Shown: positions 1-44,647 of the stretch, in pieces
How positions within the stretch are numbered: position 1 is the first letter of the stretch
How the letters are laid out: the number at the start of each line of letters is the position of its first letter
Origin: an uncultured Acidobacteriota bacterium
Lineage (GTDB): Bacteria > Acidobacteriota > UBA6911 > RPQK01 > JAPXNP01
Assembly (NCBI GenBank): GCA_963777605.1
Contig: CAVZRV010000016.1
Span: 1 to 44,647 of the forward strand
Length of the DNA: 44,647 bases
Reading direction: 5' to 3'
Notes under the pieces: model-generated
Databases searched by the model: none
Seen by the model: the letters and a program-made list of their open reading frames with translations, nothing else
Told to the model about the DNA's origin: nothing
Made by a program: the position numbers and the translations under genes

Positions 1-324
1 CTGACAGCCGCCGGCTTTACAATGCGCCCCAACCCATTTCGAGAAAGATAATTGTTATCTTGGCCTGAAGGCGAACAGATTAGGGGTGGCCAGAAAGGGA
101 ACACTCGCAGGACCTGCGCTTCCAGGCGATGTTCGTCTTTGGGCTTTCTGAAATCGCCGTCAGCACGTTCAGTGGCCAGCTCTCGGATGACATTCGCTAC
201 GGACGGCCGACTCCGCTCTTCGGCTGCTGTGTACGATTACCGATCCGCCATCGACGTTCCAGTCCGCACCGTCAATTCCAGAAGGTCCTGAGCCTTTTCG
301 AAGCAGACGAAGCTGCGCTCGTCC

Positions 325-2551
325 TCAGTGCAGATTCCGCTCCCAGAAGTCGAACATCGTCGAGTACAGGTGCACTTGGGCGGCGCCATCGTCGATGCCG
401 TGCTTGCGCATCGGGTAAATCATCATGTCGAACGGGATGTCGGCGTCGATGAGGCCGTCGGCGAACGCCAGGTGTTTTGCGGGTGGACGTTGTCGTCGTA
501 GGTGCCGTGGACGAGCAGCAGTCGGCCATGAAGGTCCGGCCGCGGACCATAGCGAAGTGCCTCGTAGCCCTCCGGGTTGTCCTGGGGCGGCCGCATATAG
601 GCCTCGGTGTAGCTCGTGTCGTAGTAGCGCCAGTCGGAGACGGCGCGACGGCGATGCCGGCGCTGAACTCCTCCGAGCGGGTCATCGTCAGCAGGGTATC
701 GTTCCGCCGCCGCTCCAGCCCCACATGCCGACGCGGTCGGGGTCGATCCAGGGCTGCGCCTTGAACCAGGCGATTCCGTCCAGCAGATCGTTCAGTTCAA
801 CCGGACCGTGAAAGTTGCCTGGACGATTGGGTATTAGCGTCAATTTTACTCCTTGCCTTTGCGGCACTGCGGTTGTCGACAAAGAAAAACGAGCCGCGCC
901 ATTGTCGGCCAGCAATTGATGGTATTAGTAACCACGACCTCCACCCTGCCAGGCATTGATGACAGTTGGCGAGACGGTCCGCCGTAGACGTAGGTGACAA
1001 CCGGATATTTCTTGCGGGGATCGAAAAATTGCGGTTTGAGCATCATCGCCGGCATGTCGAAACCGTCTGCGGCCTCGATCTCGAACAACTGGCGCGGCTG
1101 GAGATTGAAAGGCTCGAGCCGATCCTGTTGCGACGTCGACACCGTCCGGACGGCCACACCGTCGGCACGGCGCAGAACCAGCTCGGGGAGCCGCTCGTTC
1201 GCGGAGTGCTCGTCGAGGTAGTACTTGCCGTCGGGCCGGAAGAGGATCCGATGGGTTCCCTTCTCGGCGGAGAGGCGCTTCATCCCGGTGCTGTCGAGCG
1301 CGATCCGGTACAGATGCTTCTCGATCGACGACGCCTCGAGTGCGGTGAAGAAGACTTGATCCCCTTCCACGTGAGCGACGGCCTTGCGGGCCCAGAAGAC
1401 GGCGGCGGAGGCACGAAGTGCCCAGTCTCCCTGGGTCACCTGCCGCACCAGCTTGCCGGTCATGTCATAGAGATAGAGATGGGAGTAGCCGGTCCGTTCT
1501 GAGACCCATAAGAAGCCGCTGTCGTCGTCCAGGAAGTGGAGGTCGTCGTTGATATTAACCCAGCCGGGATCGGTCTCGCGGAGCAGGTGACTCACCTTGC
1601 CCGTCGCCGCATCGACCAGGAACAGGTCGAGAGTCGTCTGGGGGCGGTCGAGGGTCTGAACCGCGAGCCGCGCGCTATCGGCGAGCCAGTTCATGCGCAC
1701 CAGATACTCGTAGGGGTAGACCCCCAGGTCAACCCAGGTCGTCTTGCCACTGTCGAGATCGAGCACGCCTGCGCGCACGCGCGGATTGGCCTCACCGGTC
1801 TTCGGGTAGCGCTGATGGATGACTCTCGGAAGGTTGGGCTCGAAATCGACGAAACTCGCGAGACCGACGGCAGACTCATCCGTCTGTAGGTAGGCGATCG
1901 ACTTCGAGTCCGGGGCCCACTCGTAGCCCCCGATCGGCCCGGCCGAAGATCTCCTCCCAGTAGACCCACGAGACGGTGCCATTCAGGAGGCTGTCGGTGC
2001 CGTCCTCGGTCAGCCGTTTGGTCTTGCGGGTTTCGAGGTCGTAGAGGTAGAGATCGTTGGCGCGCACGAAGGCGAGCTGGCTGCCGTCTGGTCATAAGCC
2101 GGGCGACTTCTCCTCCGCGTCGGTGACGCTGACCGCGACGAACTCCGAGCTGTCGAGATCGAGTAGGAAGAGATCGTCTTCCTTCACGTAGGCGCCCCAG
2201 TGCCCCTTCGGGTCGATGGCGTCCGGCCAACCGAGCTCCTCGAGCGGCTCTTCGGGCTCGAGCAGATCCGTGAGGCTTGCGAGGGCTTTCTTCGGATCGA
2301 CCTGCTTCACCCTTGATACGGCGCTCAGGATCGAAGGACTCGATCGTTCGTTCCGCTTTAGGGGGTTGCTGATCGTAGAGCAGGGCCTGGCCCGAGTCGA
2401 TCCACACGACTTCCGGCATCGCCGTCGCGGTTTTGCCCTCGTCGCTGTATATCCAGTCGAGCGTCAGTCGCTCGTCTTCGGCAGCGGCGTTGGAGGCGGT
2501 AAGCAGGCACAGCAGGGCTAAACCCCAGGCGAGAGTTCGTCGATGGTTCAT
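325..2551 (-). CDS. Secreted S9B family dipeptidyl peptidase IV-like peptidase (frameshifted)
   Basis: Joined from ORFs 1691..2641, 2092..2310, 1876..2067, 846..1982, 688..915 and 272..724. It has a signal peptide (MNHRRTLAWGLALLCLL), DPPIV_N motifs (NGTVSWVYWEE, YPKTGEANP), YVYGGP and the catalytic GWSGGG. It ends ...HLYSTMFDFWERNLH* at 325. Confidence 0.9.
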
Positions 2552-2905
2552 TTGGATTCCGTTCGATGATTCATTTGGATGCCCTCCACGAAGGCAATTG
2601 GATTCGTTTGCTGCCCGGCAGCGTAGCGCAGTAGCAGCCATTGAGCGATTTCTGTACCGCGCAAACGCTTTCCTAACAACGATTTACGCTCTTCACAGAT
2701 CCCCCAAAGAAACCAACATGGATCCTGCAGGCCCCCAAAAACCCCCTCGTTGCGACGATGGCTCATCAACAACGCGACTCGAGGAGAGTCCACGATGACT
2801 CGCCCAACCCGTCGCCTAATCGACCTTTTCAATCTGACTCGCTACCCCCAGGAGACCGCCGTGAAACGACTCACTGTACCATTGCCTTCATTGAAGAGTG
2901 GAGCG

Positions 2906-3251
2906 GGTACTGTCAACTTAACTCGCTGAGGGCGAGAAAAGGGGGAACTGACGGGAGGAACTCTCGATGAGGGGCACGGCAGCTGCCCAGTTTGTCGGTA
3001 ACGAGCCCCTGTTGGAAACAGAGCCTTGCCCCCTTCAAGAGGCGACGAAAGAACCGCTTAGCTGCTTTCGGTGTTTCGCCTCCTGGTTACCAGGATGTCG
3101 AGAACATCGCCATCCTGATCGACTGCTCTCCAAAGAGAGGACCGTTGGCCCTGAATCTTCACAACCAATCATCTCAGCAGGAAAATGATGACCTTTGTAG
3201 AGCGAGTTCATTCCTGTATTTTCTCAACGAGCCCATCAACTTGACAGTGCC
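2906..3251 (-). mobile_element. Internally deleted IS6-family element (copy 1)
   Basis: Terminal inverted repeats GGTACTGTCAACTT (2906-2919) and AACTTGACAGTGCC (3238-3251). The minus strand encodes the IS6 DDE fragment LWRAVDQDGDVLDILVTRRRNT. It is highly similar to 44145-44528. Confidence 0.85.
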
Positions 3252-3740
3252 TTACACCCTCATCCGAGAGGATGTGCGGAGAACGGCTTTCCGTCGCCAT
3301 GCCTGGAGGAGTGTACATCCTTAGCTCTGCCTGCTGAGTGGCCCCCCGGCACACTTCCGACGAACCTGGAGACCCCTCTATCCCCTGGTCGAAGAGTTCG
3401 GCCGTTATGAGTGAGAACTTGGCTGCTTCGTGCCGATGGATCGCGCCCTGCTGACTCCCGCGAACAGGAACTTTCTGATTCCTTGCCGGGAAACAAATTG
3501 GTACTCGCGTCGGCTCGAACGCTGATGGTACGATCACTTCGAAACAGCCCTCAAAGTGACTGGGAAAGAATCCGGATCGATGGAGATTGCACAGTTCCTT
3601 TTCCGCCCGGTGCCACGAGTCCCTTCGATCCGATTTGAAGTCGCGCCGAGAATTCCGGATGCCGGAAGGATTGGAAACATTCGCCGAATGGTAGAGTCCT
3701 GCTCGGATGCCACATCTCGTGACAAAGAGGATCAAATAGC

Positions 3741-5199
3741 CTGCTCTATTCTCGTGGGGATTATCTGCGGGTCCTACCGTTGCTGGATGAGGCTTGCGAT
3801 CTTCCAAGAGGTCGTTGGCGCTCCCCATTCCGACGAGACTATGCTCGACTCATCCAGGCTCCTGCCTTTAGAAGACTTCAAGGAAAGACCCAGCTGTTTG
3901 CCGGCTTCGAGTCCGACTTCTTCAGGAATCGCATGACCCATTCTCTCGAAGTCGCTCAGATCGCCAAAAGCATCGCGGTCAACTTGAACTTCCAGATGCT
4001 CGAAGAGCTGGGGCTGTCCGCTGGACTTGGATCTCGTAGAATTTGCTGGCCTTGCTCACGACTTGGGACATCCTCCCTTTGGGCATACCGGAGAGGATGC
4101 CCTTAACCGAATTATGATCGAGAGGACGGGGGGAGCCGAAGGATTCGAGGGGAATGCGCAAACACTCCGGCTTCTGAGCCGCTTGGAAAAGAAACTAGAC
4201 GATCCATCCAAACAGCTTTTCCAAATGGCACGCCAAGAACAGGCCCCGCTGGTACGACAGTAAAGGACAGCACTCAGCTTGCGGGCTGAACCTGTGTGCG
4301 AGGAGTCTCGCAGCGGTCCTCAAGTACGATCGGGAGATTCGTTATGAAGGGGCTCCAAACGCTGGCGAAGCGAAAGTGGAAAAGGGTTACTACCCTTCAG
4401 AGGCCGCTGTTGTGTCAAGGATCCGAAAGATGTCGGGTGGGGCAGAGGCGCGATGAAGACGCTCGAATGCCAGATCATGGATATTGCCGATGATATCTCC
4501 TACTCAACATATGACCTGGAAGACGCGCTAAAGGGGGAACTGTTGCTCCCCCTAGAAATACTGTTTCCCGGAGATGAGGTGTTGGAAGCGGTCGCTCGCC
4601 GAACCACCGATGAACTCGGGGCCGTCCAGGGACTGGGAAAACTCGACGCCAGCCAGGTGAGTCAGATCATTCTAGATGCATTTCATGAGGATTTCCTGGG
4701 CTTTGATTCAAAATGGAAGACAGCCGGACCTCGGGCGCTGGGCTCTGCGCATTGGCTGGCGGAAATACGCGCGCGAAGTGGCTTCTTTCGTTCCCAATTG
4801 ATGAGTCCCCTTGTCGGGAGAGCGGTGGACGCGGTGCGTTTCATCTTCAATGATCGTTGTCCAAAGGCGTCAAAAGTCGAGGTCGAGCCCGAGGAGCGCC
4901 TTCGGATCTCGGTCCTCAAGCACTTGATCTATGTCCTTCTCATCAACTCGAATCGGCTGAAGATCGTCGCTTTCAGGGGAGGGGAGATAGTCAGGGAGAT
5001 CTTCGATTCCCTTGCCGATGAGCATGGCTATCAGTTGCTCCCGGCTGACTGTCGTGAACAGCTCGGCGAGACCAGCACCGACGGTCAAAGAGTCAGAGTA
5101 ATCTGCGACTTCATCGCCGGAATGACCGATCGCTATGCTGGCGAGTTCTTCGCTCGTCTCACATCGGAGAACTACCAGACTATATTTAAGCCGTTCTGA
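3741..5199 (+). CDS. dgt: HD-domain dGTP triphosphohydrolase (frameshifted, start uncertain)
   Basis: Motifs [76 protein letters not shown] and [13 protein letters not shown] lie across ORFs 3780..4106, 4027..4263 and 4453..5199. Confidence 0.92.
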
Positions 5200-5366
5200 G
5201 GTTCTGCGGGCCAATACTGTGACGGTAACCCCGCTGTGCTCGAAAGTGAGACATTTCCGGGTCATGAGGCCCAGCCGCTTAAAGCGTTGCCCTCAGCGGT
5301 GGACACTTCTGCCTGCCGCATCTTCCACCACCCTCGAAATGGCTCTGCGTCGAGGGTGGTCGGGGC

Positions 5367-5395
5367 TTGACAGCGGTGTCCTGGCGCACTATTTT
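5367..5395 (+). promoter_or_regulatory. Sigma70-type promoter upstream of mtnK
   Basis: TTGACA (5367-5372), a 17-bp spacer, then TATTTT (5390-5395). It is followed by the inverted repeat CTGTG-N9-CACAG (5398-5416). Confidence 0.6.
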
Positions 5396-5469
5396 AGCTG
5401 TGGTGCTGCTTCACAGGATGCTCCAGGGATGTACTGCTGCTGCCGAACCGACCTAGTTGTCGAGACGCT

Positions 5470-6684
5470 ATGGAGAATTCTCGGATAGGTGTCAAACCCT
5501 CGACGAAAAGAGTTGTGCTGACTACGTGCAGCGCCTGGACGTTGCGTCAGGGGGAGCTCCGTGGTCCGCTGAAGAAATCGGCGACGGAAACATCAACTTG
5601 GTCTTCCGTGTCCGGAGGGCGGGAGCGGAGAATCTCTAGTCGTCAAACAGGCGTTGCCCTATGTCCGATGTGTTGGAGAGGAGTGGCCCCTGGACCTGAG
5701 TCGCGCGGTTCGCGAGGGGAAGGCACTTCAAATCCAGGACGAATTGGCTCCGGGTCTTGTTCCAAAGGTTCATCGAATCGACGAAGAGATGGCTCTCATT
5801 GTTATGGAAGATCTGTCTGGCCTAGGAGTGATGCGTGCCGGCACGATCCGAATGAAGAAATATCCACGTTTTGCGGATCACATCTCGACGTTCATGGCCA
5901 ATGTGCTCTTCTACACTTCCGACCTGCATAGAGATCCAAAAGAAAAGAAGCGACTGGTAAAGGAGTTCATTAACCCAGATCTGTGTCGTATCACAGAGGA
6001 CCTGATCTTTACCGATCCCTACTACGATTGCCCGCGCAACAACGTGAGTTCTGCCTTGAGACCCTACCTCGAAAGAGTGTTTTGGAAGAAGAGTTGTTTG
6101 CGGTTGGAAGCCTCGAAGTTCAAATACAAGTTCCTCACGGCTGCAGAGAGTCTGGTTCATGGTGACCTGCACACTGGGTCGATCTTCGCAGACGAGACCC
6201 GGACGAAGGCCTTCGATCCCGAGTTTGCCTTCTTCGGGCCAATTGCGTTCGATCCCGGGCTTCTGATCGGAATCTCCTCATCAACTATGTCTCCTGGAAC
6301 GGCAAGGACAATCCGGCCGAAGAGATACGGGACTATCGAAAGTACTTGTTGGGAACGATCAACGAGACTTACCGGATGTTCGACCAGAAGTTCAAAGTGA
6401 ATTGGGAGAAGGACGCTCGCGACAGCATGACCACTGTGGTTGGCTTTCGCGAGACTTTCATGCGGAACCTGTTTGTGGACACCATCGGCTATGCAGGTAT
6501 CGTCATGATCCGGCGCGTGCATGGTCTCGCGCACAATGTCGATGTCGATGGGATTGCAGACCTTGAAAGGCGTAGAGAGGTCCAAACGCTGATCCTCGAA
6601 TTGGGTGAAGATCTGGTCATGAATCGGCACTCATTCTCGGATATCGAGGATGTGACGGCATTTGCGGGGCGGAGGATTGCCTGA
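5470..6684 (+). CDS. mtnK: S-methyl-5-thioribose (or 5-deoxyribose) kinase (frameshifted)
   Basis: Motifs EIGDGNINLVFRV, KQALPYVRCVGEEWPL, NPDLCRITEDLIFTDPY, LVHGDLHTGSIF, DPEFAFFGPIAFD and IRRVHGLAHNVD lie across ORFs 5457..5639, 5654..6400 and 6346..6684. Confidence 0.93.
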
Positions 6685-6698
6685 TCAATCCGTCCCGG

Positions 6699-7781
6699 GT
6701 GCTCCAGTTCGAGAGAGAACTCAGAAATGGAGAGCATGTGTCAGGAGGGCTGAAACCAATCGAGTGGAGGGATGGAACACTCTATGTCTTGAACCAACTC
6801 GAGCTTCCCGGACACGTCAAGTACAATCCCAGGAACTCCGTAGCAGAGGTGTTCCGGGCGATTCGGGACATGGAACTGCGCGGGGCGCCGCTGATCGGGA
6901 TTGCAGCCGCGTATGGCCTTTGCCTCGGCGTCCGGGATCTGGGAGAGATCGGTCATGCCAAATTCATGCGAACCTTGAGAGGGCATGCCGAGTTTCTCGC
7001 CTCAGCTCGTCCCACCGGAGCCAATCTCTCCTGGGTCCTTGATCGAATGCTTACGAAGGTGAACCGGCTCGAATCCCTCTCGGTTTGCGAAAAGAGGAGA
7101 GTCTTGGAGGCGGAGGCGAACCGGATCTTTCAGGAGGATGCGGAGATCTGCAAGGCGATCGGTGAGAACTTCCTGACCATGATCGGCGACGGGGTGAGTC
7201 TGCTGACTCACTGCAACGCGGGCAGCCTTGCGACAGCCGCCTACGGAACTGCAACCGCTCCCATGTTTCTGGCGAAGGAGAGAGGGTGGAGCATGAGAGT
7301 CTACGTCGATGAGACCCGTCCCTATTTGCAGGGCGCCCGACTTACGACTCTGGAGCTACAGTCGGCGGGTATTGACGTCACACTGATCTGCGACAGTGCG
7401 GCGGGAGTGGTGCTTTCTCAGGGGAAAGTCGACGCGGTGATCACGGGAACGGATCGCGTAGCGGCAAACGGGGACGTGGCCAACAAAGTAGGTACGTTGA
7501 GCCTGGCGATCCTCGCCCACTACTTTAAGGTCCCTTTCTACGTGGCGGCTCCGACACCGACCATCGACATGGATACCCCTTCGGGAAAACAGATCCCGAT
7601 CGAAGAGCGGAAGACCGAGGAGGTGACGCGATGCGGCGGAATCCAGACGGCGCCGGAAGGCACACGAGCCTACAATCCTGCGTTCGACGTCACTCCTCAC
7701 GAACTGGTTACCGCAATTGTCACGGAGAGAGGCATTGTGACGCCGCCCTATTCGCAGTCCTTGCCGGAACTGTTCGATTGA
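6699..7781 (+). CDS. mtnA: S-methyl-5-thioribose-1-phosphate isomerase (copy 1, intact; true start may be ~40 bp downstream)
   Basis: LRGAPLIG, ARPTGANL, LTHCNAGSLATAAYGTA, DETRPYLQGARLT, GTDRVAANGDVANKVGT and YNPAFDVTP. It lies directly downstream of mtnK. Confidence 0.95.
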   Translation: MLQFERELRNGEHVSGGLKPIEWRDGTLYVLNQLELPGHVKYNPRNSVAEVFRAIRDMELRGAPLIGIAAAYGLCLGVRDLGEIGHAKFMRTLRGHAEFLASARPTGANLSWVLDRMLTKVNRLESLSVCEKRRVLEAEANRIFQEDAEICKAIGENFLTMIGDGVSLLTHCNAGSLATAAYGTATAPMFLAKERGWSMRVYVDETRPYLQGARLTTLELQSAGIDVTLICDSAAGVVLSQGKVDAVITGTDRVAANGDVANKVGTLSLAILAHYFKVPFYVAAPTPTIDMDTPSGKQIPIEERKTEEVTRCGGIQTAPEGTRAYNPAFDVTPHELVTAIVTERGIVTPPYSQSLPELFD

Positions 7782-8054
7782 CAACGGCGGATCGCTGACT
7801 CGCCCAAGCTTGAGCGAGCGGCTGCTGTGCCCTCGGAGTTTGAACGGGTGAAAGTGGTACCACGACATGCACCTGATTATCTGGGTAGTATACTGCTACC
7901 TTGACGCTTGCCATTGAGATTTTTTTGGGGGGGGCGGTTCCCCGAAAGTTGGACGGGAAAGGGTCTGGGGTGCTGGCAGAGGCCGGAATGTGGGTTGAGG
8001 ATTGCCTTGGAAGACAGACTCCATTGTCCGGGTCCTGAAGACGGAGTGAGAACC

Positions 8055-8945
8055 ATGGAAGAGGAAACAACATTGGCGGGTGGAGTGGCCCCTTCGGTCT
8101 CGAGCTTGAAAGCTCTGTCCCAAATTCGCAGTCACCTTCCCGGTCTAGCTCGGGCGGAGTCGGACGTTGCCTCCTGGGTTCTTCAGAACAGCCAGCAGAT
8201 TGTCCGCTTGTCCATGGCGCAGGTTGCCCGCGAATGCGGTGTCAGCGACACGACCGTGCTACGATTTTGCCGAGCGGTGGGTTTTCACGGGTATACCGAT
8301 TTGAAGTTTGCCGTAGTGCGGGACATGGCATCTCCGACACAGGTCATTCACGATGATCTGGCCGCGGACGACACCCCGCCTACCGTTGCCCGCAAGGTCT
8401 TTCTGGCGAATATCCAGGCCCTTAAGGACACGATGGAGGTTCTTGACCTGGAGGGATTTGAGAAAGCAGTCGACATGCTTGAGGGAGCAAAGTCGAGTCT
8501 GATCCTGCTGGTCGGAGTGGGGACTTCGGGGCCGATCGTGCAGTCGATGTACAATTTCTTGTTTCGTCTGGGGCTCAACTGCCGCGCCGAGACCGATTCG
8601 TACCTGCAGCTTATGCAAGCCGCTCTCATCCGGCCGGGAGATGTGGTGGTTGGTATTTCCCAATCCGGTAGTTCCAGTGACCCGGTCCTTACGATGGCTG
8701 AAGCAAAAAGGAATGGGGGTCAAACAATATGCATCACCGGGAATGCGCAGTCCCCGATTACGGAGTACGCGGACGTCACATTGTTGAGTGTCTCCAGTGA
8801 AACCCGCTCGGAAACGATCGCCTCGAGGATCGCCCAAAGCACAATTGTGGACGCACTCTACGTCGCCTTGGCCCTTCGGGACATAGAGCGCGCCATTGAA
8901 GGTGAGGGGAAGATCTGGAACGCGACTGCGTTGAAGTCGATCTAG
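8055..8945 (+). CDS. RpiR/MurR family transcriptional regulator (HTH plus SIS domain)
   Basis: HTH LSMAQVARECGVSDTTVLRFCRAVGFHGY and SIS motifs GVGTSG, GISQSG, ITGNAQSPI and SRIAQ. ATG at 8055 follows GGAG. Confidence 0.93.
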   Translation: MEEETTLAGGVAPSVSSLKALSQIRSHLPGLARAESDVASWVLQNSQQIVRLSMAQVARECGVSDTTVLRFCRAVGFHGYTDLKFAVVRDMASPTQVIHDDLAADDTPPTVARKVFLANIQALKDTMEVLDLEGFEKAVDMLEGAKSSLILLVGVGTSGPIVQSMYNFLFRLGLNCRAETDSYLQLMQAALIRPGDVVVGISQSGSSSDPVLTMAEAKRNGGQTICITGNAQSPITEYADVTLLSVSSETRSETIASRIAQSTIVDALYVALALRDIERAIEGEGKIWNATALKSI

Positions 8946-8955
8946 GCCAAATCGG

Positions 8956-9254
8956 GAGTCCCTCCGGTTCTGCCGGGGCGGCAGCCGAAGTTTGACATTT
9001 TCGGAAATCTGATTGAGAAGTCTCCTTCGTGAGCCGACCAAAGCATCACGAAAGGGACTTCAATGACGAACTACAGCAGTCTACAGCGCACGAAGTGGGA
9101 GTGTAAGTATCACGGGGTGTTCATTCCAAAGTGCGGCGGAAAGTGATCTGCGGAACGTTGCGTGGGGAACTGGGATCGGTGTTTCGTCAGTTGGCGCGGC
9201 ACGAGGAAAGCGAGCTCGAAGAGGGATACCTGAGACCGGATCATGTCCACATAA
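8956..9254 (+). mobile_element. tnpA: IS200/IS605-family remnant: left-end hairpins plus truncated tnpA
   Basis: Hairpins CTCCGGTTCTGCCGGGG (8962-8978) and AAGTCTCCTTCGTGA...TCACGAAAGGGACTT (9018-9060). From ATG 9063 it reads MTNYSSLQRTKWECKYHGVFIPKC / ...LGSVFRQLARHEESELEEGYLRPDHVHI, containing the HUH motif, and then stops. Confidence 0.85.
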
Positions 9255-9720
9255 AGGGACGGGCCTCGCGATTGTAGGCTTGGATGAAATCGATCAATTT
9301 GGCCACCAACTATTCTCTGGACTAGAGGATGCCACGGTGGACGATCTTGCGGGTCAGATTCCCGAACCAGATCTCAATCTGATTCAATCAACTGGCATGG
9401 GTCGGGTTGTAATGAAGATTCAGACGGTTGTTTTGGCGGACCCAGTCGCTGGTTTCCCAGCTGCGATGAAACGAGCCATTGTCGACGATCACGTGCAGCT
9501 CCCGACCCGGATAGCGTCGCAGAACGTCCTGCTAAGGCGAGGCTCGACGCCTTCACCGTGTTTCTCGAAAACGGTTTTTCGGCGGTCAGCACGATTTCAG
9601 GGGCACGTCCTGGCATGCGCACAGCATGGCTCACGCTCGGAAATTAAGTAAATCTACTTCAGCAAGGCGACACTAGACGAAATTAATGCGACAGGGAGCG
9701 CCAAGGAAGGGGACGGACGA

Positions 9721-10843
9721 TTGAAGGTCGAGGGGCAGCACTTTCGAACAATTTGGCGGAAGAAGGACGACCCGAGCGTTGTTCAAATCATCGATCAGCG
9801 TCACCTGCCGCATCGGTTTGTAATTGAAGACCTGAGAACCGTAGATGAGGTCGTCGTCGCAATCTCTGAGATGCATGTTCGGGGGGCGGGGCTGATCGGA
9901 GCAGCCGCAGGTTACGGAATGTACCTGGGCGGGCTGACTTCACCACGGAGTTCGGACGATGCGTTTCTGGAGGCGATGGACTCCAGTGCCCGCAGACTCA
10001 AGGAGAGCCGGCCGACCGCCGTGAATCTGGAGTGGGCCGTGAACCGGCAGGTCGGAGTGCTGAACAGGGTTCTGGGCATCGATGGGATGATCCACGCTCT
10101 GCGGCAAACAGCCGACAGGATTGCAGACGAGGATTCGGAGTACTGCCGGCGAATCGGAGAACACGGCCTCAGGATCATTGAGGAGATCCGCTCGAAGAAG
10201 GGGGGCGAGCGCGTCAACATCCTCACTCACTGCAACGCGGGATGGCTCGCCTTTGTTGACTATAAAACAGCCACTGCCCCGATCTACGAGGCGCATGACG
10301 CCGGAATCCGGGTTCACGTTTCGGGTCGACGAGACGCGACCCCGGAATCAGGGCGCGGGCCTGACGGCCTGGGAACTGGGCCAACACGGCGTCCCTCACA
10401 CCGTGATCGTCGACAATGCCGGCGGCCACCTGATGCAGCATGGACGGGTGGACATGGTCATCGGGAACGGATCGAACCCTGTATACGGGCGACGTAGCCA
10501 ACAAGATCAGGCACCTACCTGAAGGCGCTGGCCGCTCGGAGACAACAACATCCCCTTCTACGTCGCCCTGCCCTCCTCGTCTTTCGACTGGGTCTTGCGC
10601 GATGGAGTGAAAGAAATCCCGATCGAAGAGCGGAGTGAGTCGGAAGTGAAATGGGTGGACGGGCTTGTCCGAGACAAGGTCGAATCTGTGCTGGTGACCC
10701 CGGCCTCCAGTCCCGCAGCCAACTATGCCTTCGACGTGACCCCGGCCCGTCTGGTGACGGGGCTGATCACGGAGCGCGGGATCTGCCGAGCGTCTGAGGA
10801 AGGCATCCTGGGACTGTACCCCGAGATGGCAGGCCGGAGGTGA
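9721..10843 (+). CDS. mtnA: S-methyl-5-thioribose-1-phosphate isomerase (copy 2, frameshifted)
   Basis: [62 protein letters not shown] and [20 protein letters not shown] lie across ORFs 9721..10497, 10121..10522 and 10595..10843. Confidence 0.92.
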
Positions 10844-10899
10844 CCGCCGAGGTTCCTTCGAATCCCCTTGAAGTGTCTTGGTCTGGCCCGCTACGCTGC

Positions 10900-11125
10900 C
10901 GAGAAGGTTTCGACGCGAAACAGTTTCCCTTGCTGACAGAAAGGGCACATCGACAGATCGAGGCCGGCCGGCGTCTCGAAACCGCTGCCGGGAGTCGGCT
11001 CGCCATTGAGCCTGCCGCGACGACCTGTTGCTCCGCGAGTAAACGACGGTAAACGAAGAGGTTTTCTGCTCGATGGCGATTGGCCAGGAATCCATAGCAG
11101 CGAATCTGAACGAAGCCTCGCGGCT
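10900..11125 (-). pseudogene. C-terminal fragment of an IS91-like (Y2) transposase
   Basis: [18 protein letters not shown] matches the LPxGFxRIRHYGFLAN motif. A frameshifted CPxCxxG-like tail follows. It sits downstream of an integrase fragment, as in integrase-plus-IS91-like elements. Confidence 0.7.
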
Positions 11126-11149
11126 CGGCGAGTCCCTCCAACTCCAGAT

Positions 11150-11520
11150 TCGGACGCCCATTAGCCTTCGAGTTCAGGAGTGAGTCCAGCGGGTTCGCCG
11201 TCTGCTCCCCGACGTCAACTACATTTCCCAGGGAAATGTCATTGTCGCTGAGCAGTCTGCGGAATTTGCTGCAGCGCCATGTGGGTATAGCGGACGGTTG
11301 AGGCAAGGCTCTGGTGGCCGACAGAAGCTGGATCTTTCTAAGGTCGGCTCCGCCCTCCAAGAGATGGGTGGCGAAGCTATGGCGCAAGACATGAGGGGTG
11401 ACCCGCTTTCTTGCCCCGAGGCCAGGGCGGCTTTGCGACACACGCCCTGGACCGTGTTCGAGGAAACAGGCCGATCGTTTCCGCGCCCCGGAAACCACCA
11501 GTCCGTGGGGCGGGTCGCTT
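11150..11520 (-). pseudogene. C-terminal fragment of a tyrosine recombinase/integrase
   Basis: RPTDWWFPG...VQGVCRKA and [29 protein letters not shown] (HxLRH box), then frameshifted GH..STVRYTH and terminal NPLDSL. It is interrupted by a ~49-bp insert at 11206-11254. Confidence 0.85.
11206..11229 (+). repeat. 24-bp dispersed repeat, copy 1
   Basis: TCCCCGACGTCAACTACATTTCCC is identical to 32917-32940 and matches the reverse complement of 11616-11639 at 23/24. Confidence 0.9.
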
Positions 11521-11615
11521 GATGTTCAAGTCGCAGTTCAACGTCACCCGGTAAGAAAGCGCAGGGCACAAACCGTCACATTGACAAACTCGACGAAAGG
11601 CCCTGCTGCGCGATA

Positions 11616-11639
11616 GGGAAGTGTAGTTGACGTCGGGGA
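11616..11639 (-). repeat. 24-bp dispersed repeat, copy 2 (inverted)
   Basis: GGGAAGTGTAGTTGACGTCGGGGA has reverse complement TCCCCGACGTCAACTACACTTCCC. Confidence 0.9.
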
Positions 11640-11703
11640 CGCACCGGCTTTCCCGTATGGCTCGGGACTCCGGATCACTGGGCTCAACCTCGGCTCTGTC
11701 GGA

Positions 11704-12703
11704 CTAATCCCTTTGATCCGCGGACCCAATTCTGTGAGTTTTTTGAAAACGATCCAACTTCGCGAGGAAGTCGGCCCACATCCGATTCTCGTCGAGATCG
11801 GTAATCCAGGTCACCTCACTGTCCGGTCTGAGCGGCCCAAACGAAGCATCGTCCTCGACCGCGGGGCGAGGATGGGTTACGTGATCTGTCATATTCAGCA
11901 GATAGGCGATCACGATGACGTCCCAGATCACCTTCTTGTTGGAGAAGTCGTCGACCCGGAGCGGCTTGACGAAGCGAAAATAGTGAGCGGTAAACTCTTC
12001 CCGAGCCAGTTCCCAATCGGCCCCCTGCTGCTGATCAGTGTCTTGGCCTCCGCAAAGTCAACTGAAAGACTCTCACGACAGACATCGGCGCAACCGACAA
12101 CGACCGGCACGTTAGAATGGAACACGACTTGAGCCGAGGGAATGTCGTTTATGATGTTGTAAAGGTCCTCTCCTGCCGGCCAGTTGTTAAACCCCATATC
12201 GATCACCCGAATTCGCTCCACAATGGACGGATCGAGCAGGATTGCGGAAGCGACGTCCGTCAGCGACCGATGGCCATGACATTCAACCGGTTTCGCGGTG
12301 AGAATGGCCGCGATGACTCGATGATCGAAAGAGCAGCCTGGCTTCTCCTGGGAGTTGTCGAGTCGGGCAGAGGTTGGCTGGCGCCCTCTACGAGAGGGGG
12401 GTGCGTTTTCAGATCCAGGCGGTTTTCCACGATATCCAGCAAAAGCTGATATCCCACAAAGCCAGCAGGCGCCGGGATCGAGGGGGCATAAGCTGAGGCG
12501 ACCCCGAGCACATCGAATTCTGGGCTCAGAAGCGTGTAGACAACGGCCCACTGGTCGTCCATCTCATTCCCAACATCAGTCGAGAGGAAGACAGGAATCT
12601 TCGTTTCAGGGTCCGCTGGCTGGCCTGAAGCCGACGGTGGACCGCTCAGCATTCCCAGCATTGCCGAGACAAGGATAAGTGGGAAGGCGCCCATTCGCAT
12701 CAT
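11704..12703 (-). CDS. Secreted IUNH-family nucleoside hydrolase NH1 (frameshifted)
   Basis: Signal peptide, FLSTDVGNEMDDQWA, LTDVASAILLDPSI, YNIINDIPSAQVVF and IWDVIVIAYLL. It is a paralogue of 12805..13824. Confidence 0.85.
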
Positions 12704-12804
12704 TTCTTCCTCCAGTTCTGCGACCCCTTAAGATCGAAGACAGATTGGGTTTTGAGGATTCAAACCTGACAAGAGAGAGTCCAACTGATGTCGGGTGACC
12801 CGTC

Positions 12805-13824
12805 CTAAGGCATTGGAAAAGTCAATCGAGTCCGAAAACGATAAGGGCCGACCGAATAGGTCCTCTGGTGGCGGTCCAGTTTCTCGAGGAAGTCCGCCCA
12901 CATACCTTCCTCGTCGACATCGGTGATCCAGGTGATTTGCTTCTTCCGATCTCCGGGGCTGAAGCTGACGTCGTCATTCAGCACAGGCCGGTCATAGGTT
13001 GCGTGTTGCGTAAAGCCCAGAAGATGAGCCACAACGATGGTGTCCCAAATGATCCACGGCTTCGAAAAGTCGTCCATCCTCATGGGTTTGACGTATCTAT
13101 AATAGAAGGCTTGGTACTCGTCCCAGAGCCACCGCCCAACGGGACCGCGCTCACTCACCATCTCCTTCGCTTGGTTCCACTTCAGCCCGAGATTCTCGGT
13201 GCAGACTGTCGCACAACCCACAACGATGGGTACATTCGACTCAAAAATGACCTGGGCTGCCTTGACATCATTCAATATGTTGAATCCGTCCCCTCCTTTG
13301 GGCCACTCGTCGAAGCCCATGAGCAAGACTTGGATACGGCCCGAAAGCGACGGATCCATCAGGAGAGCCGAGGCGACGTCGGTTCCCGCTCCAATTGTCA
13401 ATACTCGAAGGCGAGTGTTCTCAGAGAACCCCTGAGATGCCTGAACGATGAAGCTTGCGCCTTCGCTGGGCTGAGGGGCGGTCTTGCTCTTGAGTGGGAA
13501 ACTCGCCCCTTCCAATAGTGGGGGATGAACATCCATAGCCAGTCGCTCTTCGACAATATCGCGGAGGATCCGATAGGCTGTGTGACCCGCAGGGGGGGCA
13601 ATAGATGGCGCGTGGGCGGAGATGACTCCAAGAACCTCGAACTCATCGCTGAACAGTGTGTAGAGAATCGCCCACTGATCGTCGATCTCGTTACCCACGT
13701 CGGTCGAGAGGATGACGGGAATCTTCCCCTGCGCCGAAACAGGAACAGCACCGGCGAGAGACAAGCTCAGTAGGCTGAACAGGGCCCAGCGAGTGGTTCC
13801 ACGATACGAAGACTCTTTGATCAT
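12805..13824 (-). CDS. Secreted IUNH-family nucleoside hydrolase NH2 (intact)
   Basis: Signal peptide ending VSA-Q, ILSTDVGNEIDDQWA, IGAGTDVASALLMDP, FNILNDVKAAQVIF and IIWDTIVVAHLL. Confidence 0.88.
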   Translation of the reverse strand: MIKESSYRGTTRWALFSLLSLSLAGAVPVSAQGKIPVILSTDVGNEIDDQWAILYTLFSDEFEVLGVISAHAPSIAPPAGHTAYRILRDIVEERLAMDVHPPLLEGASFPLKSKTAPQPSEGASFIVQASQGFSENTRLRVLTIGAGTDVASALLMDPSLSGRIQVLLMGFDEWPKGGDGFNILNDVKAAQVIFESNVPIVVGCATVCTENLGLKWNQAKEMVSERGPVGRWLWDEYQAFYYRYVKPMRMDDFSKPWIIWDTIVVAHLLGFTQHATYDRPVLNDDVSFSPGDRKKQITWITDVDEEGMWADFLEKLDRHQRTYSVGPYRFRTRLTFPMP

Positions 13825-13925
13825 TTCACGCCCTCCCCAATTGATTAAGAATAACGGTTAGTGGTGAGCGGCGACCCTGGAATTCGCAGACTGGACAATG
13901 TCCGCGCCAGGAAGATGCCCCATAC

Positions 13926-15041
13926 CTACTCTGCAGGAGAGTCAAAACTGAACTTCCTCGCTTCGTCGAACATCGCCAGCACGTTTTCGACCGGCACGTC
14001 CGGCATGATCCCGTGATCCGGCCCCACTATGTAGCCGCCGCCCCGGCCCAGCACTCGAATGCGTTCACGGACTTCCCTGCGCACGTCGTCAACCGTGCCA
14101 AACGGCAAGGTTCGTTGCGTGCTGATACCTCCATAGAAAGTGATATGCTCCCCGTATTCTCGTTTCAGGATCTCGGGTTCATTTCCGGGGAGGTGAGTCT
14201 GCACGGTCTCCCACACGTCCATGCCGATGTCAATCAGGTCGCTCATCACGGGGCGGAATTGCCCACAGCTGTGGAACCACACTTTGAGTCCGTAGCTCTT
14301 CAGCAGTTCGAAGACCTTCCGGTAAGTAGGCTTCAGGAATCGCCGCCAGTGCTCCGGGGATATCATCAGTCCCCTCTGGGTCGCGAAATCGTCCCCATAG
14401 TAAGCGATTTCCGCCTGCCCTCGGGTGGCCTCGCAGAGCCTTCGAAAGAACTCAACCGTAAACTCCTCAGTCCTGCGGATTGCCGTTTCAATGAGCTTGG
14501 GCTGGACAGCCATGTTAATCAGCGTATCTTCCATGCCAAAGAGATTGAAAAGATTGCAAATCAGGGGCAACCAGGGCCCCCCTCCCGCGGCCGCCTCGTG
14601 ATCCTGCCCCTGTCTAGCGACTCCGTACTTCCCGTCAATCCGCTTGGCCTTGTCGGCAGGTAGGCGGGCCAGTAAGCGGGAAGCAACCTCGTAGTCGAAG
14701 TGATCAGGACTAGGCCAGGGAAATCTCTCCACGTCCGCGGGACTCGTAGCTTCACGGAGTGGGTAGTCTCTACCCACTCCGTAGCCGACTCCATCAGTTC
14801 CATATACTTCATCAACAGGCGCACCAAAGGCATCCAAACGCATGCGTGCGTTTGGACCAAAATAGACCGGGCGAGCGCTGAAAACGTCCACATCCAGGCG
14901 GAGTCGGACAGACTCCTTACTTTGAACCTGGAATCGCTTCAAGAACGCCTCGAGGTTGTAGATTCCCTCGATGTTGGTCGGGGCCACCGATGGTTGAACA
15001 TGAGTGAAGGCTTTGAGAATCCGATCCTTTCCAGTCTCCAT
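13926..15041 (-). CDS. Uroporphyrinogen decarboxylase/MtaA-CmuA family protein (putative cobalamin-dependent methyltransferase)
   Basis: GDDFATQRGLMISPEHWRRFLKP, WFHSCG, FYGGISTQRTLPFGT and GGGYIVGPDHGI...VPVENV are typical URO-D superfamily motifs. Confidence 0.85.
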   Translation of the reverse strand: METGKDRILKAFTHVQPSVAPTNIEGIYNLEAFLKRFQVQSKESVRLRLDVDVFSARPVYFGPNARMRLDAFGAPVDEVYGTDGVGYGVGRDYPLREATSPADVERFPWPSPDHFDYEVASRLLARLPADKAKRIDGKYGVARQGQDHEAAAGGGPWLPLICNLFNLFGMEDTLINMAVQPKLIETAIRRTEEFTVEFFRRLCEATRGQAEIAYYGDDFATQRGLMISPEHWRRFLKPTYRKVFELLKSYGLKVWFHSCGQFRPVMSDLIDIGMDVWETVQTHLPGNEPEILKREYGEHITFYGGISTQRTLPFGTVDDVRREVRERIRVLGRGGGYIVGPDHGIMPDVPVENVLAMFDEARKFSFDSPAE

Positions 15042-15217
15042 CTCAACCCCCTCTTAGTGCGGTTCCGCCACCGTCCCAACAGCCGTTGTCTCCCGGTTCT
15101 GCAAAATCCGGCTGCATTGACGGAAGCTGGATCCAATGATCCCGCCGAGTATACCATCGGAAGAATAGCACCACCACCACCACGGAAACTTTTCTGTACT
15201 GTTACCACAAAAAGTTC

Positions 15218-15246
15218 TTGACTGGCCAGTTACCCCGACCTAACAT
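15218..15246 (+). promoter_or_regulatory. Sigma70-type promoter upstream of the TonB-dependent receptor
   Basis: TTGACT (15218-15223), a 17-bp spacer, then TAACAT (15241-15246). It is preceded by an imperfect palindrome AACTTTT...AAAAGTT (15187-15216). Confidence 0.55.
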
Positions 15247-15300
15247 AAGTGTGAAATAAGACAATTCGCGCCAGTCTCGTTCGAGGGGAGGGGGTTTCTC

Positions 15301-18300
15301 ATGAGAAGGCCGCAGTTTCTGTTTTTGCTTGTTGCTCTCACCGTTCTTTGTTTGCTGCCCCGGTTCGCCACTGCTCAGTCGACCACCGGAGACATCTTGG
15401 GGGCGGTTACTGACCAACAGGGGAGTTTTATTCCGGGCGTCGAACTGACGTTGCGGAATGTGGAGACGAATGCGGCCCGCACGGCATTAAGTGATGACTT
15501 GGGCCGCTATATTTTCCCGCGAATGGACCCGGGAACGTATGAGCTGACGGCCGTACTTCAAGGTTTTAAGACGTTCGTGGCATCCGATATTGCGCTTCTG
15601 GTAGGAACGAGGCGTACCGTCAATGTGCCACTCAGTATAGGCGAGGTCAGCACGGCGATTGAGGTAAGTGCGGCTGCCGACGTTGTGCAGTCGGACGACG
15701 TTGCCATGACCAGTGTTCTCACAGCGAAAGAAATCGTCGAGTTGCCGCTCAACGGACGGAACTTCATCCAGCTTGCCCAGCTGTCTCCCGGTGTTATGCA
15801 AATTCACTCTGCCATCTCACCGGTGAGTTCTTGGACAAGCCGATCCGACATGTCGGTGGTGGTCGCTGGCCTGCGGGAGACCGACACCAGCTATCTCCTG
15901 GACGGTATCGAGACGCGTTCCCCTCGTTGGGGTGGTTCGGGATTTCGACCCTCAATTGACACAATTCAGGAGTTCAATGTTCAACGGAATGCTTTCACGG
16001 CCGACCAGGGTTGGGGAACAACGGTTGTGAACACGATCATCAAATCAGGGACCAACGAGTTCCACGGTTCCCTCTTCGAGTTCCTCCGGAATGACAAGCT
16101 GAACGCGAGGAACTTCTTTGACGGTTCGGAGAAACCACGATATAAGCAAAATCAGTTTGGTGGGACCGTCGGGGGCCCGGTGATTCGAGACAAGGTCTTC
16201 TTCTTCGGAAGCTATGAAGGCTATCGGTCGCGACTGGCAAACACCTACCTGGGCCGAGTTCCCTCACCCGAAAACCTGGCGGGCCAGTTCGACCATGAGA
16301 TTATTGATCCTACGACCGGAGCACCCTTCCCGGATAATCGGATACCCGTCGACCGATTTGACGCTGTAATGGTAAATGTCGCGCCGTTCTACCCGGCGCC
16401 GAATCGCGAGTTTGATCCGAGTCTAAATTATGGCCGCGAGGGACTCCAGCCTAGCGACCGTGACGAGATCCATGCCAAGGTCGATATCGACCTTACAGAG
16501 TCGGACCGGATGTTCGCTAAGTATTCTTGGGTGGATGAACCCCTGACCTCACCTTCGCTTTTCGAGGGATACGGTTTGAATAGGCCTCTTGGAGACCAGA
16601 ATGTCAGTCTCGGGTACACTCACTTCTTTGGTCCCAGTTTCGTTAATGAGTTCCGGCTCGGCTACAATCGCAATCTGGACTACAGTGTTCCGGAGGCAGC
16701 ATACGGGGAAGATCTTGCGAGACAGATCGGTCTGCAGAACACTACCACCAAAGCCGCCAACTTTGCACTTCCCGGTTTCGGTCCGCTCAATTATTCGGGA
16801 ATCGGCCAAGGCTACGCCCAAACTCAGGAGACAGTCGACAACCTGTTCCAGGTCAACGAAAACGTCTCCTATGTCAAGGGAGATCATAGCCTTAAGTTCG
16901 GCATGGATCTACGGCCTCGTCGCTTCGCCATAACCAACGACTTTCCTAGCGCTCCCTCTTTTAGCTTCGTGGGGTACTATACGGGAGATTCCATGGCCGA
17001 CTTCATGTTGGGACTGTTTGATTTCACCAATCAGTCTATCGGCGACAGCTCCGGAAGCTTCCGGAACACAGATTTCTCACTATATGGCCAAGATAACTGG
17101 AAGCTTACCTCGAATTTGAATGTCTATTTTGGTTTACGATACGAGTATTTTCAGCCGATGTCGGAAGAGAACAATAAACTCAACTATCTCGACCTCAATA
17201 CGCTGAAATACGTTGATGTGCAGGGCGCCCTATTCGAACCTGATCGCAACAACTTCGCACCACGAATCGGTCTTGCGTATAGTCCCTCTTCGAAGACAGT
17301 CATCCGAGCAGGATATGGAATTTTTTACGACCTGATTGGTCTCAATGAAACTCAGTTTTGGGGGGTTTCTAACCCACCCAACACTCAGATTGCGTCCTTC
17401 AACAATACTCGACCGACACCAACATATCAGGTGAACGGGATGTATCCTTCACCTGAATTTATCCCGAGCACATCTCCCAACACAACGTCACCTTGGAATC
17501 GAACTCCGTATGTTTCCCAGTACAATGTAAACGTTCAGAGGAATGTGGCCGGTTTTCTCATTGAGGCGGGTTATGTTGGTTCAACGGGTGTGAAGTTGAA
17601 TCGCCGTTTCATGATGAATATGCCACCACCCAAGCCGGGAGTTCCTATGGAGGACAGGCGGCCGTTTCCGGGTTTGGAGACATTCTGACTTCGATGAACA
17701 ATGGGTGGTCTAACTACAATGGTCTTAACGTTCGGGTTGATAGACCGCTTCGGAACGGTTTCGCGTTACTCACATCCTACACACTTGGAAAGGCCCTTGA
17801 CATCGGAGGCCCGGATGAATACGTTCACAGAGATATTACCGGGACGATCAAGGAGTTGCGGGGTCCCGCTTCCTTGGATTCGAGGCATCGGTTGGTAGTT
17901 AGCTGCATTTACGATCTCCCGTTCGGCCGGGGTCGAAGCTACGGCGGGGACATGTCTGGACCGGTGAATGCTATTATAAATGGTTGGCAACTCAGTGGAA
18001 TCGCCACGTTTATGAGTGGCCAGGCGAAAACGCCGAGTATCGGAGGTGACTTGGCTCGCATTGGCGGACGCCGCCTGCAGCCTGCTACGCGGATTGGACC
18101 TGGTAACAGTGACGCTCTGAAAGATGATATCCGAAAGCAGCCCACGCTATTCCCCTTCTTCGATGTTACCGACTTCGTTATTCCACCCGCGGAGACACTG
18201 GGCGATGGTGGAAGGGGAACGATCATCGGACCTGGGGTCAATAACTGGGATTTCAGCCTTCAGAGGTATTTCAGCCTAAAGGAAGCGATGTCGTTACAGT

Positions 18301-18440
18301 TCCGCGCGGAGTTCTTCAACGCGTTCAACCACGCTCAGTTTGTGGGCTTGGGCATGACGGCGAATGATCCGAACTTCGGCCGGATTACGTCAGCGAGAAA
18401 TCCGAGATATATCCAGTTTGGGCTCAAACTCAACTTCTAG
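15301..18440 (+). CDS. TonB-dependent receptor with N-terminal carboxypeptidase-regulatory-like domain (Oar type; one frameshift near 17690)
   Basis: Signal peptide, ILGAVTDQQGSFIPG, LPLNGRNFIQLAQLSPG, KSGTNEFHGSLFEFLRND, QDNWK, NNFAPRIG and C-terminal QFRAEFFNAFNH...PRYIQFGLKLNF. Confidence 0.93.
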
Positions 18441-18478
18441 ATTCTCGAGGAGATACGGCGGCTCTACACCTCCTCACA

Positions 18479-18509
18479 CTCCCGCCCGCAAGAGACATGC
18501 GGGCGGGAG
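18479..18509 (+). terminator. GC-rich stem-loop after the TonB receptor (terminator or mRNA-stabilising hairpin)
   Basis: Perfect 12-bp stem CTCCCGCCCGCA / TGCGGGCGGGAG with no U-tract. Confidence 0.45.
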
Positions 18510-18596
18510 ACGGCAAAAGAACACGGTAGGGGTCGAGCGACAGCGAACGGATGGCTTGCACCGCTCGGTCGATGGCAGTGAGACGAGGGAGCGCGC

Positions 18597-19597
18597 ATGT
18601 TTGTGTTGGACAGTTACTTATGGGCTGTGGTGTTCTGCTTGATCACCATGCTCTGCTGGGGATCGTGGGCGAATACGCAGAAGCTGGCAGCCAGAGACTG
18701 GCGTTTCGAGCTCTTTTACTGGGATTATGCAATCGGCGTCCTCCTTGTCTCAACGTTGTTCGCTTTGACACTCGGAAGTGTCGGCGCTGGAGGACGGGGG
18801 TTTCTTGTTGATTTGGCGCAGGCAGATCTTTCGAATCTCGTCTCCGCTGCTCTCGGCGGTGTTATTTTCAATGCGGCCAATATCCTGCTGGTGGCTTCGA
18901 TTGCGATTGCCGGCATGGCGGTGGCTTTCCAGGTAGGAATCGGTTTGGCTCTGGTTCTTGGGGTCCTCATCAACTACCTCGCCACTCCTCTGGGGAATCC
19001 GTTAGTTCTGTTTTTTGGGGTTGCCTTGGTGACGGCGGCCATCGTTTTAGATGCAATCGCCTACCGGAGACTGCCCAAAGAGACTGCGGATAGTGGCTCC
19101 GAGGGGCTTGTGTTGGCGGTTTTGTGCGGGATCCTGGCTGGTTTCTTCTATCGTTTTGTAGCAGCTTCGATGTCGCTCAACTTCAATAACCTTGAGCCAG
19201 GAAAGCTGGGACCGTACTCCGCCGTCTTTATGTTCTCGCTGGGACTTTTGGGCAGTAATCTGCTCTTCAATACGATCATTATGAAGAGACCTTTCGTAGG
19301 TCGTCCCGGTTTCTTTCGCCGACTACTTCGGAGGATCGGCGCCTCTCCACGCCGTCAGGTATTAGGTGGCATCATCTGGGGAATCGGCATGATGTTCAGC
19401 ATCATCGCCTCCGGGCAGGCGGGATTTGCCATCTCGTACGGATTGGGCCAGGGGGCAACCATGGTTGCGCGCTCTGGGGCGTGTTCGTGTGGAAGGAATT
19501 CAGGGAGGCTCCCCGCGGCACGAACCGGTTGATCGTATTGATGTTCGCCCTCTTCATATTGGGCCTTGGTCTCATCATCGTCTCGCGACAAACCTAG
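18597..19597 (+). CDS. GRP/ureide-permease-like DMT-superfamily sugar (ribose-type) transporter (frameshifted near the 3' end)
   Basis: ITMLCWGSWANTQKL, FELFYWDY, about 10 hydrophobic helices, AISYGLGQGATMVA, then WGVFVWKEF...IIVSRQT* at 19597. Confidence 0.85.
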
Positions 19598-19910
19598 GAG
19601 TCTGCGCGGCCAGAAAATCCGGGCCCATTAGTGCGGTTTTTCGGATGGCCTGCCTACCATATGGAGTGGTTAAAGCATCGAGAAATCGTTCTAATACGCA
19701 GATCCTAGCCCGAGCGAAGGAATGCGATGGGCCTCAGTCTATCGGGATCTGTACGCATCATCCAAGGCGGAAAGCATCTGAAATGAAATTGACGAGTCTG
19801 CATGTCGCGGGGAAGAAGCGTAGGCACGTATTCTCGAGACTCGGTTGCCCAATAGGGGATGCGGCTCCGCAACAGTCCGGCTCGCAGAGCCGAAGAGGAG
19901 AAGGTGAATT

Positions 19911-20924
19911 ATGACCCGATTTCCGAAGTGGGGCTGCGATAGTAGCATTCTCGATAATGGCCTTCACGAGCCCTCATCTGTACGGAGGCTCGGTCCGGCT
20001 TATTCTTTGACACCGACATGGGAAATGATATCGACGATGCCTTGGCCCTTGGGGTGATTCACGCCCTTGAAAGTCGCGGAGAATGTCACTTGTTGGGAGT
20101 CGATTACCTGACAAAAGAGCACCCGATGGGTGCTCCCTTTGTCGACGCCATCAATACCTTTTACGGACGTGGCGGCATCCCGATTGGTGTCGTTCACCAT
20201 GGCAAGGGCCGCCAGAGTCTGCGTACTTGCAGGCAGGATTGGCGAAGGATGCGGGCGGTGAGTATATCTATCCACACGACCTCGTCGAGAACCAAGATGC
20301 GGAAGATGCCGTGACACTTTTGCGGCGCCTTCTGGCCGGATCGGAGGACGGCTCGGTCGTCATCGTCCAGGTGGGTTTCAGCACGAATCTCGCGGCTCTT
20401 CTGGAAACGAGCCCCGACGCGATCAGCCCGCTGTCGGGGCCGGATCTGGTCCGCTGAAGGTCCGCATGCTGTCCGCAATGGCCGGCAATTTCTTGGAAGA
20501 GGTTCCAGAATTCAATGTCTTCGTCGACCGTGATTCGGCCGCAAAGGTGTTCTCGACGTGGCCCACAGAGATCGTATTCAGCGGCTTTGAGATCGGTCAT
20601 GCGATCCCCTATCCAGCGGTCAGCATCGAAGAAGACTTCGGCTATGTGAAGAACCATCCCATCGCAGACGCCTATCGGGCCTACAGTTCGATGCCCTACG
20701 ACCGACCAACGTGGGATTTGACCTCCGTGCTGTTCGCCGTCCGTCCAAATCGCGGCTACTTCGGATTCTCCAGACCGGGAATAGTCAGTGTCGACCAGCA
20801 AGGACGCACCAGCTTTCAAGAAAACGAAACAGGTAAACATCGCCACCTGACCGTTTCGGAACGCCAGAAGGAAACGACGCTGGAAGCGCTGATTCAGCTG
20901 ACGAGCCAGCCGCCATGCAGATAG
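19911..20924 (+). CDS. Secreted IUNH-family nucleoside hydrolase NH3 (frameshifted)
   Basis: RBS then ATG 19911. FDTDMGNDIDDALAL, VQVGFSTNLAALL, MAGNF, EFNVFVD, SGFEIG and RPTWDLTSVLFAVRP. Confidence 0.85.
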
Positions 20925-21095
20925 ACCCATGGGCCGAGTGGTCGGAGTTCTCCAGGGGACGTCGCCCTAGACGGTGACCGAATGCGCAAAAATCCGTAGA
21001 TGAAGTCCCAAGTGGGACCACCTCATATCGCGGAGTCCGTGCGGACGAAGCAGGGACGATGGCGATTCCCAACGGGAAATAGCGAGACATATGAG

Positions 21096-22784
21096 CTAAG
21101 AGCCAATCCGAAATGCCTGTTCTATGCTCTTCTCCTCGCCTGAGATCTTGTCCTGCACGCTGATGTCGATGCGATAGTCGCCAGAATCAAGACTCGATGC
21201 ATCGAAGGATCTAACCACAGCTACTCGACCTCCCCGATAGATTCGTAGGAACTCTCCCAAGTAGTCCAAGATCTCGAACCTTGTCTCAGACCCATGAGAA
21301 ATTCGATAAGAAACAGAGAGTGAGGGGATTTGAGAGGCTTGATCCAAGGTCGCATTGTAGATCTGAAAGTAGAGACCTATTGTCTGATTCTGGGAGAAGA
21401 GCCTCTCTGTATTCGGGTAAACCCTGAAGTCTCCTAAGACGAACATTCCCGGCTCGGCGGAAGCCTGATCGATCTCGACGCAGGACTCAGCCAAAATAAG
21501 GGAGCTTAGAGCAAGCTTGCCAGCAAGGTATCGAGGCGTAACGATCGCACCTTCATAGACTCCAATATTCCCGGTATTAAGATCCTTGACAATCAATGTG
21601 AGCTTATAGCGCCCTCCGGTGTCCAAAGGAATCATTCGCTGGTAGAGGGAGCGTCCCTTCAAGACCTGGGCCAAATGCTTCGAAGGGTAGGAAAGTTGAA
21701 GATCATCATCGAATTCGTAGACAACTCTATTGCCGATGGAGGTGACCACGCCGTACACGGCGGCTTTCGCCGTTACATTGTTTCCGGCTGCAGCAAATGT
21801 AAGCGTGTGGTTCTGAAATTCCAGGGTGACAGGCACCAGAGCTCTTCTTGTATCAAACTGCAGATAATCAATCTGCACGTTGAAGGGAAGGTTGGAGAAG
21901 GCAACGTTCGTCTTGACAAGCTGCTGCAGATCCTTGTATCGAATCTTCGCGGGAGCCCGAACTCCTGAGAATCTTTCGAATCGCATAAACGGATCGTCCT
22001 GGATTCTGGGGTGTTGGTAAGGGTAATTGTTTCAGGCGAGAAATAGGGGCGGTCCGACTCGAGCCCAGCCGAGGCTTTCAGCAAGAGTGAGACCCGCACC
22101 AGGGACATTGAGCAGCGCATCTTTCTCTTCGGGAAGAAGGGCGAGCCGAAACTCCCCAGACTGACTACTATCCACAAACTCGAGTTCAATATCGTCTCCA
22201 ATTCCGTCGATGTGTCGATACCTCCATATCTCAAAAGGAAATGTCGAAGTGTATCCCCCACCTTCATGATAGGGTCTTTTGTAGCTGCCACCTGATGGAT
22301 GCGACTCGACTTCATCCGGGGGTCCATGGATAATGTAAATCCGGCCCCGGTCGGTTTCCCAGCCCGGGATCCCACTCTGAAAGTACTCGTTCACGTAGGC
22401 GATTCTACGGTAGTGCTCTTCTTTGTATTCATTCACACGGGTCGTGGGATCCGAGTCGCGCCGAAACCAGAACTGCTCAATGAAGCGTTCCTGCTCCTCC
22501 GCCGTTGTCAGCTTAGCGAAAACCTCTTTCTCTTCGTCAGATATGATGTAGACGACATCTTGAGTCAACCATTTTCGGTAGTAGTCCTCTGCCTCTTCCT
22601 GGCGAAGTTTTTCATCGCGTGTCTGAGGTGGACTAGAGATAGAAAATGCCGGAGAGAGGAGAGAGGCAAAAAGTACAATCCAAGTGAGCCTAATGATCAA
22701 GCGAGCCAAATCTTCGGTGCACCTCATTGCACGAAGACGCTTCATGTCTGACCGCGAGTGATCCAACACGCTATACTCAAGCAT
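21096..22784 (-). CDS. GWxTD domain-containing protein (frameshifted near 22030)
   Basis: [45 protein letters not shown] and PFEIWRYR, with a beta-rich C-terminal half in ORF 21096..21986. Confidence 0.9.
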
Positions 22785-22979
22785 AGGGCATCGTTCGGTT
22801 TTTCAAGATCTTGTTGAAAAGACGTTCTTACCGCAGACTATTAATGCTAGACTGGTACTCGCTGCGATGTCAAGAGGGTGCCGGATGCCAAATAGCGCAT
22901 CGGCTGTCCCTTCTCATGACTATTCTCTCGGAGAGATTCGTGAGTCCCGAGTTCACTTTACTCGTTGGAGTGACCTATC

Positions 22980-24187
22980 ATGAGGGTGTTTCTGGTCGTA
23001 CTCGATTCTGTTGGGATTGGTGCTGCTGCGGACGCTGAGGAATATGGGGACGAAGGAGCCAATACCCTCGCACATACGGCCCAGGCCGCAGGTTCGCTCC
23101 GCGTACCAACGCTCGAGACCCTTGGGCTTGGCAGGGCCGCCGCCGCCGTCCCCGAGTGCCTAGCGGTTCAGGGAGTTTCCGCATCCGTTCAGCCTCTTGC
23201 CTCTTTCGGCGCGATGGAAGAGGTCTCCCAAGGAAAAGACACCGTTACTGGGCATTGGGAAATAGCAGGTCTACTCCTCAGACCTGGTTTCACGGTCTTT
23301 CGAAAGGAGTCTCCATCATTTCCGGAACAACTCACTGCAATGTTTGAGGCGGAGACAGGTCGGCGAATCATCGGTAACTGTGCAGCGAGTGGGACGGCGA
23401 TCATTGAGGAGTTGGGCGAACCTCAAATGCGCGAAGGCTCCTGGATTGTTTACACAAGTGGCGATTCTGTCTTCCAGATTGCTTCGCATGAGGGAGTAAT
23501 ACCTCTGGAGGAACTTTATCAGGCGTGTTCCACTGCGAGGAGACTCTGTGATGAGTATCGTGTCGGGCGTATCATTGCTCGGCCTTTCCTGGGGAGGCCG
23601 GGAACTTCAGACGCACGGAGATGACGGGATTTTCCGTTCCCTCCGCCGAGGACTACGATTCTTATCGTCTGAAGGAACATGGAATCCATGTGAGTGTGGG
23701 CAAGATTGATGATATTTTCTGCGGTCGAGGCATTTCTCAGTCGATACACGTCCTCAACAACTGTGAAGCCCAATCAGCGATACTTGAACTGGCGAACCAG
23801 CTCGACCACGGACTTGTGTTCGCTAACCTCATCGACTTTGACATGTTGTACGGTCACCGGAGGAACCCAGTCGGCTACGCCCGGGCGTTGGAAGAAGCCG
23901 ATCTATTTTTTGGACAGCTGATCGCCGCCATGAGAGGATCGGACATCCTGATTATCACCGCCGATCATGGAAATGATCCAACATTCGAAGGTTGCGATCA
24001 CACCAGAGAATACGTTCCCATCCTGCTCTATGGCCCCGGCCTACCGGCAAAGGATCTTGGAATTCGCAAAGGCTTCTATGATGTGGCGCAAACGCTGGCT
24101 CATCTTTTCCAGATTTCACCTATGCCTCACGGGCAGTCATTCGTGGAGAAGAATGCCGGGAACGTGAGCGAGCAAGATCCTCCTTGA
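22980..24187 (+). CDS. deoB: Phosphopentomutase (frameshifted near 23620)
   Basis: VVLDSVGIG, GKDTVTGHWEI, ASGTAII, IVYTSGDSVFQIASHE, GRIIARPF, FANLIDFDMLYGHRRN, ITADHGNDPT and DHTREYVP. Confidence 0.95.
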
Positions 24188-24209
24188 TCCGGGAGAACCT
24201 ATGCATTTC

Positions 24210-24350
24210 TGGCCTGCTCCCCGGAAACTGATCCAGGTTCTATGTGAGTCTCAACCGGCCTTTAGAAAGGGGCCAGCGAGACTCGGAAATGGCAAAAAAG
24301 CCACATAGTCCGGAACCGACCATCCGCAAGCTGCGGGAGGCCGAAGGCTC
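24210..24350 (+). mobile_element. IS3-family left-end remnant
   Basis: A TG-initiated end TGGCCTGCTCCCCGGAAACTGATCCA is followed by a truncated OrfA MAKKPHSPEPTIRKLREAE (family pattern KxHxPEQIIRKLREAE). Confidence 0.7.
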
Positions 24351-24404
24351 CAGGCGTTACACCCGAAGTCGCAGGGTTTGCCGAAATGGTCGAAATAGAG
24401 GATC

Positions 24405-25536
24405 TCACAGTCCATTCAGGATGCTGAGGAAATGGCGACTACTCTCGACGAGGTCGAACTCCGCCGCTGCACGCCTCGACCGACAATCAAGACAAAGTCC
24501 TTCTCATAGACTCGCACCAGATCGGCAGCCCGATCGGTCGTCATACCGCCGCCCGGTGCCGGAAAGATGGTCGCAACGTCACCCATCCCGCACCTACATC
24601 CCTCAACAATCTCGGCGCATTCCTCTCGAGTGAACGAAAAGCGGCCGCCGTAGTTCGGAAAGATCGTCATGTCCCGCCCGCGAGGCGCATGATCTGGCCG
24701 TATAGGGCGAAGTGGCTCAATCCGTTCTCAGGTGTTGTGACGAAGCTTCCCCAGAAAGAAGGGTGGGCCATTATGGGCAAAGCCAGCGAGTCATCTTGCG
24801 CAAGGACTCGCATAGCATCGATGCCCACAAGTCCCGGACAAATCAGCAGGGCGCCCGCGCCGGCGGCCTTGGCCCGACGCGCGAGAAGCGTAACCTGATC
24901 GCTCGGCCCCGTCACATTCGGTGCATAGAGGCATCGACTTCCATGTTCTTGATTGACCTTCGCCACAGCCTCGACGCAGCGCGCAACGCGCTCCTCAAAT
25001 GGGGCGAACACTTGGTCGGTGAGCCCGTGATCATCCTTGACAATGTCGATCCCACCCCGCGCAAACTGACTGGCTTGCTCCGCGAGCTCGATGGGCGAGA
25101 GGCCCATCGGTTTCAGCACAGCACAGACCAGGGGCCTGTCGGCGATGCCGAGATGGTTGCGCAGGCCACGTACTCCGTAGCGCGGCCCACGAAAGCGGGC
25201 CAACAGGCTGCCGGGCAAGTTGAACCGTTCCACTTTGATGCCTGCCTTGAGACTGATGTTTCCGAAAATAACATTTAGCAGTTGAACGAGGTCGCCCGCC
25301 GCCGTCTCAACTGCATAGCTGATGACGGCCCGGAATCTGGATTGACCGGCTGGCTGAAAGTCTTCCACGCGGCCGACCACGTGGTCTTTTATGAATCCAT
25401 CTGGAATGAGGTCGCTCGGAAACTCAACCGTTTGCTCGTAGCAAATGTCCTTGGCCTTCTTGGTCGCCAGCCGGTTGTCGCCCGTGAGGAGATAGGAAAC
25501 CGTGAAACGCTCGCTGCCAAACAACCTTTCGTTCAT
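24405..25536 (-). CDS. rlp: RuBisCO-like protein (form IV, KDDH type; probable 5-methylthioribulose-1-P 1,3-isomerase; frameshifted near 24670 and 24470)
   Basis: EQTVEFP, QLLNVIFGNISL, GPRYGVRGLR, LKPMGLS, GGIDIVKDDHGLTDQ, MAHPS, IFPNYGGRFSF and PAPGGGMT. These motifs match the R. rubrum-type RLP. Confidence 0.92.
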
Positions 25537-25543
25537 AGCGGCT

Positions 25544-26549
25544 CTACAATGCCTCCACTCGCGCGATGTTGTGGACCGGTTCGATTCGCACCCGCTCGAG
25601 ATCCTCCTCTCGAATTCCGAGCCTCATGCCAATCATCTCTTCGATATGGAGCACAAGGGCCATGGCATCGATTCCGTACTTCCTCATCAGGTAGGGCCGG
25701 CTTCCACCGTGGGCGAACGAATCGCGGAGCCCAACGCGAACGAGGCGTTTCCGACTCCGTTCGTCGCCATCACCTCCGCCACCTCCGTTCCGAGTCCACC
25801 CACGATTGAATGGTTTTCCAATGTTATGACACCGTAGCGCGGTTTGGAAACCGCCTCGAGGATCACCGGATTCGTGAATGGCTTATGCGTCGATACGTGC
25901 AAGTGGTGGATGGAGACGCCCTTCCCACCTAGAATGGCGATCGCGCGCAATGCCTCTTCGGTGCAGATCCCGGCCGTAATGAGGGTTACGTCCTGGCCCT
26001 GATGCAAGATACGCGGATGGTTCACCACGAGTGGTTCCTCGACAGGGAACAACCTGGGCATCTCACCGCGGAGCATTCGCACGTATACCGGGCCGGGTAG
26101 AGCGAAGACCGCGTCGAGCACGGTTTCTACTTCCGTTGCATCCCCAGTCTCGAACACCGTCATATTTGGTATTGTGCGCATGACGGCAACATCCTCGATT
26201 GCCTGATGAGTCGCACCGCCTGGGGTCGTGATTCCGGGCAGGAATCCGAAAAACTTAACGGGGAGATTCGAATAGGCAACCGAACTCACAATCTGGTTCA
26301 AGGCCTGCCGGTAGATGAACACGGCGAAGGTGTGTACGAACGGGATGTATCCTTCGCGGGCGAGCCCGCCTGCAAGACTGACCATATTCTGCTCGGCGAC
26401 TCCCATCGAGAAGAATCGGTCCGGGTAGGTATCCTTAAACGTATCGATCTGGTGGAACCCGTCAAATCGGCCGAGAGAACGACGACTTCCGGCTTGTCCT
26501 TCGCCCAGCCCACGAGATTCTTGGCGTGAACCCTTGAAACGATCTCCAT
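25544..26549 (-). CDS. Transketolase-like enzyme, C-terminal (pyrimidine-binding) subunit (frameshifted)
   Basis: VLSADLTGS, DRFFSMGVAEQNMVSLAGGLA, TFAVF, GGATHQAIED, PVYVRMLRG and TLENHSIVGGLG. It ends ...ARVEAL* 8 bp before the rlp start. Confidence 0.9.
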
Positions 26550-26552
26550 CGC

Positions 26553-27497
26553 CTATTCTCCCGTCTCCAGGTTCTTCATCACTGACTCATAAAAGTCGCG
26601 ATATTCCTCTCGTTCTTCCGAGGAGGCAAAGCGCACATAGTGAAGCTTAGGTCGTCGCTTCTCAAGAAGTGGAACACCTCTACAGGGATCCGTGTAACAA
26701 AGGACCACAAGCGGGCGACCGTCAGGCGCCAACTGCGATGGCTCAACAAGGGCTCTGATGTCGTGTCCGTCCACCCCAAACACCCGGCCGCCGAACGCCT
26801 CGATCCGCTTCGTGAGAGGTTCGATCTGCATGACGTTCTCTGTCCTTCCATCGCACTGCTGACCGTTGATGTCGACATAAATACCGAGATTGTCGAGATG
26901 GTAATGCGACAGGGTTTGCAGGCTCTCCCAGGTCTGACCCTCCTGGAACTCCCCATCAGACAGAAATACCCAAATACGTCCCTGTTGTCCTCTTGACTTG
27001 CGCGCGAGCGCAATACCGGCAGCTTGACTCAGGGTCTGAGCGAGAGCCCCCCCCATCATCTCGAAACCGGGCGAATGTTCCGCGCCGATCATTTCGACCG
27101 TGCTACCGTCCTGATTGAACTGGTCGAGGCTGGCCGGATCCATCCGTCCAACCTCGATGAGCGTGGAGTAGAGAACCAGAGCGTAATGGGCCGGGCTCAA
27201 GTAGAAACGATCGAACTCCGGATCGCGGGCGCCGTTGTAGGCTCCGCCCGCTTTATAGCCGATTTGGGAGGCTGATGGAACCCCTTGGAAGGGCGGAGGA
27301 ACCATCGGAGCGGTGCTCCTGCCCAGACGCGCGATCTTCAGGTAGATGCTTGCGAGAATTTCAGCCGAGGAACAGGCTTGGCTCAGGTAACCGCCGTTGT
27401 GGAGGATGGTGTGCTCCATCACCCGTCGACGGATCCCCCCCGCGGCTCGTTTGATCTCATTGAGAACCCGTGATTCGATGCCAACTCCAGCACCCAT
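26553..27497 (-). CDS. Transketolase-like enzyme, N-terminal (ThDP-binding) subunit
   Basis: DRFYLSPAHY, ThDP motif SDGEFQEGQTWE...DINGQQ, VDGHDI and KLHY. It stops 4 bp before the C-subunit start. Confidence 0.9.
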   Translation of the reverse strand: MGAGVGIESRVLNEIKRAAGGIRRRVMEHTILHNGGYLSQACSSAEILASIYLKIARLGRSTAPMVPPPFQGVPSASQIGYKAGGAYNGARDPEFDRFYLSPAHYALVLYSTLIEVGRMDPASLDQFNQDGSTVEMIGAEHSPGFEMMGGALAQTLSQAAGIALARKSRGQQGRIWVFLSDGEFQEGQTWESLQTLSHYHLDNLGIYVDINGQQCDGRTENVMQIEPLTKRIEAFGGRVFGVDGHDIRALVEPSQLAPDGRPLVVLCYTDPCRGVPLLEKRRPKLHYVRFASSEEREEYRDFYESVMKNLETGE

Positions 27498-27936
27498 CAG
27501 CCTTCTCCAATTCCGGGTCTTGCCGACCGCTCCGAGGAGAGGCGGATCGCAGGCCTAATGAGCAAACGCCTCGTGAGTGGTCCTGCATAGGATAACGCAG
27601 AAACGTCGATCCGTCACATCAGGGTTGAGAGAATTCCGCGGGCACGCCACTCCCGCAGATCGAGGGAGTGCAACCGCGATCGACGAGCCCCACGAACCCG
27701 GCAGTTACTCGTCGGACGGGTGATGATGTAAACTGGAAGGGGTGGTTTCAACACGCGGCTACTCACGACATCCTGGAACGTGAGAGTGGTAACCCAATTT
27801 GATCTTACGCTCACGCAATCCTGGTCGACACCGTGTCCCGATCAAGACGAAGGACACCCCCTTAAGCAGACCAGGATGGGTGTTTGCTATGTCAAGAGAG
27901 ATTCTTGTCCCAATGTTAAGCCAGGAGAAGTAGAGA

Positions 27937-29350
27937 ATGAGACATAAACAGAGGTGTTTGCGGTCTCTTGTTGGCCTAGCCTACTTTTTTGCCTTTTGCC
28001 AGGTTTTGTTTGCAGGATCGGGGCTCATTTCAGTCAAGTGCATCGATCAGGATGGTCGAGCACTGAAGGGTATAAAGGTATACCTGCAGTGCTTGAATAA
28101 TGGTAAGGCTGACGACGCAAAGACGAACAGCGAAGGACTTGCCCGGTTCGATAAGCTGAATGCCGGCGTCTATCGAGTCTGGACTCAGGTAGACGGTTTC
28201 ACGCCCGCTTACTTTGAGTTTCTCCGCATGAAGGATCAAGCTCAAGAGACAGTAACCCTCAACCTGAAACGGGGAGACTCGGACGAAAAGCTCTATTTCC
28301 AAGACTCTGAGGTCTTGGCGAAAAGTGAAGAGTACGCAAAGCAAGGCAGTGAGTTTCTCAACCAGGGTCGGATTGCTGAGGCAAAGGAAGCGCTTGAGCG
28401 GTCACTCGAAATCAATCGGTCCAACCCGCTCGTCTATCATAACCTTGCCGTAATCTACGGACGTCTGAACCGCTGGGACGAGTCCGAGGAGAGCCTTCGG
28501 AAAGAGCTGCAGATCCTCAACGCATTCAAGGATCTGCAGAGCGTCGAGAACGCTTCGCTGGAGCGGCTGTACCAGTCCGCCAGCCAGCTCCTCGACTCGC
28601 TACCGGTCAGACGGGCCGTGTCAGAAGCGAATGCGGCGATGCAGGCCGAAGACTACGAGGCCGCCCTGAAGGGACTCAAGGAGGCAGTTCAAATCGACTC
28701 GTCGAATGCCCAACTGCATTTCAGTATGGCCGTTGCCTATGCCAAGCTCGGGCGCGTCGGAGAGGCCAAGACCGCTCTGGAAAGGGCACTGGCATTGGAC
28801 CCAGAGAACCAGTCGTACAGGGCCCTTGGAGAACAGATTGCTCAGTTCCAGAGTCAGATGGCAGCGAAGAAGTCCGCATCGGCTTTGGCCGAGGTTCAAG
28901 AGCTCAACAACAAGTCCCAGTATCAGAAGGCTTTAGACATGTTGAATGACTCTCGCGACGTCATCGTCGACGCCAATTCATCCGCCTTCTGGGAGAGAGA
29001 TCAAGAGCCTATTTCGGGCTCAAGCAGTATGCGCTCGGCTTTGAGGCCCTGCAAAAGGAGTGGGAGTTGGAGTCGGAGTCAAACGGCTGGACCAGGGCTT
29101 TTACGAGCTCGGAAAGGACTTCACGAGAAAAGGAAATCAGGAGGGGGCTCACAAGGCCTTTGAGAAGGTGTTGGAGGTGAATCCTCAATTCGCAGAAGGC
29201 TACTACGAATTGGGAATGGGCCTATTTTACGATGCAAAAGATCGAAGCCGAGCACGTGAATTGTTGCAGAAATACCTGACACTCGGTAAGGATGAGGCTC
29301 ACCTTGATAATGCACAAAATGTACTCAAGGTGATTGAACAAGAACAATAA
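27937..29350 (+). CDS. Secreted protein with carboxypeptidase-regulatory-like domain plus TPR repeats (frameshifted)
   Basis: Signal peptide, DQDGRALKG...TNSEGLARF..LNAGVY beta-sandwich and TPR helices (HNLAVIY, FSMAVAYAKLG, YYELGMGL). Confidence 0.75.
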
Positions 29351-29364
29351 CGAACCAGACCGCC

Positions 29365-30725
29365 TCAGCCGATCCCGTACTCGGCAGGCAGAATGCGTCC
29401 TGCAACGGAGGCGTCGGCAAGCATCTTCTCGATGATTCGGTCTTCGGTTTCGGGAAGTCTTGCGAACTCGTCGCACATTCGATCCAGCCAGGGACGCTCT
29501 CGCTCGGGCAGACGCAGCCGCCCCGAACCCAAAGCCGTCTTCAATTCCTGCAGGCTGGCGCCGACGGCGGCCAGCGTCTGGAGGTAGGGATCGCTGAGCC
29601 GGGCGATCTGTTCGGATATTCGGAGGACGACGTCCGGTTTCAGCAGCCAGGCCTGGGGATCCAGCGGGGCATCGGAATCGCTCAGCCAGTCCCTCAACAG
29701 CCTGGCCTGAGTAGGTGACGAGGAAAGCGCCGTGTTCATCAGGCGGCAGTCGTAGACAAGCTGCTCCAAACACATCCGAGGAGCCCGCCCGCTCAGCATC
29801 TGAACATTCTGAACCGATTCGTTCGACCAGCAATCGCAGACGGCCTGGCTGACGTTGCCCAGCGGGCTAAGATGCGCGCAAGCGGCGGTCCGGCCCTCCA
29901 TAGAGATCGGGATGCCCGCGATCGCCTTGAGATAGGGACCCTCGTAGGCACAGTCCTTGCTCGGCCCGGCGCCCCGATGCGGTACGGCACCAGGCTCCTT
30001 GGAACCGACGCGACCCGGACGATCGCCGCAAAAACCGGGGGATCACCTCCGTTTCCCCAGCACCATCGCCGTGTTGGCAAACCCGCAAGCCGTATCTCCG
30101 GAAGGCACGATGTGCTGGGACCGGAAGCGTACGAGGTGGTGCCAGAGGGATCCATATCGCGGGCTCCGAGAACTCCGAGCGTGAAGACGATCGGCCAGAT
30201 CCGCCTCGACCAGGGCGTCGTCGCAAACCTCCTTCCCTCCGGTGGACTCCACGGCGAGGAGGTCGGCCCCCCAGCTTCCCGCTTTGTTGAAGAGCTCGAG
30301 CATATGACCCCAGTGTGCGTTCGAACGCATTCGCGGAGGCGTCCGAACTCCCGCGCGTCGTCGGTGTCAGCCGCAGGGCGGTCCACAGGCCGTATCTTGT
30401 GAAATTTCGCCATCCGTTTCGAGACAGCCCGGAAATCTCCAATCCCCACTCGGGCCGGTCGGTCATGGGAGCCAGCGTTTCGAACTCAACCAGCAGTTCC
30501 GGCGTCTCGAGCTCCACGGCCCTCTCCAGTACCGACCGGATCATCTCTTCGTACTGTCGCCGCACTTCGGCCCAGGTCTCGTCACAATGTCGATCGACGG
30601 AGGGGTGAAGTTGATTTCGGGGACCACTCGTCCACCGCCGATCAGCAGGCCGGTTCCGCAATGGACCGGCTCGGAGCGCTGCCGAAGATGAAGTCCTCCA
30701 GACGTTCGATAGCAAGTCCGGTCAT
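29365..30725 (-). CDS. mtaB: MtaB-family (methanol:corrinoid-type) methyltransferase (many frameshifts)
   Basis: DFIFGSAP, IGGGRVVPEINFT, LVEFE, ADLLAVESTGGKE, GDTACGFANTAM, GPSKDCAYEG, ISMEGRTAACAHLS.LGN, DCWSNESV and YDCRLMN. The Zn-ligand Glu/Cys/Cys motifs of MtaB are present. Confidence 0.9.
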
Positions 30726-30756
30726 TTTTCCTCCGCGCCAACTCCGCCCAGAACCA

Positions 30757-31376
30757 CTACAATGCGGGTTCGAGCAGCCGTTCGACGACTTGAACGGCTT
30801 CATCGGCATCCTCTCCAAACCCGTCTGCCCCGATCTCCGGGCAGCGCCGGTGACTGGGGCCCCGCCCACGACGATCCTGACGCCGGGCCGGTCCGAAGTC
30901 GGTCCACGACGGTCTTCATGGAGGGCATCGTCGTAGTGAACAGCGCAACGATACAGAGCGTTGTGAAGCCCCGATCCACGGCTGGGAGGCTTCTCAACCG
31001 CACAGTCCACCCCCAGGTCTTCAACCTCGAAGCCGGCGCCTTTGAGCATGACGACAACGAGGTTCTTCCCAATGTCGTGCAGATCGCCTTTCACCGTGCC
31101 GATGGCGACCTTTGCCCGAATCCGTGTCCCTTTCCTTGCAAGCGCCGGTTCGAGCAGGTCGAGGCCGGCCTGCATGGCCGGGCGGCGATCAGCATTTCCG
31201 GGACATAGATCTCCCCCGCGAGAATCGGCGGCCGACTTCCCGCATGGCTGGAATCATGGTCTTGTCGAGCAGTCCGAGGGATCACCATCTTCCCTCAGGT
31301 TCTGATCGACGATCTGAACGGTGGACTTCCGGTTCCCCGCGATGACTGCGTCGAAGAGCTCACTAATCCGAGCCAA
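30757..31376 (-). CDS. Corrinoid-binding protein (MtaC/MtbC-like; frameshifted)
   Basis: GEIYVPEMLIAAR, IGTVKGDLHDIGKNLV (DxHxxG B12 motif), GFEVEDLGVD, LFTTTM and VVGGAPVT. TTG start at 31376 follows GGAGG. Confidence 0.9.
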
Positions 31377-31431
31377 CGGTCGCCTCCCTGCCAAGACTCT
31401 ACCGTTGTGCAGACGCGGCGGATAGATCAGA

Positions 31432-32728
31432 ATGGCGAGAACTTATACGATTTTGCTGCCTTGGCTCCTCTTTCGAGTCTGTGGGCAGCCGCGGGAGATC
31501 GGCCGGAGTGCCAGAACAGATGCTGAATGCGGTCGAGCAAACCTTCTCGGCGTACGAGAGGGAGTATGACGTCAATCCGAGGCTCATGGGGCCGGATGGG
31601 AGAGGGTTGCCGGTCGGCCGGAACCGATCGACGATCTGCCCTTCCTGAGAAGGACACGAATCCACGCCCTGCAGGAGTCGATTCGTTGGGGAGAACCCTG
31701 CACCTACTTCCTGGCCCCGGGGATCGTCAGCTGGATGGTTGCGCTCGTCGAAGGCCGCCGGCCAAGGCGGATTGATCGGTGGAGAAGTCGTGGCGGAGGA
31801 CGAACCCGAGGACCGCCTGGAGGCCACTAACCATCTGGTCGCCTGCGGAGCATCCCGCGCCGCCGCTCTCCAGTTCGTCAAGGCGCTTCCCGCTTGGCCG
31901 CAGGTCCGGACGCAGGAGGCTGCAAATCGACTCTGTGCGCTCTTCTATGCGGACAGCGGCTGGTCCGCTCTGCTCCTCGACGAAAACCGGGAGCGGGCGC
32001 TCCAGCAGAGGGAGATCGCCGATGAGATCCATTGCCGGAAGGAAGGGGGGAAGGGGAATTCCCCTTCCGGGAGGAGCGTGTGCTGCGCTCACTGATCCGC
32101 TCTGGAGACCGCAAGCGGGCACGGAAGCTGCTGAATAGATATCTCGGCGCGGTCTTCCTCCAGTCTCCCGACCTGGTCGTGGTGCGTGCGCTCATGATCG
32201 AGATGCTGGGCTACCTGGTCCGGACTGCGGGCCAGGACAGCGCTCATCTGGGATTCTTGATCGAGAGCAGCCACCGCTGGACGGGCAGAATCATCGCCGC
32301 CCGGTCGAACCTCGCACGTCGTCAAGAACGCCCTGGACGACTTTATGAACACCATCTACCTGTTGGGGTTCGAGAGCGGTCATCCGGGTGTTGCCCGGGT
32401 GCTTGACTACATTGCCGCTCATTTCCAGGAAGAAGTCCGGCTCCAGGACCTGGCCGACGAAGTCCGACTGAGCACCTTTCGGATCGCTCACCTGGTCAAG
32501 GAACGGACGGGCCGGACGATCCTGCAGCACGTTCACGAGATGCGAATCCGCGAGGCCCAGCGTTTGCTGGAGGAATCCCGGCTGTCCTGTGCCGAGATCG
32601 CATACGAAGTCGGTTTCACGGACCAAAGCTATTTCAACCGCCGCTTTCGGGCCCTCACCGGCATCACGCCGCGCCAGCATCGCCGGCTCTACCTCTCTCG
32701 AAAGCCGAAAGAACGGGCTAGTTTTTGA
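31432..32728 (+). CDS. AraC-family regulator with probable N-terminal PocR-like sensor (frameshifted, start uncertain)
   Basis: The C-terminal AraC HTH reads LDYIAAHFQEEVRLQDLADEVRLS...EIAYEVGFTDQSYFNRRFRALTGITPRQHR. The middle has EERVLRSLIRSGD and the N-terminal fragments have GGLIGGEV. It is divergent from the corrinoid gene. Confidence 0.8.
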
Positions 32729-32916
32729 CCCTGGCAACCGCCGCAAGGCTGGCGACCCAAGGAATGACGCATCTGTGTAACATCGCGATTTCAGCGGGTG
32801 TAAGGATCGGCCATTCTTGCGGTCGAGAAAACGACTGAAGGTTTTGGCCGACCTCTACGAACAGACCACCTTTCGTGCCGCACAAGGCCAGAGGAAGTGC
32901 CCCGGATGATGATTCC

Positions 32917-32971
32917 TCCCCGACGTCAACTACATTTCCCTACCAGGAAGAGGATGTAATTGGCGTTGAGG
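32917..32971 (+). repeat. 24-bp dispersed repeat copy 3 with a degenerate inverted partner
   Basis: TCCCCGACGTCAACTACATTTCCC (32917-32940) is followed by GGATGTAATTGGCGTTGAGG (32952-32971), an imperfect reverse complement. Confidence 0.85.
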
Positions 32972-33067
32972 CAGGTTGCCCACGAACCATGAAAAGCGGT
33001 ACTATCTTGTGTGGATCAAGACTTGGCCAACACGGACTCTCGGTCCCACTTTTCGTTCGGAGGCACC

Positions 33068-34176
33068 ATGAATCGCCTTCTTCTGACACTCCCGTTGTTA
33101 CTTGTTCAGGGCTTCCTGACCGTGACGCTTGCCCAGCCTCATAGGGTAATCTTCGATACGGAGTTCAAGGGCCACTTCCGCCGCAGGATGATGCACCTTG
33201 CCCTTCTCCTGGCGCTCAACTCCCCGGAGATCGAGGTTCTGGGGATCACGACCGTGGCAGGAAACAAGAGCCGTGAGCAGGCCACCGCCGACGCCCTCAA
33301 GGTCCTTGAGGGCGTCGGTTGCGAAGAAACGCCGGTCTATCCCGGTGCAAACATGCCACTTATCCACGAAGTTTCGGAGTTCTCCTTCAAGCAACATGGC
33401 GAGTGGTGGAAGGACGGACCCCCAGATCCCCCTCTTGGCGAATTGGCCAGAAACAAGACCTGAAGTGAGAACTGCCGTCGATTTCATCGTCCGGACGGTA
33501 CTGGATAATCGGGACGAGATCACCATCGTGGCCATCGGACCTCTGACCAATATTGCTATGGCGATTCGCCAAGACCCTGACTTCGCCATGGCTGTAAAGA
33601 GTCTATATATAATGGGAGGAGCAGTCGCTTCACTGCCGGATGGTGCCAGCAACGTGACGCCCAATGCCGAATTCAATTTCTGGGTTGATCCCGAGGCCGC
33701 TCGCATCGTCCTACGGTCTGGCATTCCAATCGAACTGTCCCCGTTGAATGTCTCACGAAAGACTAGATTCTCTAAGGAGGACTTCGAAAGGATTGTGCGC
33801 GTCTCTAATCCCAGTACTCAGTTGCTGCGGGAGACGATGACGGCGCAATTCCAGCGGGAAGAAGCTATGTCCTCTCATTACCTAATGTATGATCAGGTTG
33901 CGGTAGCCAGTCTTCATCGATCCGTCTTTGGTTATGACCAAGGAATTATATGTTGATGTCGATATTAATCAAGGAGTCAATTACGGTGTTTCAGTTGGTG
34001 GAACCGAGGTGTGGCCAGGAGCAGAAGGCGCGCAGAGGATCCGAGTTCAGTATGACTTGAATTCGAATAGATTCATTAATCTTTTTGTCGACCGTATCTT
34101 TGACGAGTGGAAGAATTGGGACACATTGATCGTGTTCACGACCGCTAGAGATGGTGTGGAGCTCTATTATATTTGA
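33068..34176 (+). CDS. Secreted IUNH-family nucleoside hydrolase NH4 (frameshifted)
   Basis: Signal peptide MNRLLLTLPLLLVQGFLTVTLA, VIFDT..PPQDD, GITTVAGN, AIGPLTNIAMA, MGGA, NVTPNAEFNFWVDPEAA, PLNV and MYDQVAVA. Confidence 0.9.
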
Positions 34177-34299
34177 CAGGGCGTAATTGGTGTTAGGTAC
34201 GGTTCAAGAATCAGAAGGGTGCTTGATCATGACGCTGGTGCCTAGGTCCGGGGTATACTTTGATGCGGCTTCGTTACCGTAGTCCATGTCCGCAGTCCT

Positions 34300-36104
34300 G
34301 TGCCGACGTGGGGAGGATGTACACTTGATCTCCACTGTTTCCTCCCGCGGCCGTTTTCTGCGATCGACTTGCGTTTAACTTCTCGCTTATTCAAGTCGCT
34401 GCTTTCCGGCTTTGCTTTGCTGTGCGTGCTCATTCCAACCGCATTCGCTCTCCAAGTCGACGGTTCCTTTCAGCAGTTGCTGCGACAGGCACGGACTTCG
34501 CTCGAGAGGGGCCAGCCTCAGGGCGCGCGTCCTCTGTTGGAAGAGGCGGTCCGTCTTGAACCTGAGTCGGTCGTGGCTTGGATGATGCTGGCGGCCGCCT
34601 ATTCTCAGCTCGGGATGGAGCTCCAGGCTATCGAAAGCTACAGGCGAGTAATTCAGATCCAGCCGACTATCCCCAGCGCGCTCTACAACCTCGGCATCCT
34701 TGAGATGCAACAAGGAGATATGGGCTCTGCCGTCCGGAGCTTGCAAAAAGCGCACGCTCTAAGACCTCACGATGTTGGGATCGCGCTTCCCTTGTCCACC
34801 GTCGTCGAGTCTAGGTCGGGCACCAGAAGGCAAGCAATAGTGACTGCCCTAGAACAGATGCCTGAGATGTCACGCTTCCCTCAGGGTAGAGCTCGGAAAG
34901 GTGCTTGTGGATTACGATCTTTACCGAGAAGCGGCGCGCGTTTCCAGGGGACGGGACTCTCACAGGTGCCCGGCAATGTAGAGCTCAAGCTGTCTGCTTG
35001 CTGTCAGCCTTTTCCGGCTCGGCGAGTTCTGGAGAGGTAACCCCTCTTCTGGTAGGACGCGCGATTGAAGATCAGATTCAAGCACAGCTTTTGGCAGCTT
35101 CGCTCGCGAGAAACGGGCCGGCCGAATGCTCAAGCCGAGATTCTCGAAGACGCGGTCCACCAGTTTCAGGACAGAAATCTCTTCCTGGATTCCGCCGTCC
35201 AGCACTTCCTGGATGCCTGGGTGCACCGCCGCAGGCCGGTCATCAGAACGCTGAGTTCCGGTTTCGAGTCCCCTGGCTCAACGATCTTCCCCTGCGGTCG
35301 AAGCTGGCCCAGTTGTGCGCCAGCGAGCAGCGTTACTCGGAGGCGATCTCACTGCGGCAACCACAACCCCTTGATACTCTGTCCAACCGGGAACTGGAAG
35401 ACCCGAATGCAAGGCTATCTGGCACTACGTTGGGGGGAGAAGGCCGAAGGGGATGGTGAGGACGGCGACGCGGAACCACCGGATGCCGTTCAGAAGCCAT
35501 TCATCGTACTTTCGAACTTTCTGCATCTTCTGTGGTGAAGACCCCGAGGTGAATCGACTTTTGGCAGAAGCCGCTGACATCTGTGAATATTTTTCAGGGA
35601 TGCTCCGCCCGTTACCTTTTCACTTTGAGTATGAGCTATTACAGTCTATGTTAATTCGACCACACCCGCGATACGCTTGCTCGAGTCTTGAGCCTGGAGC
35701 CATCGTTTACACAGGGCCTACTTTCTAATGGCGCATTCGTTCTCCAGAGAGCTTCAGGAGATCGCGAGAGGGCACTGCCCTATTACGAAGAGGCAATGAG
35801 ACTGGATCCGGATAACCCCTCGTACGATTTCCAGTTGGGACTTGTCCTCGGCCAAACCGCAAAGAAAGAACAGGCCACAATTGAATTGCAGCGTTGGCTT
35901 GTGCTGAAGGAACTCACGCGCCCGCTCTATTCGAGCTTGCCCGCATCTATTTTGCAGACTCTAGACTGGATGAGGCTCAACCCTCTGCTCGAACGCGCGA
36001 TCGAAGCCAATCCGGAGTTCGAGAAAGTTCTTACGACCCGCTAAGCCAAGGTCTATGCGAGAAAGGGACGCACAGCAGAAGCCCGTGCAATGCTCGAGCA
36101 GTTT
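34300..36104 (+). CDS. TPR-repeat protein (heavily frameshifted, boundaries approximate)
   Basis: TPR helices AWMMLAAAYSQLG, ALYNLGIL, YYEEAMRLDPDNPSYDFQLGLVL and ALFELARIY appear in several frames. Confidence 0.65.
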
Positions 36105-36175
36105 AAGCAAGTTCAAGATAGAATCCGGCAAAGGATGAAGCAGTTGAAGGCTCAGGTGTTTCCCAGGGACCAGCG

Positions 36176-37945
36176 ATGATGAAAGACACCCTGAAACTTG
36201 GTCTGTTTACTCTTCTTTCCATCACGTTGATGCTCTTCTTTGCCGCAGTAACCGGGAACGACCTTGTCTCGAAATTCGCCTTCACAGATCCCAGATGTAG
36301 CCGGAGGAATCACCTTCAAGGCATACGAGTGGGGGTCCTGAGCAGGATGAGATTGTGGAATTGAAGGGAGGCGGTGTTGCCGTTCTTGATTTGATGGTGA
36401 CGGCTGGCTGGACAGTCCACTTCGTCAACGGCACAACGTTCGACTTTCAAGGTGCGCAGATATTCACTGACGATATGCAGGTGCCAGAAAAACGCGCTCT
36501 ATCGAAACAAAGCATGATGGCACTTTTGAAGATGTTACCGTGAGAAAGTGGCACAAGGTATGTCTGGTTTGGCAATGGGTGCGTCATCCGCAGACTATGA
36601 CAACGACAGGGATGCCCACCAGTATCTGGCCGTCATTGGACCCTGACGTCCTCTATAGAAACAATGGCGACGGAACTCACCGATGTACCAGACAAACTGG
36701 CATCGACGTGCCAGGTGGAATACAGGCTCGGCATGGGGAGACGATGACAAGGATGGCGACCTTGATTTATATGTGGCTCGCTATATCGATTTCAAGAAGG
36801 ACAAGGTCCCTCCACGGGGTAGCACCCGCTATTGTCAGTACCGTGGTATAGCTGTCCAGTGCCGCCCCCGTGGCCTGGATGCACTGCCGGACAGGCTTTA
36901 CCGCAATGAAGGGAACGGCACCTTTACCGACGTAACGACGCAAGCGTTTGGCACTGAACAACGCCGGTACTACGGATTCACTCCGATTTGGGCCGACTTC
37001 GATGATGATGGTTGGCTAGACGTATTTGTGGCCAACGATGCCACTCCGAACCTTTTCTACCACAATCTTGGAGATGGCACCTTCGACGAGGAGGGAGCTA
37101 TAAGAGGATGTGGGTACAGTGGAGATGGTCGGGAGCAATCCGGTATGGGAGCAGACGTTGATGATTTCAATCACGACGGTCTCCTGGATTTGTTCGTGGC
37201 CAACTTCTCAGACGACTGCAATACCCTCTACCAAAATGTCGGGGGAGGTTTCTTCAAAGACGTTACAGTCGATATGGGCCTGATGTCAGTGAGTTGGCAG
37301 ATGGTTGGTTTCGCCTTGAAGTTCCTAGATGTCGATCAGGACGGATGGAAGGATGCTTTCATTGTAAATGGTCATGTTTATCCCGGGATCGAAAGTTGGC
37401 AAATGGATTCCGGCTATAAGCAGCATCCTCAGATTTTACACAACGATCAGGGCCATACGTTTCGAGACGTGACGGAGCAGATTGGCGGTGATCTCCTCGT
37501 CAAGAGGGTGGGTCGCGGGGCGGCGTTCGGAGACTTCGACAATGACGGGGATATCGATATCGTGGTTAACAACCTCGACGATTTCCCGAGTCTCCTAATC
37601 TGCAAAGCTCAACCGGGACGCAACTGGCTCTCAGTGCGGCTGAGAGGAACCAAGGGGAATCGTGACGGCTTTGGTGCGCTGCTTCAGCTGCGGTCAGGTG
37701 AACTGACCCAAACCCAGCCGGCTTATCAGGCCGGTGGATTCCTGTCCAGCAACGACCCTCGAATCAACTTCGGTTTGGGTACAAATAACAAGATCGATGA
37801 ACTCCAGGTGAAGTGGCTCTCAGGCGCGGTGCAGACGTTTCGGAATCTCGAAGCCAATCAGTTCGTGGAGATCACAGAGGGAAGACCCGATCCGAGCTGT
37901 AAGAAGCCGGCAGTCAGTGTACCTGCGGTGAGGGACTCGCAATGA
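36176..37945 (+). CDS. CRTAC1-family FG-GAP repeat protein with ASPIC/UnbV C-terminus (5' part frameshifted)
   Basis: Repeated DxDxDGxxDL motifs, LYRNEGNGTFTDVT, SGMG, GRGAAFGDFDNDGDID, NRDGFGA and GFLSSND..NFGLG. Confidence 0.9.
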
Positions 37946-39096
37946 TTCGATGGACGGCCATAGGGTCATATATTTGTATCCTCTTGCTGACGAGTCCTTG
38001 GGTCGGAACAGCCAGCGCTCAGAGCGATCCGGAACTTCAACTCCTATCGGAAGAGGCTCAGCGGGCGCTTCAGTCCGAAGACTTTGCAGAAGCCCAGGCT
38101 GCGCTTGAAAAGATTGTTGCGGCGAGACCTTACGTGGCTGAGGTGCACGCGAATCTTGGCCTGGCTCTTTATATGCAACAGAAGTATCAGCAGGCTCTTG
38201 ACCACCTCTCCAAAGCGGTTGAACTCAATCCTTCACTCACCTCGGCCCGCGGACTCGTTGGCTTAACGCTCTTCAACCTGAGCCAGTTTAAGAAGTGTGT
38301 TGAGGTTCTTCAAGGACTGCCCGACCTTGAGGATCGAGATCCTGTCTTCCTTCAGCACTTCGCCGTGGCTCTGGTGAAGACGGGTGAATTCGAGAAGGCC
38401 ATTCCCTTTCTTGCTGAGTGGCTCAAGAAGGAGCCCGGCAGTGTCGATGCCTTGTACTACAAGGGTCAAGCTTCGATGCTTCTCGCAATTCAAACCTTCG
38501 AGGAACTCAAGCGAATTTCTCCCCGCTCCTACCGATTGCGGCAACTTCAGGCGGAGCTCCTGCGAAGCCAGGGCCACATCGAACCGGCGATTGCAGAGTA
38601 TTTAAAGGCGATCGCCGATAATCCGGGAGTACCGGGACTCCACTATTCTCTTGCCGAAGTCTACTGGGAGAACCAACGGCTCGATGACGCTCTAAAGCAC
38701 CTTCAGGCGGAGCTGGAGCTTAGTCCCAATGATCCCATGTCGAACTATCTTCTCGGAGCAGTCTATTTAGGGTTGCGCAAGTTTGACGATGCGGAACGCC
38801 ATTTGAGGCGAGCTCTTGAGATCCGCCCGGATCTGGTTGATGCTCATATTGATTTAGCTTCGGTCTTTCGGGCACGAGGGGACCTTGACTCCGCCATTGA
38901 GAGCCTGGATCGGGCAGCCACCCTGGACCCGGAAAGGGAGCAACCGCACTATATGCTGTCTCAAATCTACAGCCAGATTGGTAGCACCGAGCGCGCGCGT
39001 TCCGAGTTTCAGTTGTTTCAGAAGCTCAAAGCCAAGCACCAGCAGGAAGAGCAGGATATCATCGCCGATAAGAACCGGTCCGTTGCGGAACCATAG
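37942..39096 (+). CDS. Secreted TPR-repeat protein
   Basis: Intact 384-aa ORF with a signal peptide and multiple TPRs (HANLGLALY, HYSLAEVY, NYLLGAVY). It overlaps the CRTAC1 stop. Confidence 0.85.
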   Translation: MIRWTAIGSYICILLLTSPWVGTASAQSDPELQLLSEEAQRALQSEDFAEAQAALEKIVAARPYVAEVHANLGLALYMQQKYQQALDHLSKAVELNPSLTSARGLVGLTLFNLSQFKKCVEVLQGLPDLEDRDPVFLQHFAVALVKTGEFEKAIPFLAEWLKKEPGSVDALYYKGQASMLLAIQTFEELKRISPRSYRLRQLQAELLRSQGHIEPAIAEYLKAIADNPGVPGLHYSLAEVYWENQRLDDALKHLQAELELSPNDPMSNYLLGAVYLGLRKFDDAERHLRRALEIRPDLVDAHIDLASVFRARGDLDSAIESLDRAATLDPEREQPHYMLSQIYSQIGSTERARSEFQLFQKLKAKHQQEEQDIIADKNRSVAEP

Positions 39097-39110
39097 CATT
39101 AGGCAGGATT

Positions 39111-40067
39111 GTGTTGTCAGTACACCGTTGCATAGTCTCCATCTTCATTGTGATAGTCGGTATTGCCTTCGATGGGTTGCTTGCACGCCAGGATGCCGAT
39201 GTCATCCACGATGCCCTGTCCGAGTTTCGAAACGGACACTACGAGGAGGTCGTGCGGCGGCTTCAAGTGTACCTGCAACAGGAACCTCGAGACGCTGCCG
39301 CCCACCACCTTCTCGGGTTGACCTTTGCCGTGCAGGGCGACGATCAAGAGGCGCTCGAGAACCTCACAAGGTCTTTGGAGTTGTCGCCCGGGAATTCTCT
39401 TTTTGCTGTCAATCTGGCCCGTTTCTGTCTCGGCAGAGGTGAGCGTGCTCAGGCAATTCAGGTTCTGACCAATGTTTTACATTACGAGGAGACGCCCGAG
39501 GTCTATCGAATGTTGGGACTGATAAAGTTGGATGAGCGCGATGGCGCCGGTGCAATTGCATGTTTCGCAAAGGCGCTGGAGTTGAGCCCAGACGACGTTC
39601 AGTCATGGTATTACATGGGCTTGACACATCACGCATACGGCCATTTCGACGAGGCCAAGGTTGCCTACCAGGAAGGTTTGAAGCGTTCGCCTGAGGACTT
39701 CTACTGTCATTTCCAACTGGGAAAGATTTATGCATTGCATCGAGATTGGACGGAAGCATTGGCCGAGTTTCAAGCTGCAGAAGCGGTGGAGAATGGCTCA
39801 GCAGAGGTCTGTAGGTATTTGAAGGAAGCTTTCCTTGCGCTGGGACAAACGGATGATGCTCTGAGGACGGCTGAGAGGGCTGTCGAACTCAATCCTGAGG
39901 ATGGGCCCACGCAGTACCAGTTGGGGAAAACACTGATCCGAATGGGAAGAACTCAGGACGCACGCGGCCATCTGGAGTATTTAGATCGGCAAGGAACGGA
40001 TACGGAGCCGACCTTATCCGATCACTGGAAACTTGTGTTCCGAGGCGCCGCCTCTGGGCCGAAGTGA
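39111..40067 (+). CDS. Secreted TPR-repeat protein
   Basis: Intact 318-aa ORF with a hydrophobic N-terminus and TPRs (HHLLGLTF, WYYMGL, HFQLGKIY, QYQLGKTL). Confidence 0.85.
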   Translation: MLSVHRCIVSIFIVIVGIAFDGLLARQDADVIHDALSEFRNGHYEEVVRRLQVYLQQEPRDAAAHHLLGLTFAVQGDDQEALENLTRSLELSPGNSLFAVNLARFCLGRGERAQAIQVLTNVLHYEETPEVYRMLGLIKLDERDGAGAIACFAKALELSPDDVQSWYYMGLTHHAYGHFDEAKVAYQEGLKRSPEDFYCHFQLGKIYALHRDWTEALAEFQAAEAVENGSAEVCRYLKEAFLALGQTDDALRTAERAVELNPEDGPTQYQLGKTLIRMGRTQDARGHLEYLDRQGTDTEPTLSDHWKLVFRGAASGPK

Positions 40068-40144
40068 TGTTGCGAGCACGATTGAGATAAGCAACTCATT
40101 TGCGGCTCTGAGGATGGTAATCCAGTGTTCTTAATGGAGGAAAC

Positions 40145-41066
40145 ATGAGACCGAAAATCGTGGTTGCCGGGAGTTCCAATACCGACATGGTGGTCAAGCT
40201 TCCCAGACTTCCTGTCGCAGGGGAAACCCTCTTAGGGGCGGCCCCCGCCATCGCGGCGGGAGGAAAAACGTAAAACCCAGAGCCGTGATGCTAATTCACT
40301 ATTGGGAGCCGAAGTAATTTTCCTGGCCCGGGTCGGTTCGGACATTTTTGGTGATCGGGGGCTTCAGGGTTTCAGAGACGAGGGTCTCTGTACAGATTTC
40401 ATAGTTCAGGACCAATCTCATCCTTCTGGAGTTGCTTTGATTCTGGTTGATCGCCAAGGTGAGAATGTCATTGCCGTGGCTTCCGGTGCAAACAGTCACC
40501 TAAGTCCTGCAGATGTTGACCGGGCGAAGCACGCGATCAGCACCGCCTCCGTGTTGTTGACGCAATTGGAGATCCCCCTGGAAACCGTAAAACATGCTGC
40601 GAGACTCGCCCGCGAGGCCGGGGTTAGAGTCATCCTCAACCCCGCACCCGCTCGAGATCTTGATGATGAGCTTCTCAGAGACATTTCGGTAATAACACCG
40701 AATGAAACGGAGATTGAAAACCTCACTGGTGTCAAGCCCACGGATCTCAGGACGGCGAGAGATGCCGGCGCTTATCTGATCGGTAGAGGCGTCGGGCAAG
40801 TCATCATCACAAAGGGTTCTGAAGGGTGCTTTCTGGTGACGAAAGATGACTGCGAACAGATTCCATCGGTCCGCATCAAGGCGGTCGATACCACTGCAGC
40901 CGGAGACGCGTTCAACGGAGCTTTGGCTTGCGGGCTTGCTGAGGGTTTGGTCATAAGTGAGGCCATCAGGTTTGCCAATCGGGTCGCGGCCTTCTCGGTG
41001 ACCCGCCTGGGCGCGCAGCCATCACTGCCAACACGAGCACAGTTGGCCGATTTCTATACGAAATAG
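40145..41066 (+). CDS. rbsK: Ribokinase (frameshifted near 40230-40300)
   Basis: MRPKIVVAGSSNTDMVV..PVAGET, RVGSDIFG, GENVIAVASGAN, QLEIP, LNPAP, PNETE, DTTAAGDAFNG and SVTRLGAQPS. Confidence 0.93.
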
Positions 41067-41301
41067 CGAGTTCTCTCTTTCTTCTCGACGCGCCTAGGTG
41101 GCCGGAGATACATGGTTATCCGAAAGACATGAGTGCAAGATTGAACGAGAGAGTCATTTCCATGGCAGCGCCTTCATTACGTCGCAGAGCCTTGGCCATG
41201 TACTCCTTTTCGTGTGCGATCATACGATCCTGGAAACTCTGTCCCAGGGAACCTTTTTCGTGAAAGTCAATGCCCAGTCTGATGGTAGAATGCGAGTTAT
41301 T

Positions 41302-42341
41302 ATGATGTCCAACATTTCTCCCAATTCCTCAACACGGCCGACCAAGCTTATCTCACTGTTCTTCGCTCTTGCCTTATTTGCCTGGATTAGCACCGGACAG
41401 GTTCTGGGTGCTGAAAAGATCCGGTCGTCCTTTCGACTGATGTCGGCAATGAAGTGGACGATCAGTGGGCGATTGTCTATTTGCTGCTAAGCCCTGAGTT
41501 CGACGTAAAGGGCATTATCTCCGCCCATGCCCCCAGCATAGCTTCACCAGCCGGGCAGACCAGCTATGGAATTCTGCGTCACATCGTGGAGCAACGACTC
41601 AACATGACCGAACACCCTCCGCTCTTCGCCGGTGCGGATTCTCCTTCTAGGATCGAAAGACTCCCAGGCAGAGCGCGGGGATGGAGTTTTTGATCGAAGC
41701 GTCCAAGCCCTTCGATGCTTCCAATCGCTTGCAGGTGGTGGCCATAGGGGCAGCGACCGATATCGCGTCGGCCATCCTGAAGGATCCCGCTATTGTCCAT
41801 CGCATCCGGATTGTAGACATGGGTTTCAGCAGCTGGGACAAAGCCTCCGCAGGGACAGGAATTTAATATTCAGAACGACCCTGCGGCAATGCAATTGATC
41901 TTGGCCTCTCCCGTACCCCTCGTGGTCGGGGCCGGTGATGTTTGCCGCCAGAATCTGGCTCTCAGCCTCAAAGAGGCGGTAGCTATGCTCAAGGATCGCG
42001 GCCCGATTGGCAAATGGCTGTGGACCGAGTTTCAAGGGTGGTATTATCGTTTCATCAAACCCTTGCGCCAGGATGATTTTTCACGCCCGTGGATCATCTG
42101 GGACAATATTACCCTCGCCTACCTTATGGGAATGGCCTCTTCGGTCACTCATCCTCGGCCACAACTGATGGATGACCTGTCTTTCCAGATGTCCGAGACC
42201 GGTCAGACGGTCTCTTGGATCACGGATGTGGATGAAGATCGAATGTGGGCGGACTTCCTTGGTAAATTAGATCGCTACGAGGCAACTCACAAGCTCAGTG
42301 ATTGCCCAGCGATGACTCGATTGACCTTTGGTTTACCGTAG
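41302..42341 (+). CDS. Secreted IUNH-family nucleoside hydrolase NH5 (frameshifted)
   Basis: Signal peptide, STDVGNEVDDQWA, SAHAPSIA, IGAATDIASA, YYRFIKPLRQDDFSRPWIIWD and ITDVDEDRMWADFL. It is a close paralogue of NH2. Confidence 0.85.
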
Positions 42342-42439
42342 AAGAGTTCTGAGAGTGAACGTGACCTTCACCGAGGAGCAGAGCAATCTCGTACAGAGCT
42401 GGCACAACCTTGAAGCACAGTGATCGAAGGGATTGAGGA

Positions 42440-44136
42440 ATGTCTTATCGCTGGAGACTCTCTGCACTTCTACTGTTCCTCAGTGCCCTGTATTTCCCGG
42501 AGGTTTTTCCCGCCGACAGAACGATCTTCTCCGACATGACCGGAGCCTTGCACGGTTATCAATTCAGGCACCATACCGGGACCCGCGGGCACAAAAGAGC
42601 TCATCGAGCCGTTTGCGTCCGGTTGTGCCCTGTTCGATTACGATGGTGACGGAGATTTGGATCTCTATTTTCTGAATGGAGCCGAGATTCCTTCACTCCG
42701 CAAGGCAGGCCCTGAATACGCCAACCGCCTCTATAGAAATGACGGGAACTTCAGGTTTGTGGATGTCACTGAAGAAGCTGGACTCGAATCGGCCGGGTAT
42801 TGTTTCGGCGCTGCTGTCGGCGACTACGACAACGACGGCGACGTGGATATTTATGTGACGAAGTTCGGTCCGAATCAGCTCTTTCAGAATTTGGGTAACG
42901 GAAGATTCCGTGATGTTACAGGAGAGGCAGGCGTTAAGGGAGGGAAGTGGAGCACAAGTGCGGCCTTTCTCGACTACGATAACGACGGTTTCTTGGATCT
43001 GTACGTATGCCGCTATCTCGAGGGGAAGTTCTTAAGGGTCCCTTCTGCGGCAACGAGAGCGCCGGGTGGCGAAGCTATTGTCTCCCTGATCTCTTTCCTC
43101 CGATACCTGATCTTCTTTATCGTAATAATCGCGACGGTACCTTCACGGATGTGTCGAGTGACGCCGGCGTGAGTTCTGCGAAGGCAAAGGGCCTCGGCGT
43201 CACGATTGGTGATTTCAACCGCGACGGATGGATCGATATCTTCGTCGCGAATGATCGCCACAAGGACTTTCTGTTTGAGAACAAGGGAGATGGGACGTTC
43301 CAGGAGATGGGTTCCATTTATGGTGTCAGTTACAGCATGGATGGTACGCGCCGGGCCGGGATGGGGACCGACTTCGGAGACTTCAACCAGGATGGTTGGC
43401 TCGACCTCATCGTCTCAAATTTCTCCGATGAGGGCATTGCGGTGTTTGAAAGCTACGAGGCCAAGTTCTTTGAAGATCAGGCCGGCTTGGTTGGTGTGCT
43501 GGAACCTTCCTTTCAGTATGTGATATTCGGCCTTAAATTCTTTGATTATGACAATGATGGGAGGTTAGATATTCTCGGCGTCACCGGGCACATCCTCGAC
43601 GACATCGAACGTTACCGACCGGACCGTACTCACGACGGTCCGACCTTGTTGTTCCACAATGACGGGGACGGCTTCGATCTTGTCACCGACGAACCTGGGG
43701 GGCGTTGAGTCAGCGTACGGTTGGCCGAGGGGCTGCGTTCGGTGATTTGGATAATGATGGGGACGTCGATGTGGTCATAAACAACAGCGACAGCGCGCCA
43801 TCCATTCTTCGGAACGATGTCGGGCAGCGGCAGGGCTCCTTCCTTCTGAAACTGGAGGGAACGAAGAGCAACCGCGATGGGATCGGGACGCGCGTTGAGG
43901 TGCAATGTTCTGGGCACGAGCAGGTATTGGAGGTTAAATCTGCCGCAAGCTATCTCGCCGCCAATGATCTGCGCCTGCACGTGGGTCTCGGGCAATGTGA
44001 CACAGCGGACAGGATTCTTCTCAAATGGCCGAGTGGCGTGAACCAGACGCTCGAGCATGTGAAGCGAGGACACATCTATCGCGTTGTTGAAGGCCAGGGC
44101 ATCGAGGATTCGATCGCTTTGTCCAATCCGAAATAA
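42440..44136 (+). CDS. Second CRTAC1-family FG-GAP/ASPIC-UnbV protein (frameshifted)
   Basis: DYDGDGDLDLYF, LYRNDGNFRFVDVT, GDYDNDGDVD, RAGMG, GRGAAFGDLDNDGDVD, SNRDGIG and SYLAAND..HVGLG. Confidence 0.9.
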
Positions 44137-44144
44137 GACTGGGT

Positions 44145-44528
44145 GGCGCTGTCAAGTTAATGGTGGCCATGAGATTTGGAGACAGAAAACGCCCCGGCAG
44201 AGTGCTGCTCAGCGGGCGCAGGTCACCTCTCTCCAATGGGAGAAAGCTCTGTCGCGGAGTAGCCTGCTAAGCTTGTCGGTGATCCGTTTCCACGGCGGTT
44301 CCCCTTGTCCTTTCAACACCTTACGGAAGAACCGCTTAGCTGCTTTCGTGTTTCGCCTCCTGGTTACCAGGATGTCGAGAACATCGCCATCCTGATCGAC
44401 TGCTCTCCAAAGATAGAACTGTTGGCCCTGAATCTTCATAACCAATGATCTCAGCAGGAAAACGATGGCCTTTGAAGAGCGAGTTCATTCCTGTATTTTC
44501 TCAACGAGCCCATCAACTTGACAGTGCC
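44145..44528 (-). mobile_element. Internally deleted IS6-family element (copy 2)
   Basis: Inverted repeats GGCGCTGTCAAGTT (44145-44158) and AACTTGACAGTGCC (44515-44528). ORF 44209..44445 reads VMKIQGQQFYLWRAVDQDGDVLDILVTRRRNTKAAKRFFRKVLKGQG...ITDKL. Confidence 0.88.
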
Positions 44529-44647
44529 TGCGTCGGCTGGTTGGCCCGCTGTGGATTTCCTTCAAGAGTCCCGCCGCCGAAGCTCCGGTTGAGTGAGCGA
44601 TCCTTTGGAGAGGGCCACGAGGGATTCGTCTAACCTGATCAATTGTT

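What the first reader, a model, noticed from the sequence alone, without database searches (positions are those of the whole stretch)
24405..27497. RuBisCO-like protein in an operon with a split transketolase: candidate new methylthioribose/5-deoxyribose route
Seen: tktN, tktC and rlp are co-oriented with gaps under 10 bp, and the RLP has KDDH and IFPNYGGRF motifs. mtnK and two mtnA genes lie in the same island, but the window has no cupin methylsulfurylase, class II aldolase, MtnB or MtnD. Established: the R. rubrum KDDH-type RLP isomerises 5-methylthioribulose-1-P to 1-methylthio-xylulose-5-P (and 5-deoxyribulose-1-P to DXP). A cupin then continues the MTA-isoprenoid shunt, while the alternative DHAP shunt uses an aldolase. 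Inference: a ThDP enzyme takes the RLP product here and cleaves it to glyceraldehyde-3-P plus a methylthio- or methyl-bearing C2 unit. That unit would be released or passed to an aldose phosphate such as ribose-5-P, giving a third downstream branch.
Basis: partly seen in the sequence, partly recalled or inferred. Interest (0 to 1): 0.88.

Follow-up and report, generated by a model that had tools for sequence, protein, structure and literature searches.

The report
RuBisCO-like protein operon with odd transketolase
A RuBisCO-like sugar-phosphate isomerase sits in one operon with an unusual two-piece transketolase-like enzyme, an arrangement repeated across many bacterial phyla, which points to an undescribed way of recycling the sulfur sugar left over from S-adenosylmethionine use.

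Summary
The three genes are real and lie where stated: tktN 27497-26553, tktC 26549-25544, rlp 25536-24416, all on the minus strand, with gaps of 3 and 7 nt. The window is a noisy duplicate contig, 96.8% identical to C31 of the same genome. In it tktC is broken by two 1-base frameshifts and rlp by one. Short-read contigs from three public metagenome studies carry one extra base at each of those three sites, so the breaks are most likely assembly errors.

The linkage is strongly conserved. 50 of 80 loci anchored on the RLP have tktN-tktC directly upstream, across 13 named phyla. 42 of 55 testable loci anchored on the transketolase-like gene have the RLP directly downstream. mtnK and mtnA are often in the same operon.

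The four loci with a cupin beside the RLP have no such transketolase in the locus, and none was found in their genomes. On the RLP tree the two contexts interleave.

The transketolase-like family has family-wide changes at substrate-contact residues (human TK numbering): His37 to Tyr, His110 to Ile, Asp424 to Gly and His416 to Leu. Cofactor residues are kept.

Best reading (0.55): it takes the RLP product in place of the cupin. Ten literature searches found no description of this. Caveat: the family also occurs without an RLP.

The parts
26553..27497 (-). tktN: N-terminal (ThDP/PP-domain) subunit of a split transketolase-like enzyme, 314 aa, intact. Carries the family motifs NGGYLSQ (27398..27378), EMIGAEHSPG (27095..27066) and SDGEFQEG (26960..26937).
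   Evidence: PF00456 E 9.8e-17. Best PDB match is 6yak, N-terminal chain of a split transketolase, E 2e-32. Motif coordinates; motif conservation over 46 rows.
25544..26549 (-). tktC: C-terminal (Pyr + C domain) subunit, read in three frames in this contig. The frameshifts lie near 26450 and 25750. Carries AEQNM (within 26400..26383) and GFLPGITTPGGATHQ (26247..26203).
   Evidence: PF02779 E 5.4e-25 and PF02780 E 4.7e-14 on the middle frame. tblastn of the intact L006 homolog shows three pieces in three frames. Public contigs have +1 base at 26450 and 25750.
24416..25536 (-). rlp: RuBisCO-like protein of the KDDH (DeepYkr-like) kind, read in two frames; the frameshift lies near 24674. KDDH at 25038..25027, IFPNYGGRF at 24664..24638.
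   Evidence: PF00016 E 7.3e-21. Best PDB match is 3qfw, E 1.8e-51. Frames. +1 base at 24674 in runs X1, X2 and X3.
27498..27936 (-). Intergenic region upstream of tktN, the presumed promoter region of the operon. No Rfam family was found there.
   Evidence: ORF map. Rfam gathering scan of the whole window gave 0 matches. No promoter scan was run.
5573..6684 (+). mtnK (S-methyl-5-thioribose kinase), in two frames in this contig.
   Evidence: TIGR01767 311.7 bits against cut-off 275. ORFs 5573..6400 and 6166..6684.
6699..7781 (+). mtnA (S-methyl-5-thioribose-1-phosphate isomerase), intact, 360 aa.
   Evidence: NF004326 451.6 bits against 271; TIGR00512 421.4 against 279.
7908..8945 (+). RpiR/MurR-family regulator (HTH + SIS). 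Homologs at 57-65% identity lie in RLP loci L044, L053 and L071.
   Evidence: NF008458 E 3.5e-59, below its cut-off. Locus matches.
9652..10522 (+). Second mtnA-like gene, frameshifted and cut short next to an integrase gene (10767-11525, minus strand).
   Evidence: PF01008 E 2.2e-13 and PF00589 E 8.3e-08. Frames.
22980..24187 (+). Phosphopentomutase-like gene (Metalloenzyme family), convergent with rlp, in two frames. It was not seen next to RLP-TK in other loci.
   Evidence: PF01676 E 2.3e-29. No deoB match in the 160 other loci.

Best explanation
The stretch is a real three-gene operon, tktN-tktC-rlp. It belongs to a horizontally spread module whose full form is mtnK-mtnA-tktN-tktC-rlp. Its apparent breaks in this contig are 1-base assembly deletions.

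Proposed pathway (every enzymatic step is inferred):
1. Methylthioribose, here probably freed from nucleosides by the island's nucleoside hydrolases, is phosphorylated by MtnK.
2. MtnA isomerises the product to 5-methylthioribulose-1-P.
3. The KDDH-type RLP turns that into 1-methylthio-xylulose-5-P. This reaction is established for the R. rubrum and R. palustris RLPs and is inferred here by homology.
4. The split transketolase-like ThDP enzyme takes the place of the cupin methylsulfurylase. It cleaves the C2-C3 bond to give glyceraldehyde-3-P plus a ThDP-bound methylthio-C2 unit.

Preferred fate of that unit: loss of methanethiolate from the enamine gives acetyl-ThDP, which leaves as acetate or acetyl phosphate. 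This resembles phosphoketolase or sulfoacetaldehyde acetyltransferase chemistry. The methanethiol then goes to methionine through O-acetylhomoserine sulfhydrylase. Release as 2-(methylthio)acetaldehyde is the alternative.

What is shown here: the gene content, the conserved linkage, that no locus or genome examined held both the cupin and the transketolase-like gene, and the altered active-site residues.
For: 1. Linkage from the RLP side. Of 80 genome loci found with an RLP alignment, 50 have tktN + tktC (56-76% identical to the window's) directly upstream on the same strand.
   - 12 of the 30 others have under 2 kb of upstream flank.
   - The median distance from tktC stop to rlp start is -1 nt, with many 4-nt and 1-nt overlaps.
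   - The 50 loci come from 13 named phyla.

2. Linkage from the transketolase side. Of 80 metagenome loci found with a tktN alignment, 55 have at least 1600 bp downstream. 42 of those carry an RLP (at least 40% identical) right after tktC.

3. mtnA lies in 13 and mtnK in 11 of the 50 TK-type loci. In several the order is mtnK-mtnA-tktN-tktC-rlp, for example L020, L022, L033, L051 and L061.

4. Cupin and transketolase-like gene are not found together. The four loci with a Cupin_2 gene near the RLP (L015, L016, L045, L055) have no TK. In their genomes the best match is an ordinary 35-38% transketolase. Two Nitrospirota genomes with 'neither' next to the RLP hold a fused TK-like gene (61-62% identical) about 20-30 kb away.

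5. On the RLP tree (73 rows), TK-linked and cupin-linked RLPs interleave; the TK label needs 17 changes. The window RLP is 55-57% identical to the cupin-linked RLPs and 49-64% to the TK-linked ones. So the same RLP function appears with swapped partners.

6. Active site. Positions were counted on the HMMER alignments to human TK 4kxu and split TK 6yak/6yaj.
   - His37 is Tyr in 45 of 46 rows, the other being a gap.
   - His110 aligns with Ile in 46 of 46.
   - His77 is His in 30 and Gln in 16.
   - GDG reads SDG in 45 of 46.
   - His416 is Leu and Asp424 is Gly in 43 of 43.
   - Glu366, Arg474 and the His at position 428 are kept in 43 of 43, and Ser345 in 42 of 43.

7. It is an extra paralog. 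G000 has a full-length canonical transketolase at C30:88850, and G333 has one as well.

8. An O-acetylhomoserine sulfhydrylase-type gene (PF01053) lies next to TK-type locus L005. A 32%-identical match lies just upstream of tktN in L096.

9. Frameshifts as errors.
Against: - No biochemical datum exists for any member.
- The TK-like family is not confined to RLP contexts.
   - 13 of 55 testable metagenome loci lack a clear RLP. Neighbours there include FGGY and PfkB kinases, a class II aldolase and a HAD hydrolase.
   - L143 and L153 have mtnK-mtnA-tktN-tktC with no RLP within 3-5 kb.
- In a sample of 301 Chloroflexota genomes, 7 have the TK-like gene and 7 have the RLP, but only 3 have both, adjacent in each.
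- Four small genomes have the TK-like gene with the same motifs, no RLP, and no better Transketolase_N match. There it could be the housekeeping transketolase.
- An invariant His (H141) lies 4-5 residues after the His110 position and might replace it.
- A class II aldolase co-occurs in TK-type loci L009 and L020, so the pathways need not be alternatives.
- Only 4 cupin loci were in the sample.
- Regulators at these loci are of sugar type (RpiR, DeoR, SorC). No SAM or T-box leader was found in the window or in 8 Bacillota loci.
- The roles assigned to the transketolase residues are recalled from the transketolase literature; no paper on them was read here.
Confidence: 0.55

Rival explanations
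1. The split enzyme is an ordinary transketolase. It sits in a sugar and nucleoside catabolic island and simply feeds pentose phosphates (from ribokinase, phosphopentomutase and the nucleoside hydrolases) into central metabolism. Its nearness to the RLP would then have no mechanistic meaning.
For: - The window carries a ribokinase, a phosphopentomutase-like gene and several IU_nuc_hydro genes.
- Four Chloroflexota genomes have this family as their best Transketolase_N match and no RLP.
- The ThDP-activating Glu, the Mg-binding Asp/Asn, Arg474 and Ser345 are kept.
Against: - The adjacency with the RLP holds in 50 of 80 and 42 of 55 loci over 13 phyla, with overlapping stop and start codons.
- No ribokinase or deoB match is conserved at those loci.
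- G000 and G333 have a canonical transketolase as well.
- Four substrate-contact residues are changed family-wide.
- The gene was not found in the four cupin-type genomes.
Confidence: 0.15
2. The pair works on another substrate than the methylthio sugar. Candidates are the 5-deoxyribose line from 5'-deoxyadenosine (RLP product 1-deoxy-xylulose-5-P, split into glyceraldehyde-3-P and acetaldehyde) or some other 1-substituted ketose phosphate. Sulfur salvage would then be a side issue.
For: - Loss of the aligned His110 and the variable His77 fit any donor without a C1 hydroxyl.
- Regulators are of sugar type and no SAM riboswitch was found.
- RLP-less members sit beside sugar kinases and an aldolase.
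- MtnK/MtnA-type enzymes of the DHAP shunt are known to take both the methylthio and the deoxy sugars (recalled from North et al. 2020, which is not held here).
Against: - mtnK and mtnA pass the curated NCBIfam cut-offs for the methylthio enzymes.
- Sulfhydrylase-type genes lie beside two TK-type loci.
- Cupin-linked RLPs, whose known substrate is the methylthio sugar, interleave with the TK-linked ones on the tree.
- The two substrates are not mutually exclusive.
Confidence: 0.2
3. The operon is dead in this organism: tktC and rlp are true pseudogenes in a decaying island.
For: - Frameshifts are present in both copies, C16 and C31.
- The second mtnA is truncated next to an integrase.
- Long-ORF cover is 0.72 in the window against about 0.8-0.9 on the other contigs measured.
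Against: - The two copies are broken at different places.
- The copies differ by 374 indel events, 325 of them 1 bp, spread over the whole 44.6 kb and over unrelated genes.
- Close relatives in three studies have the missing base at each of the three sites.
Confidence: 0.07

Closest known systems
MTA-isoprenoid shunt of Rhodospirillum rubrum and Rhodopseudomonas palustris (MtnP, MtnA, DeepYkr RLP, cupin 1-methylthio-xylulose-5-P methylsulfurylase)
   Same: - A KDDH-type RLP nearest to structure 3qfw.
- mtnA in the same island.
- Cupin-linked RLPs interleave with TK-linked ones on the tree.
- The pathway itself is as described in PMC5893883 (passages read).
   Different: - No cupin was found in the window or the genome with three RLP-linked cupins as queries. 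A split transketolase-like enzyme sits in its place.
- Entry is through MtnK, not MtnP.
- The expected products are glyceraldehyde-3-P plus a C2 unit, not DXP.
- The RLPs here carry a 6-residue loop that 3qfw lacks.
DHAP shunt (MtnK or MtnP, MtnA, class II aldolase Ald2)
   Same: The same first two enzymes and the same logic: the C5 sugar phosphate is split into a triose phosphate and a methylthio-C2 (or C2) unit. Regulators are of sugar type, as for the E. coli DHAP shunt (recalled).
   Different: The split would follow an RLP isomerisation, use ThDP instead of a metal aldolase, and give glyceraldehyde-3-P instead of DHAP. No Aldolase_II gene lies in the window, although L009 and L020 have one near a TK-type operon.
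Canonical split transketolase (Carboxydothermus hydrogenoformans, PDB 6yak/6yaj)
   Same: The same two-subunit build and domains. It is the best PDB match for both subunits: E 2e-32 for the N subunit and 2e-64 for the C subunit. Cofactor-binding residues are kept.
   Different: On human TK numbering: His37 to Tyr, His110 to Ile, GDG to SDG, His416 to Leu, and GEDG to a shortened PGG, so that Asp424 becomes Gly. There is also an insert of about 25 residues in the N subunit.
Phosphoketolase and sulfoacetaldehyde acetyltransferase (ThDP enzymes that expel a beta leaving group and form acetyl-ThDP). Named from memory as a mechanistic analogy only.
   Same: The proposed step is the same: loss of a leaving group (here methanethiolate) from the ThDP-bound C2 enamine, giving acetyl-ThDP.
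   Different: No sequence kinship beyond the ThDP fold was tested here. No acetyl-phosphate or acetate-handling gene was looked for.
Engineered Geobacillus transketolase variants (His102/His474 replaced) that accept non-hydroxylated donors and mimic DXP synthase. Recalled from Saravanan et al. 2017, which was not read here.
   Same: A hydrophobic residue at the position equivalent to human His110 (yeast His103), as in this natural family (Ile, 46 of 46).
   Different: Those are laboratory mutants that use pyruvate as donor. In this family the His at the 428/473/481 position is kept.

Membership tests
DeepYkr-type RLP (5-methylthioribulose-1-P 1,3-isomerase, EC 5.3.3.23) | Closer in sequence to the DeepYkr-type RLP than to MtnW/YkrW, Photo, apionate-type RLPs or true RuBisCO | tested here: met
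   - Window fragment: 3qfw E 1.8e-51, against 4nas 3.9e-42, 2zvi 8.6e-40 and 2qyg 4.9e-27.
- Full-length homolog P0005: 3qfw 3.7e-82 against 2zvi 4.4e-55.
- NCBIfam MtnW and OiaX models score far below their cut-offs.
- That 3qfw is the R. palustris RLP1-type protein is recalled; the tool did not state it.
DeepYkr-type RLP (5-methylthioribulose-1-P 1,3-isomerase, EC 5.3.3.23) | KDDH in place of the KDDE of RuBisCO and MtnW, plus the FPNYGGRF stretch | tested here: met
   KDDH at 25038..25027 and IFPNYGGRF at 24664..24638. Both stretches are shared with 3qfw, while MtnW 2zvi and 2oek read KDDE. K171, D172, D173 and H174 are invariant in 16 homologs.
DeepYkr-type RLP (5-methylthioribulose-1-P 1,3-isomerase, EC 5.3.3.23) | Genomic company of MTR-1-P isomerase (and MtnK or MtnP) | tested here: met
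   mtnK and mtnA lie in the window. mtnA is in 16 and mtnK in 13 of the 80 RLP loci.
DeepYkr-type RLP (5-methylthioribulose-1-P 1,3-isomerase, EC 5.3.3.23) | Isomerase activity on 5-methylthioribulose-1-P | not testable with these tools
   Needs an enzyme assay.
MTA-isoprenoid shunt | Cupin 1-methylthio-xylulose-5-P methylsulfurylase next to, or together with, the RLP | tested here: not met
   tblastn of three RLP-linked cupins (L016, L045, L055) found nothing in G000 at E 1e-4. A general Cupin_2 family search of the genome was not run.
Transketolase (EC 2.2.1.1) | Transketolase_N + Transket_pyr + Transketolase_C domains with ThDP/Mg binding residues | tested here: met
   Pfam hits. The Asp and Asn of the metal motif, the AEQ Glu, and the Arg474 and Ser345 equivalents are conserved. 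GDG reads SDG.
Transketolase (EC 2.2.1.1) | Conserved substrate-contact residues: His37, His110, His416, Asp424 (human numbering; roles recalled) | tested here: not met
   Tyr (45 of 46), Ile (46 of 46), Leu (43 of 43) and Gly (43 of 43) at the aligned positions. The alignment around His110 is uncertain by one residue, but no His lies at the aligned position in any register.
Transketolase (EC 2.2.1.1) | Score over the NCBIfam equivalog cut-offs | tested here: inconclusive
   137 bits (N subunit) and 141 bits (C subunit fragment) against a cut-off of 488 for NF004559. The models are of fused enzymes, which a single subunit cannot reach.
DXP synthase | Score over the TIGR00204 cut-off; one-chain build | tested here: not met
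   111 bits against 466 for the C subunit. PF13292 gives 20.8 bits against 21.2 for the N subunit.

The most novel reading that the evidence does not exclude
The split enzyme is a new kind of ThDP-dependent C-C/C-S lyase, a 'methylthio-phosphoketolase'. It would turn 1-methylthio-xylulose-5-P into glyceraldehyde-3-P, free methanethiol and acetyl-ThDP, the last leaving as acetate or acetyl phosphate. That would define a third RLP-dependent, oxygen-independent methionine salvage route. The route would be widespread in Chloroflexota, Spirochaetota, Bacillota, Nitrospirota and other phyla, and would yield both sulfur and ATP-linked carbon from MTA.
Probability: 0.25. Interest if true: 0.85.

Novelty: new variant of a known kind. 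Interest (0 to 1): 0.72.

Why it matters
Known bacterial ways to dispose of 5'-methylthioadenosine downstream of MtnA are the oxygen-dependent universal pathway, the RLP + cupin isoprenoid shunt and the aldolase-based DHAP shunt. A conserved RLP + transketolase-like module found in at least 13 phyla would add a fourth outlet. It would give a function to the majority of DeepYkr-like RLPs sampled here (50 of 80 loci). It would also point to an undescribed natural ThDP reaction on a 1-thio-substituted ketose phosphate. The family-wide His-to-Ile change at the donor C1 pocket matches what protein engineers introduced to make transketolase accept non-hydroxylated donors (recalled), so the family may also be useful as a biocatalyst. 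The proposal can be tested directly with four purified enzymes.

Tried and rejected
- Literature. None gave a paper that links an RLP or 1-methylthio-xylulose-5-P with a transketolase.
   - 'transketolase' occurs 0 times in the passages search of PMC5893883, PMC10418091, PMC6302742, PMC13474568 and 10.1101/2023.08.10.552779.
   - PMC7895386 and 10.1101/386292 mention both words, but only for the Calvin cycle.
   - The papers most likely to show RLP gene neighbourhoods are not held: Erb 2012, Warlick 2012, Tabita 2007, North 2017 and North 2020. Supplements are closed. Prior mention there cannot be excluded.
- Riboswitch or leader. The Rfam gathering scan of the window gave 0 matches. The scan of 8 Bacillota TK-type loci gave only a tRNA and an SRP RNA.
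- tktC-RLP fusion. The 704-aa open frame reported for G315 is a stop-to-stop artefact of a GC-rich sequence. The genes abut but are separate.
- Relatives. None of 60 genomes of the same family or order has the TK-like gene; the best matches are 36% identical. No vertical history could therefore be traced, and the distribution is patchy.
- ESM Atlas. It gave only generic 'transketolase family protein' clusters.
- Sequencing-run search. Only small shares (0.06-0.08) were found. I name no habitat or source from them and use only the laid contigs.
- Not run: structure prediction, complex prediction and the representative-protein search. They would return a transketolase fold or family size without deciding the substrate.
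- Not done: a promoter/terminator scan, a general Cupin_2 family search of the genome, and a check of the gene context of the Heliobacterium and Heliobacillus RLPs (P0056, P0072).

Full report
WHAT IS IN THE SEQUENCE.

On the minus strand of 24416-27497 lie three co-oriented genes.
- tktN runs 27497..26553. It is 314 aa in one open frame and matches Pfam Transketolase_N at E 9.8e-17.
- tktC starts at 26549 and stops at 25544. It matches Transket_pyr at E 5.4e-25 and Transketolase_C at E 4.7e-14.
- The RuBisCO-like protein starts at 25536 and stops at 24416. It matches RuBisCO_large at E 7.3e-21.

The gaps are 3 nt and 7 nt. KDDH lies at 25038..25027 and IFPNYGGRF at 24664..24638.

The two RLP motifs are in different frames.

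THE WINDOW IS A NOISY DUPLICATE.

The window is the whole of contig C16 of a 6.73-Mb, 53-contig assembly. It aligns end to end with C31:186719-142164 at 96.8% identity. The two differ by 992 mismatches and 374 indel events, 325 of them a single base, spread over the whole 44.6 kb. Cover by long open frames is 0.72 here, against about 0.8-0.9 on the other contigs measured. Many unrelated genes in the window are frameshifted.

The C31 copy of the three genes is broken too, but at other positions.

I laid contigs from four public runs (four studies), mostly 90-99% identical to the stretch. They show one extra base exactly at the three frameshift sites:
- behind 24674 in X1, X2 and X3;
- behind 25750 in X1 and X3;
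- behind 26450 in X2 and X3.

I therefore read the breaks as 1-base assembly deletions and the genes as intact in nature. True pseudogenes remain possible at about 0.07.

THE ISLAND.

The window also carries the following.
- mtnK (5573-6684; TIGR01767 311.7 bits against a cut-off of 275).
- mtnA (6699-7781; TIGR00512 421 bits against 279).
- An RpiR-type regulator.
- A second, truncated mtnA-like gene beside an integrase.
- At least five nucleoside-hydrolase genes, a TonB-type receptor, a permease, a phosphopentomutase-like gene convergent with rlp, and a ribokinase.
- An MtaA-like / MtaB / corrinoid-protein set.

No Aldolase_II and no ARD gene lies in the window. The genome has three Aldolase_II genes on other contigs and no ARD match. 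Three RLP-linked cupins used as tblastn queries found nothing in the genome. The genome has a canonical full-length transketolase on C30, so the split one is an extra paralog.

None of 60 genomes of the same family or order has this split enzyme; their best matches are 36% identical. G+C is 0.56 in the window against about 0.59 in the genome. The module looks horizontally acquired.

WHAT KIND OF RLP.

The window fragment and its 64%-identical full-length homolog P0005 match PDB 3qfw best: E 1.8e-51 and 3.7e-82. The MtnW-type enolases follow at 8.6e-40 and 4.4e-55, then Photo-type RLPs and true RuBisCO. 3qfw shares KDDH and FPNYGGRF, whereas MtnW reads KDDE. NCBIfam has no model that this protein passes.

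Homologs are about 380 aa and 58-65% identical. Some are labelled by JGI as S-methyl-5-thioribulose 1-phosphate isomerase.

The established reaction of the DeepYkr RLPs of R. rubrum and R. palustris is 5-methylthioribulose-1-P to 1-methylthio-xylulose-5-P plus 1-methylthio-ribulose-5-P at 3:1, followed by a cupin methylsulfurylase (PMC5893883, passages read).

IS THE LINKAGE CONSERVED? YES, FROM BOTH SIDES.

From the RLP side. 583 were confirmed and the best 80 were kept.
- 50 loci have tktN and tktC (56-76% identical to the window's) directly upstream on the same strand.
- Of the 30 without, 12 have less than 2 kb of upstream flank and cannot be judged.
- The median distance from tktC stop to the first possible rlp start is -1 nt, with many 4-nt and 1-nt overlaps. 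Two enzymes have N and C fused.
- The 50 loci come from 13 named phyla: Chloroflexota 12, Bacillota 9, Spirochaetota 8, Pseudomonadota 4, Nitrospirota 3, Planctomycetota 3, Myxococcota 2, and six phyla with one each; 3 are unassigned.
- mtnA is in 13 and mtnK in 11 of the 50. Several read mtnK-mtnA-tktN-tktC-rlp.

From the transketolase side. A metagenome scan with a tktN alignment (A2) used the family-specific patterns E[ML]IGAEHS and E[FCL][QH]xGQ[TVF]WE. It matched 593 stretches and the best 80 were kept.
- 55 have at least 1600 bp downstream of tktN.
- 42 of those have an RLP (at least 40% identical) right after tktC, and one more has an RLP-like match at 37%.

TRANSKETOLASE-LIKE GENE AND CUPIN ARE NOT FOUND TOGETHER.

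Four of the 80 loci (L015, L016, L045, L055) have a Cupin_2 gene near the RLP, directly upstream in L016 and L045. None of the four has the TK-like gene in the locus or elsewhere in the genome, where the best matches are 35-38% identical.

Two Nitrospirota genomes whose RLP has neither neighbour hold a fused TK-like gene (61-62% identical) some 20-30 kb away. Three other 'neither' genomes gave no match.

On a maximum-likelihood tree of 73 RLPs the TK-linked and cupin-linked proteins interleave. The TK label needs 17 changes against a shuffled mean of 22.5, and only 16 of the 70 inner branches have strong support. The simplest reading is one RLP function with two interchangeable downstream enzymes.

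An O-acetylhomoserine-sulfhydrylase-type gene lies beside cupin-type L055, beside TK-type L005 and beside L056. A weaker match lies just upstream of tktN in L096. That fits methanethiol as a product in both kinds of locus, but the cases are few.

THE TRANSKETOLASE-LIKE ENZYME IS NOT AN ORDINARY ONE.

I counted positions on the HMMER alignments to human transketolase 4kxu. There the aligned His residues fall at 37, 77 and 110, and Ser345, Glu366, His416, Asp424, Gln428 and Arg474 fall as expected. I also used the split transketolase 6yak/6yaj. The family shows:

| Position (human TK) | Residue in this family | Count |
|---|---|---|
| His37 | Tyr | 45 of 46 rows, one gap |
| His110 | Ile, within the invariant VEMIGAEHSPG | 46 of 46 |
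| His77 | His or Gln | 30 and 16 |
| GDG motif | SDG | 45 of 46 |
| His258 | probably kept as an invariant H-Y | 46 of 46 |
| His416 | Leu (GFLPG) | 43 of 43 |
| Asp424 | Gly, in a loop one residue shorter (TPGGATHQ) | 43 of 43 |
| Glu366, Arg474, His at 428 | kept | 43 of 43 |
| Ser345 | kept | 42 of 43 |

An R or K near the N terminus may stand for Arg318. There is also an insert of about 25 residues in the N subunit.

By my recollection of the transketolase literature (not read here):
- His110 and His77 hold the donor's C1 hydroxyl.
- His37 and His258 hold the C3 hydroxyl.
- Asp424 holds the C4 hydroxyl.
- His416 holds the phosphate.
- Replacing the His110 equivalent with a hydrophobic residue is how engineers made transketolase accept non-hydroxylated donors.

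A donor with SCH3 or H at C1 would fit this pattern. The alignment around His110 is uncertain by one residue, and an invariant His sits 4-5 residues later, so the loss of that contact is likely but not proven.

EVIDENCE THAT CUTS THE OTHER WAY.

The TK-like family is wider than the RLP link.
- 13 of 55 testable metagenome loci lack a clear RLP. Downstream there are an FGGY kinase, a PfkB kinase, a class II aldolase, a HAD hydrolase, a SorC regulator and unrelated genes.
- L143 and L153 read mtnK-mtnA-tktN-tktC with no RLP within 3-5 kb.
- In an even sample of 301 Chloroflexota genomes, 7 have the TK-like gene and 7 have this RLP at E 1e-70 or better. Only 3 have both, adjacent each time. Four have the RLP alone: one is the cupin genome G062, two have the RLP on short contig pieces, and one is G297, which is flagged unpublished.
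- The four genomes with only the TK-like gene are small (2.1-2.4 Mb). They carry almost the same motifs and have no better Transketolase_N match than this protein. The other matches in those genomes lie in open frames of about 670-940 aa. Their neighbours are uninformative. In those genomes it could be the housekeeping transketolase, or they may lack one.
- A class II aldolase occurs in TK-type loci L009 and L020, and a DeoC/LacD-family aldolase in five TK-type loci.
- Regulators are of sugar type. No SAM, T-box or TPP leader was found.

HOW IT MOST LIKELY WORKS.

Shown here: gene content, conserved and probably translationally coupled tktN-tktC-rlp, frequent mtnK-mtnA in the same operon, no locus or genome examined with both the cupin and the TK-like gene, and an altered donor pocket.

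Inferred:
1. MTR goes to MTR-1-P (MtnK).
2. MTR-1-P goes to MTRu-1-P (MtnA).
3. MTRu-1-P goes to 1-methylthio-xylulose-5-P (RLP).
4. ThDP-dependent C2-C3 cleavage by TktN/TktC gives glyceraldehyde-3-P and a ThDP-bound methylthio-C2 unit.

I put 0.55 on this general scheme. For the fate of the C2 unit I slightly prefer loss of methanethiolate to give acetyl-ThDP, leaving as acetate or acetyl phosphate. A thiolate is a far better leaving group than the hydroxide that phosphoketolase expels, and free methanethiol is what the sulfhydrylase next door would use. I give this about 0.25 overall. The 5-deoxy analogue would give glyceraldehyde-3-P and acetaldehyde or an acetyl unit.

NOVELTY.

Ten full-text searches and passage searches in seven papers found nothing that links an RLP or 1-methylthio-xylulose-5-P to a transketolase. 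The papers searched include a 2018 review of methionine salvage and a 2026 Chem Rev article.

Both protein families are known, and so is the upstream half of the pathway. The new element would be the downstream enzyme and its reaction. I rate it a new variant of a known kind, with interest 0.72.

Noticed in passing
window 1-44647 against G000:C31:142164-186719: The whole window is a second, diverged copy (96.8% identical, 374 indel events) of a stretch of the 528-kb contig C31 in the same assembly. It is either a haplotig or strain variant, or an unpolished duplicate. It inflates the assembly's contamination and duplication figures and explains the many frameshifted genes.
   Followed up: yes
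window 13926-15053 (-), 29365-30721 (-), 30642-31253 (-): An MtaA/CmuA-like URO-D protein, an MtaB homolog (PF12176, frameshifted) and a B12-binding corrinoid protein lie in the same island as mtnK, mtnA, rlp and tkt. A 2023 preprint (PMC10418091, passages read) proposes that bacterial MtaA-like corrinoid methyltransferase clusters serve methionine salvage from methylthio compounds. A link to the methylthio product of this pathway is possible.
   Followed up: partly
window 11928-13857 (-), 19958-20924 (+), 32993-33956 (+), 41098-42341 (+): At least five inosine-uridine-type nucleoside hydrolase genes, several of them frameshifted. A TonB-dependent receptor (15301-18440), a permease (18597-19532) and a ribokinase (40236-41066) lie nearby. 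The island looks built for uptake and cleavage of nucleosides, perhaps including MTA or 5'-deoxyadenosine in place of MtnN or MtnP.
   Followed up: partly
window 9652-11525: A second mtnA-like gene is frameshifted and cut short next to a tyrosine-recombinase (phage integrase family) gene on the opposite strand. This is a sign of mobile-element activity within the island.
   Followed up: partly
window 44129-44528: The last 400 bp of the contig match stretches on C30 and C35 at 94-98% identity. A repeat of this kind may be where the assembler broke the contig.
   Followed up: no
L020 (+52 after rlp), L052, L021, L044, L053: A DeoC/LacD-family aldolase of about 296 aa recurs in five TK-type RLP loci, once directly after rlp. 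Members of this family include the LsrF thiolase, which acts on a phospho-pentanedione (recalled). It may handle a product of the pathway.
   Followed up: no
L023, L026, L056 (downstream of rlp), L091 (upstream of tktN): A glyceraldehyde-3-P-dehydrogenase-like gene (Gp_dh_N + Gp_dh_C) lies next to the RLP or the TK-like gene in four loci. This fits glyceraldehyde-3-P as a pathway product.
   Followed up: no
G080, G117, G129, G177 (loci L167-L170): Four small Chloroflexota genomes (2.1-2.4 Mb) have this TK-like enzyme as their best Transketolase_N match, with no canonical transketolase and no RLP. Either the family can act as a housekeeping transketolase or these organisms lack one.
   Followed up: partly

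Follow-up and report, generated by a model that had tools for sequence, protein, structure and literature searches.

A split transketolase with a remodelled active site, encoded next to a RuBisCO-like protein, as a candidate cleavage enzyme for 1-methylthio- or 1-deoxy-xylulose-5-phosphate

Introduction

The contig analysed here (44,647 nucleotides, from an uncultured Acidobacteriota bacterium; hereafter the window) encodes, next to a RuBisCO-like protein (RLP), a transketolase-like enzyme split into two subunits and deviating from canonical transketolases at several active-site positions. Which sugar phosphate would such an enzyme act on, and what would it make of it? The initial annotation had suggested an active site remodelled for a donor lacking a C1 hydroxyl. 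A literature search, covering titles, the openings of abstracts, some passages and part of the papers of the groups that defined the relevant pathways, returned no description of an RLP-linked transketolase or of the diatom fusion described below. We argue that the enzyme probably performs the last step, one not described before, in the breakdown of the sugar from used S-adenosylmethionine (SAM).

Results and discussion

An intact N subunit with a conserved signature

The two subunits and the residues at issue are the following:

26553..27497, minus strand: N subunit of the split transketolase-like enzyme, binding the ThDP diphosphate; 314 amino acids, intact; Pfam Transketolase_N, match to 6yak
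27387..27389, minus strand: Tyr37, replacing His26 of E. coli TktA; alignments, 120/120 homologues
27228..27329, minus strand: family-specific 27-column insertion region, residues ~57–90; a gap in canonical transketolases; invariant P, F, G, P, G, G
27066..27107, minus strand: loop GSTVEMIGAEHSPG, residues 131–144; Ile137 (27087–27089) at the His100 site, His141 (27075–27077) equivalent to E. coli Tyr105
25544..26549, minus strand: C subunit of the transketolase-like enzyme, comprising the pyrimidine-binding and C domains; frameshifted around 26455 and 25745; FLPG and GGATHQ motifs

All three transketolase-fold domains (PP, Pyr and C) score above cut-off (PF00456, PF02779 and PF02780). The closest PDB entry to the N subunit by sequence is 6yak (E 2e-32), which also matches by fold over 271 aligned residues (Z 29.1, rmsd 2.6); the ESM Atlas adds just ‘transketolase’. 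The N-subunit ORF starts with ATG and has zero internal stops, whereas the neighbouring C subunit and RLP genes are frameshifted, as are many genes of the window, in the manner of an unpolished long-read contig; these frameshifts probably come from sequencing error. All eight top homologues tested align to the N ORF in a single reading frame, with 0–1 gap columns. Conservation was counted in the best 120 of 4879 homologue matches, where Tyr37, Ile137, His141, Asp181, Asn211 and His286 are each present in 120/120, Met136 in 119/120 and His104 in 118/120. Such complete or near-complete conservation marks the odd residues as a subfamily signature and not an error; the single-frame alignments and the conservation rule out a frameshift artefact as their source, in agreement with the initial annotation.

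The motifs described in that annotation were all located: the region corresponding to GSxLxGHP reads GSTVEMIGAEHSPG, the N-terminal motif reads GGYLSQA (residues 35–41), and SPAH (101–104), SDGE (180–183) followed by Asn211, and KLHY (284–287) are retained. Asp181 and Asn211 form the GDG..N motif for the ThDP metal and diphosphate, and the canonical His26/His261 pair is broken, with Tyr37 at His26 and His286, the equivalent of His261, kept. In the profile–profile alignment, 27 gap columns in canonical transketolases stand opposite the conserved insertion.

Isoleucine at the site of His100

The register was taken from a profile–profile alignment (hhalign) of the N-subunit family against 21 canonical sequences and from a MAFFT alignment of 119 rows, comprising 98 of 150 representatives that passed a length filter and 21 others; the E. 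coli TktA and Dxs references came from the K-12 record. Both alignments (hhalign probability 100) pair Tyr37 with E. coli His26, His104 with His66, Met136 with Gly99, Ile137 with His100, His141 with Tyr105 and His286 with His261, although within the GSTVEMIGAEHSPG loop the hhalign confidence drops to 4–5 of 9 and the predicted model has its weakest internal part there (pLDDT 56 for residues 131–140). The histidine of GAEHSPG might have occupied the place of His103, as the initial annotation recognized. By sequence it does not: His141 falls on Tyr105 in both alignments, which exclude it as a displaced His100, and 8/55 rows that keep His100 also have His in the His141 column, so that His141 appears to be a separate position. 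A loop shorter by one residue was also seen in 5/29 pattern-matched enzymes that retain the histidine. The hydrophobic pocket of Met and Ile put forward earlier thus stands for Ile137, at the His100/His103 site; Met136 was rejected as a pocket residue, aligning with Gly99 and being replaced by Leu in diatoms. The comparison with DXP synthase (DXS) held, in that Ile137 is aligned with Phe107 of Dxs in the MAFFT alignment and this site carries Phe or Tyr in DXS (PMC13663882).

Changes in the C subunit

The remodelling of the active site, confirmed in the N subunit, extends to the C subunit, where it had been overlooked. In the GGATHQ motif, Gly replaces Asp469 and His473 is kept; across 77 C subunits of related loci, the change of Asp469 to Gly and the reading FLPG for the His461 region are both found in 77/77. 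The equivalents of Glu411 (the cofactor-activating residue), Phe434, Phe437, His473 and Arg520 are each present in 77/77, that of Ser385 in 74/77, and Arg or Lys occupies the Arg358 position in 71/77. The pair as a whole keeps the ThDP residues Asp155, Asn185, Glu411, Phe434 and Phe437 as well as His66, His261, His473 and Arg520. The aligned residues indicate that the enzyme retains its cofactor machinery and the majority of its phosphate contacts but has lost three residues that bind substrate hydroxyls, His26 and His461 being counted among these; with Asp469 replaced by Gly and FLPG in the C subunit, the enzyme possibly departs from the usual aldose-acceptor transketolases. In 13 loci, many from Nitrospirota, the two subunits are fused in one ORF (L011, L022, L024, L040, L041, L046–L048, L055, L062, L067, L069 and L074), and in several of these the RLP is distant or absent.

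Origin of the substitutions

Some of these substitutions are shared more widely. The 51 rows of the 119-row alignment with Tyr at His26 include none with His100, 33 with Ile and 10 with Ser, the latter belonging to a clade of split transketolases from Pantoea, Rhizobium, Azospirillum, Paracoccus and Arthrobacter plasmids. These enzymes share with the RLP-linked family the Tyr at His26, the loss of His100, the LPG motif and the loss of Asp469, but differ in having Ser at His100, Tyr at Asp469 and no insertion; they neighbour SDR, TRAP/MFS and DhaK/L genes, with an RLP in none of the five loci opened (L087, L088, L089, L094 and L099). Although annotated as plain transketolases, they probably perform another reaction. 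As Tyr at His26 and the losses of His100 and Asp469 are common to such RLP-free, SDR/TRAP-linked enzymes, part of the remodelling predates the RLP pathway. The link made earlier between the remodelling and a donor free of the C1 hydroxyl is qualified to that extent, Tyr26 and the loss of His100 recurring in the RLP-free clade (Ser in 10/119 rows). On the alignment, Ile at His100 appears to mark only the RLP-linked family and its nearest sister clades, and context searches for the sister clades with Ile gave nothing closer than 50%. A quick tree of 103/119 rows, drawn open after removal of 16 divergent or partial rows, joins most Tyr rows weakly (SH-aLRT 92) and leaves a single one, P0185, immediately beyond that group, so a single origin of the Tyr rows is unproven by the tree.

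This partial ancestry bears on one alternative, namely that the enzyme is functionally an ordinary xylulose-5-phosphate (X5P) transketolase which inherited its odd residues from the Tyr clade and serves an operon degrading plain ribose or nucleosides via ribose-1-phosphate, ribulose-1-phosphate and RLP-made X5P. All of His26, His100 and Asp469 are nevertheless lost here, with complete conservation, and all ten split transketolases assayed in one study retain His100 (PMC13663882).

The hydrophobic residue shared with DXS raises another alternative, a carboligase which would decarboxylate pyruvate and join the C2 unit to glyceraldehyde-3-phosphate or another aldehyde, for instance one from a neighbouring aldolase. 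Some database records call the protein a DXS N-terminal domain protein; moreover, exchange of His100 for Phe or Leu increases pyruvate use, according to part of one report (PMC7661550), and pyruvate with propanal is accepted by an E. coli variant that bears both H100L and D469T, according to part of another (PMC10787763), the same two sites being altered in the RLP-linked enzyme. Yet DXS retains His49 and Asp427, where the RLP-linked family has Tyr and Gly, and the DXS model TIGR00204 gives the two subunits 20.5 and 111 bits and a fused member 196, far below the cut-off of 466. The neighbouring genes, too, encode the kind of importers, kinases and sugar regulators seen in a catabolic cluster, and we consider pyruvate carboligation highly unlikely.

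The RLP and other genes of the window

Genes of the window that bear on the substrate are the following:

24405..25536, minus strand: RLP carrying the KDDH motif; frameshifted around 24680 and close to the 3′ end
5529..6636, plus strand: 5-methylthioribose kinase (MtnK/DrdK family), frameshifted; TIGR01767 311.7 bits (cut-off 275), tblastn
6699..7781, plus strand: methylthioribose-1-phosphate isomerase (MtnA/DrdI family), intact; TIGR00512 421.4 bits (cut-off 279)
7908..8945, plus strand: RpiR-family regulator, 57–65% identical to a regulator in 5/80 related loci
9721..10840, plus strand: second MtnA-like isomerase, frameshifted; profile and similarity searches

The closest solved relative of the RLP, by sequence (E 1.8e-51) and by fold, is 3qfw, an R. 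palustris RLP distinct from the RLP2 entry, which by elimination we take to be RLP1/RPA2169. By fold, MtnW enolases come almost as near (TM 0.90, 29% identity); the RLP passes no NCBIfam cut-off, and the OiaX and MtnW models remain far below theirs. According to a portion of the report on it, R. palustris RLP1 yields 1-methylthioxylulose-5-phosphate (MTXu-5-P) and 1-methylthioribulose-5-phosphate (MTRu-5-P) in a ratio of 3:1 (PMC5893883). The mtnK, mtnA and regulator genes lie ~18 kb from the transketolase genes.

The remainder of the window has a character of its own. A short phage-integrase-like fragment (10770–11525, minus strand) comes right after the second mtnA-like gene. A nucleoside-catabolism island comprises five IU-nucleoside-hydrolase regions (11931–12563, 12808–13857, 20071–20921, 32993–33953 and 41817–42338), a phosphopentomutase (22980–24187), a ribokinase-like gene (40236–41063), a dGTPase-like gene (4348–5196) and a ureide-permease-like gene (18597–19532). 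Genes for an MtaB-like methyltransferase, a corrinoid protein and an MtaA/URO-D-like protein occur at 29368–31253 and 13926–15041 (both minus strand), accompanied by an AraC regulator (~32032–32728, plus strand); with MtaB in 0/80 related loci and a URO-D-like gene in 2/80, a link to methanethiol is unsupported. Genes for a GWxTD-domain protein, a TonB-type receptor, TPR and FG-GAP/ASPIC proteins (21096–22784, minus strand; 15301–18440, 27937–29163 and 34264–44136, plus strand) make up a mix which we presume to be typical of Acidobacteriota.

The nucleoside hydrolases, the phosphopentomutase and the ribokinase-like gene would suit an ordinary transketolase in a ribose or nucleoside pathway, as would a ribulose-phosphate 3-epimerase found after the RLP in one locus. 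According to part of the relevant report, however, the B. thuringiensis kinase DrdK used only 5-deoxyribose and 5-methylthioribose among the sugars tested (PMC6079011), and the exchange with a methylsulfurylase-like cupin described below would be left unexplained. We therefore deem plain X5P turnover unlikely.

Gene neighbourhoods across phyla

A GTDB scan recovered at least 524 stretches encoding a relative, of which 80 loci were kept for context; the motif was itself part of the pattern scanned for, which makes motif counts in these loci circular to some extent, and the count in 120 homologues is preferred. An RLP is present in 69/80 loci, in 63 of them at most 400 bp away, and in 13/14 named phyla. 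Five of the 11 RLP-less loci end at most 1036 bp downstream, at contig ends, and six lack an RLP despite more than 4.6 kb of downstream DNA. MtnK is encoded in 16/80 loci, MtnA in 18/80 and either in 19/80, leaving 61/80 without them within the locus DNA examined; a phosphorylase-family gene lies immediately upstream of the transketolase in 2/80. A class II aldolase, which could cleave the ribulose-1-phosphate intermediate directly, occurs in 5/80 loci and in rhizobial loci. Neither acetate kinase, phosphotransacetylase nor E2 recurs among the 56 cluster representatives and 137 of 204 flanking singleton ORFs scanned.

Among nine plasmid loci, the order mtnK–mtnA–N subunit–C subunit–RLP is found in 5/9, all from related alphaproteobacteria and one with a mis-annotated RLP, and another locus has sugar kinases and an RLP. 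In Ponticoccus the run comprises a nucleoside transporter, a nucleoside phosphorylase, an amidohydrolase, mtnA, a BisC-like S/N-oxide reductase, both transketolase subunits and the RLP. Two of the nine have no annotated adjacent RLP; in both, the BisC-like gene is accompanied by genes for a Zn dehydrogenase, an AraD-like epimerase and a xylulokinase-like kinase. By stereochemistry, such a set would convert a 5-substituted ribitol to the same 1-substituted D-xylulose-5-phosphate. The BisC-like molybdopterin S/N-oxide reductase, encoded in 3/9 plasmid loci (L084 4355–11908, L096 3368–10947 and L097 6692–12041) and 0/80 GTDB loci, favours a sulfur-bearing substrate and might repair a methylthio-sugar sulfoxide.

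Further neighbours recur more locally. An RpiR–MtnA–LsrF-like–SDR–class II aldolase run precedes the transketolase–RLP genes in L015, L071 and L075; the substrate of LsrF is a 1-deoxy-diketopentose phosphate, and the LsrF-like gene hints at C1-methyl chemistry. In three Anaerolineae loci (L019, L038 and L045; 3/80) a microcompartment cluster lies directly upstream of the transketolase and, where present, RLP genes, comprising three EutN genes, BMC, a CcmP-like gene, an acylating, acetaldehyde-dehydrogenase-like aldehyde dehydrogenase and a 150-residue protein; shell genes are also found in L043 and L004, and the cluster is possibly an undescribed microcompartment type. A protein with a solute-binding fold, apparently (by eye) without a signal peptide, is encoded mostly just after the RLP in 12/80 loci (including L043, 4103–5236), and the ESM Atlas labels the gene following the RLP ‘solute-binding protein’; a Ponticoccus hypothetical protein was compared and is not the same protein.

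This variety of neighbours, including xylulokinase-like kinases, polyol-type dehydrogenases, LsrF-like proteins (7/80) and the signal-less binding protein (12/80), together with the functional diversity of RLPs noted in part of one source (PMC6302742), leads to a further alternative: the RLP and the transketolase are coupled but handle some other compound, for example another 5-substituted or branched sugar, or the RLP performs enolase or decarboxylase chemistry. MtnK and MtnA above curated cut-offs, the low OiaX and MtnW scores and the RLP residues shared with cupin fusions (below) speak against it, and we judge it very unlikely.

Fusions and the exchange with a cupin

A search with an RLP–N subunit fusion (P0122) extended the picture to eukaryotes. 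Among the 85 proteins listed as matches, 31 carry RLP and the N subunit by profile, 6 carry RLP and a cupin, none carries both, and 48, many of them fragments, show one part only; one is a fusion of MtnA with the N subunit. The diatoms Thalassiosira and Cyclotella encode RLP, N and C subunits in a single chain of ~1150 residues, Skeletonema forms being shorter (P0271–P0284 and relatives, across the three genera). The RLP–cupin fusions (P0303, P0313, P0314, P0334, P0341 and P0344) are algal-looking proteins whose cupin matches Rru_A2000 (3jzv, E 1.2e-18), identified in part of the source as the MTXu-5-P methylsulfurylase (PMC4958253). No Rru_A2000-like cupin was found within 10 kb in 98 loci or in the window (best E 0.0044).

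In a tree of 39 RLP rows, the transketolase-fused RLPs form one branch with one cupin-fused RLP (SH-aLRT 95), which is 77% identical to a transketolase-fused one, and the remaining cupin-fused RLPs branch outside. Cupin-fused RLPs match the transketolase-linked ones at most conserved positions of the latter, the LKP lysine and KDDH among them. From these sequences, the transketolase and cupin modules look interchangeable behind one RLP, and no other observation speaks more strongly for the enzyme using what the RLP makes; the algal fusions also suggest RLP-based salvage of methylthioadenosine (MTA) in marine algae.

A proposed reaction

Taken together, these observations make it likely that the enzyme replaces the cupin and cleaves 1-methylthio- or 1-deoxy-xylulose-5-phosphate to glyceraldehyde-3-phosphate and a C2 unit. 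The context (mtnK and mtnA, RLP fusions and the cupin exchange) points to the substrate proposed in the initial annotation, with the methylthio and deoxy forms as alternatives. We infer every chemical step from the observed residues, their register and the gene and fusion context. The 5-methylthioribose or 5-deoxyribose of spent SAM would first be handled by MtnK, through phosphorylation, or by a phosphorylase, through release, then isomerized by MtnA to the ribulose-1-phosphate form and converted by the RLP, which would move the carbonyl, to 1-methylthio- (or 1-deoxy-) xylulose/ribulose-5-phosphate. The N and C subunits, forming a ThDP/Mg enzyme with the split-transketolase fold, would act directly after the RLP: ThDP would add to C2, with Ile at the His100 site accommodating CH2–SCH3 or CH3, the C2–C3 bond would break and glyceraldehyde-3-phosphate would leave. 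The ThDP enzyme would thereby stand in for the cupin methylsulfurylase of the MTA-isoprenoid shunt.

Given such cleavage, the C2 unit could have three fates. Release as (methylthio)acetaldehyde or acetaldehyde is one tentative option, to which the acetaldehyde-dehydrogenase-like and shell genes upstream in 3/80 loci point. Just as tentatively, phosphoketolase-like loss of methanethiol would leave acetyl-phosphate or acetate; this draws on the exchange with a sulfur-releasing cupin and on the expense of maintaining three genes for an aldehyde that an aldolase can supply, a single enzyme sufficing for this in the DHAP shunt according to the part of the source consulted (PMC6079011). Transfer to a non-hydroxylated aldehyde is a slightly less likely option. 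We prefer the two fates without a sugar acceptor, considered together. At its most specific, and as a rather unlikely proposal, the enzyme would split 1-methylthio-xylulose-5-phosphate in one redox-neutral step into glyceraldehyde-3-phosphate, methanethiol and acetyl-phosphate or acetate; a split transketolase would then have evolved a phosphoketolase-type reaction in which a thiol is the leaving group. If true, this would amount to a glutathione-free, oxygen-free MTA salvage in numerous bacterial phyla, in an Asgard archaeon and in centric diatoms, would make the diatom three-domain fusion an unrecognized source of methanethiol, and would explain why three genes are kept where one aldolase already gives the aldehyde.

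More broadly, cleavage of a C1-modified pentulose phosphate would offer a function for the most common partner, in the loci sampled, of a widespread RLP clade, and predicts a further disposal route for the sugars of MTA or 5′-deoxyadenosine, beside the cupin and aldolase shunts. It would also present a natural enzyme altered at His100 and Asp469, the sites which engineers mutate for methyl-ketol donors.

Comparison with known systems

Relative to E. coli TktA, the RLP-linked enzyme shares the equivalents of His66, His261, His473, Glu411, Phe434, Phe437, Ser385 and Arg520 and differs in His26 (Tyr), His100 (Ile), Asp469 (Gly) and the His461 region (FLPG). The split transketolase of Carboxydothermus hydrogenoformans (6yak/6yaj), as presented in part of its report (PMC7661550), is alike in the two-gene layout, fold (Z 29.1) and ThDP-binding residues, but keeps His100 and the Asp469 equivalent (GEDGASHQ) and lacks the insertion. 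Dxs of E. coli is alike in its hydrophobic residue at the His100 site (Phe107 versus Ile137), but keeps His49, Arg420 and Asp427 and is one chain. Apulose-4-phosphate transketolases have an FGGY apulose kinase context and canonical histidines; one Agrobacterium locus with an apulose-like context, a label which is our guess, keeps His26 and His100.

Phosphoketolases cleave the C2–C3 bond, lose a leaving group from C1 and transfer an acetyl unit, a possible likeness, and no match to that family was listed in domain, profile or PDB searches of the window proteins. Within the parts of the sources that we draw on, the MTA-isoprenoid shunt of R. rubrum and R. palustris is alike in MtnA, a phosphorylase or kinase and an R. 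palustris-like RLP (PMC5893883; PMC4958253), but here a ThDP enzyme would take the place of the cupin, the products would be glyceraldehyde-3-phosphate and a C2 unit in place of DXP, and glutathione would not be needed. The RLP of that shunt is of the DeepYkr type, an MTRu-1-P 1,3-isomerase, and the RLP studied here is a candidate for the same activity. The DHAP shunt (DrdKIA), on the same partial footing, has the same first two enzymes and a C3 plus C2 split of a 5-substituted ribulose phosphate, performed by one class II aldolase there versus, as we propose, an RLP and a ThDP enzyme here (PMC6079011). By the features compared, the system appears to be neither a canonical transketolase, nor DXS, nor the cupin shunt, and in function it would come closest to the MTA-isoprenoid and DHAP shunts, as a variation on them.
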